A DNA stretch of 64,000 nucleotides from Bryobacteraceae bacterium (GCA_035293725.1 DATGMH010000092.1:24391-88390); one strand, 5' to 3'. Counted from the first letter of the stretch, positions 1 through 64,000 are shown. Notes: generated from the sequence alone by a model not told the origin. Program-made: numbers and translations.

Positions 1-1493
1 GAACGAGCGCTCGGGCAGCAGCAGATCACGGTTATCGAACAAGACTTCGTCATATCGAGTCCCAACGTTGTAGTGGAAGTAGCGCGTTAGGGCACCGTCA
101 ATCGATGCATAAGGAGTCAGAAAGTTGATGTTGAGGTTGTTTCCTGTAGCCGGCTGAAAGACCTGAAGCTGTTCATCAAATTTATAAAGAAACAGGTCGT
201 GCGGCGAATCGCGCCGGTGATCGAACCCTACTAAAATCGAAAAGGAAGGCGCGATTCGATTGGAGTAGAGCGCACTCTCCCCGTTTGCGGTTCGGGTTTC
301 GGTCTGGCGTATCCAGCCGTCCCCGAAATTTGGCCTGACGTCGAGATAGTAATTTCGGAAGAATCCTGAAAACTGCATTTGCAATTGAGGCGAGAGGTGC
401 CAGACATCATTCACGACAGCAATGCCGGAACTCGCTTCCTCGCGCTGCCTCGCATCGTAGGTGTCGTTCGGAACAGCGGTATCGATCGGGATCAAACCGG
501 GCAGGAATGAAAAACCGTGGTATCCGATGCCATAGACCGTCAGGTCGTGATTGCCGAGCGTAAACACGCGCGAGGCATTCACCTTGTACTGCTTGCGATG
601 TTCCAGGCGTTTAACGAAGCCATTGCCGAATGAGAATTCAAGTCCAATCCATTCTTTGATCGCAGGATTCCTGGGCCTCCATCCGGCCACGAGGTCGGCA
701 TCGCGATAATCGGCTGTCAATCGAATGAGCGGGTCCAGGCGGTCCCGAAGGCCAAAGATCATCGCCGAATTAACAGAGTTGTTACCTTCTCGAACATTGA
801 AGGCGCCACCATCGGTTGCCACGCTTTCGATGGCGATCGGGATTAGCGTGTTGGGGTCGGCGTATCCATTACCATGCGCATTTGCGGGCAGATTGTTAGG
901 GAACAGGAAGCTCCCGATTTGAAAGAACTGTGCGATTGGCTCGCCATGATCGCCCGCCACGCCGGGAACAAAGTACTGCGGTGGTTTGATGCCCCCGGCC
1001 GGGGACTCTACGGGCATCCCCGGAATGGAAATCGGCATTCCCGGCCGTCCAGGATTTGCATCGAGCGTCTCTTGGCGAACCAGGACGCGTGTGCCCGGAT
1101 CTGGCAGGAACACGCTGGCGTCCGCAATGTCAGCGGTAACCGTAACGGATTCGCTCTGGGTTGCGAGTTGGGCAAACAGAAAATCGGCCGTCGCGTTCTG
1201 AGCCGGTGCCAGCACGACGGTTTTCGATATCCGGGGGAACCCAACAGCTTCGGCCGTCAACTGGTACTCACCGCCGTCAAGGGACGAAAACGAGTATCGG
1301 CCGCCCCGATCGGTCTTTGTTTCCCTGCGAGAATTGTCAGCACGCCGAAACAGCCGGACTTGGGCATCGGTACAGAGGCGCCTTGGGGATCGGTGACCTG
1401 TCCGCTGATGGATGCGTCCGCCGCCATCGTGGGGGTGCTGCACGAACAGACGGCAAGAAGCGCGCCAAGCAAACCTAAAGGTTGGAAGCTCAT
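1..1493 (-). pseudogene. TonB-dependent receptor with N-terminal carboxypeptidase-regulatory-like domain; C-terminal part runs off the window; disrupted by a 1-nt frameshift
   Basis: The minus frame open from nt 1 to ~1365 reads ...DAQVRLFRRADNSRRETKTDRGGRYSFSSLDGGEYQLTAEAVGFPRISKTVVLAPAQNATADF...RYDEVLFDNRDLLLPERSF. The signal peptide and ISGQVTDPQGASVP (ORF 1257..1559, likely ATG at 1493) are in another frame. One extra nt at GG 1369-1370 would join the two. Confidence 0.8.
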
Positions 1494-2089
1494 CCAAAGA
1501 TCCCTTGTAGCAGCGATTGTCACATTCGTGGCACCAGCCGATGGACTTAAACCTAGCACGCTGGTAACACGAATCTCAAATAGGTGTTACGATTTTTTGA
1601 AGTGCCGTGGATTTAAAAAGTTCAAGTCCGACTCGCGTCGTTACGCGGCACCCACAGCTCCATCGCGCCAGGGCAATTGCCGCCTCTATACCTACAGCGC
1701 CAACTCGGAACCAGGCGAAAGGTGGCGCACGGATGTGAAGGCCAATTCAACGTCTACAAACGGCGTCACGCCGAATAATTTGAAGTTCGGACGGTCGCGA
1801 TATTTGCGGTGCCGAACCGAAGAGATTCAAAACAGCGTTAGCGGGGATTGCCTCCGGGCCAGCATTAAAGGCGTTGCCTCAACTGCGCCAACTAATAGAT
1901 GGCGACGGCTTCGATGGCCTGCGGTTTCGAAGCTTCGGTAGCGCGGAACGTCCTTGAAATCGGCGGCGAAGTAAGCCTGCCTTATTTGCGGCAATTGACG
2001 ATCTGCGTTGGACGCTAAGAGTCCGCCTGAACACCTTCTGGAGGGGGTCCATTGAGCCTATGTGATTGGAATAGAGCGGGTTACCAGTT

Positions 2090-2105
2090 TGGAGCCTTCG
2101 GTGCC
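2090..2105 (+). promoter_or_regulatory. candidate sigma-54 (-24/-12) promoter
   Basis: TGGAGCcttcgGTGCC has GG and GC 12 nt apart. It lies ~27 nt upstream of ATG 2132, with RBS AAGGAG in between. The match to TGGCAC-N5-TTGC is weak. Confidence 0.3.
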
Positions 2106-2131
2106 TATCTCTAAAGCGAAGGAGAAAACAA

Positions 2132-2578
2132 ATGACTACTTCCAAGGCATCGCGATGGACCACAGCTGCGACGATCGCGCTGTTCGGTTTCGCCTCAGCG
2201 GCTCAACCCGCGTTTTCACAGCTTGGCCCCAAGAATCTCGTCTCCCCGACGTATCGCGCACCGGCGGTTCAAACTCAGGTGGAAAGCGGGCTTACAGACA
2301 GGGGAGCAAAACGGCTCGCTGCGACCGCCGAGACGCGCTCGGATCACTCGAGGCTCGCTGCGTTTTATACCGCGAAGGCCGAAAGGCTGGAAGCTCAGGC
2401 TGCTGGATATGAAGAGGCGGCGGCTTATTACAGGAATGGTCCGCTGATTAAGAACCTTATGTCGCCCACGACGCCAGGGCGGTACGAGTTCTTTGCGAAG
2501 GGGATGCGAGCCGAGGCCAAGTCCAATCGTGCGCTCGCTGCATCGCACGAGCAGATGGCGCTCATCGCCAGCCTCTAA
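2132..2578 (+). CDS. secreted hypothetical protein (helical, Ala/Glu-rich)
   Basis: RBS AAGGAG precedes the ATG. Signal peptide MTTSKASRWTTAATIALFGFASAAQPAFSQ. Paralogous to the next ORF. Confidence 0.7.
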   Translation: MTTSKASRWTTAATIALFGFASAAQPAFSQLGPKNLVSPTYRAPAVQTQVESGLTDRGAKRLAATAETRSDHSRLAAFYTAKAERLEAQAAGYEEAAAYYRNGPLIKNLMSPTTPGRYEFFAKGMRAEAKSNRALAASHEQMALIASL

Positions 2579-2681
2579 ACGAGGGATAGAGCGTCATCTG
2601 AAGAACCAACATCCTAAACTGGGCCGGAAACCACGTCGTGACCGCCGCGCCAGAAATTCAAAAGCAAAAGGAGATAAGACC

Positions 2682-3089
2682 GTGAAGAAACATCTGATGA
2701 GTACATGGACCCTACGGCTCGCCGCGCTGACGATTGCGCTTGCGGTCGTGCCCGGCCTAGTAGTACCGGCGGGCGCAAAGGATAAGACGATGAGCAAGAA
2801 GGAAGTCAGGACTCTGATCGAAAACGCCAAGACGCCGGCGGACCATGAGCGGATCGCGCAATATTTCGATGCCGAGGCAGCGAGATACGAAGCGGAATCC
2901 AAGAAGCACGAAGAGGAAGCGACCTACTATGCGTCGCACGTTCAACCATCGATCGGCAAGAACCAAGGCTTCTACTCGCGCGAAATGCAGGATCACTGCC
3001 CGAAGATGGCCGCAAAGCTCAAAGAGGCTGCACAAGAAGCTCGCATGGTCGCCGCTGGCCATAGAGCGTTGGCCAACGAAACAAAGTGA
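2682..3089 (+). CDS. secreted hypothetical protein, paralog of 2132..2578
   Basis: GTG at 2682 sits 8 nt after AAAGGAG. The signal peptide ends in AGA. It shares the H..IA.YF.A.A.R.EA....EEA.YY pattern with the upstream ORF. The longer 2493 start has no RBS support. Confidence 0.65.
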   Translation: MKKHLMSTWTLRLAALTIALAVVPGLVVPAGAKDKTMSKKEVRTLIENAKTPADHERIAQYFDAEAARYEAESKKHEEEATYYASHVQPSIGKNQGFYSREMQDHCPKMAAKLKEAAQEARMVAAGHRALANETK

Positions 3090-3125
3090 TCGCTTCTTAG
3101 CTACGAATCACGAATCGATTCCATT

Positions 3126-3156
3126 GCCGGCAGGGGCATCTCTGCCGGTTTCTTTT
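3126..3156 (+). terminator. rho-independent terminator
   Basis: Hairpin GCCGGCAG-N8-CTGCCGG followed by TTTCTTTT. Confidence 0.6.
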
Positions 3157-3276
3157 CGTGTGAACGAGCTTTTGGGCCATGTCGTCAGCGGGAGAAATCG
3201 AAGAGTTCACGCGCCTTCGCACCGCTTCGGCAGGTATTCGCGGTATGATCCAGAAAGGATCAATCCGAGCTGACAA

Positions 3277-3359
3277 GTGAAAGAAAAGCAAGCACTTGCG
3301 CGAGTTATGGTTGTGGCAGTCGGCATCGCTATCGCAAGCGGGTTGCACTACCTGACATC
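3277..3359 (+). pseudogene. 5' fragment of the sensor histidine kinase gene split by the IS
   Basis: Reads (V)KEKQALARVMVVAVGIAIASGLHYLT. It continues in frame across the IS target duplication into SPSLILWHELFQRLYYLPIIYAAIYFGWRGG... at 4812. Confidence 0.75.
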
Positions 3360-3423
3360 TGAGGTGGACCCCATCGTTTGGACAAAATTCTGGCCGTCCT
3401 TAGATGGTGGAGCGGGCTGACGA

Positions 3424-3610
3424 GGAGGCGGCCCGAAGGCCGCCATCCACTCCGGGCTTGAATCGGCGCTCGGGTCGCATCCCTGCGTTGCCCTATCCTC
3501 CTATCAAGCCATTCCAGTGTACGGCGGGTGCCGCCACAGGCAAAGCAAAAAACATCCACTCCGGAAGAAAACGGCGGTAAATCCCAGGGGGTTTGGGGGA
3601 CAGCGTCCCC
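3424..3610. repeat. copy A of a ~170-190-nt dispersed repeat (inside the IS, between IRL and the orfB stop)
   Basis: Aligns with 51366..51534, sharing ...TCGGCGCTCGGGTCGCAT.CCTGCG... and ...GGGGGTTTGGGGG.CAG.GTCCCC. Has a GC hairpin at 3427-3444. Confidence 0.7.
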
Positions 3611-3612
3611 CA

Positions 3613-4371
3613 TCAGGGTGATGATCCTTTCCTTTTGAGTCTGTGCGGGAACAGGTCGGCCGGCGTACGATAACCAAGCGCCTGATGCGGACGCTGATGG
3701 TTGTAGAAGTGGAAGTAATTCTCCAGTGCCGTGAACAGATCCTGGCCGTTGATGAAGTCGCCGGGATAAATCAGTTCGTATTTCAGCGAGCGCCACAGTC
3801 GTTCGATGAAGACGTTGTCCAGCGCACGCCCTCGTCCATCCATGCTGATGGCGATGCCGCGCTGCTGGAGCGGAGCCAGGAAGTCGGCTGCGGTGAACTG
3901 CGAGCCCTGATCGGAGTTCCAGATTTCGGGCTGGCCGAAACCAAACGCGGTCTCCAACGCTGCGAGGCAGAAACCGGTTTCCATCGTATTGGAAAGTTCC
4001 CAACTGAGCACGAACCGGCTGAACCAGTCCATCACCGCAACCAGATAGAGAAAGCCGCCACGCATCGGAATGTAAGTAATATCGGTGCTCCAGACGTGGT
4101 TGGGCCGGAGGATTTCCACGCCGCGCAGCAGGTACGGGTAGATCTGGTGACCCGGCGCAGGACGGCTCAAGTTCGGTTTGGGATAGTGGGCTTCGATGCC
4201 CAGGATGCGCATCAGCCGTTGGATGCGCTTGCGGTTCACCTCCAACTCGACGGCCATTTTGCGGCTTCCGAAAAACGGACGCTTTAGGTAGAGTCGGTCG
4301 AGTTGGCGGAGCAGACGCAGGTTCTCGGCACTCTCCGGCCGCGGCTGGTAGTAGTAGGTCGAGCGTGGCAC
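3613..4371 (-). CDS. IS3-family transposase OrfB (DDE integrase core)
   Basis: Motifs HVWSTDITYI, WNSDQGSQFT and FIERLWRSLKYE. The frame stays open upstream to the A-run (..FSKKELASSTDDKRQWIDPTHPRLSIQQQCELLG..), so it is normally made as an OrfAB fusion. Confidence 0.9.
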   Translation of the reverse strand: MPRSTYYYQPRPESAENLRLLRQLDRLYLKRPFFGSRKMAVELEVNRKRIQRLMRILGIEAHYPKPNLSRPAPGHQIYPYLLRGVEILRPNHVWSTDITYIPMRGGFLYLVAVMDWFSRFVLSWELSNTMETGFCLAALETAFGFGQPEIWNSDQGSQFTAADFLAPLQQRGIAISMDGRGRALDNVFIERLWRSLKYELIYPGDFINGQDLFTALENYFHFYNHQRPHQALGYRTPADLFPHRLKRKGSSP

Positions 4372-4441
4372 TCCCAGCAGTTCGCACTGCTGTTGGATGC
4401 TCAGGCGTGGGTGCGTGGGATCGATCCATTGCCGTTTGTCG

Positions 4442-4732
4442 TCAGTCGATGAGGCCAGCTCTTTTTTTGAGAAAGTCCAACTCCACTTTCAGTTGGCCGA
4501 TCTGCTTGTAGAGCTCGTCCTTTTCGGCGTCGGACTGCTGGCGCACCTGCTCGCGGCCATTCCCGAAGATGTCGGGCAACCCGGCCAGCGCTTGTTTCTT
4601 CCAGCCCCCGACCTGGGTTGGGTGAACGCCGAACATCTGCGCGATCTGTGCTGCCGTCTTGTGCGCCTTGATGGCCTCAACGGCCACCTTGGCCTTCAGG
4701 CTGGGCGGGTGACTCTTGCGGGTTTTGGGCAT
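4442..4732 (-). CDS. IS3-family transposase OrfA (HTH)
   Basis: MPKTRKSHPPSLKAKVAVEAIKAHKTAAQIAQMFGVHPTQVGGWKKQ... followed by a leucine-zipper-like tail. RBS AAGGAGAG precedes ATG 4732. Confidence 0.9.
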   Translation of the reverse strand: MPKTRKSHPPSLKAKVAVEAIKAHKTAAQIAQMFGVHPTQVGGWKKQALAGLPDIFGNGREQVRQQSDAEKDELYKQIGQLKVELDFLKKRAGLID

Positions 4733-4952
4733 TGACTCTCCTTTATTCTCAATGCCGCCCACCATCTAAGAAAGGGACGTTTTTCTGTCCAAAAAACGGG
4801 GTCCACTACAATCACCGTCGCTCATTCTCTGGCACGAACTATTTCAGAGGCTGTATTACCTGCCGATCATCTATGCCGCGATTTATTTCGGCTGGCGTGG
4901 TGGCCTGCTCGCGTCCGCAGCATCTGCTTTTTGCTACGTTCCCCACATCGTT

Positions 4953-5819
4953 ATGGCTTGGCACCATATGCCAGAGTACGCGATGAACCAGTACGCGGAG
5001 ATCATCGTATTTTTCATGGTCGGTAGCGTCACTGGAGTTTTGGCTGACCTCGGGAAAAAGCAGAGAACAGAGCTGGAGCGCACTTCTAAAGAACTCGCGA
5101 ACGTGAACCGAGAGCTGCAGGACAGCTTCGAGCAGATCAAGAGGGCTGACAGACTGTCGGCGATAGGCGAACTGGCGGCTAGCCTCGCCCACGAAATCCG
5201 GAATCCCCTCGCGAGTATCGACGGAGCGGCAAACCTGATCGAGTCGCCTCAGACCCCGGATGAAATGCGAAAGGGTTCCCTCGCCATCATCCATAAGGAG
5301 ATCCAACGACTCAACCGGTTGCTGACGAATCTCTTGGACTTCGCGCGCCCACGAAAGCCTGACTTCCACCCTGTAGAACCGAGCCGGCTTATCGATGCCA
5401 TTACCAACTTGGCCGGCCACTCCGCACAGCAGAAGGGAATCACTTTTCGAAAGGATGTCCCGCTGTCGGTGCCCCCGTTCGAATGCGACCCGGAGCAAAT
5501 GAAACAGGTCATCCTCAATCTCGCGATCAACGCGGTGCAGGCGATGAACGGGCCAGGCGAAGTGGTCCTGGCCGCTCGCTCCTCGGACTCGTCGGTGATC
5601 ATCTCCGTGCGCGATCAGGGCGTTGCAATAGGTGACGAGAACCTCGACAAACTTTTCGACCCATTCTTCACCACAAAAGAAGGCGGCACGGGCCTTGGGC
5701 TGTCGGTCGTACACCAGATTGTGACCCAACACGGAGGCACCGTAAACGTCGAGCGCAATCCGGATCGTGGCATGACATTTTCGATAGTGATCCCGCAACA
5801 CCAGAGGAGAAAGAATTGA
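4953..5819 (+). CDS. sensor histidine kinase (HisKA + HATPase_c), 5'-truncated remainder after the IS insertion
   Basis: H-box SLAHEIRNPL plus N/G boxes (NLAINAVQAM, DQGVAIGDE, GGTGLGLSVV). The in-frame membrane segment extends upstream to the IS edge at 4812. Confidence 0.85.
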   Translation: MAWHHMPEYAMNQYAEIIVFFMVGSVTGVLADLGKKQRTELERTSKELANVNRELQDSFEQIKRADRLSAIGELAASLAHEIRNPLASIDGAANLIESPQTPDEMRKGSLAIIHKEIQRLNRLLTNLLDFARPRKPDFHPVEPSRLIDAITNLAGHSAQQKGITFRKDVPLSVPPFECDPEQMKQVILNLAINAVQAMNGPGEVVLAARSSDSSVIISVRDQGVAIGDENLDKLFDPFFTTKEGGTGLGLSVVHQIVTQHGGTVNVERNPDRGMTFSIVIPQHQRRKN

Positions 5820-7213
5820 CCAGGAAGCGGATTCTGGTAGTCGACGACGATGAGAGCCTTCGTTGGGTGACACAAGCACAGCTTCAGCAGAGCGGTTATG
5901 ACGTAAGCGCCGCGGCCGAGGCAAGCGATGCCCTACAGAGCATGCGGCAGGCTCCTCCCGACCTCGTGATCACCGATCTCAAGATGCCGGGCATGTCCGG
6001 GTTGGAGCTGCTGCGGAAGATACGCACAGACTTCCCCGAAATCATCGTCATCATGGTCACTGCCTTCGGAACCGTCGAAAATGCGGTCGAGGCCATGAAG
6101 GCCGGCGCTTACGACTACATCACGAAACCCGTGAACATCGACGAGCTGCGCCTGATCGTCAATCGCGGACTGGAGCATCTCGGCCTGCAGGAAGAGGTGC
6201 GACTGCTCCGCAGCAGCCTCGATCAAAAATACGGTTTTGAAAACATTCTCGGGCGCTCGAAGTCTCTGCTCTACGTCTTGGATATGGCTTCCCGCGCAGC
6301 TCAGGCGACCTCTACAGTGCTGATCCGCGGCGAAACGGGTACCGGCAAAGAGCTATTGGCCAAGGCCATTCACTTCAACAGCCGACGAAAAGATCGGCCC
6401 TTCGTCACTATCAACTGCGGCGCAATTCCCAAGGACCTCCTCGAATCGGAGCTATTCGGGCATGTCAAGGGTTCGTTCACCGGTGCGCTGGCGAATAAGC
6501 GTGGGAAGGTGGAGCTAGCGGATGGGGGCACACTGTTCCTCGATGAAATCGGCGAGCTCCCGCTGGAGCTCCAAGTAAAATTGTTGCGGTTGATCCAGCA
6601 GGGTGAAGTCGAGAAGCTCGGTGTCGTCGGCGTGACGAAAATCGATGTACGGATCATAGCCGCTACCCACCGGAATCTGCAGGCCATGATCGAGGATGGT
6701 GTATTCCGCGAGGATCTCTACTACCGGCTGGCCGTAATCCCGTTGGAATTGCCGCCCTTGCGCGACCGTGCGGATGATGTCCCTGAGCTGGTGCAACATT
6801 TCTTCGTGAAGGCGAAACACGAGCAGGGGCGGCCCGACTTGGTGTTACCACCACGTCTGCTTCAATACTTCAGCGGATATACGTGGCCAGGCAACGTGCG
6901 AGAACTGGAAAATATTATCGAGCGTATCGTTGTGCTGGCTCGTGGGGAGGAGATCACATTGAACGATCTCCCCGATTTCCTTCGGCGCGAGCGTCAGGCG
7001 GTTGAGGCTTTGCACCTCGACCTGCCGCCCCACGGGATCAGTCTCGAAGCAGTGGAGAAGGAATTGATCGTCCGGGCTTTGGAAAAGTGTAATGGGAACC
7101 AGACGCACGCAGCCCAGTACTTGGATATAAGCCGCAAGACCTTGATCTATCGGATGGAGAAATTCGGGCTCCGGAAGGAGACCGATGACGCAGGCGAGGC
7201 CGAAGGGGATTGA
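5816..7213 (+). CDS. sigma-54-dependent response regulator (REC + AAA+ + Fis-type HTH), NtrC/AtoC/ZraR family
   Basis: Motifs DLVITDLKMPGMSG, GETGTGKE and GSFTGA (GAFTGA variant), plus the C-terminal HTH NQTHAAQYLDISRKTLIYRM. Overlaps the kinase stop by 4 nt. Confidence 0.9.
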   Translation: MTRKRILVVDDDESLRWVTQAQLQQSGYDVSAAAEASDALQSMRQAPPDLVITDLKMPGMSGLELLRKIRTDFPEIIVIMVTAFGTVENAVEAMKAGAYDYITKPVNIDELRLIVNRGLEHLGLQEEVRLLRSSLDQKYGFENILGRSKSLLYVLDMASRAAQATSTVLIRGETGTGKELLAKAIHFNSRRKDRPFVTINCGAIPKDLLESELFGHVKGSFTGALANKRGKVELADGGTLFLDEIGELPLELQVKLLRLIQQGEVEKLGVVGVTKIDVRIIAATHRNLQAMIEDGVFREDLYYRLAVIPLELPPLRDRADDVPELVQHFFVKAKHEQGRPDLVLPPRLLQYFSGYTWPGNVRELENIIERIVVLARGEEITLNDLPDFLRRERQAVEALHLDLPPHGISLEAVEKELIVRALEKCNGNQTHAAQYLDISRKTLIYRMEKFGLRKETDDAGEAEGD

Positions 7214-7218
7214 CTGCT

Positions 7219-7728
7219 TTAATGAGCGTAGGCGGACGCGATCTCACTAAACGGTGAGACCTGTCCACCGTGCTGGCGCGCGAACTCCATCGCTGCGCTT
7301 TTTTGCTTAAACGCGAGCATGCTGGGTGAACATCGGTCGTAGTGGAGATCCGCCGGCCGCTTCTCCTCGTCCACCAGTTCGCGCGCGTGCGCACACATGT
7401 TCACATCGCTTCCCTTCACGATGAAAGCCTCGTCGGGCGTGAGCTTCTCACCGGTGAGGTATGAGGTCAGCTCTGTAACGCGGATGGGCTTGCCTTCCTG
7501 CTCGTGTTCGGAGAGGGCACATGCCGGACAGCAGAACGTCCTCGGCTTCCCATTCACGATCGCGACCGTGCGTGAATGTGCGTGAATCGCTCGCAGGCAG
7601 GCGTAACATTGCTCAGGCTGCGAGGCGCGGTAGACCCGAAGCCCGGCATATCCGAGGCCGGCGGCAACGAGGACCACCGCGAATATGGCCAACCAGCGTT
7701 TGGCTGTCATGCACCGTCTCCTCTTCAA
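7219..7728 (-). CDS. membrane-anchored Cys-rich metal-binding protein (TRASH/YHS-like CxxC...CCxxC plus a NosL-like C-terminal region), putative
   Basis: An N-terminal TM segment, then CYACLRAIHAHSRTVAIVNGKPRTFCCPAC. The C-terminal MLAFKQKSAAMEFARQHGGQVSPFSEI resembles NosL-type proteins. This is a motif-level call only. Confidence 0.45.
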   Translation of the reverse strand: MKRRRCMTAKRWLAIFAVVLVAAGLGYAGLRVYRASQPEQCYACLRAIHAHSRTVAIVNGKPRTFCCPACALSEHEQEGKPIRVTELTSYLTGEKLTPDEAFIVKGSDVNMCAHARELVDEEKRPADLHYDRCSPSMLAFKQKSAAMEFARQHGGQVSPFSEIASAYAH

Positions 7729-7809
7729 TTCTACGGCTGCCCGAGCTGACCCGCTATGCCCGTTCCAGCGAGGAAAGCCGCGGGGTCCAGTTTGAGTCGA
7801 TCCACCCGC

Positions 7810-8169
7810 TCAGTGCTGATGTCCCGCTTGGGCAGAATCCACTGAAGATGCCTCGCCATCACTCGTTATCGAGTCCACCTTGAGGATCTTGGTCTTCTCG
7901 TAAAGCGTGCCCGTGATTTTGACCTTTTGGCCGGCGAACTGTTCCGGCGCCTTCTGATCGCTGAGCACGTAGGCCGTCTTGCCGTTGAACAGCGCGTACT
8001 TGCTGCCGTGTCTCACGCACTCCTGAACGCACTTCGAATTGGGCGTAACCTTCATCATTGCGTGGTCCTGTCCGCACATCGAGTCGGTAATCACACCGGT
8101 AAAGGTTTGCTGGCCCGTCGCTGCCGCTAATAAAGCTGCAGCGAATAGAAGGGAAATCGTCTTTTTCAT
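7810..8169 (-). CDS. small secreted Cys-containing protein (family also at 30530 and 30724)
   Basis: Signal peptide MKKTISLLFAAALLAAATGQQ, then TFTGVITDSMCGQDHAMM...CVQECV...KVKITGTLYEKTKILKVDSI. Confidence 0.7.
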   Translation of the reverse strand: MKKTISLLFAAALLAAATGQQTFTGVITDSMCGQDHAMMKVTPNSKCVQECVRHGSKYALFNGKTAYVLSDQKAPEQFAGQKVKITGTLYEKTKILKVDSITSDGEASSVDSAQAGHQH

Positions 8170-8239
8170 GTTCTGTTCTTCCTTGATGTTTTGGTGCCTG
8201 ATCTCAGACTCGCGCCGACGAGCGGGTCACCCTCCGTTG

Positions 8240-8254
8240 TGCATCGCCCCTGCC
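8240..8254 (-). promoter_or_regulatory. candidate sigma-54 (-24/-12) promoter for 8169..7219
   Basis: The minus strand reads cGGCAGgggcgATGCA, with GG/GC spacing of 12. It lies ~70 nt upstream of ATG 8169. Confidence 0.35.
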
Positions 8255-8384
8255 GATTCGGAAGCCGCTCAAATCCAACAACTTGCATTCGGTGGGCGAC
8301 CTGGCGGGACGCCCTTGCTGGCGGACTGCATCCAGCAACCGACAGGTCCTGCCGCAAATGAGGCAGCGCCTCGCCCTCCCTTCG

Positions 8385-9188
8385 TTACTTCTCCGGGTCC
8401 GTGCCGCCGGTGCGGTACGAAGTGAGGATCTTCAGCCCTTTGGACTGGTTCAGCCGCAGCCAGAGATCGTTATACCGGTCGCCGTCCAGCCGCTGCTTCA
8501 ACTCAAAGTTGAAGCCCTTGAGGTCGCCGTAATGCGTCTTGGCGCGCTCGAACGTAGTGACCGTCAATTGGAACGGACCCGAGCTACTGATGTTCTCGAT
8601 ATCCTCGAAGCGCCAGGTACGGGACTCCCCCGGCTTCTGAGACTTGTAGACGATTGAGTCGTTCCCCACCTGGAGCACACCTTCGTCACCGCCAAACCGA
8701 AGCAGATGCTTTACCGGAATCTCGCAAACAGGCTGGAGAACCTTGTCAGGCATTTCCGCCACGAGCCGCTGATCGAGGCGGTTCTTTAAGAGCTCGTACG
8801 CATCCGTAAAGGTCCCCTCGGAGACCAAGTCGAAGTCGTATTGGCGGTCCGCGCCGAATTTCCAGGCGTTGTCCTTGTAGGTAAGGACGGTAAGCGACTT
8901 GGGCGAGATCTTCAGCTGCTGGATATCCTGATAATCCCAACGCCAGACCTGCGGATGCTTGGGCTTCTTTCCGTGCTTTCCGGTCTCTTCGAACGCGATA
9001 CCAGAATCCGAGACGCTCAGCGTGCCCATGTTGCCGACCTTCTTTATGCGCGGCGGTAGGTTCAGGACGCGCGATTTGCCGCGCCAGACTTGATATTGGA
9101 GCTGCTGCGCGAAGGTCGCACCGGACATCAGCGCAATACCGATTACGAGTGCGCCAATTCTCTTTTCAGTTCGAAATTCCATTTCCAC
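8385..9188 (-). CDS. secreted hypothetical protein with an internal two-fold repeat
   Basis: Signal peptide ...IGALVIGIALMSGATFAQQ. Two related modules (..VWRWDYQDIQQLKISPKSLTVLTY.. and ..TWRFEDIENISSSGPFQLTVTTF..). The start overlaps the cusA 3' end by 46 nt. Confidence 0.6.
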   Translation of the reverse strand: MEMEFRTEKRIGALVIGIALMSGATFAQQLQYQVWRGKSRVLNLPPRIKKVGNMGTLSVSDSGIAFEETGKHGKKPKHPQVWRWDYQDIQQLKISPKSLTVLTYKDNAWKFGADRQYDFDLVSEGTFTDAYELLKNRLDQRLVAEMPDKVLQPVCEIPVKHLLRFGGDEGVLQVGNDSIVYKSQKPGESRTWRFEDIENISSSGPFQLTVTTFERAKTHYGDLKGFNFELKQRLDGDRYNDLWLRLNQSKGLKILTSYRTGGTDPEK

Positions 9189-12100
9189 ACCTCATAGATT
9201 GCCGGGTAGACCACTAGTTCCAGGAGGAACGACGTGAAGATTCCGCCGATCATTGGGGCGGCGATGCGCTTCATCACATCCGCCCCCGTTCCCACCGACC
9301 ACATGATCGGCACCAAGCCCAAGAACATCGTCGCCACCGTCATAAACTTCGGCCGGATTCGCTTTACCGCGCCATGCATGATCGCCGCCTGGAGATCCCC
9401 AAGACTTCTGAGCTTGCCTTCCGCCTTCGCCTGGTCGTGAGCAAGATCCAGATACAGCATCATGAAGACGCCGGGTTCGGCATCGACGCCTAGCAGCGCG
9501 ATCAATCCAACCCACACACCGATGCTCATGTTGTAGCCGAGGAAGTGCAGGAACCAGACGGCTCCCACGGCTGAGAACGGTACGGCCAGGATGATGATCA
9601 TGGTCTTGGTCATGGACTTCGTGTTTATGTACAGCAACATGATGATCAGACCCATCGTAAGAGGCAGCACCACGACCAGCTTCTCCCGAACGCGCTGCAT
9701 GGCCTCATACTGCCCGCTCCAGGCAAATGAATACCCGGACGGAAGCTTGACCTTGTCGCGCACCACCTTCTTCGCTTCCTCTACATAGCTGCCGATATCG
9801 CGGCCGGCAACATCGACGTAAACGTAGCCGTTCAACATTCCGTTTTCATCTCGCAACATCGCCGGGCCGCTCACAACCTGGATCTCGGCCAGTTGTGCGA
9901 GTGGCACCTGGGTCTGGCCGTCCATGGTAGGCACCAGGACCCGCCCCAAGCTGGTGGGGTCGCTGCGATAGTCTCGCATGTAGCGTACGTTGACCCCATA
10001 GCGCTCGCGGCCCTCAATTGTGGTGGTGACGTTCTCGCCGCCGATGGCGCTCATCACTACGTCCTGAGCGTTGTCAATGCTTAAGCCGTAACGCGCCAAC
10101 TCGTCGCGATTCCACTTGAAATCGAGGAAGTAACCGCCACTGGTACGTTCTGAGAATACGCTTCGAGTACCCTGTACCTTTGGCAACAGCGCCTCAATCT
10201 GAGTGCCCAGATCCTCGATCTTCTTGATGTCCGCTCCGTAGATTTTGATTCCCACAGGTGTGCGGATGCCTGTGGTGAGCATGTCCACGCGCGCCTTGAT
10301 GGGCATCGTCCATGCGTTGGAGGTGCCGGGAATCTTTAGCGCCTGGTTCATCTCTTCTACCAATTGATCCGTGGAGATGTGGTCTGGCGTGAACCTCCGG
10401 AATATGCCCTTCGCCCACCTCGGTGCCCAAGACGAATACCAGGTGTCCACCTTGCGCCACTCGGTTTCCCGTTTGAGAACGATGACCGTCTCCATCATCG
10501 AGAACGGAGCCGGATCGGTGGACGTTTCCGCGCGCCCGGCCTTTCCCAGAACGGTGGATACTTCGGGGAACCGCTTGATGATGCGGTCCTGCACCTGCAT
10601 TAACTCCTGGGCCTTGGTGACCGAAATGCCGGGGAGTGTCGACGGCATGTAGAGTAGCGAGCCCTCGTCGAGGGGCGGCATGAATTCAGAGCCCAGCCTT
10701 TCGAAGACCGGAACGGTTACCACGACCAGTGCTACGGCCCCGGCGATTACGAACCATTTCCACCGCAAGGCCAGTTCGCATATCGGCGCGTACAACTTGA
10801 TCAGGATTTTACTGATCGGATGCGTCTCTTCCGAATGGATAGTGCCCACCAGGACGGCATTCGTCACGCGAGCCAGCCACCGCGGCCGGAACTCGTAGTT
10901 CTTCATGTGGGTAAACAGCAGCCTCATGGCCGGATCCAGCGTGATCGCCAACAGAGCCGCAATGACCATGGAAAACGTCTTCGTATACGCCAGGGGCTTG
11001 AAGAGCCTGCCTTCTTGAGCTTCCAAAGTCAGCACCGGCAGGAATGCGACTGCGATGACCAGCAGCGCAAAGAAACTCGGGCCGCCGACCTCCTTGACCG
11101 CGTCGATCACCACCCGGTGATAATCCTGTTTGCGGCCGGTCCGTTCCCATTCTTCGAGCTTCTTATGCGTCTGCTCCACCACCACGATGGCCGCGTCCAC
11201 CATCGCCCCGACAGCGATCGCGATCCCTCCGAGGGACATGATGTTCGAGGTCAGGCCCATCATCTTCATGGGGATGAAGGAGATGATCACCGCCACGGGA
11301 ATCGTGATGATCGGGATGATGGCACTGGGGAAGTGCCAGAGGAAGATCATAATGACGATCGCCACGATGATCAACTCTTCGATGAGCGTTTGCTTCAGAT
11401 TGTCGATGGAGCGCAGGATTAGCTCGGAGCGGTCGTATGCGCTGACGATCTTCACCCCCGGAGGAAGTCCGCCTTCAATGTCTTTGAGTTTCTGTTTGAC
11501 GCGTTCGATCACTTGCAGGGCGTTCTCTCCCTGGCGCATGATGACGATTCCTGCAACGGTTTCACCTGTGCCGTTCCAGTCCGCGACCCCACGGCGGATG
11601 TCTGGGCCGAGCGTCACATCCCCAACATCTGAGATGCGGATCGGGACGCCGCTCGCGCTCTTTGCCAGTACGATCTTGCCGATGTCCTCTGTCGATTGCG
11701 CGTAGCCACGTCCGCGCACCATGTATTCGGCGCCGCTAAATTCCACCAAGCGGCCGCCGACATCATTGTTACCGGCGCGCACCGCCTCCACGACCTTGTT
11801 GATCGGAATGTTGAACGATTGCAGCTTGTTTGGATCGACGTTGACCTGGTACTGCCGCACGAATCCACCCAACGGTGCGACCTCGGCAACCCCTGGAACG
11901 GACTTCAGGTAATAGCGAAGGTACCAGTCCTGATAGCTGCGCAGGTCGGCAAGGCTCTGCTTGCCCGTTGTGTCGATCAGGGCGTACTCAAACACCCAGC
12001 CAATACCGGTGGCATCCGGTCCGAGTTCGGTCTTTACGCCCTGCGGAAGCCGCGGTAGGACGTTCGAGAGGTACTCCAGTGTGCGGGAGCGGGCCCAATA

Positions 12101-12406
12101 AATATCGGTCCCCTCTTCAAAGATGATGTAAACGTAGGAGTATCCGAAGTCCGAGAATCCGCGTACGTCCTTCACTTTTGGTGCGCCCAGCATCGCGGTA
12201 ACGAGCGGGTATGTGACTTGGTCCTCCATAATGTCGGGACTGCGATCCCACCGCGAATACACGATCACTTGGGTATCGCTCATATCGGGGAGCGCATCGA
12301 GCGGCACCGTCCGCATCGAGTACAGCCCTCCCATCAGGGCTGCCGCAATTGCAATGAAGACAATCATCTTGTTGCGACCTGCGAACTCAATGATGGCGTT
12401 GATCAT
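9143..12406 (-). CDS. cusA: CusA/CzcA-family heavy-metal efflux RND pump
   Basis: 1087 aa. The N-terminus ...VPLDALPDMSDTQVIVYS...RGFSDFGYSYVYIIFEEGTDIYWARSRTLEYL...LGPDATGIGWVFEYAL closely follows E. coli CusA. Confidence 0.9.
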   Translation of the reverse strand: MINAIIEFAGRNKMIVFIAIAAALMGGLYSMRTVPLDALPDMSDTQVIVYSRWDRSPDIMEDQVTYPLVTAMLGAPKVKDVRGFSDFGYSYVYIIFEEGTDIYWARSRTLEYLSNVLPRLPQGVKTELGPDATGIGWVFEYALIDTTGKQSLADLRSYQDWYLRYYLKSVPGVAEVAPLGGFVRQYQVNVDPNKLQSFNIPINKVVEAVRAGNNDVGGRLVEFSGAEYMVRGRGYAQSTEDIGKIVLAKSASGVPIRISDVGDVTLGPDIRRGVADWNGTGETVAGIVIMRQGENALQVIERVKQKLKDIEGGLPPGVKIVSAYDRSELILRSIDNLKQTLIEELIIVAIVIMIFLWHFPSAIIPIITIPVAVIISFIPMKMMGLTSNIMSLGGIAIAVGAMVDAAIVVVEQTHKKLEEWERTGRKQDYHRVVIDAVKEVGGPSFFALLVIAVAFLPVLTLEAQEGRLFKPLAYTKTFSMVIAALLAITLDPAMRLLFTHMKNYEFRPRWLARVTNAVLVGTIHSEETHPISKILIKLYAPICELALRWKWFVIAGAVALVVVTVPVFERLGSEFMPPLDEGSLLYMPSTLPGISVTKAQELMQVQDRIIKRFPEVSTVLGKAGRAETSTDPAPFSMMETVIVLKRETEWRKVDTWYSSWAPRWAKGIFRRFTPDHISTDQLVEEMNQALKIPGTSNAWTMPIKARVDMLTTGIRTPVGIKIYGADIKKIEDLGTQIEALLPKVQGTRSVFSERTSGGYFLDFKWNRDELARYGLSIDNAQDVVMSAIGGENVTTTIEGRERYGVNVRYMRDYRSDPTSLGRVLVPTMDGQTQVPLAQLAEIQVVSGPAMLRDENGMLNGYVYVDVAGRDIGSYVEEAKKVVRDKVKLPSGYSFAWSGQYEAMQRVREKLVVVLPLTMGLIIMLLYINTKSMTKTMIIILAVPFSAVGAVWFLHFLGYNMSIGVWVGLIALLGVDAEPGVFMMLYLDLAHDQAKAEGKLRSLGDLQAAIMHGAVKRIRPKFMTVATMFLGLVPIMWSVGTGADVMKRIAAPMIGGIFTSFLLELVVYPAIYEVWKWNFELKRELAHS

Positions 12407-13914
12407 TGCTTCTTGGTCCCCATTCCGGGCATGTCGTCCATCGCCTTCGAATCAGGTTTGGCCGGCGCGGCCTTTGGCTTGTTCGCAGGCTCAGGCTTGG
12501 CCGGCTCATTGGCCATTCCGGGCATCCCGGCCATTCCGCCCATGCCCGACGCGGCGGCCTTCATCTGGCTTTCGGAATCGATTAGGAAGTTGCCCGACAT
12601 CACGATGCGTTCTCCGCCAGTGAGGCCGGAAAGGATCTGAATGCGATCTCCATTCCGTTGCCCGATTGTGACCTGGCGTGGCTCAAAGAACCCGTTTCCG
12701 CGATCGATGAAGACTGTCTTCCGTTCACCAGCATTGAGCACGGCATCCGCAGGAACAGTCAACTGCACCGGAATGCTCTGCTGAAATTCAACGCTGGCGT
12801 ACATGTCCGGCTTGAGCAGGAGGCCGGGATTATCCATGTCGAGGCGGACCTTGAGCGTGCGGGTCATGGGATCGACTTGCGGCTGAATGTAGTTGACCCG
12901 CGCTGTGAACGTCCTGCCCGGAATTGCCTGGAGAGAAACGCGAGCGGTGTCTCCCTGGTGGATGTTCGGCGCCTCGTACTCGAACAGATCGGCCATGATC
13001 CAAACACCACTCAGATCCACGATCGTGTATAGGTCCGTGTCCGGCATGACTTTGAGCTGAGGAAAAGCTTTGCGATCGGTGACGTACCCTGAGATCGGAG
13101 AATAGAGAGTGATGTTCTTGATCGGCTGCCCCGTCTTGAGCACCTGGTTGATTTGCGATTCGCTCAGGTCCCAGAGTTCCAGCCGTCGCCGGGCCGCCTG
13201 CAATAGCGATTCACTCTGATCGAATGCCGTCGGCAGAGGGTTGCCTTTCATGGTGTCGCGCGCCTTCGACGCCAGCAATAGTTCACGCTGCGAGGCCAGC
13301 ATCTCAGGGCTGTACACGGTCATCAGCGGGTCTCCCTTTTTGACGAGTTGCCCAGTGTAGTCGACGAACACCTGGTCGATCCATCCTTCGACCTTGGTGT
13401 GGATGTGCTGTATGCGCGTCTCGTCAAACGCAACCTTACCTTCGGCACGGATCGTCCGAGACCCACCAATCCTTTCGACTTGCCCGTACTTCACCCCAAT
13501 GAGTTGCTGTTTGTCTGGCGTGATTTGCACGGTGCCAATGGGCATGGCCGAGATGTCGTCCGCGTAGACAGGCTCCAATTCGTTGCCTGTCTCGGGATTG
13601 AGCCCCGGCTGTTGCGACTTGTGGTTCGGGTCTTTCGGGTCGCGGTAATACAGAACCTTGCGATCAGCGGTTGGAGCACCGCCCGCAGGTCCGCCGCCAT
13701 CGGCGTAAACCGGTTCGAGCTTCATTCCGCAGTCCGGCGCAATGCCGGGCTTGTCCGACTTGTACGCGGAGTGCATGGGGTCGACCCAGTAGAGGACCTT
13801 CCGCCCGCCGGCGCCCGCCGAGCTTGCGCCGCCTTTGATGGCTTTATAGACGTAGCCGCCGGCGAACGCAGCGGCAATCACAACCAGAAGTCCGATAATG
13901 CGGATAGCCTTCAT
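12403..13914 (-). CDS. cusB: RND periplasmic adaptor (CusB-like) with N-terminal heavy-metal-binding repeats and a Met-rich C-tail
   Basis: YWVDPMHSAYKSDKPGIAPDCGMKLEPVY and a degenerate second copy, then an HlyD-type core. The tail reads AASGMGGMAGMPGMA...DDMPGMG. Overlaps cusA by 4 nt. Confidence 0.85.
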   Translation of the reverse strand: MKAIRIIGLLVVIAAAFAGGYVYKAIKGGASSAGAGGRKVLYWVDPMHSAYKSDKPGIAPDCGMKLEPVYADGGGPAGGAPTADRKVLYYRDPKDPNHKSQQPGLNPETGNELEPVYADDISAMPIGTVQITPDKQQLIGVKYGQVERIGGSRTIRAEGKVAFDETRIQHIHTKVEGWIDQVFVDYTGQLVKKGDPLMTVYSPEMLASQRELLLASKARDTMKGNPLPTAFDQSESLLQAARRRLELWDLSESQINQVLKTGQPIKNITLYSPISGYVTDRKAFPQLKVMPDTDLYTIVDLSGVWIMADLFEYEAPNIHQGDTARVSLQAIPGRTFTARVNYIQPQVDPMTRTLKVRLDMDNPGLLLKPDMYASVEFQQSIPVQLTVPADAVLNAGERKTVFIDRGNGFFEPRQVTIGQRNGDRIQILSGLTGGERIVMSGNFLIDSESQMKAAASGMGGMAGMPGMANEPAKPEPANKPKAAPAKPDSKAMDDMPGMGTKKQ

Positions 13915-13924
13915 ATCAATCGCC

Positions 13925-15175
13925 TCAGTCCGTCAGTGGCTGGCCGGTCATCTCTTCCAGACGGCTCAGCGCCAGCGCGTAATTGAGCGCCTCGTCGTAA
14001 TAATTCATTTCGTAATCGAGCACCGTCGTGAAGTTCGTGAGAACCGAAAGAAAGTCCACCGAGCCGGTTTCATACGTGCTTAAGGAGGACTCAAGCGCCA
14101 GATTCCCCTGCGGAACCACCGTCTGCGTATACAACTTCATGAGCTTGGCCGAGGCTTGCGCCAGCGTGAAATCCCCCTGGATTCGCGCATGGAGCGACTG
14201 ATCCGTGGCCTCGTACGTCCGCTTCGCCTGGGAGAGCATGCTCACCTGCTCGTTCACGCCGGCGCGCTGTTTCCGCCAATAGAAGAGCGGCACCTTGAAG
14301 CTCGCTTGGAACTGGTACATGGGTGGCATTCCACCCTGATTGAAATAGCCGCCGGAGAGCGTCATGTCCGGATAGTATTCCTTGCGGGCGGAATTCACTG
14401 CGAGTTCGGACCGCTCAATCATCTTCTGATCGCGCCGAAGCATTGGTGAGTTTTGGGCAGCCGAGGCATAGAGCTCTTCGAGGGTCGAAGAGAGTTCCTT
14501 CGGTTTCACGTCGTCGGGGCGGCCGACTGGAGTTCCCGGGCGGCGGTTCAAAATGCTGTCGATCTCAGCTTCGATGCTTGCGCGCTCCTGTTCGAGCTTC
14601 ACCAGGCGAGTTTCAAGAATGCTGGCTTGCGTCTGGGCCTTGAAGACATCCTGTTGCGCGGCTTTCCCAACGGAATAGCGGTCCTCAGTAACGCTCACCA
14701 GCTTGTTCAGGAGGTCGCGATTCCGTTTGAGGAGGTCCGAAGCGGCATAGGTGTATTGGAGCCGGTAATAGGCCTGCTTGAGCCTCGAAATGACGCTGAG
14801 TTGCACTGCCTGATACTGCTGGAAGGTGGCGTCAGCCTCTTTGGAGGCGATTTCCCCTCGCAACTTCAATTTTCCCGGATAAGGAATCTCTTGGGAGTAC
14901 ATCACGCCGATGTTCGCCGTTGGCTCAGTGCCCAGGCCAAAACCGGGCAGCGGCTTCCCTATGCTCGTGTAGCCGAGCGACACCATTGGGTCCGGCAGGC
15001 TGCTCTCCTGAGTTGGCTTCTGGCGGGCGGCTTCATAGCCCTTCTGGGCTGCGACGATTTCGGGGTTGTTCTTCATCGCCTCGCTGGTCAAGTCCCGCAG
15101 GCTTACTCGCGCTTCTGGCGTTTGTCCCACTGCGGGAATCGCGAGCACCAGTGCGATAAGGATTCGTCGTCTCAA
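13925..15175 (-). CDS. cusC: TolC-family outer-membrane efflux protein (CusC-like)
   Basis: 416 aa with a signal peptide and two OEP-type coiled-coil repeats. It is the first gene of the minus-strand cusCBA arrangement. Confidence 0.8.
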   Translation of the reverse strand: MRRRILIALVLAIPAVGQTPEARVSLRDLTSEAMKNNPEIVAAQKGYEAARQKPTQESSLPDPMVSLGYTSIGKPLPGFGLGTEPTANIGVMYSQEIPYPGKLKLRGEIASKEADATFQQYQAVQLSVISRLKQAYYRLQYTYAASDLLKRNRDLLNKLVSVTEDRYSVGKAAQQDVFKAQTQASILETRLVKLEQERASIEAEIDSILNRRPGTPVGRPDDVKPKELSSTLEELYASAAQNSPMLRRDQKMIERSELAVNSARKEYYPDMTLSGGYFNQGGMPPMYQFQASFKVPLFYWRKQRAGVNEQVSMLSQAKRTYEATDQSLHARIQGDFTLAQASAKLMKLYTQTVVPQGNLALESSLSTYETGSVDFLSVLTNFTTVLDYEMNYYDEALNYALALSRLEEMTGQPLTD

Positions 15176-15482
15176 TGCATCCTCTCTTCGGGGAGTTCCT
15201 CCCCGGTTAGCGCAATGTATGTTCCAAAGCGTTCAACATTCGCAATATCAGCACGTTGCGCGGTTTCGATGCTGTTCGAGATATCCAGGCTTCCTGATTT
15301 CTCTGCCGGACATCAGACAGGCGAAATGCCTTGCTGCCGTATTTGAGGCAGCGGATCAGAGTCGCGGTTTGGCGCTGGATCCCGATGTCTTTAGAACGCA
15401 AGATTTTAGGCTCTGGTTATCAGTTGGTTTGGCAGGTGCATTCTCCTGGTTTACATCGAGTGCGGATACTAATGGAGGTCTC

Positions 15483-16022
15483 ATGAGCGGGCGTAGACGA
15501 AGGCTAAAGATGACGTGGCGCCAAACGTGGCCGATCTGGCTCACGTTCGCACTTCTATTTGGATTGGGGGCATTTGGCGTTTGGTTCACCATTCCTGGCT
15601 CGCCGGCCGCCGCCAAAGTGCTGGCCCAAGGCGAAGACGTTAGACTCACTGGCGGTGACCTTCAGGCCGGCGAGCCGCGTGTTTTCGCGCTACCGCTGGC
15701 CTCAGGGGAGAAAACCGAGCTCTTCATCGAGCGCGGGGCCGACAGCAACATTACCGTGGTATTTGCGTCATGTCGCAAATGCTATCGATCAGGGCACTAC
15801 CGACAGGGGAACGAGATCTACTGCGGCCGATGTAACGAACCGATGCAGCGGCTTTCTCACGGCCAAGCGCCGGCTTCGGAGATCGACTGTACGCAAATCC
15901 CGATTCCATTCGAGAGAGTCGGCGACAACGTAGTAGTCCGGGCAAATGCCGTGCGCGATGCCTTCCGGCAGTGGTACGTGCCGACGATCTCAACAAACAG
16001 GCCCGAAGGTGGGCGGAAATGA
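15483..16022 (+). CDS. membrane-anchored zinc-ribbon protein (DUF2318-like), putative
   Basis: GGAGG sits 5 nt before ATG 15483. One TM segment (WPIWLTFALLFGLGAFGVWF) and CRKC-X14-CGRC. The longer 15066 start is antisense to cusC. Confidence 0.5.
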   Translation: MSGRRRRLKMTWRQTWPIWLTFALLFGLGAFGVWFTIPGSPAAAKVLAQGEDVRLTGGDLQAGEPRVFALPLASGEKTELFIERGADSNITVVFASCRKCYRSGHYRQGNEIYCGRCNEPMQRLSHGQAPASEIDCTQIPIPFERVGDNVVVRANAVRDAFRQWYVPTISTNRPEGGRK

Positions 16023-16050
16023 GCCGACTCGGTCCGTCGGCAAAACAGGG

Positions 16051-16974
16051 GTGAACAGTTTGAAGATCATCTTGCTCATTGCGGCGGCGGCGCTCAGCTC
16101 TGATGCGCAGCAATTGCTGTCTGGACCGGTCCGGGCCCCAGATAGCAGCGCGGTTCTTCGCGTGGATGCCAATCTCGTGCTCGTACCTGTAACGGTCACG
16201 AACAACCGGGGTGCGGTGGTACCGAACCTGGAGGCAAGCAATTTCATCCTGAGCGAGGAAAAACGGCCTCAGTCGATCGTATCGTTTTCGCACGAGACCG
16301 CACCGATTTCGCTGGGGATCATAGTGGATCTCAGTGGCAGTATGGCGTACAAGCTCGCGAAGGTACACGTGGCGCTCGCGGCCCTGTTGGACAGCCTGGA
16401 GCCTGAAGACGAGGAATTTCTTGTAACCTTCGCGGACACGGCAGACCTTCGACTGCCCTTCACCTCTGACCCTTCATCCATTCGCAGCGCGCTTTCGTTC
16501 GCGGCGGCTCGTGGCAGCACGGCGCTCTTCGATGCCGTCGCACTCGCCTTAAAGCAAATGCACGCGGCGAGGAATGGCCGGAAGGTCCTTTTCCTTATTT
16601 CTGATGGAGGGGACAACCACAGCCGGCTGACGGAACGGGAACTCCGCCGGATGCTTGACGAGGAGGATGTTCAGATCCACGCGATCGGCATCCACGACCA
16701 CATGGCGAGCCCGGAAGAATCCCGAGGGCCCTGGGTCCTTGAGGATCTTGCCCGAATGACGGGCGGAGAGCATCACATGGTCGAGAACATCGATGAGCTT
16801 CCGAAAATGACTGGGCAGATGAGCTTGGCGCTGCACGATCGGTATCTCCTTGGGTATAGGCCCGCGCCGCTTGGCGAGTCGGGGATGTTTCGGAGAATCG
16901 ACGTTAAGGTGGTGCAAGCAGCCGCTAGAGGTAAGGTTTACGTGTACGCCCGGCGTGGATACCGACTACCTTGA
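16051..16974 (+). CDS. VWA-domain protein (acidobacterial VWFA-related type)
   Basis: Signal peptide, then DLSGSM (MIDAS), ...STALFDAV... and LISDGGDNHS. GTG 16051 was chosen as the start because the signal peptide follows it. Confidence 0.75.
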   Translation: MNSLKIILLIAAAALSSDAQQLLSGPVRAPDSSAVLRVDANLVLVPVTVTNNRGAVVPNLEASNFILSEEKRPQSIVSFSHETAPISLGIIVDLSGSMAYKLAKVHVALAALLDSLEPEDEEFLVTFADTADLRLPFTSDPSSIRSALSFAAARGSTALFDAVALALKQMHAARNGRKVLFLISDGGDNHSRLTERELRRMLDEEDVQIHAIGIHDHMASPEESRGPWVLEDLARMTGGEHHMVENIDELPKMTGQMSLALHDRYLLGYRPAPLGESGMFRRIDVKVVQAAARGKVYVYARRGYRLP

Positions 16975-17265
16975 GGCGAGACAGCATGCACCCACCTGCA
17001 TGAGTCGCCCGCAAGCAAATGCGAGGGCAAAAAGAGCCTTTTGTCTTTGCGACTGCGACGCGGCGAAGGAGCCGTTCTGACACTTAGGTGGTCCTCGTGT
17101 TCGCCTGGGTCGAATCGCCGGTGGGCATCGAATAGCGGATTGAGTTTCGCCTCTGTGCGGAATAACGTGCGCGATGAAATGGGAAGGACGCCGGGTCAGA
17201 TTCGCGTTTACGTGGGGGAGAATTTTGGTGGACCTCGTTCCAGCGCTCGAAGGTTTTTGAGGCGG

Positions 17266-18060
17266 TCAATTCGCTACGCCAGTCGATGCGAAGACCCAAG
17301 CGTCTCGCTGTGTCATCTCGGGGATTGGCGGATCAATTCGTGTCGTGCCCAAAAGCTCCATCGCTGCCAGGACGGCCGGCACATAGCTTCTAGTCTCCGC
17401 TGGAAGCAGCCCGGCCGAACTGAGTTGCGAAAATGTTGTCGCACGCCCCTTCTCAAGGGCGGACTGCACCGCATTTTCACCGGCATTGTAGGCGGCGAGT
17501 GCGAGAGGCCAGCTCCCAAACCGGCCGTACAGATCTCGCAGGTAACGCGCCGCCGCCCGGGTGGCAGAGTCGAGCTGGACCCGCTCATCTTTGGCCGTGC
17601 TAACGGCCAGTCCATAACGGCGGGCCGTCTCCGGGATGAACTGCCAGAGTCCACGCGCTTGGCGAGGAGAGCGAGCAAGCGGCTGTGCGCCGCTTTCGAC
17701 CAGAACGACGGCAATCAGCTCTTTAGGCAAGCCCTCGGCTCCGAGGATCGATTCCAATGTTGGACGGAGCCGTTGCAGGCGGGCGAATGCCGCCGCGAAT
17801 TCGGCGTCGCGGCCACCCCAGTAGCGCTTGGCAAAACTCCTGAGATCCAACTCGCTATACAGCTTTTGCGGAGCTGGCAGGGTCTGCTGAACCGGCGCTG
17901 CCTCGGGAACTTCACGCGGACGGACTTGCTGGCGATCCAGCATTGCCGAGAGTTGGGTTTCAAACGATCGGTGGTACTGGGCGAACGGATCGTCGGCCAC
18001 GAGGAGTCCAGCGAACGAGCAAACTGTCAGGATTATCAGGATTATGCGGAATAGCCTCAT
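17266..18060 (-). CDS. lytic transglycosylase (SLT domain)
   Basis: Motifs ARGLWQFIPETARRYGL and LALAAYNAGENAV. Signal peptide runs from MRLFRIILIILTVCSFAG. Confidence 0.85.
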   Translation of the reverse strand: MRLFRIILIILTVCSFAGLLVADDPFAQYHRSFETQLSAMLDRQQVRPREVPEAAPVQQTLPAPQKLYSELDLRSFAKRYWGGRDAEFAAAFARLQRLRPTLESILGAEGLPKELIAVVLVESGAQPLARSPRQARGLWQFIPETARRYGLAVSTAKDERVQLDSATRAAARYLRDLYGRFGSWPLALAAYNAGENAVQSALEKGRATTFSQLSSAGLLPAETRSYVPAVLAAMELLGTTRIDPPIPEMTQRDAWVFASTGVAN

Positions 18061-18278
18061 GCGATAGGAGGAAACGCAAATGCTAATCCAAATGCAAGTT
18101 GAAGGAAACAAGAGCACTTTGATGTTCGAAATCGGCTTTCGCGGCGCAAAACCGCCATCAACAATTGCGAGTGCCTCATTTCAGGCAACGACCTGCTCGG
18201 CCACGCTGCGACGCTTCGATCAGCACGGAGTGGGCGCAATGTCCTACCATTAGCGGCTTACAGAGGCAATCGCGCGGC

Positions 18279-20132
18279 ATGAGGCAAAACGCATTCCGGA
18301 CAAGTCGGCCAGCAGTTGCGATCCGCTCGATTTACCTTCTTTTGCTAGTGGTAACACTTCCGGTGCTGGTCTGGAACGAACTGGTTCAGCAGGTTAACGC
18401 CAGTCTCAATGACATCTTCCTCTGGACGCGCGGTCAGATTCGATCGCAGGCTGTTGGTGATATCGCCCTCGTAGCCATAGACGACACTACCGCCGCACGG
18501 TATGGTCCTTTGCCCCTTCGCCGTTCCATCCTCGCAGACGGAATCAGTCGCATCGCATCTTTTGGACCGAGGGCGGTCGCTGTCGACCTGCTTTTGGGAG
18601 AACGCGGACGAACCGAAGATGACCGAGCCTTGGCCGATGCTCTTCAACTGTTGCCGAGTGCTGTCTTAAGTGCAGCACTCGGTAGCGATCCGCGCGCGAG
18701 TCACACCTGGATTCTTCCATTGCCAGACTTTGCGGGCCCCCATCTCGTCGCCCACGTTCATGTGGAGCCGGACGCCGATGGCAAGGTCAGATCGATCCCG
18801 CTACAGGAAGCCGACGGAGGAAGGCGGCTCTGGGCGCTCGGTCTGCAGGTTGTACGGGCGGCAACTCACGCGGACGCACCTTTGGAAAGAGCTGATAGTC
18901 TTGAACTCGGGCCGATCCGTATACCGACGACTGAATCTTCGAGACGGCTTATGCTGATCAACTACGCTGGACCGGAAGGGACGTTTCGTCGCATTCCGTT
19001 TTCAGCGTTGCTCGACCGCACAGCAGACTCCAGCGAATTCCGGGGCAAAATCGTATTTCTGGGCGTCACGGCACAAGGCAGCGGAGACCGCATCTTTACT
19101 CCTCTCTCCTCCCGCATCGGGATGAGCGGGATCGAAATTCATGCCAATGTGGCGCGCACGATTCTTGATCGAAGCTTCCTTACACCGCTGAGTGAGACCG
19201 GCGAATTCGTGGCCCTAATATTGATCTCCGGAATCGCCGTGCTCGGTATCGGCGCACTGCGCGGCATCCGTTTACAGGGAGCGCTTGCGACACTCGCGAT
19301 CCTGATTGTAGGGACGTGCTTCATTGCCCTCCGTTTCGGGTACGTGTTGCCAGTTGGAACTCTTCTCGCTGGGTTTATCGTTGCCGGCAGTTTCGTCGGC
19401 TTCGGTGAGTACGCAATCGTGACAGCCGCTCTCCACAAGGCCGAAAGACGGCAGCGTGAATACGCATCTCGTGTACAAGCCATCGCCCACGAGATCAAAA
19501 CGCCGTTAACGGCGATTCAGGGATCGAGTGAGATCATCTCCGATCAACATATACCGGAGGATCAGCGCGCGGAGATCGCGGGCATGATCCACAAGGAATC
19601 GAAGCGGCTTACTCAGATCATTCATACTTTCCTGGACGTGGAGCGTATGGCTGCTGGATCTCTCCCACTCGAAAAGCAGCCACTGGACATCGCTTCGCTC
19701 TGCGATGAGGTGTCGGAGCGCGCCCGCTTGTACGGCGCCCGCAAAAATATCACCGTCGCAGCCGAAGTTCCACACGTCACGGTGGCAGCCGACCGCGATC
19801 TGCTGTCCTTTGCGATCTACAATCTGCTGACCAATGCGGTCAAGTACAGCCCCAAGCGAACAACCGTCTCCCTGTCGGCTCACATGCAATCTGATGCCGT
19901 CCGCATTTCGGTGGTGGACCAGGGATATGGAATCGCACCCTCAGAACAGAAGAAGATCTTCGACCGTTTTTACCGGGTAAAACGGAGCCAGCCTAATAAT
20001 GAGGAGGGTACCGGCATTGGGCTCGCGCTGGTCAAGGAAATCGTTTCACAACATGGTGGATGGATCGAGGTAGATAGCCGGGAAGGCCACGGTTCCCGTT
20101 TCACCATCGTGCTGCCGAGCCAATCTTCATGA
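18279..20132 (+). CDS. CHASE2-domain sensor histidine kinase
   Basis: Extracytoplasmic part IALVAIDDTTAARYGPLPLRRSILADGISRIASFGPRAVAVDLLL, then TM segments, the H-box AIAHEIKTPL, and an HATPase_c domain (GTGIGLALVKEIV). Confidence 0.85.
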   Translation: MRQNAFRTSRPAVAIRSIYLLLLVVTLPVLVWNELVQQVNASLNDIFLWTRGQIRSQAVGDIALVAIDDTTAARYGPLPLRRSILADGISRIASFGPRAVAVDLLLGERGRTEDDRALADALQLLPSAVLSAALGSDPRASHTWILPLPDFAGPHLVAHVHVEPDADGKVRSIPLQEADGGRRLWALGLQVVRAATHADAPLERADSLELGPIRIPTTESSRRLMLINYAGPEGTFRRIPFSALLDRTADSSEFRGKIVFLGVTAQGSGDRIFTPLSSRIGMSGIEIHANVARTILDRSFLTPLSETGEFVALILISGIAVLGIGALRGIRLQGALATLAILIVGTCFIALRFGYVLPVGTLLAGFIVAGSFVGFGEYAIVTAALHKAERRQREYASRVQAIAHEIKTPLTAIQGSSEIISDQHIPEDQRAEIAGMIHKESKRLTQIIHTFLDVERMAAGSLPLEKQPLDIASLCDEVSERARLYGARKNITVAAEVPHVTVAADRDLLSFAIYNLLTNAVKYSPKRTTVSLSAHMQSDAVRISVVDQGYGIAPSEQKKIFDRFYRVKRSQPNNEEGTGIGLALVKEIVSQHGGWIEVDSREGHGSRFTIVLPSQSS

Positions 20133-21487
20133 GCAAACCACGCATTCTCGTGATTGATGATGAGGAGTCGATCACAAAGACGGTCTCTTCTTTTTTGCGC
20201 GCAAAGGGATACGATGTCACCGCCATCAATGATGGCGAAGACGCCCTTGATGCTGTCTCCCAAGGTACGTTCGGAATCGTTATCAGCGACATTTATGTCG
20301 ACCGAGTCACGGGTCTCGACATCCTGGAACGCTCCACGCGCGCTGGCGGAAAAGCAGCGGTAATCCTGATGACCGCCCGCGGCTCTGTTCGGACCACAGT
20401 CGAGGCCGAAATGGGCGGAGCGTTCGACTATATAGCGAAGCCTTTCGAGATGCGGACCCTCCTGTCGGTCGTTGAACGCGCGGACGCATTCTTATCTTGC
20501 GACGAATCGCCGGAGCTAGAGCACGACCAGTCCGAGGCATTCGGGAATATGGTTGGCTTCTCGCCGCCAATGGTGGAGGTATATAAAAAGATTGCTCGTT
20601 CGGCCAAATCGGATGACACCGTTCTCATTGTCGGGGAGACAGGCGTTGGCAAAGAACTTGTGGCCAAAGCAATTCACGAGCACAGCGCGCGTTCAAAGGC
20701 GCCATTTATACCCGTGGACTCCGGTGCCGTCACCGGGTCCCTCTGGGAGTCTGAAATATTTGGATCTCTCCGGGGCGCGTACACCGGCGCGGACCGCGAC
20801 CGCCAGGGAGTAATTGACAGCGCTCGCGGAGGATCGGTCTTTTTTGATGAGATCGGTGAGATCCCACTCGACTTCCAGCCAAAGCTGCTTCGCTTCCTGC
20901 AGGAAAAGGAATATCGACCACTTGGCTCGGGCATACCGAAGAAGGCCGATGTCCGGATTATTGCGGCGACGAATCGATCTCTGGACGCGATGGTCCGGGA
21001 GAACAAGTTTCGCGAGGACCTGTTCTATCGCCTGAATGTCCTCCGAATTGAAGTTCCACCCCTCCGGGAACGCCGATCTGACATTCCATTTCTCGTGAGG
21101 CGATTTCTGACTGAGGCTACCGACGCGGCCCGCAAGCGGATCTGGCTAGAACCCGGTGTGGAGCGGTTGCTGAACGAGTACGCCTGGCCTGGCAACGTTC
21201 GCCAGCTACGAAGCACGATTCAGCGGCTTGTCGCGCTCGGCGCCCCAGGGCCGGTGACGGAAGCAGCTCTTCGGCCGATTCTGACCGATCCACTGCCCGA
21301 TGCCGATGAGGAGCCGGCGAGTGAACTCGGCGAACTGGAACGCCGTCAGATCCTGCGTGTTCTCCAGGAGACGGGTGGGAACAAAACGAGGGCGGCGGAA
21401 ATTCTTGGCATTCAACGGCGAACGCTCTACAAGAAGCTCGCGCGCATCGAGCGGGAGCGAGACTCTGACAGCGAAGCCCCTTCGTAA
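20129..21487 (+). CDS. sigma-54-dependent response regulator (NtrC family)
   Basis: REC domain, GETGVGKE, GAYTGA (GAFTGA variant), and the C-terminal HTH NKTRAAEILGIQRRTLYKKL. Overlaps the kinase stop by 4 nt. Confidence 0.9.
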   Translation: MSKPRILVIDDEESITKTVSSFLRAKGYDVTAINDGEDALDAVSQGTFGIVISDIYVDRVTGLDILERSTRAGGKAAVILMTARGSVRTTVEAEMGGAFDYIAKPFEMRTLLSVVERADAFLSCDESPELEHDQSEAFGNMVGFSPPMVEVYKKIARSAKSDDTVLIVGETGVGKELVAKAIHEHSARSKAPFIPVDSGAVTGSLWESEIFGSLRGAYTGADRDRQGVIDSARGGSVFFDEIGEIPLDFQPKLLRFLQEKEYRPLGSGIPKKADVRIIAATNRSLDAMVRENKFREDLFYRLNVLRIEVPPLRERRSDIPFLVRRFLTEATDAARKRIWLEPGVERLLNEYAWPGNVRQLRSTIQRLVALGAPGPVTEAALRPILTDPLPDADEEPASELGELERRQILRVLQETGGNKTRAAEILGIQRRTLYKKLARIERERDSDSEAPS

Positions 21488-21530
21488 AACGCGCCTCACC
21501 ATCCGTCCGTGCTACAAACTGGCTTGCTAT

Positions 21531-21571
21531 GGCACAAGAGCCGTGCACGAAGGGCACATCTAGTGTGCCCT
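21531..21571. promoter_or_regulatory. candidate enhancer (UAS) for the sigma-54 activator; could also act as a terminator hairpin
   Basis: GGCACaagagccGTGCAc, then the perfect palindrome GGGCACA-tctag-TGTGCCC (21552-21570). The same palindrome core recurs at 23751-23769. Confidence 0.5.
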
Positions 21572-21725
21572 CGTTCCGTAGTGTTGTTCAGCAGGTCTCG
21601 TTTTCGTAGCCTCCGATCAGGGAGCTAGCCCCAGGACCTCGTCTGAACTGCGCCATATGACGCAAGACTGCCTGTCACCTCTGCCGAAAGATTGAATCCT
21701 TTGAGTGTAGAGCCCCGACATTTAT

Positions 21726-21741
21726 TGGCACGGCGATTGCT
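21726..21741 (+). promoter_or_regulatory. sigma-54 (-24/-12) promoter
   Basis: TGGCACggcgaTTGCT is an exact match to TGGCAC-N5-TTGC. It is followed by RBS AAGGA (21756-21760) and TTG 21767. Confidence 0.7.
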
Positions 21742-21766
21742 GAGTGTAAGAAAACAAGGATTTCGA

Positions 21767-22528
21767 TTGCGTCTCATCGGCACAGTGACGGGCGCCGTTA
21801 TCGGCATACTGACTTGGTATGCCGGGCCGTTGGCTGCTCAGGTGCCGCAAGGAGTTCAGGCTCGGGTCGTTACCGTAAACGGGACGCTGTCGGTAAGGCG
21901 TGCCGGTTTTCCGATCCGGGCGCTTGCCTTGAATGAGGCTGTTGGGACTGGCGACGAACTGATCACCGATGCGCGTTCCGAGGCGACCATCCAATCCGGT
22001 GATGGGAGCACCGTTCATATTTACCCGGACTCCCGCGTCATCTTCAATCGGCAGTCGTTCGGGATAGCGGACTTCCTGCACTTGTTTTTCGGTTCCATCA
22101 AAATGCACATCGAAAAGCTGGGGGGCCGCCCCAATCCACACAGCATGACTACGCCGACGGCGGTCATCGCGGTTCGGGGAACAACTTTCAGCGTTTTCGT
22201 GGACGACACCGACGCCACTCTTGTGGCTGTGGACGAGGGCCTGGTTGCAGTGGCAAATCGTAATAATCCCTCGAACGAGCTCCTGCTACGGCCAGGGCAG
22301 CGCACTTGGGTACGGACGAATCAGCCTCCACTGAGGGCCCAGGCATTTCGCGGCGCTTCCGAACATGCTGACATGATGCCGGGCGCGGGCGCGATGAAGG
22401 TCATGGCAGGGAATGCCAGCGGGATGTCGATGGGGGGAGCGATGGACGCCCGTTCAGGAAGCGCTCTTTCCGGCCATATGCCGGGCACGGGTGGTGGAAT
22501 GCCCGGCGCGGCAGGCCCTCACCACTAG
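21767..22528 (+). CDS. FecR-domain exported protein with a Met/Gly-rich C-terminal tail
   Basis: GDELITDARSEATIQSGDGSTVHIYPDSRVIF...TAVIAVRGTTFSV. The tail reads MMPGAGAMKVMAGNASGMSMGGAM...HMPGTGGGMPGAAGPHH. The start was moved downstream of the sigma-54 promoter. Confidence 0.7.
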   Translation: MRLIGTVTGAVIGILTWYAGPLAAQVPQGVQARVVTVNGTLSVRRAGFPIRALALNEAVGTGDELITDARSEATIQSGDGSTVHIYPDSRVIFNRQSFGIADFLHLFFGSIKMHIEKLGGRPNPHSMTTPTAVIAVRGTTFSVFVDDTDATLVAVDEGLVAVANRNNPSNELLLRPGQRTWVRTNQPPLRAQAFRGASEHADMMPGAGAMKVMAGNASGMSMGGAMDARSGSALSGHMPGTGGGMPGAAGPHH

Positions 22529-22534
22529 GACGTC

Positions 22535-23740
22535 ATGATACGGAATCTGACGAACCCGTTTATTCTCTTGGCAATTCCAATCGTCCTGTGTGCTCAGACT
22601 GCCGGGTTGCTTCAAACTGAAATCAACAGACTGGACACCCTGGCCGCGAACCCGGATCTAAAGCCTGTAGTCGTCGCGGCGATGGCTGACGCACTCGATG
22701 TACATCGTAATCATCTGCTTTTGCAGCGCAAGGACACCGGACAGAGTTTCGCCTCGATTTTCGTGTCGGACCTTCGTGCTCGGGGAATGAATGATGCCAA
22801 CATTCTCCAGAGTCTCAGAGAGGTTGACCGCCAAGTAGATCGACAGCTCAAGCACGATGGCGTTGGGAGTGCTTCTGCCGCGCGCCCGGTCCTGTTGCTG
22901 GGATCCAACGTGGACCACAGCTGGGCAGCGACGGTCTACTCGCTCGCGCCAGAAATCGGATTCGACTCAAGCCACGTGGCCGCCGCGATCGGAGTCCCTT
23001 TCTATCGCATTTCTAACTCGAGTCTGTCCGCCGGCGGCCTCGGCGATGTGTATGCTTCTGTCTTTCTACGCGGACGGAGTGGTCGATTTGATGTCGGCTC
23101 GACAGTCACTGTAGGTGCACCCAGCGGCGATCGCAACAAGGGTCTGGGTGCCGGGAAGGTCACTGTAGATGCGACAGGAACGATCTCCCGACGGTTTGGG
23201 TTCGCCAAACCGGCGGTATCGGCAGGATTTGCGAATTCCGTGTTCAACAACGTCGGCTACCAGCGGCCGTATGTGACCGCTGGGAATGCGGCGCACTTCG
23301 CCGGTGGAGTCGATTTTGTATTGCCCCGGGGGTTGAGTGTGGGGGTCGGGGGCTTTGGTTTGGTGCCCGTGGGCCAACAGGTCGTTTACAGCCAGGCAGT
23401 CCCACCGGGCTCACAATCCGGCGGCCAACCTAACATGCCAAGCGGGACCGGGATGATGCCGGGCGACGGGATGGGTACAGGGATGCCTGGTGGCGGCGGA
23501 ATGACAACGCCATCGCCGTCCTCTCCGTCTATGCCGTTCTATATGGCCGCGCAGCAAAGCGTGGTCAACGCGAGCGAGCTTCGCGACTACGGGCCTTCTC
23601 TGTCCCTCTCGATCCCGCTACACGCTGGGCTCTCGCTGAATGCCACAATCACGAGAAGCCTGCCATTTGACCTCACAATTACTCGCGTAGGGATCGCAGT
23701 CGATGTTGCACATTTCCTTTTCCCCGGCAAACACTTCTAA
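22535..23740 (+). CDS. exported protein, possible outer-membrane beta-barrel (MetA-pathway/transporter-like), with a Met/Gly/Pro-rich insert
   Basis: Signal peptide MIRNLTNPFILLAIPIVLCAQTAG and alternating beta-strand-like segments. The insert reads NMPSGTGMMPGDGMGTGMPGGGGMTTPSPSSPSMP. The family assignment is tentative. Confidence 0.45.
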   Translation: MIRNLTNPFILLAIPIVLCAQTAGLLQTEINRLDTLAANPDLKPVVVAAMADALDVHRNHLLLQRKDTGQSFASIFVSDLRARGMNDANILQSLREVDRQVDRQLKHDGVGSASAARPVLLLGSNVDHSWAATVYSLAPEIGFDSSHVAAAIGVPFYRISNSSLSAGGLGDVYASVFLRGRSGRFDVGSTVTVGAPSGDRNKGLGAGKVTVDATGTISRRFGFAKPAVSAGFANSVFNNVGYQRPYVTAGNAAHFAGGVDFVLPRGLSVGVGGFGLVPVGQQVVYSQAVPPGSQSGGQPNMPSGTGMMPGDGMGTGMPGGGGMTTPSPSSPSMPFYMAAQQSVVNASELRDYGPSLSLSIPLHAGLSLNATITRSLPFDLTITRVGIAVDVAHFLFPGKHF

Positions 23741-23750
23741 CGTATTCGTT

Positions 23751-23769
23751 GGGCACACCGACTGTGCCC
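23751..23769. promoter_or_regulatory. candidate enhancer (UAS) palindrome
   Basis: GGGCACA-ccgac-TGTGCCC, 73 nt upstream of the -24 element. The half-sites are the same as at 21552-21570. Confidence 0.55.
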
Positions 23770-23840
23770 TCCTCGCATCGGCAGCCGCCGCGCGGGCATT
23801 CGAACCACTGAAAATATTCAAGGCAGTCTTCGGACCGCTG

Positions 23841-23856
23841 CGGCACGCCAATTGCG
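23841..23856 (+). promoter_or_regulatory. sigma-54 (-24/-12) promoter
   Basis: cGGCACgccaaTTGCg with GG/GC spacing of 12. RBS GAGGT and ATG 23879 follow. Confidence 0.65.
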
Positions 23857-23878
23857 TAATAGGACATCGAGGTTTGAA

Positions 23879-25921
23879 ATGAGAACTCTTTCCGCAGTCG
23901 CACTCGTTAGCATTTGGGGCATCGTTACCGCATCCCAAGCCGTTGCTCAGATGTCAGTGGTCAACGGAGCATCGTTCGACCCGGCCCAGCCGATCGCACC
24001 CGGCTCGTTTGCCACCGTGTTCGGGCAGAATCTCTGTTCCCAGACGATGGCTGGAAACTGGATCGCGCCTGGCCAACTCCCAACCACCCTGGGCGGTTGT
24101 TCGGTCAACGTGAATGGCACTGCAGCCATGATGCAGTACGTCTCGCCGGGACAGATGAACTTCATCATGCCGCCTGGGACGGGCTCCGGCCAGGCGACGG
24201 TGACGGTCAACAATGGATCGCAAATGATGACCGGAACGATCACGATGGGTGCCGCGGGGCCGGGTATGTTTGCCGTGAACGGCATGGGAATGGGCGAAGG
24301 CGCGATGTTGAACGCCGGCATGTGGCAAATGGGCCCCTTCAGTACGACTACGAATGGCCAGCCGACCTATGTCGCGCTTTACGCCACCGGCTTGGATCTG
24401 TCGGTCCAACCGACGGTGACGATTGGAGGCATGCCCGTGGACGTGATGTGGTTTGGGAATGCACCCGATTATGTCGGACTACAACAGATCAACATTTCAT
24501 TGCCTTCGGGAATGGCGGGCGTCGGACGCGTGCCCGTGATGGTGACCTCCAATGGGCAGAACAGCAACGTCACCTTTATGCACGTTCTGCCTACGACGGC
24601 GATGATGCAGAACGCACCCGGGTGGGGTCAGGGCATGATGGTCGGTGAGAACATGCCTCGCGGGCATGAGATGAGTTATATGGCGTTCAACGTCGCCAGC
24701 AATACCGCCTTGGTGACCGATGAAAATGATGACGTGGTGCGCGTCATCTCGATAACATCAAATACCACTACGGCGACCATAACGCTGCCGAGCGGCTCAC
24801 AGGCGCACGCAATCGCTGTGAATGCGGCCGGCAATCTCGCCGCAGTGACCTTGAGTGCAAAGGCTTCGATCGCGATCATTGACCTCACCCAAAACAAGGT
24901 GAAGTCGGTTGTCGGCACTGGCTATTATCCGAGCCGCGTGGTGTTTTCGGGATCGAACATCCTGGTGACGAACAGCGCTAGCGGAACTGTCTCAGTCATT
25001 GACAGCAGCAGCGGTACAACAACCCAAACTGTAAATGTCGGACTCGGGGCAAGTGGAATTGCTGTCGCGGGGAATACGGCGGTTGTAGCGAACATGCAGG
25101 CTGCTTTGGTCTCGATCGTCAATCTCACAAACTACCGCGTGTCTACCGTGAGCCTGCCGGCTGGATCTCGTCCACACGAAGTTGCCATATCCTCGCAAGG
25201 GAATAAAGCGATCGTCACGACACCGATGTCGAATGCATTCTTGATCCTCGACTTGGGCACGAAGGCCATCACGCAGGTCGGCACGAGCACCTGGAGCGGA
25301 ATGGGTCCCGGCGCCGTGGCGGTGAACGGCAACACAGCATACATTGCGAATCAAATGACCGCAAGCGTCACGGTCGCGGATCTGGCTTCCGGCACGGTCG
25401 TAAAGGCATTCCCCGTCGATCCCGGCCCGATGGCGCTCGCACTGAACCCGGCGAAGAACCAGTTGATCGTTTTGGCAGAAGGCACGGGGACGCTCGACAT
25501 TGTTGATCTGGCGAGCTATGGGATTACCGCCAGGATCGACGCGGGGAGCACAGAGCGGCAGGGCCAGTTTACGATGCCGCTCGTTTCCACCGTCTCGCCC
25601 GCCAGCGCGGCTCCAGGTAGCAGCTTCACCTTGACGATCACAGGTTCCGGGTTCCAGGGTGTGCAAGGCATCGAGTTCACTTTGACAGGCACTGGCGTCG
25701 GCGGCGGAATGATGGGGGGTGGAATGGGCGGCGGAATGGGGCAGGAGGACGCGAACATCAAAGTGTCGAACGTTCAGGTGAATTCCACTGGAACCCAAAT
25801 CACCGCGTCTGTCCAACTCCTCGCTGGGGCGGCCTCTGGTACCCGCCAAATCCGGCTCGAAACCAACTACGGTGAAATCATGGGGATGATGACGAATTCC
25901 CTCTTCACTGTGACGAAATAA
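23879..25921 (+). CDS. exported Met-rich protein: TIGR03437-like Ig-fold N-terminal region + YVTN-type beta-propeller repeats + C-terminal Ig-like domain
   Basis: SVVNGASFDPAQPIAPGSFATVFGQNL...LGGCSVNVNG...YVSPGQMNF and GNAPDYVGLQQINISLP, with repeated ..A.V.N..S.TVSVID.. units. The tract GVGGGMMGGGMGGGMGQED is present. I hand-counted ~41 Met, 28 of them in the first ~270 residues. Confidence 0.7.
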   Translation: MRTLSAVALVSIWGIVTASQAVAQMSVVNGASFDPAQPIAPGSFATVFGQNLCSQTMAGNWIAPGQLPTTLGGCSVNVNGTAAMMQYVSPGQMNFIMPPGTGSGQATVTVNNGSQMMTGTITMGAAGPGMFAVNGMGMGEGAMLNAGMWQMGPFSTTTNGQPTYVALYATGLDLSVQPTVTIGGMPVDVMWFGNAPDYVGLQQINISLPSGMAGVGRVPVMVTSNGQNSNVTFMHVLPTTAMMQNAPGWGQGMMVGENMPRGHEMSYMAFNVASNTALVTDENDDVVRVISITSNTTTATITLPSGSQAHAIAVNAAGNLAAVTLSAKASIAIIDLTQNKVKSVVGTGYYPSRVVFSGSNILVTNSASGTVSVIDSSSGTTTQTVNVGLGASGIAVAGNTAVVANMQAALVSIVNLTNYRVSTVSLPAGSRPHEVAISSQGNKAIVTTPMSNAFLILDLGTKAITQVGTSTWSGMGPGAVAVNGNTAYIANQMTASVTVADLASGTVVKAFPVDPGPMALALNPAKNQLIVLAEGTGTLDIVDLASYGITARIDAGSTERQGQFTMPLVSTVSPASAAPGSSFTLTITGSGFQGVQGIEFTLTGTGVGGGMMGGGMGGGMGQEDANIKVSNVQVNSTGTQITASVQLLAGAASGTRQIRLETNYGEIMGMMTNSLFTVTK

Positions 25922-25928
25922 AGTGCTC

Positions 25929-25966
25929 GGGCGGTGCGCTACGAAACGCACCGCCCTTCTTGTGTT
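25929..25966 (+). terminator. rho-independent terminator
   Basis: GGGCGGTGCG-ctacgaaa-CGCACCGCCC followed by TTCTTGTGTT. Confidence 0.75.
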
Positions 25967-25999
25967 CGGCAACAGTTTGGATCGCTAGAGTAGAAGAAT

Positions 26000-26407
26000 A
26001 TGACACCGACTGGCTATGGCTATGTACGCAATGTGCCCCTGTCGTTTTCAGACGCTGTTTCGAAAGCGGAGGCGGCACTCAAGAAACAAGGATTTGGAGT
26101 GCTCTGCCAAATTGACATTCAGTCCAAGCTCAAAGAAAAGCTTGGCGTCGATTTCCCCCGCTACGTAATACTGGGCGCGTGCAATCCACCGCTTGCCCAC
26201 CACGCACTGCAGCAGGAGATCAACCTCGGTCTGCTGCTGCCCTGCAACGTGATCGTGTACGAACAAGGCAACGAAGTTCGGGTCGGAGCGGTGGATGCCG
26301 TAAAAATGCTTTCCGTTGTCGGTAACCCATCGATGGAGCCGCTCGCAGGTCAAGTGAACGAGAAGCTTCGCCGTGCGATTGACGATGTTGCGGCCTCAGA
26401 GGGCTAA
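26000..26407 (+). CDS. DUF302-domain protein
   Basis: [40 protein letters not shown]...[11 protein letters not shown] is the typical DUF302 pattern. Confidence 0.8.
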
Positions 26408-26472
26408 GATCCGCGTCCTGTTTGCCGCCTGAATGCGGGATGGCCAAAAGCGTCGCGTTGAAAGGCGCAGAG

Positions 26473-27120
26473 TCACATTGCCTTCTTGAGGCGCTTTCGA
26501 ATTAACCACCAGTTCGCCGGGAAGGCCGTGGCGAAGCCCACTGCCATGGCAATCTGCATCGACAGCCAGTACACAGGCTGGGTTGGCTCGGGCCGGGGCT
26601 GAATGAGTACCATGCTTGAAAAAGCCATCCAGGCGAACATCCCGACCTCGAACGCGACCAGCGGAATCGTGTCAGCCTTGATAGCCGCCTTGATCCCCGG
26701 CCAGCCCGACAGGTTGCGCATCGGCGCAATCGCGAAGTACTGAAAGACCAACCCGAGCAGGTATGCGAATAGGAAGTCAATCGCATAGTCCGCCCACAGA
26801 ACGGAACCTGCCACGGTTAGACCTGTCAGAAACACGATCCACTCACCAGCGAAGTCGCCGAGAGTGCATCCGGCCCCGCAATGGCTGTCTCCCACAAACA
26901 CAACTGCCTAAAACGACTTTCGTTTCTGGTCGGCCGACGACTTGGCCCGCCCGAACAGCCAATAGGCCCCTAGGGCCACAGGTCCGAAATAAAGAGCCGT
27001 GATCGGCCACACGAGGTTCATCACGGCCATTTTTTGCCTTCGACCCGCGAAGATATCGACGGCAATAACGGTGGCGCAGATCAAACCGATAGCCAGGGAC
27101 GCCCACGCGAGCGCGGTCAT
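26473..27120 (-). pseudogene. DUF4396-domain membrane protein interrupted by an in-frame TAG
   Basis: ORFs 26908..27120 and 26473..26901 are in the same frame: ...QKRKSF-TAG-AVVFVGDSHCGAGCTLGD... The TAG is the complement of 26908-26910. In this family the HCGAGC motif normally lies in one polypeptide with the N-terminal TM helices. Confidence 0.65.
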
Positions 27121-27146
27121 CCAGGCCGGGATTGATCTTCCGTTGA

Positions 27147-29678
27147 TCAGAGCTGCACCTTCCTCAGCCTCAGCGCATTTGAGATAACGGAAACCGAACT
27201 AAACGTCATTGCCGCGCTCGCAATCATCGGGCTGAGGACCAGGCCGAAGAAGGGGTAGAGAATTCCAGCCGCGATCGGTACGCCGATCGCATTGTAGACG
27301 AACGCGAAAAACAAGTTCTGCCTTATGTTCTTCATCGTGGCCTGACTGAGTCGCCGCGCACGCGCGACACCCCGCAGATCCCCACTGATCAGCGTGACGC
27401 CGGCGCTTTCCATTGCGACGTCGGTTCCGGTACCCATCGCGATTCCGACGTCCGCCTCCGCAAGTGCGGGAGCGTCATTTACGCCGTCGCCCGCCATTGC
27501 CACCTTGCGACCTGCAGCTTTGAGATTCCGAATCACCTCCAGCTTTTGTTCTGGGAGCACTTCCGCCTTCACGTCGTCAATGCTCAGCTTTCGAGCGACG
27601 GCCTCCGCGGTCCGACGATTATCGCCTGTTAGCATCGTAATGCGGACTCCTGCCCGATGAAGGAGATCGATGGCCTCTTGTGTCGACGCCTTTATTGGAT
27701 CAGCAACACCCAGCAGTCCAGATAATAGGCTATCTACGGCAACGAACATAACCGTCTGGCCCTCTGACCGCAGGCGCTCGGCCTCGGGTTCGAGGGCCGC
27801 TATGCTGATCCCCAGTGATTGCATCAATGCTGAATTCCCGGCTGCGACACTGTGCCCATCTACGACACCGGTTACGCCTTTACCGGTGATCGACCGAAAC
27901 TCAGTGACTGATGAAAGAGTGGCCCCCTTCTGCTCGGCGGCCTCCACGATTGCCGAAGCGAGCGGGTGTTCGCTGACCCGCTCAAGGCTTGCCACCTGTT
28001 GTACTACCTTCGGTTCCTCGAAACCCGGCACCACTTTGACCGTCACCAGTCGCGGTTTCCCCTCGGTAAGCGTCCCCGTCTTATCAACGACAACCGTGTT
28101 GACCTTTTCGAGTGTCTCCAGCGCCTCAGCGTTTCGGACTAGAACCCCGGCCTGCGCCCCGCGACCAGTACCGACCATGATCGACATGGGTGTCGCGAGC
28201 CCCAAAGCGCAGGGACAGGCGATGATCAACACAGCGACGGCATTGACTAGGGCGTGAGCCATCTTCGGCTCCGGTCCGACGAGCGCCCATCCGATGAAGG
28301 TCGCTACCGCGATCAGCACGACTGCCGGCACGAACCAGCCCGAAACTCGATCTGCCAGACGTTGAATCGGAGCTCTCGTCCGTTGAGCTTCGCTGACCAT
28401 GCGCACGATTTGAGAAAGCATTGTGTCCGAGCCGACGCGCTCCGCTCTGAAAACGAAAGCCCCAGTGGCATTGACGGTCCCGCCGGTCACCTTGGAGCCA
28501 GCCGATTTCTCAACGGGGATCGGCTCTCCCGTGATCATCGATTCATCAACTGAACTCTCGCCTTCCAGAACCTCGCCATCGACTGGCACTTTCTCGCCCG
28601 GACGGACACGGATTCTGTCCCCGATTACGATCTGCTCGACGGGAACATCTTGCTCGACCCCCTCTCTTCGAATGACACGTGCTGTTTTCGGAGCAAGGCC
28701 GAGCAGCGCTTTGATTGCACTCGATGTCCGGCTGCGCGCACGCAGTTCCAAAACCTGCCCCAGCAGCACGAGCGTTGTTATGACGGCCGCCGGCTCGAAG
28801 TACACCGCGATCTGCCCGCCCATGTTCCGGAATGACGGTGGAATCGCGCCCGGAAATAGCAGCGCGAATACGCTGTAAAGGTATGCCGCGCCAGTACCGA
28901 GCCCGATTAGCGTAAACATGTTCAAGCTTCCATTGCGGACGGACGTCCAGGCGCGTTGGAAAAAGGGCCAGCCTCCCCAGAGGACGACCGGGGTTGCCAG
29001 AGCGAATTGGGCCCACTGGGAAGTTCGCATTCCGACGGCGTGAAGCAGCGGGTGACCCGGCATCAACTCCGAAATCATGAAGGACAGAATCGGGACGGTT
29101 AGCACCACGCCGGTCCAAAAACGACGCGTCATGTCCACGAGTTCCGGATTCACTTCCTCACCCGTGACCTGACGTGGTTCCAGCGCCATGCCGCAGATCG
29201 GGCAAGCGCCTGGCTCGCTCCGGACAATTTCCGGATGCATCGGGCAGGTGTACTCAACCGCTGCCGAAACGGAAGGTGCGGCGGGAGCGGAGGCCGCCGA
29301 GGTGATGTATTTGTCCGGGTTTGATTGAAATTTCTGCAAGCAACTCTGGCTGCAGAAAAAGTACTGACGCCCATTACGCTCTACCGAGCCCGCCGCGTCC
29401 TCCGCAGTTACGTCCATCCCACACACAGGGTCGCGATGAGCAACCGCAACGGGTTCCTCGTGACGGATGAATCTACTGGGATTCGCCTTAAAGCGATCCT
29501 CGCACGCCGGCGAACAGAAATAGTACGTTTGCCCTTCAAATTCGATCCTTCCCGATGCGAACTCGGGCGCGAACCGCATTCCACAGACCGGGTCCGTCAC
29601 CTCCGTAGCCGTCGTAGTGGTCACCTGTTCACCCCTACGTTCCCAAGTTGGTTTTGTTGCGTCTTCTTCGTGTTTCAT
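27147..29678 (-). CDS. copA: copper-translocating P1B-type ATPase with two N-terminal YHS/TRASH domains and a CxxC-type heavy-metal-binding domain
   Basis: Motifs [17 protein letters not shown] and GDGVNDAP. The N-terminus has DPVCGM...[14 protein letters not shown]...YFFCSQSC and [35 protein letters not shown] precedes ATG 29678. Confidence 0.9.
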
Positions 29679-29682
29679 GGCT

Positions 29683-29826
29683 TCACCTATTGCTTTGGAC
29701 TGGCGTCGAACTTCTTCTTGCACACCGGGAGCAGAAGTAGTAGGTCTTTTCTCGGTGCTCGCTTTTTCCTGCCGCGTTCAGCGGGTCCACCTGCATGCCA
29801 CAAACTGGATCTCTTTCCATATGCAT
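29683..29826 (-). CDS. small YHS/TRASH-domain protein (47 codons as sequenced; C-terminus apparently frameshifted)
   Basis: Below the ORF-track size cutoff. AGGAG RBS, then [33 protein letters not shown]... The alternative frame continues ..[13 protein letters not shown], which restores the canonical C-X3-C and KKF tail. Confidence 0.6.
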
Positions 29827-29900
29827 CGCACTCCTGATACTTTGGTTGTCTGAATCGCGAGAGGCGCCTTGCTCCGAGTCCGCGCTCGCCGGATCTACGG

Positions 29901-30281
29901 CTAGCGGGAGTGTTTATAGATCAACTCCAGCAGCTCGTCATACATGGCGTTGGCCTGATCTGTCGGCCCGTCGGTGACCGCTTTTCTGACGCAATGCCTC
30001 AGGTGGTTGCGCATCAATTCTCGCCCAACCGTCCGCAATGCCTCCTGGGCTGCCGATATCTGAATCATGATGTCGGGACAGTAGCGGTCTTCTTTGATCA
30101 TGTTTTGTAGGCCGCGAACTTGGCCCTCAAGCCGCCGCAATCGCCGGAGGTTGGCAGACTTAGTCTCGGGATCAACCGCGACCGCCTTTCTACCCGCGCC
30201 ATTGGGCTCGGCAATGGAGGCGCACCCACACGCGGCCGGTACCGCTGCCTCGTGGGGTATTCCTGGCTTCGTCTTTCCCAT
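29901..30281 (-). CDS. csoR: CsoR/RcnR-family copper-sensing repressor
   Basis: LRRLRRLEGQVRGLQNMIKEDRYCPDIMIQISAAQEALRTVGRELMRNHLRHCV (DUF156 core with the C..H..C ligand pattern). The start is uncertain because the operator abuts ATG 30281. Confidence 0.85.
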   Translation of the reverse strand: MGKTKPGIPHEAAVPAACGCASIAEPNGAGRKAVAVDPETKSANLRRLRRLEGQVRGLQNMIKEDRYCPDIMIQISAAQEALRTVGRELMRNHLRHCVRKAVTDGPTDQANAMYDELLELIYKHSR

Positions 30282-30319
30282 ATACCCCTTAGAGGTATAC
30301 TAATACCCCTAGGGGGTAT
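30282..30319. promoter_or_regulatory. tandem CsoR-type operators
   Basis: ATACCCCTTAGAGGTAT (30282-30298) and ATACCCCTAGGGGGTAT (30303-30319). Both are G/C-tract pseudo-palindromes of the TACCC..GGGTA type, immediately upstream of csoR. Confidence 0.75.
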
Positions 30320-30328
30320 TGTCAAGGC

Positions 30329-30354
30329 GTGTTATGCGATCGTGTTATGCGATC
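30329..30354. repeat. 13-bp tandem direct repeat (x2)
   Basis: GTGTTATGCGATC occurs twice, in the divergent intergenic region. Confidence 0.8.
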
Positions 30355-30529
30355 GCGTAGGCGGCTACACCAGAGACATCGCCATCTTTAAAGATTTTGA
30401 AACGGGCATCGGGGCCAATGCTACGGCCTGTACGCTGCCACCAGCAATCAAGCTGTACTACGGCGATCGCCCTTGGGGCATCAACGTCTATGTCCGGCTT
30501 CGGATCAAACTTGCGCAATAGGAGAACGC

Positions 30530-30727
30530 ATGAAAAGAATCATTCTACTTGCGGCGGCAATCGCCAACACGGTCGCCGCCGCCGATCAACAAACCTTCAC
30601 TGGAACCATCACGGACACGATATGCGGCAAATCGCACGAAATGATCGCCGGCCAGACTGGCACACTAAACGAGAAAACCCAGACGATCAAAGTCAACTCG
30701 ATTGAACCCGAAGGAGTTTCCAAATGA
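30530..30727 (+). CDS. small secreted protein, internally deleted member of the 7810..8169 family
   Basis: AGGAG RBS. QQTFTGTITDTICGKSHEM joins directly to IAGQTGTLNEKTQTIKVNSIE. About 45 residues present in the 7810 paralog are missing. Confidence 0.55.
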   Translation: MKRIILLAAAIANTVAAADQQTFTGTITDTICGKSHEMIAGQTGTLNEKTQTIKVNSIEPEGVSK

Positions 30728-31132
30728 AAACGACAGTTGCAATCAGCATTCTGGCGCTAGCCGCGGTTGGTCTCGCGCATGATGAAGCGGAGGGAAAACC
30801 GGTAAACATCAGCGGCACGGTTGTGGACACCGGCTGCTATATGAGCCACGACGCGATCGGCGAGAAGCATACCGACTGCGCGACGATGTACGCGAAAAAT
30901 TGCGTGCCGTTGGCCATCGTGGACACGGGCCGGGAGAGTTTACATGCCCGTCGCGGCCGACCACAAGAATCAAAACGCCAAGCTCCTGCCATTCGTTGAG
31001 GACAAGGTCAAGGTAACTGGCACTCTGCTCGAAAAGGGCGGCCTGGCTGGGCTCACGATAAGACGATTGAACCGGCGCAACAGTGAAGCCGACCTCGACT
31101 GCTGGGATAGAATGGGCCAGACGACACTATGA
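30724..31132 (+). pseudogene. small secreted Cys-containing protein, frameshifted near 30928-30932
   Basis: Frame A reads MKTTVAISILALAAVGLA...ISGTVVDTGCYMSHDAIGEKHTDCATMYAKNCVPLAIVDTG. Frame B continues AGRVYMPVAADHKNQNAKLLPFVEDKVKVTGTLLEKGGLAGLTI. Confidence 0.6.
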
Positions 31133-32301
31133 TGACCAGAAGAGAAGCACTACTTGCTTTTGGCGCAGGGTTCGCCGGTTTTGCGGGTGAGGCGGACAGT
31201 CGCCGAATCCGGCTCTATCGAGTTCCAAACGACGGCATCCAGCCACAAGCCGCTTTCGACGACAACGGTACGCTCCACCTCATTTACTACATCGGTGACG
31301 CACACCACGGCGATATACTCTATGCGCATTCGAAAGATGGCGGCGCGACTTTTTCACCGGCTTTGAGGGTCAATACGGGTGGTTCTGCGATTGCCGCTGG
31401 AACCATCCGCGGACCACAATTCGCGCTCGGCAAAGCCGGTCGCGTGCACGTCGCATGGAACGGTTCAACCCAGGCGGGGCCGCTCAATCCAGATTCCGGA
31501 AAGCCGGGCGCACCGATGTTCTACAGCCGTATAAATGATGCAGGAGATGCATTCGAGCCAGAACGAAACCTCATGCTCCATTCGTTTGGCCTCGATGGCG
31601 GCGGCTCAATCGGCGCCAGCGTTGATGGGGACGTGTACGTCACTTGGCACGGCATCGCACAATCGGAAGCTAAAGACACGGGCAAAGAGGGAGAAGCTAG
31701 GCGGCGCGTTTGGCTGACTCGATCAGCCGATAACGGGAAGACGTTTTCTGAGGAGTCGAAGGCTTGGGCGCAGGAGACGGGTGCGTGCGGTTGCTGTGGG
31801 ATGAAAACCTTCGTCAGCAAGAACGGCGATGTATACGCGCTCTACCGGTCGGCGACAGAATCCGTTCATCGTGATATTTACCTGCTGCATTCACGGGATC
31901 GCGGCAAGACTTTCCAAGGCACACTGCTCCACAAGTGGAACATCAACGCTTGTCCTATGAGCAGCATGGATTTTGCAGAGAACGCAAACACTCTCGTCTG
32001 CACCTGGCAGACCGGGGGCCAAGTCTACTGGACCCGCATCAATGGAGATAGAACAGGCGAGCCTACCGGCGCTCCAGGCGAGGGAAAGGGCCGAAAGCAC
32101 CCTCGTCTTGCAGTGAACGGGAAAGGCGAGGTTCTGCTCGTTTGGACGGAAGGCACCGGCTGGCAAAAAGGTGGTTCACTCGCCTTCCAACTGTACGACT
32201 CCACAGGCACGCCGAGCGGCGACACCACTCGATTTCCGGGTGTCCCGACTTGGAGTTTTGCAGCTACCGTTGCGACTGCGGACTTTTCAGTCATCTATTG
32301 A
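31129..32301 (+). CDS. BNR/Asp-box repeat (sialidase-fold) protein with a Tat-like signal
   Basis: MMTRREALLAFGAGFAG at the N-terminus. Asp-boxes SKDGGATF, SADNGKTF and SRDRGKTF. Confidence 0.7.
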   Translation: MMTRREALLAFGAGFAGFAGEADSRRIRLYRVPNDGIQPQAAFDDNGTLHLIYYIGDAHHGDILYAHSKDGGATFSPALRVNTGGSAIAAGTIRGPQFALGKAGRVHVAWNGSTQAGPLNPDSGKPGAPMFYSRINDAGDAFEPERNLMLHSFGLDGGGSIGASVDGDVYVTWHGIAQSEAKDTGKEGEARRRVWLTRSADNGKTFSEESKAWAQETGACGCCGMKTFVSKNGDVYALYRSATESVHRDIYLLHSRDRGKTFQGTLLHKWNINACPMSSMDFAENANTLVCTWQTGGQVYWTRINGDRTGEPTGAPGEGKGRKHPRLAVNGKGEVLLVWTEGTGWQKGGSLAFQLYDSTGTPSGDTTRFPGVPTWSFAATVATADFSVIY

Positions 32302-33055
32302 ATTTCCGCACATCGGCAGATCTGATATTGCGATCGAGAAAGATGCGGACTATTCACCCAACTACCCATTCATTTCGTTCGAGCCTGTGTCCGTACCAGG
32401 GAGCGGAGCCCAGCTTCCTCCTGCTGCGTATTTGGTGAGCGCAGCCCCGGCTATCCCCGGCACGGCACTCTTCCTGCACACACGGATGTCACCGGCTGCG
32501 AATCTCTTGCCAGTCTCGGCTGACCACCAGTCAGCCTACACGCAACTGCAAGATTGGCCCTCAATACTGAAGAAAAAGCCCCAACGCTGGCCAACTTGCC
32601 GCCCGCCTGACGGCGGCCCGAGTGCCCGCCGCGTACCTGTCCCCCCTCGGGTTTGTGGCTCCGCCGGAGAATGCGCCCGCGTTGTATCGCGTCTCCGTCT
32701 CCAACCTCGGTAACCGGAGATGGCCTAGCTATGCCCCCTGCGTCGAAGGAACGCCCGAGAACCGCGGCAGACGAGACCGGACGTTTCGAGAGCGGACTTC
32801 ACCTAGTGCATGACGGCGCTCAGCCTGGGGATGGAGCATCGAGGACATGGCCGCGCGGCTCACGCAGGAAAGCGCGCTAAGGCGCGGGAGAACGGCGAGC
32901 GCTATGCGCACAGGACCGCGCAGAATGCCGCCGCGGCGGTCGAGCGCAATCGCCAGCGCAGCCGGGCGTGAGCGCAGAGCGCAGGGCTTTCGTATCCCCT
33001 GCATAGATGGCCCCGTACTTCGTATGCAGCCCTTCTTGCCAACACGAAAGCACGA

Positions 33056-33083
33056 TTGCGTTCTTTCGTGCTTCTGTTATATC
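33056..33083 (+). promoter_or_regulatory. candidate sigma-70-type promoter with an overlapping inverted repeat
   Basis: TTGCGT-N16-TATATC. An 8-bp inverted repeat CACGAAAG(33043-33050)/CTTTCGTG(33063-33070) overlaps the -35 element. Confidence 0.3.
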
Positions 33084-33157
33084 CTTCTATGTCGCCCAGA
33101 ACATTTTTGAGCGATTGCGTCAGAAGTCCGGTGACGCGCTAGGAAGGCAAGAATCGT

Positions 33158-33364
33158 ATGGCGAAGGTTCGAAAAGCCCGAAGGGCAGGGCGGTCGGAGA
33201 GCAAGCCCGAACAGGCGGAATCGACCAGGGCGATGCCGCTCAATTTCAAGGTCTCGGCCGACTTCCGCCGCGAATTCAAGACCTACGCCGCCCAGCACAA
33301 CAAGAAGCTGAACCAGCTTCTCTATGAATCCTTCGCAGCGCTGAAAGCGAAGCATGCCGAATAG
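33158..33364 (+). CDS. ribbon-helix-helix (CopG/Arc/ParG-like) small DNA-binding protein
   Basis: A basic N-tail, then PLNFKVSADFRREFKTYAAQHNKKLNQLLYESF, the beta-alpha-alpha pattern typical of RHH proteins. Confidence 0.6.
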   Translation: MAKVRKARRAGRSESKPEQAESTRAMPLNFKVSADFRREFKTYAAQHNKKLNQLLYESFAALKAKHAE

Positions 33365-33424
33365 AGCACAACGCCCCATGGATCGCTCAGACGCCGTCCA
33401 GACGACTTTGAACAGGTATCGGCC

Positions 33425-36400
33425 ATGAACCAGCTCGAAGAGTACCTGCGCGAAATGCACGACATCCGAGCCTCCGGCAACGCGGTCAAGGAAACGTCGT
33501 ATTACCCGGCGCTGTCGAACCTGCTCAACGACGTCGGCAAGAGGCTCAAGCCTCGAGTCCGCTGCATCATCAACCTGAAGAATCGCGGCGCGGGCGTCCC
33601 CGACGGCGGCCTGTTCTCCTCCGACCAGATCCAGCGCCGCTCTGCCGAGGAGATACCGCAAGGCACGATTCCCTCGCGGGGCGTCATCGAGGTGAAGGGA
33701 ACCGCCGAGGACGCATGGGTTGTAGCGCAGGGAGAGCAGGTAACCCGGTACTGGGGCAAATACTGCCAGGTGCTCGTCACGAATTACCGCGACTTCGTCC
33801 TGATCGGGCAGGACGCGGAAGGCAAGCCCGTTAAGCTCGAAACCTACCGTCTGGCGCCGTCCGAAACCCAATTCTGGAGAGCCGCGACTCTTGCCAAGGA
33901 GTCCGCGGAGCGTCTTGGCGAGAGCTTCCAGGAGTTCCTCAAGCGGGTGTTGCTCAGCACCGCGATGCTTGCAACCCCGGAAGAGGTCGCATGGTTCCTC
34001 GCATCTTACGCGCGCGAAGCGAAGTTCCGAGTGGAGGAGGGGCACCTACCGGCGCTAGCCACCATACGCACGGCTCTGGAGGAAGCGCTGGGCATGAAGT
34101 TCGACACCGAGCGCGGCGAGCACTTCCTCCGCTCCACGCTCGTGCAGACGCTTTTCTACGGCATGTTTTCGGCTTGGGTGCTCTGGAGCAAGAGCCATCC
34201 TCCCACCGACAAGAAATCCCGGTTTGACTGGCGTCTTGCCGATTACTACCTGCGCGTTCCGATCATTCGCAAGCTGTTTCGCGAGGTGGCCGATCCGGGC
34301 CAGCTTGAGCCGCTGAACCTCCCCGAAGTTCTCGATTGGGCCTGTTCCGTGCTCAACCGCGTGGACCGCGCTTCGTTCTTCTCCTCCTTCGACGAAGGCG
34401 CGGCCGTGCAGTATTTTTACGAGCCCTTCCTGGAAGCATTCGACCCCGAACTGAGAAAGGAACTGGGCGTCTGGTACACGCCGCGCGAAGTCGTGCGGTA
34501 CATGGTGGAGCGCGTGGACCGCGTGCTGCGCGAGGAGTTGGGCCGTCCTTCGGGACTTGCCGACCCCTACGTCTTCGTGCTCGATCCCTGCGGGACGGGG
34601 GCCTTTCTAGTAGAGGCGCTGAACCGCATAGCCCAGACGCTGAGCGAGACTTCCGGCGACGCCCTCATGGGAACCGACCTGAAGAAGGCGGCGACGGAGC
34701 GTGTTTTCGGCTTCGAAATACTCCCTGCGCCGTTCGTGGTGTCCCACCTCCAGATCGGACTGATGCTCCAGCATCACGGTGCGCCCCTGTCGGAAAAGAA
34801 GAAGGAACGGGTAGGGGTCTATCTCACGAATGCGCTCACAGGCTGGGAGCCCCCGAAACAACCCAAAAAGCTCCCATTCGTAGAGTTGGAGGAGGAACGC
34901 GACGCGGCCGACCACGTCAAACGCGAGACGCCGATCCTTGTGATTCTCGGCAATCCGCCATACAACAGCTTTGCCGGCATTGCGCGCATCGAAGAAGAGC
35001 GCGATCTCACGATTGCCTATCGCACAACCAAGAATGCTCCGGCACCGCAAGGGCAGGGCCTCAATGATTTGTACGTTCGCTTCTTCCGCATGGCGGAGCG
35101 CCCGATCGTCGAAAAGACAGGGCATGGCATCGTCTGCTTCATCTCGAATTACTCGTGGCTGGACGGCCTGTCCTTTACCGGCATGAGAGAACGGTACCAG
35201 GAGGTATTCGATTACATCTGGATCGATTGCCTCAACGGCGACAAGTACAAAACCGGCAAAGTCACGCCGGACGGACAGCCCGACCCGAGCATCTTCTCGA
35301 CCGAGTTCAACCGAGAGGGAATCCAGATTGGAACGGCAATCGCGCTTCTGGCTCGCAACGCAGGGACGGGCAGCGCAGAAATCAACTTCCGCGAGTTCTG
35401 GGGCAAAACCAAGCGTGCGGATCTTCTGGTATCCCTGACGAACGAAGCGGACCGTCCCTACACTCCGCTTGCCCCGCAAGTGGAGCTTGGATTGCCGTTC
35501 ATCACAGCGGCCGTCGCCGCGGACTACGCCGCATGGCCGCTCATTACAGAACTCTTGCCCACTTCATTTCCCGGTGTCCAGTCAAAGCGCGATGAAATCG
35601 TCGTCGATATGGACCGGCAGGCTCTCGTTGACCGCATGCAGGCGTATTTCGACCCTAACGTTTCCGATTCGGAAATGCGGAAGATCTGTCCGAAGGCTCT
35701 TGAGAGCACACAGCAGTTCGATGCGCCCGCAGTTCGCGCGTCATTGATAAAACGCGGACTGAAGCCGGACTACTTTGTTCGCTACTGCTACCGCCCGTTC
35801 GATTTTCGCTGGATCTACTGGGAACAGGAGTACGGTCTTCTCGGCCGAAGGTCGCCGGCCTACTTTGCGAACATGCAGCCCGGCAATCCCCACATAGAGG
35901 CCAGGCAGAAGCAGCCGATGGCGGATTTTGACCGGGGCTACGTCACTTCGGTAGTCGCAGACAATTTCGGCAACGGGTTTTCGAACTTCTTTCCGTTGTG
36001 GATTCACGAGGAAGGCAATTTACTTTCCGCCGCCGCGACACACCCCAACGTTTCGGACGCCGCGCTGAAATATTTGGCATCCATCGCGGGAAGCGCGGAA
36101 GCTCTCTTTTTCCACGTCGTCGCGGCTCTGCACTCGCCGGCATATCGGCTGGACAATCAGGGTGCCTTACGTCAAGAATGGCCTCGCATTCCCCTTCCCG
36201 GAAATGCCGAAGCGCTCGCATCGTCAGCAAAGTTGGGCAAGCAAATAACGGCCCTTCTGGACACAGAATGCAAAGTCAAGGGTATCAACGAACCGCCTAT
36301 CCGCGGCGACTTTCACCTCATCGCCGTAATCGAGCGAGAGGGCAAAGGAGCCGTGAACCCTGACGAGGGCGATCTGGAGCTTACCGCAGGTTGGGGACAC

Positions 36401-36770
36401 GCAGGTAAGGGGGGTGCGACCATGCCGGGCAAGGGAAAGGCGATAGAGCGGCCCTACACTCCTCAGGAGGCGAAGGCGCTCGGAGAACATATTTCGATCT
36501 TCGGCGAGAAGACCGTGGACGTGTACCTGAACGACCGCGCTGTACTGGCGAAATGTCCCCGTCAGGCTCTGGGACTACACGATCAGCGGATATGCCGTCA
36601 TCAAGAAGTGGCTCAGCTATCGGGAAAAGGCACTGCTCGGCCGGAGCCTGAACGTCGAAGAAGCCCGCTACGTCACGGAGACGGCGCGCCGCCTCGCGGC
36701 GCTGATGCTCCTGGGGCCTCATCTCGACGAGAATTATCGGACCGTCGTGAAGGGAGCCCACAAATGGTGA
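33425..36770 (+). pseudogene. single-chain restriction-modification enzyme (PD-ExK nuclease + gamma-class N6-adenine methyltransferase + type ISP-like C-terminal specificity domain), frameshifted near 36531-36545
   Basis: D60..E89-V-K91 (VPDGGLF..GVIEVKG), LDPCGTGAFL, and NPPY at 34952-34963. After ..VYLNDR the conserved tail WRNVPVRLWDYTISGYAVIKKWLSYREKALLGRSLNVEEARYVTETARRLAALMLLGPHLDENYRTVVKGAHKW* is in the +1 frame, ending at stop 36768-36770. Confidence 0.8.
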
Positions 36771-36950
36771 TGGCATCCCGCAACGCGCTGAAAATAAACC
36801 GTGCCACAACGGTGGATCACGGGAGGTGTCTGGGCTTCACGTGGGCCGAATTTGTCGTATTCGCTTTTCCTTCGCCTCGGCGCTACAATAGCATACAGGG
36901 CATTCTGAAGCCTCGCTCGCAAGGCGTGTTTCCGGAACAAAGAAGCCACC

Positions 36951-39797
36951 ATGAGTGATCGCGCACAATGGCTTTTCGATTTCGACGCCTCCGCGACAAG
37001 CGTGGACGTGGACGGTCTCGTGCCGGTCAACGGTTATACCCCTCACGGCCGCCCTCCCGAAGAAGTCGCCATGATGGAAAAGGCCGCCGCGTATCGGGCG
37101 CACGCGGTATTCTTTGAAGCTGGCCGTAACGGCGGGCCGCCCGTTGCACAAGCCTTCGTATTTGTGTCGGACGGCCCGGCAGACGATCCCCAGTTCGCCG
37201 AAATGCACCAGCGCCTCTGGTCGTGGGGCTGCGTGCCGCTCGTGTACCGCAAGACGCCGGGCCTCGTGCAGCTCTTCCGGTGCGCGCATAAGCCGGATTT
37301 CGTGTCCGCGACCGGCGAACGTGTGTGCAAGCCGTTCAAAACTCTGAAGACTGCGGGAGCCATAAGCGACGATCCCTGGTGGGATTCAGCCAGACTGCGC
37401 AACGGCACGCTTTGGGACGATCCAGCGGTCTGCAAAATGATGCTGTCGGCGAGCAAGTCCGCCCACAAGCGCCTTATCGACGCCGTCAGGCAGCTCAATG
37501 CCGACCTGAACGAAGAAGGCATCCTAAAGAAGCATCTCCGGCGCAAGCTGCTGATTCTCTCGCTGCTCATAGCCTACTTGGAGGAGCGCGGTGTGCTCCT
37601 CCCGGATTACTTTGGACAGTTCCATAAGGGAGCGTCGAAGTTTTTCGAAATACTGGCCCGCGGCGACGCCCTGGTAAAGCTGCTAGGGGCGCTGGAAGAG
37701 AGATTCAACGGTAACGTGTTCACGCTGGAAACGGCCGACCGTCGGTCCCTGCGAGGCAATAGCCAGCTCGCCCGGTTCGCCCGACTGATCGAAGGCCGGG
37801 AGGAGTTGGACGGGCAACTGACGCTGTGGCAGCTTTATTCATTCAAGGACCTGCCGGTAGAGCTGATCAGCCACATCTATCAGTTGTTCGTGAATGATTC
37901 CAACACCTCGGTGTACACGCCGCCGTTCCTCGTTCGTCTGATGCTGGACGAAGCGTTGAGCTGGAAGAGGCTCGACCGCCTTCAGCAGAAGAACGAGATC
38001 ATCCTCGATCCCGCCTGCGGATCGGGCGTCTTCCTCGTCGAAGCATACAAGCGGCTGGTTCTGCACTGGCGCAGCCGGAATGGGTGGAAGCAGCCGACCA
38101 TCACGGTGCTCAAGGGCCTGCTCAAGAAGGTCCACGGCGTGGATTTGGAAGAAGGGGCCGTGGAGCTCGCCGCGTTCAGCCTGTGTCTGGCGCTGTGCGA
38201 TGCGCTTGAGCCGGAGACTATACGCGCCAGCATCAAGCTTTTTCCACTTCTCGCGGGAAAAACCCTGCATCACTGTTGCTTCTTCCAGGCGAAGGAAGAC
38301 GGCCTTATCAAGGAACCCATCGGCCTCGTGACGGGCAATCCCCCTTTTACCTCTAGTCTCGGTACTCCCGGCGCGGAACGCAGTTACCGGCGTTACGAGT
38401 CCACACACGGTTCCCTGCCGGATAAGCAACTGGCGTATCTCTTCCTGCACGAAGCAATGGAAATGGTCGCTGAAGGCGGTGCGATTAGCATGCTTCAGCA
38501 ATATAACTTCCTGTACAACCAGCAGTCGCTCGCTTTCCGGCGCGACTTCATCGGCAAATGGGATGTGCGGGAGATCCTCGATTTCGTTTCGGTGCGCGGC
38601 CTCTTTCATAAAGGTGGAGCAGACACCAAGGTAATCGTTGTGCTCTCGGAGGCGGTAAAGCCGCCCGCCGACAGGCGAATCCTTCACGCTACCTTCCGGC
38701 GAAGCGGACGTGTCGATGCCGAGCAGGGCTTTGACATCGACTACTACGACCTGCATTGGTTGCCTCGGCAACTCGTGTTGGAAAACGACGGCGTATGGAG
38801 GAGCGATTTACTAGGTGGCGGCCGGGTTCTGGGATTTGTTGACCGATTAAGACAATTCCGAACTCTGGAGCAATTCGCGGAAAGCAGGGGATGGGACTAT
38901 GGCGAGGGATACATTGCAGGCGGACAGAATATCTCCCGCCCGGCGGGGCATATCATTGGCAAGCCCTTGCTACCTTCTGATGCACTGACATCAGAAGGAA
39001 TCGATGTCGCAGCGATAACGATAGCTCCAAAACAACCCATTGAAGGGCCACGCTCAGAAAGAAGGTTTACGCCTCCGATGCTTCTTGTGCGTGAGAACAT
39101 GAACCTGCCCCACGATGTCTGGGAGAAGCACTATCTCACGTTCAAGGCCCAGCTTGTAGGTTTCGCCGCGCCACCCGAGGACCTTCAAAGCATCCGCAAC
39201 GCTGGAGCGTGGTTGAGTGAGACGAAACGGCCCCTTCAGGCTTACGTTGCGGCAATTAGCACGAGCCTGTTTTCTAGGAGGGCGACTGCAGTTTGCGCCG
39301 ATGAAATACTTGCGCTTCCGTATCCAGAGTCCGCCTCTCTTGATCTCAGTGCCAACGAACAGATCCTCGTCGATGACATTACTGATTATTACCGCGATCT
39401 GATACGGCTGGGCGAGGACTCGCAGGCGATGAAGGAAAGCGGCCTTCCGGCGCTTACCGCATTTGCGGCGACCTTCACACGGCAGATCAATGCAATCTAT
39501 AAGCAAAACCCACTTCGGACCCTGAAGCCCTATGCATGGCCTGGCGCGATGTGTCTGCCGTTCGTTTTTGGCGACGGCAAAGTGGATTGGAACGGAGCGG
39601 AGGAGCTGAAAGGAAAACTGGATTCCCTCCTGTATGAACAACGCAATACGACGCTCCATGTCACGCGCATAGCGCGCATTTACGACGTCTCGTTTATATT
39701 CCTGCTGAAACCGGAGCCGGTTCGTTACTGGTTGCGCTCCACGGCGTTGCGCGACGCCGATGAGACATTGTCCGATCTGCGAGCGCAGGGGTTTTGA
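36951..39797 (+). CDS. N6-adenine DNA methyltransferase (Eco57I/type IIG-like) with a ~330-aa unassigned N-terminal domain and a large C-terminal region
   Basis: ILDPACGSGVFLVEAYKRL (motif I) and NPPF at 38337-38348 (motif IV). I recognise no nuclease or helicase motif in the N-terminal third. Confidence 0.8.
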   Translation: MSDRAQWLFDFDASATSVDVDGLVPVNGYTPHGRPPEEVAMMEKAAAYRAHAVFFEAGRNGGPPVAQAFVFVSDGPADDPQFAEMHQRLWSWGCVPLVYRKTPGLVQLFRCAHKPDFVSATGERVCKPFKTLKTAGAISDDPWWDSARLRNGTLWDDPAVCKMMLSASKSAHKRLIDAVRQLNADLNEEGILKKHLRRKLLILSLLIAYLEERGVLLPDYFGQFHKGASKFFEILARGDALVKLLGALEERFNGNVFTLETADRRSLRGNSQLARFARLIEGREELDGQLTLWQLYSFKDLPVELISHIYQLFVNDSNTSVYTPPFLVRLMLDEALSWKRLDRLQQKNEIILDPACGSGVFLVEAYKRLVLHWRSRNGWKQPTITVLKGLLKKVHGVDLEEGAVELAAFSLCLALCDALEPETIRASIKLFPLLAGKTLHHCCFFQAKEDGLIKEPIGLVTGNPPFTSSLGTPGAERSYRRYESTHGSLPDKQLAYLFLHEAMEMVAEGGAISMLQQYNFLYNQQSLAFRRDFIGKWDVREILDFVSVRGLFHKGGADTKVIVVLSEAVKPPADRRILHATFRRSGRVDAEQGFDIDYYDLHWLPRQLVLENDGVWRSDLLGGGRVLGFVDRLRQFRTLEQFAESRGWDYGEGYIAGGQNISRPAGHIIGKPLLPSDALTSEGIDVAAITIAPKQPIEGPRSERRFTPPMLLVRENMNLPHDVWEKHYLTFKAQLVGFAAPPEDLQSIRNAGAWLSETKRPLQAYVAAISTSLFSRRATAVCADEILALPYPESASLDLSANEQILVDDITDYYRDLIRLGEDSQAMKESGLPALTAFAATFTRQINAIYKQNPLRTLKPYAWPGAMCLPFVFGDGKVDWNGAEELKGKLDSLLYEQRNTTLHVTRIARIYDVSFIFLLKPEPVRYWLRSTALRDADETLSDLRAQGF

Positions 39798-39806
39798 AGC
39801 ATATCT

Positions 39807-40523
39807 ATGCTGGCCGATACCCCGGATACTTCAGCTCAGTTCGGCACTCTCAGCAGCGATGTGCAGAAGCCCTCGACGTTCCGGCATGAGCTGATTGACT
39901 TCATTGCCGGTGAGCTGCCCCGCTGGCGGGACCGCCCCGACCGTCCGGCAGCGACGGCAGAGATAAGTCTAACATCGCAACTCTGCGGACACTTGAACGG
40001 TGCTAGCCGGCACACTCCGGGTTTCGACATTCTGCAGTTTCGGGTGGAAGAGCAGGATGAACAGCAGCGCGGGCGAAAAATCGATATGGTTGCCTCTCCG
40101 TGCGGGGCATCCATTTGCGTGGAGGGCCGCAGGCACACGGAATTCGACAGCTTAATGCCGATCGAGTGTAAAAGGCTACCCACCCCGAAGGGCATCGACC
40201 GCGACGAGCGGGAATATGTCATCAGCCGCTACTCCTCGACGGGGGGTATTCAGCGCTTCAAGGAGGGAAATCATGCGAGTGCCCATACGTTTGGGGCGAT
40301 GATCGGGTACTTGCAGGAGGAGGCGACGGCGGTGTGGGATACGCGCTTGGCAGGATGGATCAACGAATTGGCAGGCGTAGAGCCCGGCTGGACGACATTC
40401 GACCTGCTTCATCTGGACCACGAAGACAAGACTTTGCGCTTGGCTGTGTTCCGTTCCTCTCACGGAAGGAAAAAGGGGCTGGCGGCGATAGAACTGCGCC
40501 ACCTTTGGCTGGAGATGAATTAA
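39807..40523 (+). CDS. hypothetical protein, candidate PD-(D/E)xK nuclease partner of the upstream methyltransferase
   Basis: Starts 10 nt after the methyltransferase stop. KIDMVASP (D93) ... MPIECKRL (E120-C-K122). This is a motif-level guess only. Confidence 0.4.
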   Translation: MLADTPDTSAQFGTLSSDVQKPSTFRHELIDFIAGELPRWRDRPDRPAATAEISLTSQLCGHLNGASRHTPGFDILQFRVEEQDEQQRGRKIDMVASPCGASICVEGRRHTEFDSLMPIECKRLPTPKGIDRDEREYVISRYSSTGGIQRFKEGNHASAHTFGAMIGYLQEEATAVWDTRLAGWINELAGVEPGWTTFDLLHLDHEDKTLRLAVFRSSHGRKKGLAAIELRHLWLEMN

Positions 40524-40582
40524 TCGGGGAGAAATGGTCTCGGAACCGAGAATCGCCGTGTAGAAGATGAGGTAATAGATAA

Positions 40583-40860
40583 TTGTTCGACCCAACGTTA
40601 AACGGCATAATGGCCCAGGTCGAGGCTGGCAAGATCGTCCTGCCGGCGATGGAGCGGCCCTTTGTCTGGAAAGACGACAGGATCACCAAGCTTGTGGACA
40701 GCCTGTTGAGCGGATTTCCAATTGGAACGGCATTGTTGTGGAAGACGGCGACTATGCAGCGCTTTCGCCGGTTTCGGAAAGACGTGCAACTGGATGGGGG
40801 CATCACCGTAGATTTCCACAGCGACCAAGACCTGGTGATCGGCCATGGAATCAGATACTT
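40583..40860 (+). pseudogene. N-terminal remnant of a DUF262 (GmrSD/ParB-nuclease-like) protein
   Basis: IVLPAMERPFVWKDDRITKLVDSLLSGFPIGTALLW matches the DUF262 opening (..FQR.YVW....L.DS...G.PIG.L..W). Recognisable similarity is lost after ~90 aa, and the rest of the ORF is antisense to the XRE gene. Confidence 0.55.
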
Positions 40861-40948
40861 AGCGCGCCTACTCTGGCGATCACACCCCCAACATCGTCGA
40901 CTGAGTCCAGATGTTCCCACCGAATCAATCGCCGTCACCGGCGCTGCT

Positions 40949-41248
40949 TCATCCGCGCTTCGACTCACTGCGCCGGAACTGCCGCTCGCGCTCCTTCACC
41001 CAGCGCTCCATCTGACCAGCCAGCTCGGTGAGAGAAACTTCGAGCACATCGGCGATCCGCCATAGCCGGCTCACGGTCGGATTGATGATTCCGCGCTCTA
41101 CCCGGCTGATATAGGTCCGGTCGAAGCCGCAGTCGGCGCTCACGCGTTCTTGGGAATGACCGGCGCGCTCCCGCAGCTCGCGCACGACGGCGCCAATCGC
41201 TCTCAGTCGGAGATCGCTCGGGTGGATCTGCTTTTGGCGCCGTTGCAT
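40949..41248 (-). CDS. XRE-family HTH transcriptional regulator
   Basis: LRLRAIGAVVRELRERAGHSQERVSADCGFDRTYISRVERGIINPTVSRLWRIADVLEVS. Confidence 0.8.
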   Translation of the reverse strand: MQRRQKQIHPSDLRLRAIGAVVRELRERAGHSQERVSADCGFDRTYISRVERGIINPTVSRLWRIADVLEVSLTELAGQMERWVKERERQFRRSESKRG

Positions 41249-41461
41249 CCGCAGATCCGAGGGTGATACTTTGAGGCGTATCAGCCAACGGCATATACGC
41301 CTCATTTTCGATCTTCGGGAGTCCGGTCCTCCACGAATCGCGCGTCAAGCTCTCGCGCGAATGCAACTTTTCCGTGCCACAGTGGCCGTTTTGGTGTATC
41401 TTATGTTGAGCCTCCCCGACATTGAAGTCGCTTTCCCCTGAGGATCGCTGGTGAACTGCCT

Positions 41462-41974
41462 ATGAGGAGGAAGACCGCTCAGCTCCGCGAAGCCGAAGCT
41501 GCCCTTGGCGCCGAATCGCAGCGCTTGGCTGAGGTGCAATTGAAGCACGTGGATGCCGAGCGCCTGGCCCAAACGATTACGGATTACATTGAATGGCGCA
41601 CATTCGCGTACTGGATGCGCCTACTCGTGGAAGCAGACGGAAGCGTCTCCGACGAAATGAAGCGAATTCTGGAACAGCGTTGTCCAGGATGTCCAGGATT
41701 CCTTCAGTACGCCGACGATTACCGACGAGCTCATCCGAACGAGCGGGAATTCCTGTGGTTACGTTTTATTTCGTGGATCGATGAGGAGATCTTCAGCTTC
41801 GCTAGGACTGAAGGTTGGCAGCATGCGCTTGGTTATTTTGCCGCTCGGGATTCTCGTCTGGACCGCGTGCGCGCGTACTGGTCGCTCTGCGATCACGATC
41901 GAGCCCAGAACCGTCGCGAGCGGCTGACGGCCTTTGAGGAATGGCGTCGGGTAGCTTTGGCTCATGCTCCATAG
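41462..41974 (+). CDS. hypothetical protein
   Basis: 170-aa ORF divergent from the XRE gene, with no recognised domain. Its 3' end overlaps the convergent ORF 41802..43202. Confidence 0.45.
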   Translation: MRRKTAQLREAEAALGAESQRLAEVQLKHVDAERLAQTITDYIEWRTFAYWMRLLVEADGSVSDEMKRILEQRCPGCPGFLQYADDYRRAHPNEREFLWLRFISWIDEEIFSFARTEGWQHALGYFAARDSRLDRVRAYWSLCDHDRAQNRRERLTAFEEWRRVALAHAP

Positions 41975-43202
41975 CCTGCTCCTCGTCTTCACCCTCCTCA
42001 CCCTTTGCATTCACCTCTTCGAGCCATCCTCGATCCGCGCGATCCCAGTTGATCTCGTCTCCGTGCTCTTCAAGAAATGCTCTTAAGACACGATCTTTGA
42101 TGCGCCGATTGCGGCCCAACTTAAGCCACCCCTTCTCGATCCATCCACGCACAATCGGCGCGCGGACGTGCAGTTTGCGGCACAGTTCGCGCTGACTGTG
42201 GTCGGCTTCATAGCGCGCCGTCAGGCCTTCTTCCCAAATCTTGCACCACACGGCATTCTCGGTACGGCCAAGCTCGTGCGCGATGGCTCTTACTGGAACA
42301 TGGCAAATCGACTGCACCAGGAAATTTCGGTCGGCCTCGGTCCACGGCACACGCCCGCCCCGTGGTTCAATGGGCACGCCCAACTTGTGTGCGCGGCGGA
42401 CGACGGCTGCTCGCGACCAGCCCGTCTTTTGGCAAATTTCCGATACAGCGGCACTGAGTCCGACGATTGACGAGCGGGCCAGCAACTCCTCCTCTAATTC
42501 ATCGGTCCACTTGTATCGCATTCCCTTCTCCCGCTTACCAATGGCTCGTTTACGGAGCCTTCGAACGCGCGCCCAAATCACTTCGACTCGTAGCTCTCGA
42601 AACTCCCGTTCCACTTTGCCGACCGCTTTGAAGACTGCCTGGCCGCCAGCTTTGAGTCCGGCTATCAGGATCGGATCGATGTCGTGCCAAAAGCCGTTGC
42701 ACAAGAATGCGGGTAGCCCCTGATTCGCAAGCTCTTCCATTCGCTGCTGCAAAATCTGCGAATCCAGCCATGGCCAGGTGTCGCAGAGTCGTTTAATGAC
42801 ATCGCCCTGACCGTTACGACCGTTATGAATTCCTTCCAGCAAAACCAGGTCGATTTCCTTCATCCAAAACGCGGCAGTGGACCATTGAGGGGAACCCTCT
42901 GGAGTGCTCGCCGCGAGCTTGGCCTTGATAGCGGCCGTCTTCATCTTCGGATGTAGCGCGCGAATCAATTCTTCGGACCGGCTGCGCGCTAAGTCCTCGG
43001 AACCCGCGGCGAGAATGTCTTTCACCAAAATAGCGTCGCCGTCGGGCAGCCAGAGACCGCCCACCGGGATCGAGTTCATCGAGCTTTGCGCAGTCGCCAC
43101 CGGGCCCCTCCCTAAAACTTGGGGACTAGTCTCCTCCGAGGCGGACGCGAGCATTGGGGACGGAGACCCTCTGAAGGTTGACAAGTATTCCCCCGAGGCC
43201 AT
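41802..43202 (-). CDS. hypothetical multi-HTH (Myb/SANT-like) DNA-binding protein
   Basis: Repeated W-containing HTH-like units (KWTDELEEELL..., PWTEADRNFLV...AIAHELGRTENAVWCKIW, ..LHVRAPIVRGWIEKGWL). Acidic and disordered C-tail. Confidence 0.5.
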   Translation of the reverse strand: MASGEYLSTFRGSPSPMLASASEETSPQVLGRGPVATAQSSMNSIPVGGLWLPDGDAILVKDILAAGSEDLARSRSEELIRALHPKMKTAAIKAKLAASTPEGSPQWSTAAFWMKEIDLVLLEGIHNGRNGQGDVIKRLCDTWPWLDSQILQQRMEELANQGLPAFLCNGFWHDIDPILIAGLKAGGQAVFKAVGKVEREFRELRVEVIWARVRRLRKRAIGKREKGMRYKWTDELEEELLARSSIVGLSAAVSEICQKTGWSRAAVVRRAHKLGVPIEPRGGRVPWTEADRNFLVQSICHVPVRAIAHELGRTENAVWCKIWEEGLTARYEADHSQRELCRKLHVRAPIVRGWIEKGWLKLGRNRRIKDRVLRAFLEEHGDEINWDRADRGWLEEVNAKGEEGEDEEQAMEHEPKLPDAIPQRPSAARDGSGLDRDRRATSTRARGPDENPERQNNQAHAANLQS

Positions 43203-43403
43203 GGTCGACCTCGGTTTTGTGTCCTGCTGAATTAAGAGGTGCTCGTAACCAGAAACGTCACCTTGCCGTCAATCTGGCAGAACGCCCCTTTTTTCAGGGC
43301 AAAAGCGTTTACACGAGGAAACATCACTTTGGGGTGAGGTTCATCTTCATCGAGTCCTCTTTAGAGTGAGGAGACCGTTCGATCCGGTCGTTCGGCGTTT
43401 TCC

Positions 43404-44003
43404 ATGGAACCGCGGCAAGACGCGCAGACCAGTTTTTGGATTCGGCAGCAGGACAGCCTCGGGAACAAGATCGATCAGCGGATTATCGAGGCGGCCCACC
43501 GGATTTGGGATCGGGCGCGATTGATTGTAATCCGGTATCTCGCGGACGACGCGGAGGCGGCGGAAATCCTCGAAACCGCTGTCGATTCGACGTCGCGAAG
43601 CATGAACAATCAAAACAGAATCGAGTGCTTCGACGGTTATTTGCTAAGGTCCGTCGCGCGTGAAGCAATTCGACGCCTGCGCAGATATCGAAGGATTTCC
43701 TACGTGGACAACGGCAGCCTTGAACGGCTTGCCGGTCCCATCTCCACGAACATCGAGCAAAAACTGGACGAAAAGAAACAAATTGAGTTGATTCGAGCCT
43801 GCATGGATGAGGTCTGTCTGAAAATGTTCGACCTTCGTGTCCTCGAACGCAGCTGGCGTTCCATCGCTAAGGAAATGGGCTATTCGAATGCCCACACTGC
43901 GGAAGTCCAGTTCGCCAAACGACTTGACCAGGCGCTAAGGCGAATGCGCCTCCACCACGGTTCGCGACTCAAGCGACCGCTGAACGAAGATTCTGATGAA
44001 TAG
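43404..44003 (+). CDS. ECF-type sigma-70 family sigma factor (divergent)
   Basis: Region-2-like DAEAAEILETAV...YLLRSVAREAIRRLRR and region-4-like LKMFDLRVLERSWRSIAKEMGYSNAHTAEVQFAKRLDQALRRM. Confidence 0.65.
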   Translation: MEPRQDAQTSFWIRQQDSLGNKIDQRIIEAAHRIWDRARLIVIRYLADDAEAAEILETAVDSTSRSMNNQNRIECFDGYLLRSVAREAIRRLRRYRRISYVDNGSLERLAGPISTNIEQKLDEKKQIELIRACMDEVCLKMFDLRVLERSWRSIAKEMGYSNAHTAEVQFAKRLDQALRRMRLHHGSRLKRPLNEDSDE

Positions 44004-44742
44004 AGGCAATCAATTCGCGTCTCGCAAGCAGGTGAACGAAATCGTCGCGCTGGGCAGACAGTGCGCTCGTACGGCTTATCCTAACCCCCGGCGCGAGGGA
44101 TGCCCCGATGCTTCGAAGTTGCGAGCCATCGCGTATCGTGATCGCCGGTACAACTTGGCCGACCTTCCGATCTCACATGTGGTCACCTGCTCGCCATGCT
44201 TCAGACAATACCTGCGCTTTCGGTACCGATTAATTTTATTGACGACAGCTCAGGTCGCTACCGCGTGTGTAGTTTTGGTCGCCGCCATCCTTGTGTCCGC
44301 AAGATTTCTGCGGGACCATACCACCACAGCGGTCCCGCCGGCGATTACGCAAAACGAACATCGGCCGGGAGGGGCGCAGCCGGCTGAGACGACAGAGAGG
44401 CGTAATCCGCCGTTTGCACTTCAAGTAAGCCTCTCGGCCTTTTCGCCTGTGCGCGGCGACGATTCAAAAAGCTCGCCCACGAAGATCCACCTCCCGGCGA
44501 AATCTCTTCGGATCACATTTCTTTTGCCGTTCGGCATGGAACCGCGGGCCTACACCATCCGAGTGCTGAATTCCGACGGTAAGGAAATCTTGCAACAGGC
44601 CGTTGTGGCGCGGTTACAAGATGGGCTTGCATCGTTCGACGTGGAACTGGATCTCGAGAAGGCGACCGCGGGAACTGAATTGACCCTGCTGATTCGAGAG
44701 CCTGGCCTGAGCTGGCGAAGATACCCAATGGTGGTGGATTAA
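43996..44742 (+). CDS. anti-sigma-like single-pass membrane protein
   Basis: Overlaps the sigma gene by 8 nt. Cys-containing N-domain (CPDASKL...VVTCSPCFRQYL), a TM segment LILLTTAQVATACVVLVAAILV, and an extracytoplasmic C-domain. Confidence 0.55.
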   Translation: MNRGNQFASRKQVNEIVALGRQCARTAYPNPRREGCPDASKLRAIAYRDRRYNLADLPISHVVTCSPCFRQYLRFRYRLILLTTAQVATACVVLVAAILVSARFLRDHTTTAVPPAITQNEHRPGGAQPAETTERRNPPFALQVSLSAFSPVRGDDSKSSPTKIHLPAKSLRITFLLPFGMEPRAYTIRVLNSDGKEILQQAVVARLQDGLASFDVELDLEKATAGTELTLLIREPGLSWRRYPMVVD

Positions 44743-44769
44743 CAAACTTTCCTGGAAAGCGAGGAGACG

Positions 44770-47430
44770 ATGAAAGAGCCGAATCCTCAGACACGCATCC
44801 AAGCGGCGCTTCGCATGAACGGTAGAGCCTTGCTTTGCTCAGCCGCGTTACTGATATTGTGCAGCCAAACCGCGCACGCACAACTCCAAAAAGCCAAGGA
44901 ATTGCTCGACCGCGCGCTCCATCTCGCCGATCTCTACAACTGGGCGGATGCAGCGCCCGCATTCACCGAGGCAGAACAACGGTTCAGCAACGCAGGTGAC
45001 CGCCGCGACGCCCTGTATGCTCACCTCGGGGCGATCCGAGCCAATGTCGAGCGCGGCCAGCAAGGATTGCCAGCAGTTTCGGACCAACTTGCAGACGAAC
45101 TCCAAAATGATCCACTGCTCCAGACCGACCGAGAACTGAGGATGTTCTGCCTGATCGTAAAGGGTGACATCGATACCGAAATGAATACCGGCGCAATGCG
45201 CAGCGACTGGCAGGGAGTTGCGTCTCTTGCTCGCGAGCTTGGAAACGAGAAATGGCAGTACCGCGCCTTGGCCCAACTCGGCATCGCAGCATTTTACGAC
45301 GCAGATCTCCCAACCGCGCGGACAAGTGTTGGCACCGCGCTTGAAGAAGCAACCAAAGCGGGCGATCAGGCGGCTCAAGTTCGGTTCCTGATCATTCTGG
45401 CTAATGGCTTGGTGGAGACGAAGGCATTCGATCAGGCCCTCGCGTATCTTGATAACGCGACGAAGCTGGCGAGCACGATTCCGGATGCCGGCTACCAGTT
45501 TACCGCACAGGAGCTTCGCGCCGAAGCCTTGGTCGGCCTGAAGCAGCTCGACGCCGCCGAGCGTGCGGCCAATGAGCTGTTGGCGCATGCGCGCGAAGCG
45601 CGACGGGGATCGCATGAGGCAAGCGCGTTGGGTCTGTTGGCTGACATCGCCGCCGCCCGGAATGATCGCAAGAGCGCCCTCCTGATTCTTAACCAGACCA
45701 TTGGCCTAGCCAAAAGCGGCGGGTACACGCGGCTCCTCGCCGGAGTGTACGCCAGAGCCGCGGAAGTATACAAGCAGGAAGGCGATCTGACCGACGCAGA
45801 GAGCTCTGCTGAGTTGGCTGCTGAGTCGAGCCAGGCAAGCGGCGATTTGTGGGCGGTTCCGCAGCGCTTAGTGACGCTCGCCGGAATTGAGGTGGCCCGG
45901 GGCGACTTGGCCGGCGCGGACCGCGTGTACGACCGTGCGGAAGCATTCGTCGATTCTATGATCGGGAATCTTTCGACCGCTTTCGAGAAAACCGCCGTGA
46001 TTACCGCATCCAGCCAAATCTACACCGAACACTTTGCTCTCGTGGCCGGCAAGCTCAATGACATCTCGAAAGCGTATTCCATAATCGAGCAGGTCAGGGG
46101 TCGAGTGGCTGCTGATCTTCTCAGCGCGGGGTTAGCAAGCCAGGCCGGCGAGGAGGCACGAGAGCGGACGATCTCACAGCTAAAGCTGAAGCTCATGGCT
46201 GCTAAATCCACGGAAGATGTTCGCAAATTGCGCGATCAGATATTTATGGCGGAGCAGGCGAAATGGATATCGCCGGGAGCGGACATCCTCAGAACCAAAT
46301 CGCGGGAGACGATTGGGATTGATCAAATTCGCGAGTCATTACCCGCATCTGCCGTCCTCCTGGAATATGTCATCGCCGATCCAATATCGTACTGCCTGTC
46401 GATTTCACGCACGTCGGTTGGTATCGCCCGATTGGACAGCAAGGCCCGAATCGAAGGACTTGTCGCATCGTATCTAAAAGCGGTGAAAGATAAACAGCCC
46501 GCTGTATCGGAGGGCCGTGCCCTATACGATGCCGTCCTCCGCCCGGTGCGCGAAGTTGGCCAGAAACAGACCGTGGTTATCGTCCGCGATGGGCAGCTTC
46601 ACTTGGTGGCCTTTGATGCATTGCGTGAGCCGTCCGGACGATATGTGGTGGAGGCTCGGACAATTCTGTACTCACCTTCGGCGACCACGTTTTACCTGCT
46701 CGCCCAGGAGGGCATGAAAACCCGCGGAGCGCACAAGGCCCTTTTGGCAGTTGGAGGCATCCCATATGCGCGAAGTCCCATGAACCGGGCGGCCCTGACC
46801 AGAGGGTTCAGTCGTAGCGGCTTCGTGGATCTGCCGTCATCAGAGGACGAGGTGAGAGTTGCGCAGAGGGCGTTCCCTCTGCGCCAAAGCTCGCTGCTGC
46901 TGGGAAGATCTGCAACGGAGGCAGCGTTTAAGCGGGAACCACTTCAGGAGTTTCAAGTAATTCATCTTGCCGTCCACGCCTTCGCAGATCCTACATTTCC
47001 CGACCGCGCTGCTCTGGTGCTGATGAGTGATCCGTCGACCGGCGAAGACGGATTTCTGCAGGCTTCAGAAGTCGCACAATTGCGCCTGGATGCCGACCTT
47101 GTGGTCCTGTCAGCATGCGACACCGCTGTTGGCGCATTGAATGGACAGGAGGGTATAGCCAATCTGTCGAGGGCTTTCCTGCTCGCGGGCGCACGAACCG
47201 TTGTCTCGACTTTGTGGGAAGTCGATGATAGTTCGTCGCTGTTTCTGATGCGGCATTTCTATGCCCATCTGGGCGCGCACCAACTTCCGGCTGCGGCTTT
47301 AACGGCTGCCAAGCGGGACATGCTACGGACATTCGGTCGCAAAACGCTCCCTGCCCAGTGGGCGGCTTTCACTGTCGAAGGACAGTTTGGACGTTCCGTC
47401 GTGTCGAGCCAAGGCAGGAGTATCGAATGA
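44770..47430 (+). CDS. secreted TPR-repeat + CHAT-domain (caspase-fold) protease
   Basis: Signal peptide ..LLCSAALLILCSQTAHAQ and N-terminal TPR-like repeats. The CHAT dyad contexts are VIHLAVHAF (His736, 46975-46977) and VVLSACDTA (Cys783, 47116-47118). Confidence 0.8.
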   Translation: MKEPNPQTRIQAALRMNGRALLCSAALLILCSQTAHAQLQKAKELLDRALHLADLYNWADAAPAFTEAEQRFSNAGDRRDALYAHLGAIRANVERGQQGLPAVSDQLADELQNDPLLQTDRELRMFCLIVKGDIDTEMNTGAMRSDWQGVASLARELGNEKWQYRALAQLGIAAFYDADLPTARTSVGTALEEATKAGDQAAQVRFLIILANGLVETKAFDQALAYLDNATKLASTIPDAGYQFTAQELRAEALVGLKQLDAAERAANELLAHAREARRGSHEASALGLLADIAAARNDRKSALLILNQTIGLAKSGGYTRLLAGVYARAAEVYKQEGDLTDAESSAELAAESSQASGDLWAVPQRLVTLAGIEVARGDLAGADRVYDRAEAFVDSMIGNLSTAFEKTAVITASSQIYTEHFALVAGKLNDISKAYSIIEQVRGRVAADLLSAGLASQAGEEARERTISQLKLKLMAAKSTEDVRKLRDQIFMAEQAKWISPGADILRTKSRETIGIDQIRESLPASAVLLEYVIADPISYCLSISRTSVGIARLDSKARIEGLVASYLKAVKDKQPAVSEGRALYDAVLRPVREVGQKQTVVIVRDGQLHLVAFDALREPSGRYVVEARTILYSPSATTFYLLAQEGMKTRGAHKALLAVGGIPYARSPMNRAALTRGFSRSGFVDLPSSEDEVRVAQRAFPLRQSSLLLGRSATEAAFKREPLQEFQVIHLAVHAFADPTFPDRAALVLMSDPSTGEDGFLQASEVAQLRLDADLVVLSACDTAVGALNGQEGIANLSRAFLLAGARTVVSTLWEVDDSSSLFLMRHFYAHLGAHQLPAAALTAAKRDMLRTFGRKTLPAQWAAFTVEGQFGRSVVSSQGRSIE

Positions 47431-47443
47431 GAGGAAGATCGAA

Positions 47444-48685
47444 ATGGCATTGGATGCGAAACAACGCGCCGGCATTCTGAAATCCATAAGGAAGCTCGTT
47501 CTTGCGCATCATATCAACGTGGCTGGAATCGATTACCGGATCTGGGCCGAACAGGTGGATGCGCGAACGCCGGAATTGCTGAACTGTGACCTACCCACAT
47601 TCGAAGCCGGCGTACGTCAACTTCTAGGCGAACTGAAAACAAGTCACACGGTTTTCTACCATTCCCTTCCGAAGGAAATGTTGCCTCAGCACACGATCAA
47701 CGCGAGTCTACGCGACATCGCTTTAGACGGCGAGCGCAAATGGATGTTCCTGGACGTCTTCGAAGCCGGTCCAGCCAACCTGGCCGGAATCAGGCCGGGA
47801 GACATCCTTGAAGGTGTGGATGGCACGACTGCTACACCACCGGCCACGCCTTACTTCGGAATCGGCCAAAGACACACACTGCGCGTTCGCCGAGGGTGCG
47901 AGAGGGAAATCGCCGAGGTCATAATAGATGTGCCTTTGCGCAAAGGGACGAAGCAACGTCCTCCAATCGTTGAGCCGAAGAGCCCGATTCATTCGGTGAT
48001 TTCACCCAAAATCGGTTCCCTGAAAATCCCTTACTTTCCAGGTGCAATGGGCATGCGGTTTGCAGCCGCACTCGATCGGGCAATAGACGACATGAAGCGG
48101 GAAGGGTGTGATCGTCTGATCATTGACCTTCGCGGCAATATCGGGGGGAGCCTTGGATTCGCGCGGCTCGCGAGCTATATGTGTCCAGGCAAGATCCCGA
48201 TTGGCCACAGTCTCACTCCGAAGCGTCTCCGCACTGGCTACGATCCAGCGAGCCTTCCCCGAGTGCCGATGCCGCGAAGCCGCGCAGAACTTCTGATTAC
48301 GCTCGGATTATTCGCTTTTCGGGATAAGTCCGTCATGCTTCTAACACAAGGTCTTGGACCACAACCCTTTCATGGCAGGATAGTTCTCCTCGTCAACGAA
48401 TGGACGAACAGCGCCGCGGAAATGCTCGCCAATTTCGCCGCTGAGAATCGACTTGCAACGCTTATCGGACAGAAGACCCGCGGTAACGTCCTCGGGGCGG
48501 CGAACTTCAAGGTTGGCGGCGGATACTGGCTGCGAATTCCGGTTTTTGGATGGTTCACTTCTAGGGGCATCAGCATCGAAGGAAAAGGAGTTTCCCCTGA
48601 TCGTTTTGTGGACATAACGCAGGACGCGCTTGCCGCCGGTCACGATCAACAAATCGACGATGCGATAGAGAACTTGTCGGGATGA
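47444..48685 (+). CDS. S41-family peptidase with a PDZ domain
   Basis: GAGGAAG RBS. LAGIRPGDILEGVDG (PDZ), LIIDLRGNIGGSLGF and LVNEWTNSAAEMLA. I see no obvious signal peptide. Confidence 0.75.
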   Translation: MALDAKQRAGILKSIRKLVLAHHINVAGIDYRIWAEQVDARTPELLNCDLPTFEAGVRQLLGELKTSHTVFYHSLPKEMLPQHTINASLRDIALDGERKWMFLDVFEAGPANLAGIRPGDILEGVDGTTATPPATPYFGIGQRHTLRVRRGCEREIAEVIIDVPLRKGTKQRPPIVEPKSPIHSVISPKIGSLKIPYFPGAMGMRFAAALDRAIDDMKREGCDRLIIDLRGNIGGSLGFARLASYMCPGKIPIGHSLTPKRLRTGYDPASLPRVPMPRSRAELLITLGLFAFRDKSVMLLTQGLGPQPFHGRIVLLVNEWTNSAAEMLANFAAENRLATLIGQKTRGNVLGAANFKVGGGYWLRIPVFGWFTSRGISIEGKGVSPDRFVDITQDALAAGHDQQIDDAIENLSG

Positions 48686-48767
48686 ACCGCGGTAATCAAC
48701 GAAGGCCTGTGCTGTCGGCCTCGTCCCTCAATACCTGATTCTTAGATTTCGCTACAGGCCGGTTCGC

Positions 48768-49570
48768 TTACTGGTCTCGCACTACGCCGCCGAACTCGCT
48801 CTCGCAAGAGCGCCAGTATCCGCAGTACTGTCGTGAACAAAGATGACTGCCTCGGTGTGGGAGGTAGATTCCCTCCCGGATCGATTCCTGCACCATCGGA
48901 TAGATGGTCTCCGCATATTTGCGATCCGCCGGACCGAATATTTGCGATCCGCCGGACCGATCTGGAAGCTCTTCTGCGCAAGGCTGACTGTGCGTCCCTT
49001 CGTGACGGTATCGAGTCGGCACAAACCGCTGGCAGCCGGGGTAATCATAGCGTAGCTGGTCAATTGAAGCCTGTGGTCATGCGAGATGCCCTTGATCGGC
49101 TTAAGGGCGCTCTTGGTATCGATGATTCGTCCATCGGCATCGAGAAGATCGACGTACCCGCGCACTTTTACGCCGCCGATCATGCCCGTTACGGCAGTCT
49201 CGACAGCTGCCGGTTGAATCAATGGTGCTGCTTCGCACAGATATTTCTGGAGCATCACGGTCCCGAGCTCGAGCATCTCAACTGCGTCGACGCCACGAAC
49301 GAGCGCGGCGCTCTCCAGGTGTTGGCCCAGCGACGATCGGAACGATTCAACGGCGTCGGTGAGCGGCAAGTCCGAATGTCTCTGGAGCTTGTGCCGGAAA
49401 TTGTGTGCGATCGCTTCATGAAATGCCTTGCCTAGGGCTGTAGCAGTTGTTGCCGCCTCCGGAAGGTCAAGAAGATACCTGAAATACCATTTCGCCGGGC
49501 AGTGCAAGAACTGGGTCACCTGCGACGGCGACAGGACCGCTGCGGGCTGCCACCCCTCTTGTGCCGTCAT
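48768..49570 (-). pseudogene. PD-(D/E)xK (Cas4/RecB-like, phage-type) nuclease disrupted by a 23-bp tandem duplication
   Basis: Motifs LHCPAKWYF and GYVDLLDADGRIIDTKS. The C-terminal ..YAETIYPMVQESIREGIYLPHRGSHLCSRQYCGYWRSCE is in another frame (ORF 48768..49022). The two frames are reconciled by removing one 23-bp unit. Confidence 0.75.
48915..48960. repeat. perfect 23-bp tandem duplication
   Basis: ATATTTGCGATCCGCCGGACCGA occurs at 48915-48937 and again at 48938-48960. Confidence 0.95.
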
Positions 49571-49581
49571 ATGCCACCGCC

Positions 49582-50133
49582 TTACCGCGATGCGTTCGCA
49601 TAAATCCGCAACGCGATTTCGCGGACGTCCTCGCTCGTGAACTGCAGAGAGATGCCGTGCGTGCCGGCGTACCGTTCACCTTCGGCGACTGCGTCGACCG
49701 CTAGCGCCAATGCCTGCTTGAGGGATTGGGCGCTCGCACCACCGGGCGCCACCGGCCCGACTGTGCCATTGCCGGATGCTTGACCCAAAGTTTGCTTCTC
49801 TGGACGCGCATTGACCGCCCACCCGTTCTCCACGATGGATTCTCCGTTCCGATGCCTGGAGGTGCGCCCGTTGGCAACTACTTGCCATTCGATGGTCCGG
49901 CGGGTTCCCTTCTTCTTCTCGGCCTTGGTGATCGTGAATAGCTCGCCCCGGCCGATCTCCAAATCCTCAATTTGCTTCCGTACGATCGGCGGCACATACA
50001 TGACACGGCCGTCTGTGAGCGTGTAAAGAACCTGATCGCCGTATTGGCCGGTGACATCTTTGCCGTCCCCGTACTTCAGCGCGACTTCCACCGGAATGTT
50101 GGTTTGAAAAACAAGTTTGTCGGCCATACTCAA
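49582..50133 (-). CDS. hypothetical protein (mobile-element context)
   Basis: 183-aa ORF, 12 nt upstream of the nuclease gene on the same strand. No recognised domain. Confidence 0.5.
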   Translation of the reverse strand: MSMADKLVFQTNIPVEVALKYGDGKDVTGQYGDQVLYTLTDGRVMYVPPIVRKQIEDLEIGRGELFTITKAEKKKGTRRTIEWQVVANGRTSRHRNGESIVENGWAVNARPEKQTLGQASGNGTVGPVAPGGASAQSLKQALALAVDAVAEGERYAGTHGISLQFTSEDVREIALRIYANASR

Positions 50134-50288
50134 CTCCTATCGTGAGCGTCGAATCGTCGTTGCTGCTGCTTTTCAGCCGCGCACGTCTGCCGTCGATGCA
50201 GGTTCTTGCAAGCCAAAACGCGGCCAGTATCGCGATCAACGCGTCTGCCGGATTTTTCAATCGATCGGCAGCCGAGTTCGAAGCAGGC

Positions 50289-50864
50289 TCAAATCACCTC
50301 TGAATACGGCGTTTGCAGACTATGCAACCAATTCCGAAACTCGAGGCGCTCGGCCTTTTCGATCCATCGCAGTTGTTCGTCTCCGAGGGGATTAGTAACC
50401 GGCCCCGCATTCCGGAACAAGCGGATCAGATGAAATCCGTACAATCGATGCCACTTCTTCTGAAAGGCAACACGAACTCGGGCGTGGCACCGCCGGTCGA
50501 ACGGAAAGACAGGATAAGCGACTTCCAGTCCTTCGCGCCGATGAAGCTGTTCGAGACGGGCACAGGCGCGGATGATGAGGGGCTGTTCGTTAGCGGAGCA
50601 GATCCATTCGAGGAGATGCCAATCCGCGAGCTTGTCGCGCGTGTAGTCGGTGATCTGCGTCAGCGCCGCGTCGTTGCGAACCAAGTGTGACAGCGACTCG
50701 TCGCTCAAAACACGCATCAGGCCACGAAAATAGTGTTCGTAATCGAGCTGGTCGAGGATCTCGGCAAGCGATTCGCACTCCCTTACGAGCGTCACGAGCC
50801 GCTTTCTACCCCTCTCCATCGGTGCCGCCGGATTCGCCAGCTGCGCGCTGCGGCAAATCTTCAA
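50289..50864 (-). CDS. hypothetical protein (mobile-element context)
   Basis: 191-aa ORF with no recognised domain. The start could instead be at 50819. Confidence 0.45.
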   Translation of the reverse strand: MKICRSAQLANPAAPMERGRKRLVTLVRECESLAEILDQLDYEHYFRGLMRVLSDESLSHLVRNDAALTQITDYTRDKLADWHLLEWICSANEQPLIIRACARLEQLHRREGLEVAYPVFPFDRRCHARVRVAFQKKWHRLYGFHLIRLFRNAGPVTNPLGDEQLRWIEKAERLEFRNWLHSLQTPYSEVI

Positions 50865-50893
50865 ACATTATAAACCCGTTTGAAAGAGCGTGG

Positions 50894-50920
50894 GCCAAGC
50901 GTGCCAAGCGTGCCAAGCGT
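50894..50920. repeat. 9-bp tandem repeat x3
   Basis: GCCAAGCGT x3, immediately upstream of the 50864 start. Confidence 0.9.
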
Positions 50921-51069
50921 TCAAACGGCGATCCACGAAGCAAAATCCACGGTGCAATATCAGCGCCTCTGGGACCGAAGGTCTGATCCAGCGCGACCGC
51001 CGTACACTGAAGAATGTGATTGGACGATTCACAGTCCAGCTCAGGCAGGCGGTTTTTGGCAGTCCGGAG

Positions 51070-51336
51070 CTATTCTTGCCCGTTTTCCTGTTGCTGACCT
51101 GGAAGATCACCGCCATCGCCAGCACAACCAGACCCCTGATTCTGGCACTTCTTCTCACCGGAATGCTCGTCCTGTACGGTGTCGCCGTCCATGACGGTGA
51201 CATGTAATCCGTAAGGGTGACCTTGAACGAGCATCGCCTGGTGGAGGTAGGGCAACCCTCCGAGGATGGAACTGCCGGTCCCACCGCACCCAACGACCAG
51301 CACCCTCACCTCTGCCAGGGCCTCTTTCGGCCGCAA
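51070..51336 (-). pseudogene. N-terminal remnant of a ThiF/E1-like (PRTRC-type) protein
   Basis: EVRVLVVGCGGTGSSILGGLPYLHQAMLVQGHPYGLHVTVMDGDTV is a Rossmann GxGxxG opening typical of ThiF-family proteins from PRTRC cassettes. The similarity is lost after ~55 aa. Confidence 0.5.
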
Positions 51337-51365
51337 TGAGTTGTGCGTCGGCGGATCTGTTTGAG

Positions 51366-51534
51366 ATCTGGGGCGGCCGAAACCGCCCCCTCCATTCCGG
51401 CGCTTGAGTCGGCGCTCGGGTCGCATTCCTGCGGAGCCCTGTCCTCCGCTCAAGTGCCTCTATTGTATTCGAACCAAAACAGCCATTCTGGCCGAAAAGC
51501 GATAAATTCCGGGGGTTTGGGGGCAGAGTCCCCA
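51366..51534. repeat. copy B of the dispersed ~170-190-nt repeat
   Basis: Aligns with 3424..3610. Hairpin GGGGCGG-ccgaaa-CCGCCCC at 51370-51389. It abuts both gene remnants. Confidence 0.7.
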
Positions 51535-51548
51535 ATTCACCAAAGTTC

Positions 51549-51731
51549 CCTTACCGAATTGACTCGGCCTTGGTGCCGATAAAGATCCCTACACAGGCAT
51601 ACGCATTTTTGTTATGCATGCTGGACCGCACGCTAATCTATACGGCGTTGACGCGCGGGACAGAACAGGTGGTGTTCATCGGTGATCGGGACGCGTTCAA
51701 TACCGCAGTGACCGCACCTCCCCCGCATTAA
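51549..51731 (+). pseudogene. C-terminal remnant of a RecD/TraA-like (UvrD_C_2) helicase
   Basis: ..ALVPIKIPTQAYAFLLCMLDRTLIYTALTRGTEQVVFIGDRDAFNTAV..* is the typical final motif of SF1 RecD-like helicases. There is no upstream helicase sequence. Confidence 0.6.
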
Positions 51732-51805
51732 CGCCAGGTCGGCTTTTTGGATCTGAGCCGCGTTCTCTCTTCTGAAACCAGTTTCGGGCGGTGACTGGCG
51801 CAGCC

Positions 51806-51865
51806 GGAAGGTGGCCCGAAGGCCGCCATCAATTCGGAGTCGGGGTGCAGGCCTGTGCGGCCAGT
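51806..51865. repeat. partial copy C of the dispersed repeat
   Basis: GGAAGGTGGCCCGAAGGCCGCCATCAATTCGGAG matches GGAGGCGGCCCGAAGGCCGCCATCCACTCCGGG of copy A. Hairpin at 51810-51827. Confidence 0.55.
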
Positions 51866-51878
51866 TCGGCAACGGTAG

Positions 51879-53063
51879 CTAATAACCCAAGCCGCCTCGG
51901 TTCTTTGACCACCAGTCTTTCCAAAACGAGATATACGAGGCCTCGTTCGCCCCAATTGCCTGCCGCCCTAAGGCAAAATGTGCCACCGTATCTTGGGTTT
52001 TGTACGGGGCGTTCGCAGGGAACTGCAGGTATGCTAGCGTCGCCACTGTTTGCCTGGTCTGAACCGGGAGCCCATTCGCGAAGGCACCCATGCCGCCAAC
52101 CGCCTCCACGCGCAAGTTCAAATCTGAATCATCCAGTAGCGTTGCCAGGAACGGCAGCGCAACAGCAGTGTGGACAGCGGCCAAAGCGTGCGCGGCAACT
52201 TCTCGAAGCGTCGTTGGTATTGAAGAGTCGGTTGTAACTTGGCCAACTGCCATTACCGAAGCAGGGTCAATAGCCCGAAAGTGTTCTCGGAGGCTCAAGA
52301 GCAACACCCCTTCCGCAGGACGACCTGCGACCATGGACGCGATCTTTGCAGCCGCGGTTAGTGCTGACGCATCGCCGGATCGAATCAAGCCGCTCAAACC
52401 CAGGATACGTTGTTCAGCAGAAGAGGAGTTAACCAGTCGCCGATAGAACACTTGAGGAATAGATGACTTCAACTCATCTATTCCGCCACTAAGCAGCGCG
52501 TACGACTGAAGACTGTAACTGGTCGCACTTTCAGCCGCCGAACAGATCTCTGAGGCAAGCTTGTCGTCAACGGAAGCTGGGGCGCTGTAAGCGTAGGCGC
52601 TAACAACCGGGCCCGGCGGTGCAGGAACGTAGATATTGCTTAGTTGCATTGTCCCCTGCACAACTGGAACTACCCGCCATGCGCCCGGCGTGCGCTGAAG
52701 AAACCAGATTCCTGTACTGCCGACATCCCCGCTCCCTCCACTTCCCGCCGTACCTTGATTTCCACTAAGCCAATATGCGCCGATCGAACTGCCCGTTACA
52801 GATCCATCGCCTTTTATAACCCGATTAACCTGCAGCGAAAAATCGAACCTAGAACCGTTTTGAACAATACCAGCGGCAGTTCCGTTAACGATAAGATCGG
52901 CTGTCTGCTCAAGCGTAACGATGGACTGGGGTGCCACCAAGGCTCCCCGCAGCAGGTCCGTGCCGCCCAAGAACAGTGTGAGAGCTAGCCAGAGACCAAC
53001 GATATTCGCCTTCATAGTTCTCGCCATTTCCATTGTCTCCTTAGTAGTGGGCACCGTGGTCAA
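51879..53063 (-). CDS. secreted hypothetical protein with a HEAT/armadillo-like C-terminal half
   Basis: Signal peptide ..MKANIVGLWLALTLFLGG. The C-half is helical repeats (..ALPFLATLLDDSDLNLRVEAVGGMGAF..). Confidence 0.55.
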   Translation of the reverse strand: MTTVPTTKETMEMARTMKANIVGLWLALTLFLGGTDLLRGALVAPQSIVTLEQTADLIVNGTAAGIVQNGSRFDFSLQVNRVIKGDGSVTGSSIGAYWLSGNQGTAGSGGSGDVGSTGIWFLQRTPGAWRVVPVVQGTMQLSNIYVPAPPGPVVSAYAYSAPASVDDKLASEICSAAESATSYSLQSYALLSGGIDELKSSIPQVFYRRLVNSSSAEQRILGLSGLIRSGDASALTAAAKIASMVAGRPAEGVLLLSLREHFRAIDPASVMAVGQVTTDSSIPTTLREVAAHALAAVHTAVALPFLATLLDDSDLNLRVEAVGGMGAFANGLPVQTRQTVATLAYLQFPANAPYKTQDTVAHFALGRQAIGANEASYISFWKDWWSKNRGGLGY

Positions 53064-53133
53064 GATACTCGGCCTGCGTATCTGCTCTCACTGGTGTGCC
53101 AGACCCGCTTGTTTGGGAGCCAATACGGAGCGC

Positions 53134-53835
53134 TCACGGGTAATTGTGACGCACCAATGTGGTTCCGTTCCCAGGCGGCTGAGCAGCCGGGGAGCCGCCG
53201 GAGTGTCCAATCTCGTCTCCTATCAGGTAAGTCGTCATATAAATCCCACCCGATGAAGGATAAATCCAATTGTTCGAGATATCGTTGACGAAAGTTCCAA
53301 ACTTTTCGTTTGCATCAATGCCGCCGTCGAGATTTCCACAAGAATCCACGACGCTCCATACGTACTGCGTCAGATAACCTAAATACCAAGGATTGGTCTG
53401 GGGATAGCCAGATTGCAGATTCGTATAACTCGGAGCGACTATAGTCACGTTGAATGGAGCCGAAGAGTAGCCTCCATAACTAACGTAAACCTGGATGTCC
53501 GAAAGGCAGCCACTGCTCGTCGATTGGGCTGTGGCAACGGGATTCGCGCAGTCATAGCAACTGAGACTGATCTTGCCTTGACTGTTTTGGACGACCGTCC
53601 AGCTTGGGCTGCCCGGTGCTCCGTTGGGATCGGATGTTAATTGGGACTGGGCATAGTAACATGGTCCAGTCTGCCCGCTACACGTCCCTCCGTCTGCCAA
53701 AATGCCGCTGCCGAGCCACCAGAATGCGTTTGCTCCCGAGATTGTTGGCGTGTATTGGGCGAATGCGTGACCTGCAAGGCCATTTGCAACGACAGAAATG
53801 ACAAAAAGATTAACAATTCGTTGCAACAATGTCAT
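53134..53835 (-). CDS. secreted hypothetical protein
   Basis: Signal peptide MTLLQRIVNLFVISVVANGLAGHAFAQ. Cys-containing, with no recognised domain. Confidence 0.55.
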   Translation of the reverse strand: MTLLQRIVNLFVISVVANGLAGHAFAQYTPTISGANAFWWLGSGILADGGTCSGQTGPCYYAQSQLTSDPNGAPGSPSWTVVQNSQGKISLSCYDCANPVATAQSTSSGCLSDIQVYVSYGGYSSAPFNVTIVAPSYTNLQSGYPQTNPWYLGYLTQYVWSVVDSCGNLDGGIDANEKFGTFVNDISNNWIYPSSGGIYMTTYLIGDEIGHSGGSPAAQPPGNGTTLVRHNYP

Positions 53836-54188
53836 GATTGTCCTCCCGTGAACTGCTGATGGGCATGGCGACGACAGTTTCAGGCCATTCCTGGAAGATG
53901 AGATTTCTCAACTCTAGTCTGCATGGACCACGGCATCCGTATATCGCAGAGAACGAGATCGAACGAGATCGACAATGCCAGGATACTCTCTCAAGGCCTT
54001 CAATGCTGTTCCCCGTCTTCTGCGGTCAGCAGAGTGTATCCTTGCCCTTCCGGCATCGCTGCCGCAACCTTTCGGACCATCAGTTCGTTATCGGCAATGA
54101 GAACTGACGAACGGCATTCTGTTCGTCTTCGGGTCCATAGGGCCAAGAACCGTCACGCCGCAAAAATTCGGGCGGTCACCACCCACTG

Positions 54189-54461
54189 TTACGGCCGGAA
54201 CTCCCCAACTGAACCACACCTCGGGCATAGCCATACCTGATCTGCTTTGCCGTTGGATTGCGTTCTAAACTCGCCAACTGTCAACTTGACGATCCCACAC
54301 TTTTTGCAACGGATACGGCAGCCGCTATAGCTGCTATCCCGTGGTGAGCGGACGACAGCTCGTTGAGCTTTGATCTCTTCCATTCCTTCCGGCGAACGCG
54401 CCCCGGGCGTGTAATGCAACAAAGGCTGCGTTGGGAGCGAACCTGAACGTGCCGGGTTCAC
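54189..54461 (-). CDS. possible small zinc-ribbon protein
   Basis: CRIRCKKCG...CPRCG (two CxxC pairs). There is no clear RBS and the start is uncertain (perhaps M at 54383). Confidence 0.25.
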   Translation of the reverse strand: MNPARSGSLPTQPLLHYTPGARSPEGMEEIKAQRAVVRSPRDSSYSGCRIRCKKCGIVKLTVGEFRTQSNGKADQVWLCPRCGSVGEFRP

Positions 54462-55123
54462 CGATGGATTTTAGCAGAATGACGTCCACGAATGAAGCAG
54501 CTGCCATCGGAGCATCGCAGCAGAAGCATGACGGCGACTCCGTCCTCGGTTCCCCGGAAGCGTGGTGCCACCAAAAGTTGGTGCGCTATTGAAGAAACGC
54601 AGTGACCTTGCCGACCTCGAATCTAATGAGGCGGCGTTCCAGCCGGGGCGACCGGCGGTTGAATATGCTGTGGTACCGCTATGACCTGAGCGGAATTTTC
54701 AAGCCCGCCCAACCAACGGTGAGAAACGTGCTCTCCGTCTCGTCCGACGAACTGATGGCTTGCGTCTGATCTTCGGCCCTACGCAAGAGTGACCCGGTGG
54801 CGCTCGGCCAAAGTGACCCCAGGCCCGGAACAGGACTGGAAATGACGGCGGGATTTGGGATCGTTCATCGGCGCTGGGAGGATTTGTAGGGGATTGAGTG
54901 GGGGAGGCGATATCATCCACGCCGCAGGCGTGCGGTTTGCTTTTTGCCAGCGTCAGCGCGGCTGTAAGCAGACTGCGCAGGATTATCCGCCCGCTCACTG
55001 CGACCGAGATACTATTGGCCCGGGAAAAAGCGGCGGGTCCAACCTCCCTTTTGGGGCCAGCAGAGCCAGGCCAATGGTAGCCGGACCCACCATACGGTTC
55101 AGCGGATGTCCCGTTCGGCCGAT

Positions 55124-56047
55124 TCAGTTGCCCTTCTTGCCTAAGCGCTGACCCGTTGTCGGAGGCTGTTGCGGTGGGCTTGGGGGATTTGGTGGACTCA
55201 GCGCAGCGGCGTCGACCTGCATGTTGAACACGTAATATCGCTGCTGCGGTTCGAAGAGCGCCATGTATGAAACCCCGGGGGGTGTGCCCGGCTGCACGTG
55301 ATAGGCAGCGGCCAGCAGCTTCGCGATGACGTACTTGGCCGGCTCGTTCGTAGCCGTGATGCTCACCTTGGTCCACGGCTTGGCCAAAGCCAGAGTTCCG
55401 GATCCGGCTTGGAATTTGACGCCGGTTTTCTGGGCCACCTGCTGGAAGATGGCGTCGAGCACCTGCTGGGCGACGGTCTGCTGGAAGGCGACGGTGACGG
55501 GCGTGGCGAGGGCCGCCTGAGCGGCTACCGTGTTTCCCTTATTGTCGTGCTGACGTGATGGCTCAACGAAAAATACGCCAGGCTGCGACGAATCTACGAT
55601 GAACGCACCCGGCACAATGCCGGCGGCTTGCGCGGCGGCGATTACTGCATTTAGCGCATTACTTACGCCGAGAGTATCGGCCAGTTTCCCCGTGGATGGG
55701 TCCACCGGCACGCTCACCGAAAATGATCCGCCCTTGGGCACGAGGACCTTCGCGCCTGGGACGGCCGCCTGTTGCGCCGGTGTCATAAGCGAACTGATGT
55801 CCTGGATGTCACCGGCAAAATTGTACTGAAGGTCTTCGTAATTTATCGGAATGGTCGTCAGGTTTTGAAGCTGCTGAATGGCGTCGTACACCGGGCGGCC
55901 GAAGTTTGGGGTGCTGGGATTCACTGTGACGGTGACCTGCTGACCCGATAGCAGTCCAGATACAGCGATGCTAAAAGCGGCGACGCGGGCCGCCCGCCGG
56001 ATGGTCCAGATCCACTCGAAAGTTGTCGATTTTACTGAGGATTGCAT
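55124..56047 (-). CDS. secreted hypothetical protein
   Basis: A start at MQSSVKSTTFEW.. gives the signal-anchor AARVAAFSIAVSGLLSGQQ. The C-terminus is Pro-rich. Overlaps the upstream gene's stop by 16 nt. Confidence 0.55.
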   Translation of the reverse strand: MQSSVKSTTFEWIWTIRRAARVAAFSIAVSGLLSGQQVTVTVNPSTPNFGRPVYDAIQQLQNLTTIPINYEDLQYNFAGDIQDISSLMTPAQQAAVPGAKVLVPKGGSFSVSVPVDPSTGKLADTLGVSNALNAVIAAAQAAGIVPGAFIVDSSQPGVFFVEPSRQHDNKGNTVAAQAALATPVTVAFQQTVAQQVLDAIFQQVAQKTGVKFQAGSGTLALAKPWTKVSITATNEPAKYVIAKLLAAAYHVQPGTPPGVSYMALFEPQQRYYVFNMQVDAAALSPPNPPSPPQQPPTTGQRLGKKGN

Positions 56048-57075
56048 GCTCCACCTCCGCAGGCATACTGCCGCCACGCCTGGTTTCCATTTTTGCCGAC
56101 TCCGTACCAACCGCCGTTCTGGAGGGACAGAGTCAGTGTATCGTTAAAATACTGGGACGAGCCAGCGGACGTGAATAGCGACATGTTCTGGCCGATGGAC
56201 ATAAGGCATGGAACTCTGTTCATCCCGCCGTTTAGTCCATTATAGTAAGCAAGCATCGCTGGCAGCATACCGACATAGTCGTAATCCATCCGGTTGTCGA
56301 AGAAGTAATACCCGACATACCAGCCTCCTCCTGACAACCCACCGCCGCCGACGGCGTAAGCCGAATTTTGATACCAGCAGCTATCCTGGACATTTCCTGG
56401 ATAGTTCTGCCATTCATAAGCTTGGCGGCCCGCCATAGACTTCGATGACTGAATGGCGTCCTCGAATAGCACGACCGTCCAGCCGCCCGGTTGCCCGCAC
56501 TGATCCCACCAGCAGATTGTGCTAGTTGTCTGAGTGGGGCTCAGGTCAGGGGTGTCCGCTGGCTTCGTCATTGTGAGGTTTCCGTTGCCGCCATCTGAGT
56601 TACTCCAGGTGCCGTTAGCTTGGTCGCACCCATTGTTCGTAATTGTCACATTCACGCTTTGGGTTGAGGCAATGTGAATGGTGCCGCAATACCCCGAAGG
56701 GTTTGGGTTCTGACCGGTTAGGTTGAGAGTGGTCGTCCCCACGCCCGCTCCTCCCCAAGTCTGGGTGATTGTGCCCGATACCTGATAGACGACGGAACAC
56801 TCCGCAGGCGACGCCTGAAATGTACCGGTCACATTGTACGTTCCGATCGCCGGGGGATTGTTATTCGAGCTCAGTGATTCAGTCCATCCAGTGTTATCCG
56901 TCCATGTACCCGTGCAGTGGGCGCACGGCACGGGATTGGGCGCGCAGGGCTGAGTGCCCTGCACGGGCGGCGTCTGGCAACCTTGCCCCCACGCCGCAAC
57001 GGAGGCAGCTGAGCAGCAGCCTCCCAGAATTAACCACTTGATGAATATCTTAAAAGTTAACACTTGCACCTCCAT
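56032..57075 (-). CDS. secreted Cys-rich hypothetical protein
   Basis: Signal peptide ..WLILGGCCSAASVAAWGQG and the Cys-rich CQTPPVQGTQPCAPNPVPCAHCTGTW. Gly/aromatic-rich C-half. Confidence 0.55.
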   Translation of the reverse strand: MEVQVLTFKIFIKWLILGGCCSAASVAAWGQGCQTPPVQGTQPCAPNPVPCAHCTGTWTDNTGWTESLSSNNNPPAIGTYNVTGTFQASPAECSVVYQVSGTITQTWGGAGVGTTTLNLTGQNPNPSGYCGTIHIASTQSVNVTITNNGCDQANGTWSNSDGGNGNLTMTKPADTPDLSPTQTTSTICWWDQCGQPGGWTVVLFEDAIQSSKSMAGRQAYEWQNYPGNVQDSCWYQNSAYAVGGGGLSGGGWYVGYYFFDNRMDYDYVGMLPAMLAYYNGLNGGMNRVPCLMSIGQNMSLFTSAGSSQYFNDTLTLSLQNGGWYGVGKNGNQAWRQYACGGGACNPQ

Positions 57076-57302
57076 ATTGAAATTTCACGTGTTTCACAGA
57101 CCTTTCAAGCAAGATTTATAGGCACACCTCCTCTCTTGGCAAGAAATGATCATAAATGTCTGGGAATCGGGGGGAAACGAATCCCTTTTCGTGCGACAGA
57201 GACAACTCAACCGGGAGCGTGCCGGCTTCGCTGAGCTCGGCATCAGATTGGAACAGCCTATTATCTTCGCCGGAATCCGCACTTCGCCCGATGCACGGTT
57301 CT

Positions 57303-58478
57303 TTAATGGCCAGCGCCCGGGCTGAGCGAAGGGGGCACCGGGCCCGGCACGCCAACGGATTGCGGCGGTAACGGCTGCCCTAAGAAGCTTAAGTTCGACC
57401 CTACCGGAAACCACACTGTCGAGGGCGTGAATGGACTTGCCGAAGACATCGACGGGGCCATGGTTTGCGCTGCGGCAGCTGCCGACGACGTGCCCAGGGT
57501 ATTTATACAAATCTTAGCGGCATCTGATGCCGTCGGAGACGCTCCATGTACCAGAGCGACCGTGACGTTCGTGGGGTTGATTTGCTGCGGGCAGGAAAGT
57601 GCGGAAAAGCCTGGTGGTTGGACCACAAAATTCACCTGGTACAATCCAATCTGCCCGGGAGTCAATCCGACAAATAAAAATGGAAGCGCGGGGGCCGCGT
57701 CAGCAGGAACAGTCGCCGATGGCAAGAGCGGAAGAGGATTCACGTAATCAAATCCGATGCTGAATTGTGTCGTGACCGTCGGAGCGGGAGTGGGTGTAGC
57801 TTGGCCTTCAGGCACCAGGGGGCTAGTCGATCCCATCCCCAAAACATACATAACCAGGATCTCGCCAACTTTGGCTGGCGCACTCGCTGATACCGGCGTG
57901 CCATCCGCGTGAGTTATAGCAGGAGTGCAAGTAGCCGTCGGATTTCGGAGGACGGTATCACAGGAGGTGACGATGTGGCTCTTTTCCTGAACAGGTACAA
58001 CGAGGAATGTTTCGCTTGTGCGGCCGTTCTCGGCTATGACCAGCTGCGTAATTTGAGGAACCGGTTGCGCCGATCCCGGATTCGGCACCGCCATGTCGCT
58101 GGGGAGCTGAAGCGTTAGGGAGGTCAGCATACAGTCCGGAGAAGATGCCGTTTGATCTGAGCAGATGTCAGTCTGCATGACCGAAAAGAGGGGTAGTTGC
58201 TTTGATAGCGCGGGAATATTCTGGGTAAGACTCGCCGAAAACCCGGCCAATGTTGTCGGAAGTGGGGCACCGCTGGCCCACTGCCCACGAATGCCCGAAA
58301 GTACCGGGAGAACGGTTTGGGCTCCTGTCAGAAACACTGTGAGCACCTGGCCGGGTGCGGCTTGGATAGGAGTGGGGCTCTGATACCCCGCTCCCGCTAG
58401 GCTCAATGACGATTGGGCGCAAACAGTCGTGCTAAACAGTGCGTACAAAAGAACGCGTCGAAGCATGCTCATCTCCAT
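57303..58478 (-). CDS. secreted TIGR03437-like protein
   Basis: Signal peptide MLRRVLLYALFSTTVCAQS and the family-typical FVGLTPGQIGLYQVNFVVQPP. Confidence 0.6.
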   Translation of the reverse strand: MEMSMLRRVLLYALFSTTVCAQSSLSLAGAGYQSPTPIQAAPGQVLTVFLTGAQTVLPVLSGIRGQWASGAPLPTTLAGFSASLTQNIPALSKQLPLFSVMQTDICSDQTASSPDCMLTSLTLQLPSDMAVPNPGSAQPVPQITQLVIAENGRTSETFLVVPVQEKSHIVTSCDTVLRNPTATCTPAITHADGTPVSASAPAKVGEILVMYVLGMGSTSPLVPEGQATPTPAPTVTTQFSIGFDYVNPLPLLPSATVPADAAPALPFLFVGLTPGQIGLYQVNFVVQPPGFSALSCPQQINPTNVTVALVHGASPTASDAAKICINTLGTSSAAAAAQTMAPSMSSASPFTPSTVWFPVGSNLSFLGQPLPPQSVGVPGPVPPSLSPGAGH

Positions 58479-58511
58479 TAGTCCTTCGATTTCCAGCTTA
58501 GCCTCTTGCCT

Positions 58512-59996
58512 CTAATGGAGGGCAATGCCAGCCGTTCGGTTCGGAGGCTGTGCTTGGGTCAGCGGAGCAGTTGCCGGATTCACTACACCGAGGGGGCGCA
58601 GATCAGACCCAACTGGGTACGGAATGAAGTTCGGCTTGAAGTTTGGAACATTCGCCGTCGCTTGGGGATCTTCAGTGAAGCTCTGGTAGAGGTCGGTTTG
58701 AAAACTATCCTGTCTCACGAACGGAGTTGTTGCCGCCGCGAAGGGGTTCGAAGCGACTGTATTGTAATCTCCCGCCGCATAACAGGCCATGCTGCATCGA
58801 TTACCGGCTGGCCTGACGACCCAAGACGTCGGGTCAATCCCGGTGTTGGTAGTTGCGCCGATCCCGCCCTGGCCGTGAGGAAAATATATCGCCTGAGTAA
58901 TTAGGGGGAGCTGTCGAGTGTTCAGTGTAGAATACGTGAGATACGAAATCCAGTAACCTTGATCTCCCGACACGGATATGCCATTCAGAAATTGATCATC
59001 TGGTCCGCTGTTTACGATTCCACAGCCTCGATCGGATGCGCAGATGAAAACGTTGTTGTAACCGCCATTATTGATCTGAATGCCCATTGCCCACAGACCG
59101 TTCGTATAGCCGGTGGCAGCCAACAGAGGAGCGTAGAAAATGTAGGGCGAAGACGGGCTATTATTCAGGGGAGCAGCGAATGTGGCGAGATTGTAAGGTC
59201 CAGCCCAGTTAACGCCATCCGCCGATTCGTACCGGTCGACCGCCGAAGGATTGTAATTGCTGTCCAATTCCGGCACAAAAGCTTCAAAGAGACTATTTGT
59301 AGCAACAACCCGGCTTCGAGCGCCATGGCCGGTACTAGGATTGACAACCAACGATGGCGAGGAGAAATTGTAGCCATCTGTTGAAATCGCACTGTAATAG
59401 CCAGTGCCGTACAAGTTGACGGCCCCCATAATGATTCGTCCACTCGCATCGACACCGATCGAGGGATAATCCCAGAACCCGGTACTAGAAGGAAATATTG
59501 CCGCAGGTTGGAAAATCCAATTGGTGCCGCTAGAATCGGACGAGTAGCCGTACCAGACATTTCCACCGGGGCCATCAAGTGTGCAAAACACAAACCTGTT
59601 CCGCACGGAATCCCATGCGACATTGACATCTCCCTGTTGCACTCCATTTGGAGCCGTGAGTTGGAATGGCGTGCCCCAGGACGAACCATTCCAGGCCGAG
59701 ACAAATGAATTGAAGGCGTTGGTGTTCGATACAGGAAATTCGGCCCAGCTATGCGCCCAAGTGCTGCCCACTGCCGCCGAGGGCTCCCAACGCCAAGCAA
59801 CCTGGCCGGTACCGCTGACGAGATTGGTTGAGATCACGATAATTACGCCCCCGCTTGCCAGAAGCACGGTAGCCATCACCACTGGAATGGACGCAGAAGC
59901 GAGCCACTTCCACGCCTTCTGCACGAGCAACGTCCCACTCATACGTTTCACCTCTCTTACTTGAAACGGCCTTAGCCGCCAATCAGTTCTTAGCAC
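58512..59996 (-). CDS. membrane-anchored/secreted sialidase-fold (BNR-like) beta-propeller protein
   Basis: TM/signal segment IPVVMATVLLASGGVIIVIS and Asp-box-like STDGYNF and SADGVNW. The start is possibly at 59942. Confidence 0.5.
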   Translation of the reverse strand: MLRTDWRLRPFQVREVKRMSGTLLVQKAWKWLASASIPVVMATVLLASGGVIIVISTNLVSGTGQVAWRWEPSAAVGSTWAHSWAEFPVSNTNAFNSFVSAWNGSSWGTPFQLTAPNGVQQGDVNVAWDSVRNRFVFCTLDGPGGNVWYGYSSDSSGTNWIFQPAAIFPSSTGFWDYPSIGVDASGRIIMGAVNLYGTGYYSAISTDGYNFSSPSLVVNPSTGHGARSRVVATNSLFEAFVPELDSNYNPSAVDRYESADGVNWAGPYNLATFAAPLNNSPSSPYIFYAPLLAATGYTNGLWAMGIQINNGGYNNVFICASDRGCGIVNSGPDDQFLNGISVSGDQGYWISYLTYSTLNTRQLPLITQAIYFPHGQGGIGATTNTGIDPTSWVVRPAGNRCSMACYAAGDYNTVASNPFAAATTPFVRQDSFQTDLYQSFTEDPQATANVPNFKPNFIPYPVGSDLRPLGVVNPATAPLTQAQPPNRTAGIALH

Positions 59997-59997
59997 G

Positions 59998-60732
59998 CTA
60001 CTCCGCGGTTGTAATTGCTTTTCGGCAAGAAATCTGCGGAAGCGCTGAAGGGCAAAAAGAATTCGCGTTTGAATGGCGGGAATTTGGCGGCATGAGTTTT
60101 TCCGGCATTGTGGGAATAATCACAACGTGCTGATCGACGCGTATGATGCGGTGTTGCCTTTCCAATTTGCGTCGCATACGGCTGAAGTTCTCCTTTGAAA
60201 TCCCGAGGAGAGCGGCGAGTTCGTGGTCCTTGAGAGGAAGATGGACGCGAACAGGCCCGCCTGCTGTGGATATCCCTTCAGCCTCAGCGACACGTAAAAG
60301 AAGCAGGATCATTCGCTCTGATGTGGGTAGGGTCTTCAATTCGATCAACTCAGCCAGCGCTTCGTAGAGATCTAGCCGCATCACTTCTGAGAGCAGGTGA
60401 AGGGCTGAGCAGTGCCCCGACACTTTACGATGGAAAGAATCGGCGCTGATGTGGTAGACCTCCACTTTGGTGACGGCAGTTGCCGTCACGGTGGGGGTGC
60501 CCGGGCAGTGCGGCGCCCATTCGATAAACTGCCCTGGCAGTCTGATTTGGACTAGCGTCTCGAGCCCAGAGGGGAGGGTATGATTCAGTTTGACAAGTCC
60601 TTGTTTCAAGAGAAGGACTTCAGATTTCGAGTCGCCCTGCCAAAAGAGGGTCGACCCCTGTTTGTGGGTCCGCGGCGCGGTTGGGCGCAATAGATCCTCC
60701 CATGCCGCAAGTACCCTTTTCCGATCTCCCAT
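59998..60732 (-). CDS. Crp/Fnr-family transcriptional regulator
   Basis: A cNMP-binding-like barrel (STLFWQGDSKSEVLLLKQGLVKL) and the C-terminal HTH LKDHELAALLGISKENFSRMRRKLERQHRI. Confidence 0.8.
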   Translation of the reverse strand: MGDRKRVLAAWEDLLRPTAPRTHKQGSTLFWQGDSKSEVLLLKQGLVKLNHTLPSGLETLVQIRLPGQFIEWAPHCPGTPTVTATAVTKVEVYHISADSFHRKVSGHCSALHLLSEVMRLDLYEALAELIELKTLPTSERMILLLLRVAEAEGISTAGGPVRVHLPLKDHELAALLGISKENFSRMRRKLERQHRIIRVDQHVVIIPTMPEKLMPPNSRHSNANSFCPSALPQISCRKAITTAE

Positions 60733-61032
60733 CGTCCACACGAAAAAAGTTCCCCTGATTCCTGGGTGAGGCCAGCAAATCGATCGCTGAATACCGATCG
60801 TTGGGAGTTGCGGTGAGGCCGCCGGCTTGACCACGACTCGCTTTGGAGCATCTGCGACCGGCGTACATCCGCCGCTCTACTAGTTCAGACATTCCATTCA
60901 GTTGGGTTTACGACAGTCCGAGAAACTTTCGCGAACAGTCGCTCGGGGTGTCGGAAATCCGGGCGTGTCGGTTGTCAATTTTATAGGGATAATCTTTAAT
61001 CAGGGCGTCTCGACGGGTTTCGGAGAGGTGGC

Positions 61033-61599
61033 GTGGATACGCATTGGATCGGCAGCGAAATTAAAGCTGACGTCCTGGTCGACCTCTGCCCACGAGGGTC
61101 GAAGGTGACTGCCAGAGATCTGGTTGCGCAGGCGTTTGCCGAGTGGCGCATTGACCTGTACCGTTATGCATTGTCGATGGGACCGCCACCGGCAGCCGCT
61201 CAGGAGATCACCCAGGAGGCGTTTCTGCGACTGTACCTCGCCCTGGATAACGGAGAGACCATCGAGAGTCCGCGTGCATGGCTGTTTCGTGTTGCACACA
61301 ATCTCGCCGTCAATATCCGCGCGAGGGAAAAACGGCTCGGGCCATGGACGGAAGATTTGGAGGATCGCTTTGTCGATCCTTGCGCTAATCCGGAACGGGC
61401 ATTGCTTGATCGGGAAAAACTTGAAAGGTTGGAGCGAGCTATTGAAGAATTATCAGAGCAACAGCGGGAATGTCTACACCTTCGTGCTGCCGGATTTCGG
61501 TATAGAGAGATCGCTGAAATTCTCGGAATAAGAACCTCGACGGTCAGCGAATACTTGAAAAGAGCGATCGAGCGGCTGCGGAGAGCACGCCATGAATAG
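61033..61599 (+). CDS. ECF sigma factor
   Basis: AQEITQEAFLRLY..PRAWLFRVAHNLAVN (regions 2.1-2.4) and LSEQQRECLHLRAAGFRYREIAEILGIRTSTVSEYLKRAIERLR (region 4). The start may be downstream (GTG ~61106). Confidence 0.85.
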   Translation: MDTHWIGSEIKADVLVDLCPRGSKVTARDLVAQAFAEWRIDLYRYALSMGPPPAAAQEITQEAFLRLYLALDNGETIESPRAWLFRVAHNLAVNIRAREKRLGPWTEDLEDRFVDPCANPERALLDREKLERLERAIEELSEQQRECLHLRAAGFRYREIAEILGIRTSTVSEYLKRAIERLRRARHE

Positions 61600-63247
61600 G
61601 TACAAAACATCACATCCAGACGCGGAGTGCCTGATCCAGTATGCTGATGGTGAACTGCCGAGCCGGGAGGCAGCCCAAGTCCGCACACACCTTGAAGCCT
61701 GTTGGCGCTGTCGCGCAGAAGTCGAAGACATTCAGGAGACCATCAATGATTATGTGCGCTATGAGCAGACGGCATTGGATGCGCCACCTGATCCCCCCGC
61801 ACCCTGGGATAGTTTCTCAATGCGCTTGGATCGCCTAGTCGCAAAGCAGCAAACGCGATGGAACCTTCGCTGGACACGCCTTATAAATGCCGTCCTGCCC
61901 AACCGCAGAGTTCTAGCCAGTGCACTGGCGGCGGCAGGTATTATCGTGTTCGCTGTTATCGAATTGAACCATCCTCCCGCGGTGAATGCGGCGCAATTGC
62001 TGGAGAGGGCTTCGGAAGGGGAAGCCCGGGTTGCGTACCGTCCGCGCCTACGAATCAGAACCCGCACTTACACATTCGTCCGACCTGCAATAATCGGGGC
62101 GAGCCGCGGTGCGGATACCGCTATGGAAGAGCAACTTCGTTCCCTTTTCGTTGAGGCGAAGTACAGTTGGGACAATCCGCTGAGTGCAAGGTCTTTTGCC
62201 GCATGGCGAGCTGCGTTACCGGAACGGCATGATGAAGTCGTGTTGAGCGGTTCGGGTGATGCGGCAGTGTATCAAGTTCGGACGAGCACCCGTTCGAACA
62301 GCTTACAAGAAGCGACGGTGAACCTTCGTTCTAAGGATTTAGGCATAGTAAGCGGCACATTCCGCTTCCGAAGCAGCGAATGGGTGGAGATGACTGCCTT
62401 GCCGGACGAGCCAACTCCATCTTCGGAGGAAGCCAATGCCAAAACGACCGAGACGGCTTCGACTCTCAAGCCCCCCGATCAACGATCGCTTCGAAAATCA
62501 GTTAAGGCTGCCGAGGAACTGCGGGTCATCGCGGCCATCCACAGCGCGGGTGCGGACTTGGGAGAGCAGATCGAGTTGGACCACGATGATGGCGGGAATC
62601 TCGTTCTCACTGCGACCGGTCTGGGTCCAGAGCGACGAGCGGCCTTGCAGAATTCGCTGTCCGCCTTACCAGTATCTGTCCGCTTTCGGGACCCCCATGT
62701 TGATCTTTCAAAGCCGAGTGAGCCACAAGACACTCGCCGTTCTCCCAACCGTGAGGATACTGACTCCCTACAGCTGAGGCTTCAAGAAGCTCTGGGTGGT
62801 GCGACCGGCTTGGCCCGCTTTACCGATCAGGTGCTCGACATCACTGAGGCCATGATGGTTCACGTCCACGATCTGCGGAAACTTGCGGTGCGGTTTTCAC
62901 CTGGAGTGGAAGCTGGTTTTGGTCGCGATGACCGTCTAATTCTCGACCGCCTGAGGGATGACCACGTCACGGTGGTTGTCGCGAAAGCATCGGAACTCCA
63001 GAATCTATTGGAACCCCTCCTGCGCTCATTGCGGGCGGCGGACTCTGTCGTCGTGGAAACGATTCCGAAATCGCCTACTTGGCAAGACGCAACGGAAACG
63101 CTGTTTGCCTCTGCGCGGCAGCTTGATGACGCTGTGACAAGGCTCCTCGCAGGTGGCGGCCCAGATCATACGGGCGACCTCGTCATACAAGTTGAGCAGG
63201 CTGTCAAACAGATGCAGGCGACCGTGGATTGGTATCGGCGGCGGTAG
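61592..63247 (+). CDS. anti-sigma factor (zf-HC2-like N-terminus, one TM, large extracytoplasmic domain)
   Basis: HPDAECLIQYADGELPSREAAQVRTHLEACWRCRAEV and the TM segment VLASALAAAGIIVFAVI. Overlaps the sigma gene by 8 nt. Confidence 0.8.
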   Translation: MNRYKTSHPDAECLIQYADGELPSREAAQVRTHLEACWRCRAEVEDIQETINDYVRYEQTALDAPPDPPAPWDSFSMRLDRLVAKQQTRWNLRWTRLINAVLPNRRVLASALAAAGIIVFAVIELNHPPAVNAAQLLERASEGEARVAYRPRLRIRTRTYTFVRPAIIGASRGADTAMEEQLRSLFVEAKYSWDNPLSARSFAAWRAALPERHDEVVLSGSGDAAVYQVRTSTRSNSLQEATVNLRSKDLGIVSGTFRFRSSEWVEMTALPDEPTPSSEEANAKTTETASTLKPPDQRSLRKSVKAAEELRVIAAIHSAGADLGEQIELDHDDGGNLVLTATGLGPERRAALQNSLSALPVSVRFRDPHVDLSKPSEPQDTRRSPNREDTDSLQLRLQEALGGATGLARFTDQVLDITEAMMVHVHDLRKLAVRFSPGVEAGFGRDDRLILDRLRDDHVTVVVAKASELQNLLEPLLRSLRAADSVVVETIPKSPTWQDATETLFASARQLDDAVTRLLAGGGPDHTGDLVIQVEQAVKQMQATVDWYRRR

Positions 63248-63254
63248 TGAGCGC

Positions 63255-64000
63255 ATGCGGTTCAGACTCGCCATCTTCGCGTTATCGATGGCGCCCCTCC
63301 TCAGGGGAGCCGGTGGCGAGATCGCTCTGTTTGGAACCATCCTGGATCCCTCCGGCGCCGTTGTGCCTGACGCGCTCATCATTGCGTTCAACGACGACAG
63401 CGGTATCAGACGCGCTGCTTCGTCGGATCAGGAGGGGTTCTATTCGATCATCGGCTTGGCTCCCGGCCATTACAAGCTGCTCGTTCGCAAAGAAGGCTTC
63501 CTCACCGCGGCGCGCGTCGGCCTGAATCTCGGGACTCAAAAGAACGCCCGCTGTGATGTCGTCCTGCGGGTTGGACCTGTTGAGGAGGTCGTTACTGTCG
63601 AGAGCGGACCCTCGTTCTTAGAATCCGATTCCGGCGCGTCCGGGACCATCTTGGGGAAAGAACTGATTGATGAAGTACCCGTCGGCCGACGAGGTTTGCT
63701 GGGGCTCTTAGAGTTGATTCCCGGCGTGCTCGTGACCCCCGCGAATACTGGGGAGGCTGGCCAGTTGAGCACCAGCGGACAGCGCCCCAACACCAACTAT
63801 TTCACAGTGGATGGAATCAGTCTCAACACCGGAATCAGCGGTGCTGGCCTACCTGGTCAATTTCCAGGTGGGACTTTGCCATTGATGACCGCACTCGGGA
63901 GCCTCCACAGCTTGGCCCCCCTTAACGACGTTGATGCGGTCCAAGTCCAAACGTTTAATTTCGCTCCAGAATTTGGCCGGATGCCCGGAGCACAAATCGC
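63255..64000 (+). CDS. TonB-dependent receptor with a carboxypeptidase-regulatory-like N-domain (5' part; runs off the window)
   Basis: Not in the ORF track because no stop lies inside the window. MRFRLAIFALSMAPLLRGAG..LFGTILDPSGAVVPDALIIAFNDDSGIRRAASSDQEGFYSIIGLAPGHYKLLVRKEGF..VTVESGP...GQRPNTNYFTVDGISLN. Confidence 0.85.
   Translation, partial: MRFRLAIFALSMAPLLRGAGGEIALFGTILDPSGAVVPDALIIAFNDDSGIRRAASSDQEGFYSIIGLAPGHYKLLVRKEGFLTAARVGLNLGTQKNARCDVVLRVGPVEEVVTVESGPSFLESDSGASGTILGKELIDEVPVGRRGLLGLLELIPGVLVTPANTGEAGQLSTSGQRPNTNYFTVDGISLNTGISGAGLPGQFPGGTLPLMTALGSLHSLAPLNDVDAVQVQTFNFAPEFGRMPGAQI

Follow-up and report, generated by a model that had tools for sequence, protein, structure and literature searches.

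A candidate sigma-54-dependent CHASE2 two-component regulon with Met-rich exported products and a probable link to copper in Acidobacteriota

The module described here lies within a 64 kb stretch of DNA (referred to throughout as the window) from a Bryobacteraceae bacterium, a soil acidobacterium. It appears to encode a two-component, sigma-54-dependent envelope-stress regulon for which the most probable signal is Cu(I)/Ag(I), a reading that we hold with reasonable, though far from complete, confidence. The copper link is suggested by gene context and by the composition of the encoded proteins. CHASE2, the sensor domain of the kinase, is widespread, and to our knowledge no ligand has been assigned to it. 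The evidence points to an undescribed copper-defense circuit, which would also provide a first candidate signal for CHASE2.

The window was compared with a set of 25 non-redundant related stretches, amounting to 415 kb, from Bryobacterales and other Acidobacteriota, in which all of the loci are derived from MAGs. The order of CHASE2 kinase, NtrC-type activator, FecR-domain protein and outer-membrane barrel recurs in around 18 of the 25 stretches, so that the synteny across Acidobacteriota on which the original prediction was to be checked is indeed found. The features of the window are collected in Table 1. The coordinates of the RND operon, the CsoR-like gene and the P1B ATPase gene agree with the earlier placement of the locus between cusCBA and csoR-copA. 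The metal-linked genes of the window encompass the RND system with an HMBD domain, the P1B ATPase with YHS and HMBD domains, CsoR, and a NosL-like protein, and in most of the long related loci an oxidase, CopA or RND gene is found close to the module. An SLT transglycosylase gene adjoins the kinase gene in the window and in two of the related stretches (L001 and L008).

Table 1. Features of the module and of its flanks in the window
Feature	Position	Strand	Basis or detail
CusCBA-like RND operon	9143-15175	-	
Sensor histidine kinase, CHASE2 + HisKA + HATPase_c	18279-20132	+	Pfam 165.6, 53.5 and 98.5 bits
NtrC-type sigma-54 activator, REC + AAA+ + HTH_8	20129-21487	+	Pfam
Degenerate second palindrome, TGGCACAagagcCGTGCAC	21530-21548	.	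3 mismatches to consensus
Enhancer palindrome 1 (putative activator site), GGGCACA-N5-TGTGCCC, GGGCACAtctagTGTGCCC	21552-21570	.	Exact match
Conserved block between enhancer 1 and promoter 1, CTGTCACC-N11-ATTGAATC	21672-21698	.	
Predicted promoter 1, TGGCAC-N5-TTGC, TGGCACggcgaTTGC	21726-21740	+	Exact, 15/15 positions
Secreted FecR-domain protein, Met/Gly-rich C-terminal tail ending PHH	21767-22528	+	Pfam FecR 48.1 bits
Predicted outer-membrane protein, 401 aa	22535-23740	+	AlphaFold2 model, Foldseek
Enhancer palindrome 2 (putative), GGGCACA-N5-TGTGCCC, GGGCACAccgacTGTGCCC	23751-23769	.	Exact match
Predicted promoter 2, cGGCAC-N5-TTGC, cGGCACgccaaTTGC	23841-23855	+	14/15 positions
Secreted 680-aa protein: TIGR03437 Ig-like, Met-rich linker, YVTN beta-propeller, TIG	23879-25921	+	
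Intrinsic terminator, end of third transcription unit	25929-25956	+	10-bp stem, 9 G-C pairs, then TTCTTGTGTT
P1B ATPase gene	27147-29723	-	
CsoR-like gene	29901-30281	-	

The kinase has the architecture of a CHASE2 sensor histidine kinase, with an extracytoplasmic CHASE2 domain (residues 26-321 in the Pfam match) flanked by transmembrane helices and followed by HisKA and HATPase_c. Its hydrophobic peaks, near residues 13, 309, 335 and 356, place CHASE2 in the periplasm. The domain shows no Met-rich tract and no obvious metal motif; H159, H161, M282 and H288 are conserved in 16 orthologues. There is a 4-nt overlap between the activator start and the kinase stop. The activator matches Response_reg (78.4 bits), Sigma54_activat (207.2), AAA_lid_14 (66.8) and HTH_8 (52.4), all above the Pfam cut-offs, and its translation, read by eye, contains a GAYTGA loop, the F-to-Y variant of GAFTGA, together with the Walker A motif GETGVGKE. 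On these domains and motifs it is classed as an NtrC-family enhancer-binding response regulator, and the pairing of a CHASE2 kinase with a sigma-54 activator bearing a GAYTGA loop is as had originally been proposed.

The regulatory reading rests on a palindrome that is paired with a promoter element. The same inverted repeat had been reported ahead of each promoter, and both copies are confirmed as exact matches; they are the only such matches in the window, against 0.00 expected from 100 shuffles, and the second sits 11 nt past the stop codon of the barrel gene. With an N4 or N5 spacer and no more than one mismatch, 35 sites are found in the 415 kb of related sequence, where 0.1 would be expected, and at up to two mismatches the sites are intergenic with the exception of one coding look-alike. 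Intergenic palindromes are located upstream of fecR in 15 loci (with either spacer), of the gene that follows the barrel gene in 10, of a multicopper oxidase gene in 8, and of a gene for a 251-aa secreted protein in 9. The position of palindrome 2 is occupied, with differing spacers, in L001, L002, L003, L005, L006, L008, L017, L021 and L024. Across the related loci the half-sites are conserved and the spacers vary freely. A GG-N10-GC element in the correct orientation, with at most two mismatches, is found downstream of 29 of the 42 intergenic palindromes, usually at a distance of 51-77 nt (mode 61-63 nt). The recurrence of this pairing upstream of orthologous genes in around 20 related loci gives strong comparative support to the earlier view that one activator may act through one shared palindrome upon two sigma-54 promoters.

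The core GGCAC-N5-TTGC has only two exact matches in the window against 0.87 expected, and the motif by itself is not significant. Its significance derives from position, since both elements are intergenic and on the right strand; promoter 1 lies 156 nt past its palindrome and 27 nt ahead of an RBS with start codon, and for promoter 2 the corresponding distances are 72 and 24 nt. Conservation in relatives adds to this. Both elements fit what is expected of predicted -24/-12 promoters, with transcription starts that would fall near 21752 and 23867; the window itself carries no rpoN gene. The consensus of 32 such promoters is T-GG-CAC-N5-T-TGC, in which the T before GC is present in 32 of 32. 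Upstream of fecR the GG-N10-GC is conserved in related loci. At the second promoter position it is kept in all ten loci, mostly around 25-30 nt before the ATG, with flanks that drift; promoter 2 itself has a C, not a T, at its first position, and its orthologues match weakly (5-9 of 10 consensus positions), which weighs against the main reading. Two such elements, each correctly placed before an RBS and start codon, had originally been reported, and both are confirmed at the stated positions.

The three products in the window were all described earlier as exported proteins with Met/Gly tracts, and this is upheld: the quoted tracts are present in the translations and, as judged by eye, LAA-Q, LCA-Q and AVA-Q cleavage motifs follow hydrophobic cores. 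The first is a FecR-domain protein, as had been proposed, whose gene has a TTG start with AAGGA upstream and whose family comprises 239 clusters with 'FecR family protein' as the sole name. Most of the 22 listed orthologues share the Met/Gly richness of its tail, with L017 and L022 as the cases where it is weak or absent, and His is the last residue in most. The third contains the Ig-fold and the YVTN beta-propeller that had been claimed for a 680-aa protein, with matches to NCBIfam TIGR03437 (142 bits) and TIGR02276, and to Pfam TIG and YNCE; its start has been moved from 23880 to the ATG at 23879. The C-terminal TIG domain is preceded by GGGMMGGGMGGGMG, and the Met/Gly insert is kept in 6 of 7 orthologues.

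The second product, suggested earlier as a possible outer-membrane beta-barrel of family PF13557, does model as such a barrel, but searches at E 0.01 or better assign it to no Pfam or NCBIfam family, PF13557 and CopB/PcoB (PF05275) included. The AlphaFold2 model (pLDDT 74) consists of a signal peptide, a periplasmic helical domain, a 12-strand barrel and a C-terminal Phe, with a disordered Met/Gly/Pro loop of 48 residues (292-339), the GGMMPGGxMGPGMG tract of which is conserved in the alignment. In Foldseek the top match is FapF (5o68; E 6e-11, with a TM-score of 0.69 on the target), followed by the COG4313 channel 4rl8 (E 7e-7) and NanC. On the modeled structure the protein is a FapF-like barrel, and likeness to COG4313 is confined to the level of the fold. 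In the wider barrel superfamily the long disordered loop is rich in Gly, Ser and Gln, not Met, which counts against the main reading.

The regulon appears to be larger than the window, with predicted targets that extend to the oxidase, the 251-aa Met-rich protein, and small Met/Gly/His-rich proteins in L021 and L024 that also carry Met/Gly tracts. Eight loci have the same palindrome and promoter ahead of a divergent multicopper oxidase gene, and in three loci the oxidase gene directly follows the YVTN gene. A twin-arginine signal marks this CueO-like oxidase, which also contains the inserts GMGMMGGM and MGGGMMGGGM. Conservation of the Met/Gly tracts extends to the tail of the FecR protein, the loop of the barrel, and the YVTN and 251-aa proteins, and for every target most orthologues keep such tracts. 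The original copper reading gains indirect support from the oxidase, as predicted target or operon member, and from the shared MGGGMMGGGM inserts. Neither the oxidase gene nor the 251-aa gene is present in the window, and because of this the copper link of the window copy depends upon orthology and neighboring genes.

In the circuit that we propose, the membrane kinase would read a periplasmic signal via CHASE2, and the secreted FecR-domain protein would probably take part in this, its Met/His-rich tail providing the metal site that is missing from CHASE2. The kinase would then phosphorylate the NtrC-type activator, which, bound to GGGCACA-N4/5-TGTGCCC, would use ATP to open sigma-54 RNA polymerase at -24/-12 promoters 50-170 nt downstream. 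The units fired in the window would be fecR with the barrel gene (21767-23740) and the YVTN gene (23879-25921), whereas in relatives the same site would fire the Tat-exported oxidase, the 251-aa protein and the small Met/Gly/His-rich proteins. Together these products may place many weak thioether Cu(I) sites in the periplasm and outer membrane, from which captured Cu(I) would be handed to the oxidase and to the neighboring Cus and CopA exporters. Because fecR is itself a predicted target, the circuit would contain a feedback loop. What the sequences themselves show are the identities of the domains and the placement, conservation and gene association of the motifs; binding of the palindrome by this activator, copper as the signal, the co-sensor role of the FecR-domain protein and metal binding by the tracts are inferred.

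Pairs of genes for a CHASE2 sensor and a FecR-domain protein are documented in Burkholderiales (the Burkholderia BiofilmReg operon), Pseudomonas (P. aeruginosa) and Campylobacterota (adenylate cyclase clusters) (PMC5192318, PMC9239204), and on account of this pairing the FecR-domain protein is probably a signaling partner, a co-sensor, of the kinase rather than merely an effector. There, too, a membrane sensor gene lies beside one for a FecR-domain protein that is secreted or in the outer membrane, an arrangement that suggests one pathway, but the outputs are OmpR/CreB-type regulators or cyclases and the FecR proteins are of a LysM-FecR type (PMC5192318, PMC9239204), with no assigned signal, sigma-54, Met-rich tails or link to metal genes. 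It is a speculative and on balance doubtful extension that the FecR protein, via its Met/His tail, is a copper receptor that signals to CHASE2 while the FapF-like barrel exports Met/Gly-rich proteins to form a copper-trapping surface layer. Were the receptor role true, it would be the first signal assigned to CHASE2 and would point to FecR proteins as co-sensors in general.

The same circuit might instead respond to another signal, either envelope or oxidative stress (HOCl or peroxide), for which the Met-rich tracts could act as oxidant sinks, or another thiophilic metal such as Zn, Cd or Hg, in the manner of ZraPSR. We regard this as possible but clearly less probable than copper. The kinase CHASE2 domain is without a metal motif, the transglycosylase beside the kinase hints at a cell-wall context, and the scores of the activator for ZraR and AtoC come close to its score for NtrC, all three, like those for the other named NCBIfam equivalogs, being below the curated cut-offs. 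Against it stand the Met-insert oxidase as predicted direct target, the copper exporters on the flanks of the module, and the combination of Met with terminal His, a composition typical of Cu(I) sites (PMC11494321).

A role in secretion, where the FapF-like barrel is neither metal binder nor porin and exports the disordered Met/Gly-rich FecR, YVTN and 251-aa proteins across the outer membrane as a surface or extracellular copper sponge, seems improbable. FapF is the outer-membrane exporter of functional amyloid subunits in Pseudomonas, and the match to it includes the N-terminal periplasmic helices before the 12-strand barrel; moreover, the barrel gene follows fecR by 6 nt and is translationally linked to it, and the closest solved relative of the YVTN propeller is an S-layer protein (1l0q, from M. 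mazei). However, the TM-score on the query is only 0.46, small-molecule channels match too, Fap-like partner genes are not present, the supposed cargo proteins have folded domains, and barrel-only relatives are widespread without Met-rich partners. In its 12-strand barrel after periplasmic helices our protein resembles the FapF structures (5o65, 5o67 and 5o68), but identity is 10-13%, there is no sequence-family match and no fap operon here, and FapF is not known to have a loop like the 48-residue one.

That the motifs are non-regulatory, with palindromes that are terminators or repeats and -24/-12 matches that are chance or coding, is very hard to sustain. The exact core matches are few enough to arise by chance, both palindromes come after stop codons, and an upstream TTG at 21692 puts promoter 1 within a fecR frame that runs uninterrupted in both the window and L001. 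Yet in L002 that frame is broken (67 nt versus 66), and the promoter 1 region is judged non-coding because distant loci have an RBS and ATG start downstream of the promoter. Neither palindrome in the window is followed by a T-run or flagged in the terminator scan, and the location of palindromes between two divergent gene starts in eight loci means that they are not terminators; the excess of sites in the related stretches is equally at odds with this explanation. Weakest of all is FecIRA-type iron signaling, suggested by the Pfam FecR domain and by the JGI name of the homologues ('ferric-dicitrate binding protein FerR'), since the product is composed solely of a signal peptide, FecR domain and Met-rich tail, with a cleavable signal peptide in place of the cytoplasmic anti-sigma domain and transmembrane helix, the regulator at the locus is of the sigma-54 type, and no ECF sigma gene or TonB-dependent receptor is found either among the Pfam-scanned genes at 15.5-30.3 kb or in the L001-L003 gene tables.

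By analogy, the systems that appear closest to the proposed copper circuit are ZraPSR of E. coli and CorSR of M. xanthus. ZraPSR, in E. coli and Salmonella, is a Zn-responsive sigma-54 envelope stress system in which a periplasmic accessory protein feeds back on the sensor. It shares with the present module a metal-linked kinase, an NtrC-type activator and a sigma-54-driven accessory protein, with the feedback logic proposed here for the FecR protein. The sensor domains differ, no ZraP-like gene is adjacent to the module, and the scores (ZraR 337.9 against a cut-off of 760 bits; ZraS 121.1 against 479, in the catalytic core alone) do not support identity. CorSR is a copper two-component system with a sigma-54 enhancer-binding regulator of REC/Sigma54_activat/HTH_8 make-up, and the curA cluster encodes a multicopper oxidase, a beta-propeller lipoprotein and a P1B ATPase with several predicted sigma-54 promoters (PMC3707914). 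In CorS a signal peptide and a single transmembrane helix are combined with HAMP, and CHASE2 is absent (PMC3707914), whereas our kinase has CHASE2 and no HAMP, and this domain make-up sets the systems apart. The curA operon, from another phylum, contains no FecR-domain protein and no barrel, and Met/Gly-rich secreted proteins are not described there.

Among the classical copper proteins, Met-rich domains of CueO recruit Cu+, and CueO, PcoA and CusF/CusB/PcoB resemble the products here as exported proteins with flexible Met-rich segments encoded beside copper efflux genes (PMC11494321). The scaffolds found here (FecR domain, FapF-like barrel, and Ig, YVTN and TIG domains) are, however, not known copper proteins, and the regulators of those systems are CueR, CusRS or PcoRS rather than sigma-54-dependent ones. 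Membership of CusRS/CopRS/PcoRS does not apply, as the regulator is NtrC-type and not OmpR-type, and TIGR01386 scores 150.4 against 292.55, in the kinase core only.

NtrC-type activators usually use at least two sites, and the single strong palindrome per promoter counts against the sigma-54 copper reading. The degenerate palindrome, 22 nt centre to centre from enhancer site 1 and only partly conserved in L001, might conceivably act as a second dimer site. Between enhancer 1 and promoter 1, the TGTCACC and TTGAATC of the conserved block do not vary among the six loci aligned, one of which, L003, is without the promoter.

The kinase and activator genes of the window are accompanied by two exact GGGCACA-N5-TGTGCCC palindromes (putative enhancers 1 and 2) and two exact GGCAC-N5-TTGC promoter cores (21727-21740 and 23842-23855), just as the original prediction had claimed. 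Neither motif has another exact match in the 64 kb window; since shuffles are expected to hold 0.00 and 0.87 copies, respectively, the palindrome is significant by itself, whereas the promoter motif becomes so only through its placement. Promoters 1 and 2 are both intergenic and on the coding strand, 156 and 72 nt 3' of a palindrome, and are positioned 27 and 24 nt 5' of start codons that have a ribosome-binding site (RBS). No sigma-70-like promoter was found within 18000-26500, against 2.7 expected.

Features of the module and its surroundings, in window coordinates
Feature	Position	Strand	Description
Second histidine kinase and sigma-54 activator pair	4953-7213	+	beside CusCBA-like operon
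NosL-like gene	7219-7728	-	beside CusCBA-like operon
Promoter-like element of cusC-like gene	15212-15226	-	TGGAACatacaTTGC; TGGAAC-N5-TTGC, one mismatch
FtrD-like, VWA and SLT genes	15528-16974; 17266-18117	+; -	membrane Cys-rich protein, VWA-domain protein, SLT lytic transglycosylase; directly 5' of kinase
Kinase	18279-20132	+	CHASE2 + HisKA + HATPase_c
Activator	20129-21487	+	REC + AAA+ (sigma-54 interaction) + HTH_8
Enhancer 1	21552-21570		palindrome
Conserved block	21672-21698		CTGTCACC-N11-ATTGAATC
Promoter 1	21726	+	-24/-12 element
fecR	21767-22528	+	AAGGA-N6-TTG start; signal peptide + FecR domain + Met/Gly tail, terminal PHH
Barrel gene	22535-23740	+	401 aa
Enhancer 2	23751-23769		palindrome
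Promoter 2	23841	+	-24/-12 element
YVTN gene	23879-25921	+	GAGG-N5-ATG start; TIGR03437 + YVTN propeller + TIG domain
Palindrome look-alike	24023-24041		GGGCAGAATCTCTGTTCCC; two mismatches, coding
Strong intrinsic terminator	25929-25956		3' of YVTN gene
Two large adjoining genes	33425-39797	+	N6_Mtase, Eco57I and Type ISP C-terminal domains

Looking up contigs and scanning GTDB species genomes once yielded 27 related loci, 25 of them non-redundant (L001-L025), which together with the window amount to 415 kb. The matches in the scan are exclusively from MAGs, as are all of the relatives. The order kinase-activator-fecR-barrel, mapped by tblastn, is retained in around 18 loci, and the YVTN gene comes after the barrel gene in 8. 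The gene for a three-domain multicopper oxidase comes after the YVTN gene in L001, L002 and L008 and is divergent from the kinase in L009, L012, L015, L018, L020, L021, L023 and L025; the gene for a 251-aa secreted protein is found near the module in 11 loci.

When a spacer of 4 or 5 bases is allowed, the palindrome occurs 17, 35 and 43 times in the 415 kb at zero, up to one and up to two mismatches, where first-order Markov simulations give 0.0, 0.1 and 5.3. All sites within two mismatches are intergenic, with the exception of the one coding look-alike. The gene downstream of them is fecR in 15 loci, the one after the barrel gene in 10, the oxidase gene in 8 and the 251-aa gene in 9, and 29 of the 42 intergenic sites have a correctly oriented GG-N10-GC, within two mismatches, downstream. 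The palindrome-promoter distance is usually 51-77 nt, with a mode of 61-63, the exceptions being the fecR promoters of the window, L002 and L010 at 156-168 nt. The consensus of 32 aligned promoters is T-GG-C-A-C-N5-T-T-GC. These recurring intergenic pairs bear out the conservation of palindrome and promoter in orthologous loci. Because the half-sites are kept while the spacers are free to vary, the palindrome carries the signature of a protein-binding dyad, and we infer that the activator is the protein bound.

Other readings of these sites were considered. Both the window and L001 have an open frame from TTG 21692/21701, at an identical distance of 66 nt, and promoter 1 might on this basis be a coding part of a longer fecR frame. 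This is excluded by L002, where the corresponding distance is 67 nt and the frame is broken by one base, and by distant loci, in which an RBS and then an ATG come after the fecR promoter (TGGCGCTCAGATTGC...GGAGGGATTTGAGATG in L009, for instance). The palindromes cannot be terminators, since the genes on either side of eight of them are transcribed divergently; they also lack a T-run, and a terminator scan did not pick them up. Six loci (the window, L001, L002, L003, L005 and L006) share the conserved block between enhancer 1 and promoter 1 without variation and at the same position; L003 has lost its sigma-54 promoter, yet keeps the block. Judged by eye, the block does not fit WATCAANNNNTTR and was rejected as an IHF site.

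Two further elements resemble these sites. Four of the loci with a divergent oxidase gene, L012 (5878), L015 (2164), L020 (993) and L023 (5897), have another -24/-12-like element, TGGYAY-N5-RATGC, that starts 2 nt past the palindrome and is oriented toward the kinase gene. This may be an occluded promoter for autoregulation, or no more than an extension of the binding site. The look-alike within the YVTN coding sequence recurs in orthologues, and is most likely conserved through protein coding rather than regulator binding.

The activator scores under the curated cut-offs of all named NCBIfam equivalogs (NtrC, AtoC, ZraR and others). Family searches recovered the FecR domain, TIGR03437 and YVTN propeller that had been predicted for the target products. 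All of the targets are predicted to be exported, and their Met/Gly tracts are conserved throughout the family. The tail of the FecR-domain protein is about 17% Met in the window, as counted from the sequence, and among the orthologues its terminal residue is usually His. The tract is GGMMPGGxMGPGMG in a loop of the barrel, an insert ahead of the TIG domain in the YVTN protein, and AQMGGGMMGGG at the mature N-terminus of the 251-aa protein. The L001 oxidase has a twin-arginine signal together with GMGMMGGM and MGGGMMGGGM inserts and in these respects is like the CueO-type cuprous oxidases; the Met-rich domains of CueO have been experimentally linked to Cu+ recruitment (PMC11494321).

In L021 and L024, small Met/Gly/His-rich proteins take the place of the YVTN gene product. 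Such small secreted proteins are encoded after the barrel gene in L024 (11330-11900; for example GGHGGSGHGSQSMGGMRGMGGSHGRMGDMGGM), L021 (11316 onward) and L003 (11363-11680), behind the same enhancer and promoter. The 251-aa protein (15117-15872 in L001, with homologues in 10 other loci) combines an N-terminal MGGGMMGGG tract with a beta-rich body containing GxDGTLY motifs and belongs to no Pfam family. Its gene, which has its own palindrome and promoter, is missing from the window.

The barrel protein has no family match, and the PF13557 assignment suggested for it was not borne out, there being no sequence match; membership of CopB fails in the same way. Its family is small (81 clusters at 90% identity), and the few members with a source name come mostly from Bryobacteraceae or other Acidobacteriota MAGs. 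An AlphaFold2 model (pLDDT 74) consists of a periplasmic domain built of helices and a barrel of 12 strands, with residues 292-339 as a disordered loop that on standard topology would face outward. With this model Foldseek returned FapF as the top match (E 6e-11), then the autotransporter EstA, a COG4313 channel and NanC. Among 1.84 billion representatives, HMMER found around 20 full-length relatives, and nine barrel-only distant relatives are likewise without a Pfam family. In this wider, unannotated barrel-only superfamily the equivalent loop is instead Gly/Ser/Gln-rich, so that enrichment in Met is peculiar to this regulon.

The genes surrounding the module confirm the metal context that had been claimed. 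They include a CusCBA-like RND operon with HMBD, a P1B ATPase with YHS and HMBD, a CsoR-like repressor, an FtrD-like gene, DUF302 and DUF4396. As the oxidase target is not in the window, the link of the window to copper depends on the orthologous loci and these neighbours. The second activator, beside the CusCBA-like operon, is 39% identical to the first. The efflux pump may, from its upstream sequence, also be sigma-54-dependent, with a promoter-like element 37 nt upstream of the cusC-like start. This candidate was set aside, as it is unconserved in the orthologous region of L011 and has no dyad close by. In L011, too, a paralogous activator adjoins cusCBA, but the promoter region there could not be aligned and showed no dyad.

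The finding is real, and the original interpretation holds. On sequence grounds the module is classed as a putative two-component regulon for metal stress that depends on sigma-54; its sensor pair is undescribed, its enhancer is defined and its Met-rich effector families are new. The kinase and activator would form a copper (or silver) envelope-stress switch working through sigma-54. The CHASE2 domain has no Met-rich tract, and nothing beyond a few conserved His and Met residues was found as a metal motif; the motifs around these residues look like ones widespread among CHASE2 domains. A PDB sequence search with the FecR-domain protein and the CHASE2 domain gave no useful match. CHASE2 sensors are accompanied by FecR-domain genes in unrelated lineages, with varied outputs (PMC5192318, PMC9239204). 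Given this association and the lack of a Met-rich tract in CHASE2, the simplest model has the secreted FecR-domain protein acting as co-sensor, its Met/His tail reporting periplasmic Cu(I). Since fecR is itself a target, the circuit would include feedback, which in ZraPSR is given by ZraP. The remaining products would serve as a Cu(I) buffer, from which the metal would be handed to the oxidase and to the Cus and CopA exporters encoded alongside.

The logic is familiar: metal-stress control through sigma-54 is known from ZraPSR and CorSR, and Cu(I) binders rich in Met are known too. The closest functional analogue is CorSR of M. xanthus, which is sigma-54-dependent and copper-responsive and whose single cluster also encodes CopA, an oxidase and a beta-propeller lipoprotein (PMC3707914). 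However, the CorSR sensor is HAMP-type, and the system has no counterpart of the FecR-domain gene, the barrel or the set of Met/Gly proteins. ZraPSR has its logic in common with the module, which scores far below the cut-off for membership, and the defining features of OmpR-type copper systems and of FecIRA signalling are absent. Full-text literature searches returned no paper linking CHASE2 with copper or with sigma-54, and nothing relevant on Acidobacteria, sigma-54, copper and oxidase. What is new is the sensor type, a CHASE2 kinase paired with a FecR-domain protein; the putative enhancer GGGCACA-N4/5-TGTGCCC, which predicts the entire regulon from sequence alone; and uncharacterised families in which the same Met/Gly motif appears on scaffolds unrelated to one another (the FapF-like barrel, the 251-aa protein and the Ig/YVTN/TIG protein). 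If copper is confirmed as the signal, the module would offer a tractable entry to what CHASE2 senses and why FecR-domain genes accompany it, and would also stand as the principal circuit by which Bryobacterales, a lineage abundant in soil, defend themselves against copper.

L001 has the same VWA and SLT neighbours, and L008 has the SLT one. The two large genes just past the metal island have domains indicating Type IIG/ISP restriction-modification enzymes. In L002 and L003, IS21 and IS66 elements adjoin the module, which suggests that the metal cluster is located in mobile or variable DNA.

Follow-up and report, generated by a model that had tools for sequence, protein, structure and literature searches.

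In Type IIG restriction-modification (R-M) enzymes a PD-ExK cleavage domain is fused N-terminal of a gamma-class methyltransferase within one chain (PMC3874165), and in the MmeI family the recognition region diversifies inside an otherwise conserved family (PMC4081073). Type I and Type III systems have a restriction subunit (R) that depends on M(S) for its site, and their specificity evolves via exchange of recognition domains (PMC3874165). Classical Type II systems of the TaqI type combine a methyltransferase carrying a fused specificity domain with a small, separate endonuclease of the PD-(D/E)xK type (PMC3874165). Two reported heterodimers are a precedent for a small nuclease subunit dependent on a large one: that of BtsI, whose small catalytic subunit is described as inactive without the large subunit bearing the recognition domain (PMC2909958), and that of BsrDI, which is described as cleaving with one large and one small subunit (PMC1950550). 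No published description was found of the two-gene system analysed here.

The pair lies within a window of 64,000 nucleotides from a Bryobacteraceae bacterium (GCA_035293725.1 DATGMH010000092.1:24391-88390). The original prediction had called two open reading frames here and quoted a series of motifs in them, and all were present and in place: a methyltransferase gene at 36951..39797 (948 aa) and a small gene at 39807..40523 (238 aa), both on the + strand, as are all the features given below. They are separated by a spacer of 9 nt (39798..39806; TGA AGCATATCT ATG), implying co-transcription and possibly coupled translation. Between the last methyltransferase codon and the start of the small gene lie 2–19 nt in 86 loci and 6–17 nt in 51 further loci, with a single gap of 59 nt among the latter; in the loci L001 and L169 the stop codon of the methyltransferase overlaps the start codon of the small gene. 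Both are genuine genes subject to selection, the small gene showing a median dN/dS of 0.075, which reflects strong purifying selection. PGAP and JGI label the two genes as 'N-6 DNA methylase' and 'hypothetical protein'.

The 948-aa product was assigned as a probable methyltransferase-plus-specificity (M~S) polypeptide from its reading frame, Pfam matches, PADLOC Type IIG profiles and the 1939 homologs found. Pfam matches on aa 319-566 comprised N6_Mtase (PF02384; E 1.4e-11, 44.7 bits against a cut-off of 20.4), Eco57I and MmeI_Mtase, and the N6-adenine methyltransferase core of gamma class was placed at aa 331-570 (37941..38660). Motif I (DPACGSG, aa 353-359, 38007-38027, within DPACGSGVFL, aa 353-362, 38007-38036) and motif IV (NPPF, aa 463-466, 38337-38348) were invariant across 68 unique homologs. 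The protein looks, from its sequence, like an active gamma-class m6A methyltransferase, in agreement with the class first proposed for it. The PADLOC Type IIG profiles PDLC03623 and PDLC03603 (E ~2e-29) aligned from aa 175/243 to aa 656/720, so that except for its first ~175 aa the protein is laid out like a Type IIG enzyme. It shares with the Type IIG/IIL enzymes (MmeI, Eco57I and BpuSI families) the same N6A core with Eco57I and MmeI_Mtase matches, the same preceding helical domain and a putative C-terminal fused recognition domain, the Type IIG profiles extending over aa 175-720. Because these profiles align there, aa ~175-330 can be named as the helical domain that usually precedes the core and is common to Type IIG families (aa 176-330; 37476..37940). 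This stretch was all-helical in the AF2 model, with a local pLDDT of ~80. The view that the first ~330 aa match nothing nameable thus held for aa 1-175 and failed for the remainder; likewise, of the last ~450 aa, described in the same way, only aa ~720-948 stay without a name, the part up to aa 720 being covered by the Type IIG profiles.

For aa 1-175 no match was obtained in Pfam, PHROGs or PDB. Within this region lies an alpha/beta domain specific to the family (aa ~21-120; 37011..37310), whose invariant residues in close relatives are VFFE56, Q67, H86, WSWGxVP, Y99-R100 and QLFRCAH113; E56, R100 and H113 are substituted in a 33%-identical homolog that retains the domain. A conserved D...ExK is absent from it, D74 and K101 varying among homologs, and judging by these residues the domain is apparently non-catalytic. 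In Type IIG/IIL enzymes this N-terminal place is taken by a PD-ExK cleavage domain, whereas here there is an unrelated domain and a separate PD-(D/E)xK-like gene downstream. An ordinary Type IIG enzyme, one of the options initially offered, was rejected: the fused N-terminal nuclease domain that defines the class is absent from the 948-aa protein, in which the Type IIG profiles start at aa 175 with no conserved D...ExK; their first ~155 positions, the part holding the nuclease in those families, found no counterpart. We propose that the N-terminal domain docks the small subunit or regulates it. It displayed the highest partial correlation with the divergence of the small protein (0.50, compared to 0.36-0.43 for three other domains), which is only suggestive as a sign of physical interaction; the AF2 model was poor (pLDDT 57). 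At the other end of the protein, a C-terminal tail (...RYWLRSTALRDADETLSDLRAQGF; 39651..39794) is strongly conserved, even in homologs only 32-33% identical overall.

About 380 aa follow the catalytic core, and profile and PDB searches gave no match naming this C-terminal part as a target recognition domain. Pairwise domain identities delimited in it a hypervariable mosaic segment (aa 661-780; 38931..39290). The identity of this segment was weakly correlated with that of every other domain (r ~0.2-0.35), whereas the other domains were correlated among themselves at 0.6-0.85. Among 186 pairs at least 80% identical elsewhere, 74 were at most 50% identical in the segment; values of 35-40% occurred between methyltransferases otherwise 80-85% identical, and the nearest neighbours for the segment were incongruent in 36 of 113 loci. 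Thus, between the window and locus L093 identity was 85% over the rest of the methyltransferase and 76% in the small protein as against 35% in the segment, and between L127 and L018 it was 88% in the small protein and 39% in the segment. Divergence of the small protein follows that of the core and the N-terminal domain and not that of the segment (partial r 0.50 vs. 0.21). By its position and by analogy, the segment would be the specificity-determining part of a target recognition domain, diversified within a family that is conserved elsewhere, like that of the MmeI enzymes; an alternative is a surface on which phage inhibitors exert selection.

The 238-aa product is a predicted PD-(D/E)xK nuclease subunit (39807..40523). 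It contains KIDMV (aa 91-95, with D93) and PIECKRL (aa 118-124, with E120 and K122). Together with E52, these residues form a tetrad (codons at 39960-39962 for E52, 40083-40085 for D93, 40164-40166 for E120 and 40170-40172 for K122) which was unchanged in 64 sequences reaching down to 26% identity, and at least 95% conserved in 92 sequences. The AF2 model (pLDDT 79.6, pTM 0.80) displayed a core of alpha-beta-beta-beta-alpha-beta topology, as in PD-(D/E)xK nucleases: E52 opens helix 52-68, D93 stands just before strand 94-98, E120 and K122 lie within strand 117-124, and helix 148-153 and strand 162-169 come after it. The acid in helix alpha1, the D at the start of beta2 and the (D/E)xK in beta3 that make up the catalytic signature were thus all found. 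Likeness to a known member of the fold was not detected: sequence and profile searches gave no match in Pfam, NCBIfam, PADLOC, PHROGs or PDB, Foldseek recovered no relative (best E 0.76 in PDB, and 0.013 with a probability of 0.2 in BFVD), and hhalign against the nuclease domain of the neighbouring enzyme gave a probability of 0.15. The suspected nuclease therefore kept its signature, now on a fitting core, and gained no relative by Foldseek or HMM; from motif and topology we infer that it is a nuclease. At 90% identity the family of the small protein falls into 1588 clusters, and at 50% it is covered by 576 representatives.

The two genes were adjacent, on the same strand and in the same order, in all of the 86 loci found via the small gene and in all of the 51 informative loci found via the methyltransferase, and the pairing was still kept at 31-33% identity. 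A lack of co-inheritance, which would have spoken against a functional pair, was thus not what the loci displayed: methyltransferase and nuclease-like gene are linked and inherited together, as in R-M systems. None of the 51 informative loci held a solitary methyltransferase without the small gene. In one case, a metagenome-assembled genome (L027), the small gene was intact and the 5' two-thirds of the methyltransferase were deleted. The family, present in at least 150 species, occurred in Acidobacteriota, Planctomycetota, Verrucomicrobiota, Proteobacteria and Ti-type plasmids. Most loci were chromosomal, in varied contexts, and 16 of 20 PLSDB matches were on conjugative or mobilizable plasmids; no copy of the pair turned up in 50,697 phage records or in IMG/VR.

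The two genes constitute an inseparable, widely spread cassette, whose most likely function is that of an R-M defence system. We give about an even chance to a compact, Type IIG-like R-M module whose cutting domain is now a separate gene ("split Type IIG"), and, more tentatively and somewhat short of even, to a motor-less version in which a non-specific PD-(D/E)xK subunit is licensed by M~S via a dedicated non-catalytic docking domain, either the N-terminal domain or the C-terminal tail. In such a module the 948-aa protein would read the DNA site via its variable C-terminal recognition segment and its gamma-class core (DPACGSG / NPPF) would methylate adenine at that site, marking host DNA as self. 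The 238-aa nuclease, with E52, D93, E120 and K122 as putative catalytic residues, would have little or no sequence specificity by itself; the methyltransferase would recruit or license it, probably through the N-terminal domain and/or the C-terminal tail, and the recruited nuclease would cut close to unmethylated sites. Recognition would then reside only in the methyltransferase, and therefore a swap of the variable segment would retarget protection and attack together; according to reviews, such synchrony results when one S module serves both R and M (PMC4081073).

The mode proposed is that reported for BtsI and BsrDI, in which the small nuclease subunit is described as inactive alone and as cutting when bound to the large recognising subunit (PMC2909958, PMC1950550). 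In those enzymes, however, the large subunit is a nuclease and the host is protected by separate methyltransferases, whereas here the large protein is itself the methyltransferase, and no sequence similarity was detected between this pair and BtsI/BsrDI. Unlike in Type I and III systems, the conserved module includes neither a helicase/translocase motor nor a separate S subunit, and its nuclease has only 238 aa; no SF2 helicase match was found in this protein, and no third gene was conserved downstream of the pair across the compared loci.

A conventional Type II system, in which the 238-aa protein would be an autonomous, sequence-specific endonuclease (Type IIP or IIS-like) accompanied by an independent cognate M~S methyltransferase, seems possible at a clearly lower probability. 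It stays a serious rival because it is common for Type II restriction enzymes of this size (~240 aa) to recognise DNA alone and to have no detectable relatives. The order of M then R, the tight spacing, the plasmid carriage and the defence-island neighbours are all typical of such pairs, among which the size of the small protein, its PD-(D/E)xK signature and its want of relatives would be normal, and many ordinary Type II enzymes are accompanied by gamma-class methyltransferases with fused specificity domains (PMC4081073, PMC3874165). In comparison with the TaqI type, however, the methyltransferase is here about twice the usual size, with Type IIG-like helical and N-terminal extensions, and the nuclease does not follow its mosaic, putative recognition segment. 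An autonomous enzyme would need to shift its specificity in step with the segment, whereas the segment changes wholesale and the nuclease is still 76-88% identical; across phyla the latter is unusually well conserved (49-74% identity). The original prediction had left room for an ordinary Type II pair, and the mosaic segment together with the conserved nuclease argues against a routine Type IIP system. In addition, the intact small gene of L027 and the lack of solitary methyltransferases are the reverse of the pattern that an autonomous, toxic restriction enzyme should leave, and an ordinary pair would leave the strictly conserved extra N-terminal domain with no role.

Such a role is provided by a methylation-based system without simple site-directed cleavage, with the N-terminal domain as a sensor, which we regard as unlikely. 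The small protein could then be a non-catalytic adaptor or regulator, or a nuclease triggered indirectly, for example when a phage factor inhibits or binds the methyltransferase, leading to an abortive-infection or BREX-like outcome. The missing structural or HMM link of the small protein to any nuclease is in keeping with this, as is a conserved N-terminal domain that is functionless under simpler models; for a long time REBASE wrongly listed large PglX-type methyltransferases under Type IIG, although BREX restricts without cleavage (PMC12707154). BREX PglX and MADS MAD2 are also large gamma-class methyltransferases, with weak similarity to the 948-aa protein near motifs I and IV. This likeness is far below threshold (NCBIfam scores of 35-48 bits vs. 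cut-offs of 400-900 for PglX, and 18 vs. 720 for MAD2) and restricted to the motif regions, so membership of either system was rejected; PglZ, BrxC, BrxL, MAD1-8 or other partner genes were absent from the conserved neighbourhood. Without catalysis, an E/D/ExK tetrad that stays invariant on the expected secondary-structure elements is difficult to account for, and the two-gene core suffices in >130 loci. We consider still more improbable an epigenetic or addiction cassette, in which the methyltransferase would regulate genes or the pair would stabilise plasmids or islands by post-segregational killing. The frequency of conjugative and mobilizable plasmids fits this proposal, and so does an upstream RHH-type regulator or HigBA-like toxin-antitoxin pair in some loci. 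However, the majority of loci are chromosomal, the way in which the recognition segment has diversified suggests an arms race against incoming foreign DNA, and addiction is a known side-effect of R-M rather than an alternative mechanism.

If the split Type IIG model is true, it would fill a gap in R-M organisations between Type I/III, with a separate, motor-bearing R dependent on M/S, and Type IIG, with R fused to M~S: a new organisation of R plus M~S in which a separate, motor-less R is dependent. Exchange of one cassette of ~120 aa would retarget methylation and cleavage family-wide, making the system a natural, modular framework for restriction enzymes with new specificities and its swappable segment a practical source of them, like the MmeI family. 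The model would also add a nuclease family unrecognised by current HMM and structure libraries, which is why defence-system finders overlook or mislabel the system. For a routine Type II pair, the value would fall to a new restriction-enzyme family and better annotation.

The genes flanking the pair in the window were as first described: upstream a second R-M gene (Type_ISP_C E 3.6e-32; PADLOC REase_MTase_IIG E 1e-82) and downstream a GmrSD_N/DUF262 fragment. Neither belongs to the module, since almost every locus has different flanks. Upstream, a single gene recurs, encoding a ribbon-helix-helix (RHH)-like protein of ~65 aa. A family HMM built from upstream ORFs of other loci located it in the window at 33158..33364 (68 aa, MAKV...LNFKVSADFRREFKTYAAQHNKKLNQLLYESF...; E 2e-22), parted from the methyltransferase by the inserted Type IIG/ISP-like gene. 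The Pfam RHH_10 match was weak and did not reach the cut-off (E 0.016 here, 0.0018 in a homolog). Among 77 loci with readable upstream DNA, ~25 others (about a third) carried this gene, in most of them 36-151 nt upstream of the methyltransferase. The protein is likely a transcriptional controller of the module, probably acting on the operon from upstream TTCGC repeats. A direct repeat TTCGC-N6-TTCGC, the candidate operator, was found at 36860..36875 as the sole match in the window, not significant alone (0.48 expected by chance), and is followed by a candidate -10 element (TACAAT, 36884-36889), at which a generic sigma-70 scan made no call. A similar motif, (A/G)TTCGC, occurs upstream of the methyltransferase in seven other loci. 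L007, L091 and L093 have it as a repeat spaced by 11 nt; in L010, L105, L120 and L142 only one copy is intact and the second half is degenerate. In all seven TAnAnT then follows, at a distance to the methyltransferase start similar to that in the window.

Two open reading frames were located on the forward strand where the original prediction had placed them, one encoding a methyltransferase of 948 aa (36951..39797) and the other a small protein of 238 aa (39807..40523), with a spacer of 9 nt between them (TGA-AGCATATCT-ATG). All the motifs predicted in both proteins were present at their positions: DPACGSGVFL (aa 353-362) and NPPF (aa 463-466, starting at nt 38337) in the methyltransferase, and KIDMV, containing D93, and PIECKRL, containing E120 and K122, in the small protein. 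Matches 100% identical to both proteins were obtained from a Bryobacteraceae (Acidobacteriota) metagenome-assembled genome.

The two genes form a self-contained cassette that moves horizontally. From 152 species-level matches to the small protein, 80 genome loci (one genome per GTDB species) were retained; in all of these, and in six additional contigs, a methyltransferase homolog lay immediately upstream on the same strand, with 2-19 nt between its last codon and the small gene, the only exceptions to pairing being contig ends and two degraded copies. A metagenome search with the family-specific N-terminal domain of the methyltransferase (N-domain, aa ~21-120) placed the small gene downstream in 51 of 51 informative loci (gap of 6-17 nt, and 59 nt in one locus), none of which had a methyltransferase without it, and the start of the small gene was visible in eight truncated loci. 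The predicted coupling of the two genes was thus borne out by co-inheritance from both sides. In one pair at 31-33% identity the arrangement was unchanged, with overlapping stop and start codons. Flanking genes varied between loci, and any one downstream gene was shared by 5 of 103 loci at most. Carriers belonged to Acidobacteriota, Planctomycetota, Verrucomicrobiota, Alpha-, Beta- and Gammaproteobacteria, Nitrospina and Binatia, along with one cyanobacterial MAG. Among carriers in culture are Gluconobacter cerinus NBRC 3267, Novosphingobium capsulatum NBRC 12533, Agrobacterium pTi_CFBP2407, Labrenzia sp. THAF187b and Acidithiobacillus ferriphilus DSM 100412. The pair was also found on 20 PLSDB plasmids, an Agrobacterium Ti plasmid included, of which 16 are conjugative or mobilizable; there the genes are annotated as 'N-6 DNA methylase' and 'hypothetical protein'; no match was obtained in 50,697 phage GenBank records or in IMG/VR.

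The small protein had been proposed as a possible PD-(D/E)xK nuclease. No known nuclease relative was recovered: Pfam (searched with the single sequence and with all 64 family members), NCBIfam, PADLOC and PHROGs gave no match, nor did the PDB by sequence or by profile; Foldseek of the model against PDB and BFVD returned nothing significant, and hhalign between the family and the nuclease domain of the Type IIG neighbour returned nothing. What did stand was the motif and its setting. E52, D93, E120 and K122 were among the residues invariant in 64 members, down to 26% identity, and the AF2 model (pLDDT 79.6, pTM 0.80) displayed a helix (52-68), three strands (76-80, 94-98, and 117-124), a helix (148-153), and a strand (162-169), the alpha-beta-beta-beta-alpha-beta order of PD-(D/E)xK nucleases, with an acidic residue at the helix start, the D just ahead of the second strand and ExK within the third. 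A predicted nuclease function is therefore well motivated by motif and modelled topology, not by homology. The family comprised 1588 clusters at 90% identity (576 representatives at 50%), nearly all stand-alone proteins of 225-255 aa, and dN/dS of the small gene was ~0.075. A distant homolog (P0346, 35% identity; locus L170, 826-2019) was called as a 397-aa protein whose C-terminus is an XRE-type HTH (Pfam HTH_3, E 1.4e-5), either a gene fusion or a gene-calling artefact; a separate HTH gene followed the small gene on a Labrenzia plasmid (L087, 8032-8256).

The large protein belongs to the gamma-class N6A methyltransferase family, with Pfam N6_Mtase, Eco57I, and MmeI_Mtase matches at aa 319-566. 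The nearest solved structures by sequence were BREX BrxX/PglX, a site-specific adenine methyltransferase of 577-578 aa (8cxz, 7lni), and BsaXI, all of them weak matches confined to the surroundings of the catalytic motifs. The original prediction had left the first ~330 and the last ~450 aa unassigned, which held only in part. Residues 1-175 had no match in Pfam, PHROGs or PDB, whereas the helical residues 176-330 as well as some of the C-terminal half belong to the usual Type IIG scaffold, since PADLOC Type IIG profiles (E ~2e-29) aligned aa 175-656 with profile positions 156-648 and aa 243-720 with positions 218-720; a profile of the C-terminal 378 aa returned nothing from the PDB. No part of the methyltransferase aligned with the first ~155 positions of these profiles, where the nuclease of Type IIG families is located. 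A fused cleavage domain is the defining feature of Type IIG (PMC3874165); as it was looked for in the methyltransferase and not found, the protein is not Type IIG in the strict sense. Neither is it a BREX or MADS methyltransferase, because it scored far below their cut-offs and their partner genes are absent here. In REBASE, PglX homologs were once entered under Type IIG (PMC12707154), and a similar mislabelling may affect large methyltransferases of the present kind.

Conservation of the N-domain among 68 unique homologs from many phyla reached the level of the catalytic core, with VFFE56, Q67, H86, WSWGxVP, Y99-R100, and QLFRCAH113 as conserved elements. No conserved D...(D/E)xK was found in the domain among these homologs, D74 and K101 being variable. 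Since a homolog with 33% overall identity and the full architecture had E56, R100, and H113 substituted, we read the N-domain from its sequence as probably non-catalytic. At pLDDT 57, the AF2 model of aa 1-345 was of insufficient quality for fold assignment; its Foldseek matches (bestrophin, peptide transporters) were discarded as meaningless, and a weak match to a tRNA-intron endonuclease (prob 0.2) was left unused. The idea that N-domain and small protein are paralogous half-nucleases was rejected, as hhalign against the small-protein family showed no relation, and GIY-YIG, HNH, and PLD assignments made by eye were dropped, the needed Tyr, His or HxK being absent or not conserved. Homology search with an N-domain profile yielded fragments of the same family alone, without new architectures. 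The C-tail (aa 901-948, 39651-39794, ending RYWLRSTALRDADETLSDLRAQGF) ranked with the best conserved regions of the methyltransferase, even at 32-33% overall identity (L169 and L170).

The result bearing most directly on mechanism is the mosaic behaviour of aa 661-780 of the methyltransferase, the inferred target-recognition part. In 113 non-redundant methyltransferase/small-protein pairs, divergence of this segment was decoupled from the rest (r = 0.22-0.35 for identity with other domains and with the small protein), whereas the other methyltransferase domains correlated with each other (r 0.6-0.85) and with the small protein (0.73-0.84). In all, 74 of the 186 comparisons at least 80% identical outside the segment were at most 50% identical within it, and nearest neighbours differed between segment and remainder in 36 of 113 loci. 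The copy in the window and that of L093 shared 85% identity in the rest of the methyltransferase and 76% in the small protein vs. 35% in the segment; for L127 and L018 the values were 85% (core), 91% (N-domain), and 88% (small protein) vs. 39%. Because conserved anchor motifs bound and interrupt the segment, it looks like a cassette exchanged within a common fold, by analogy with Type I specificity subunits. When R and M depend on one specificity module, a change in the module alters both activities together, and such 'functional synchrony' allows specificities to diverge (PMC4081073). With the catalytic core controlled for, small-protein divergence tracked the N-domain best (partial r 0.50 vs. 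0.18-0.43 for other domains and 0.21 for the segment), which is suggestive only.

A nuclease left unaltered by exchange of the segment fits a subunit relying on the methyltransferase for its recognition. The best-supported model, to which we would give an even chance, is an R-M system of the form R + M~S in which R is a dependent subunit. Recognition and methylation of the DNA site would both fall to the methyltransferase polypeptide, and the small PD-(D/E)xK subunit would be recruited or licensed by it and cut unmethylated DNA, with the N-domain as a likely contact surface and the highly conserved C-tail perhaps as another; we infer these key steps. A precedent is heterodimeric BtsI, whose small catalytic subunit is inactive without its DNA-recognising partner (PMC2909958), and BsrDI is likewise made up of one large and one small subunit (PMC1950550).

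The main rival, serious if less probable, is a conventional Type II pair whose restriction enzyme acts autonomously; the constancy of the nuclease through exchanges of the segment is awkward for an enzyme with sequence specificity of its own. Classical R-M systems are expected to leave orphan methyltransferases and not orphan nucleases. The reverse was seen in L027 (Gemmataceae MAG, 7043-8717), where the methyltransferase had lost its 5' two-thirds, leaving a frameshifted C-terminal third beside a full-length small gene; as the sole solitary small gene seen, it carries little weight against the conventional pair. Defence based on methylation, non-cleaving or indirectly triggered, seems unlikely, and a primarily addictive or epigenetic role more unlikely still. 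No published description of the pair was found in the literature by accession number and keywords, REBASE lying outside this scope. The pair overturns no concept; its interest lies in a predicted nuclease family that had gone unrecognised, in what may be a missing link of organisation between Type I/III and Type IIG systems, and in the new specificities that it might supply.

Upstream of the methyltransferase, ~25 other loci of the 77 with readable upstream DNA carried a ~65-aa ribbon-helix-helix-like gene (LNFKVxx(D/E)F(K/R)(K/R)xFKxYA...LLxEGF), in most cases 36-151 nt away, whose match to Pfam RHH_10 was weak and below cut-off (E 0.002-0.016). In the window this gene (33158-33364) lies 3.6 kb upstream of the methyltransferase start at 36951, with a Type IIG/ISP-like R-M gene between, and the methyltransferase retains its own candidate control region (36771-36950, intergenic) with TTCGC-N6-TTCGC (36860-36875) and TACAAT (36884-36889). 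This suggests that the cassette received an insertion or that the two R-M genes are under common control. A similar TTCGC motif, in tandem or as a single copy, followed by TAnAnT was found at a similar upstream distance in several homologous loci; a generic scan for sigma-70 promoters and terminators was uninformative. Five Comamonadaceae/Rhodanobacteraceae loci without the ribbon-helix-helix-like gene (L034, L035, L037, L043, and L044, ~4400-5100) carried a HigB/RelE-like plus XRE-HTH (HigA-like) pair directly 5' of the methyltransferase.

Both neighbours named in the original prediction, a second R-M enzyme and a DUF262 remnant, were recognised. The first, directly upstream, is a 1177-aa ORF (33425-36958 as listed, true end 36770) encoding a fused Type IIG enzyme with an N-terminal PD...EVK nuclease motif, a gamma methyltransferase, a Type_ISP_C recognition domain, and no helicase. 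Owing to a frameshift near 36540, with the true stop at 36768-36770, its last ~140 aa are not protein, and were rejected as read-through into the methyltransferase's regulatory region; the correct C-terminus (LYWRNVP...WLSYRE...KGAHKW*) is encoded in a different frame. The frameshifted gene may be a pseudogene, or the assembly may be in error; an intact copy, 76% identical, also stands upstream of the pair in L010. The second is a GmrSD_N/DUF262 fragment (40583-41065, +), evidently what is left of a Type IV-like or HEC-05 defence gene, in which ~50 aa alone match the domain (PADLOC HEC-05, E 8e-16) and which is overlapped by a convergent XRE-family HTH gene (40949-41305, -). Further downstream, a 170-aa ORF (41462-41974, +) overlaps a 466-aa ORF (41802-43202, -) with only weak, sub-threshold GcrA and MarR-like matches; neither has an assignment. 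Two ORFs without family match (43404-44742) precede an 886-aa protein (44770-47430, +) that combines a MalT-like TPR region with a CHAT protease domain (E 3e-61); this could be a signalling or defence-type caspase-like module beside the R-M island.
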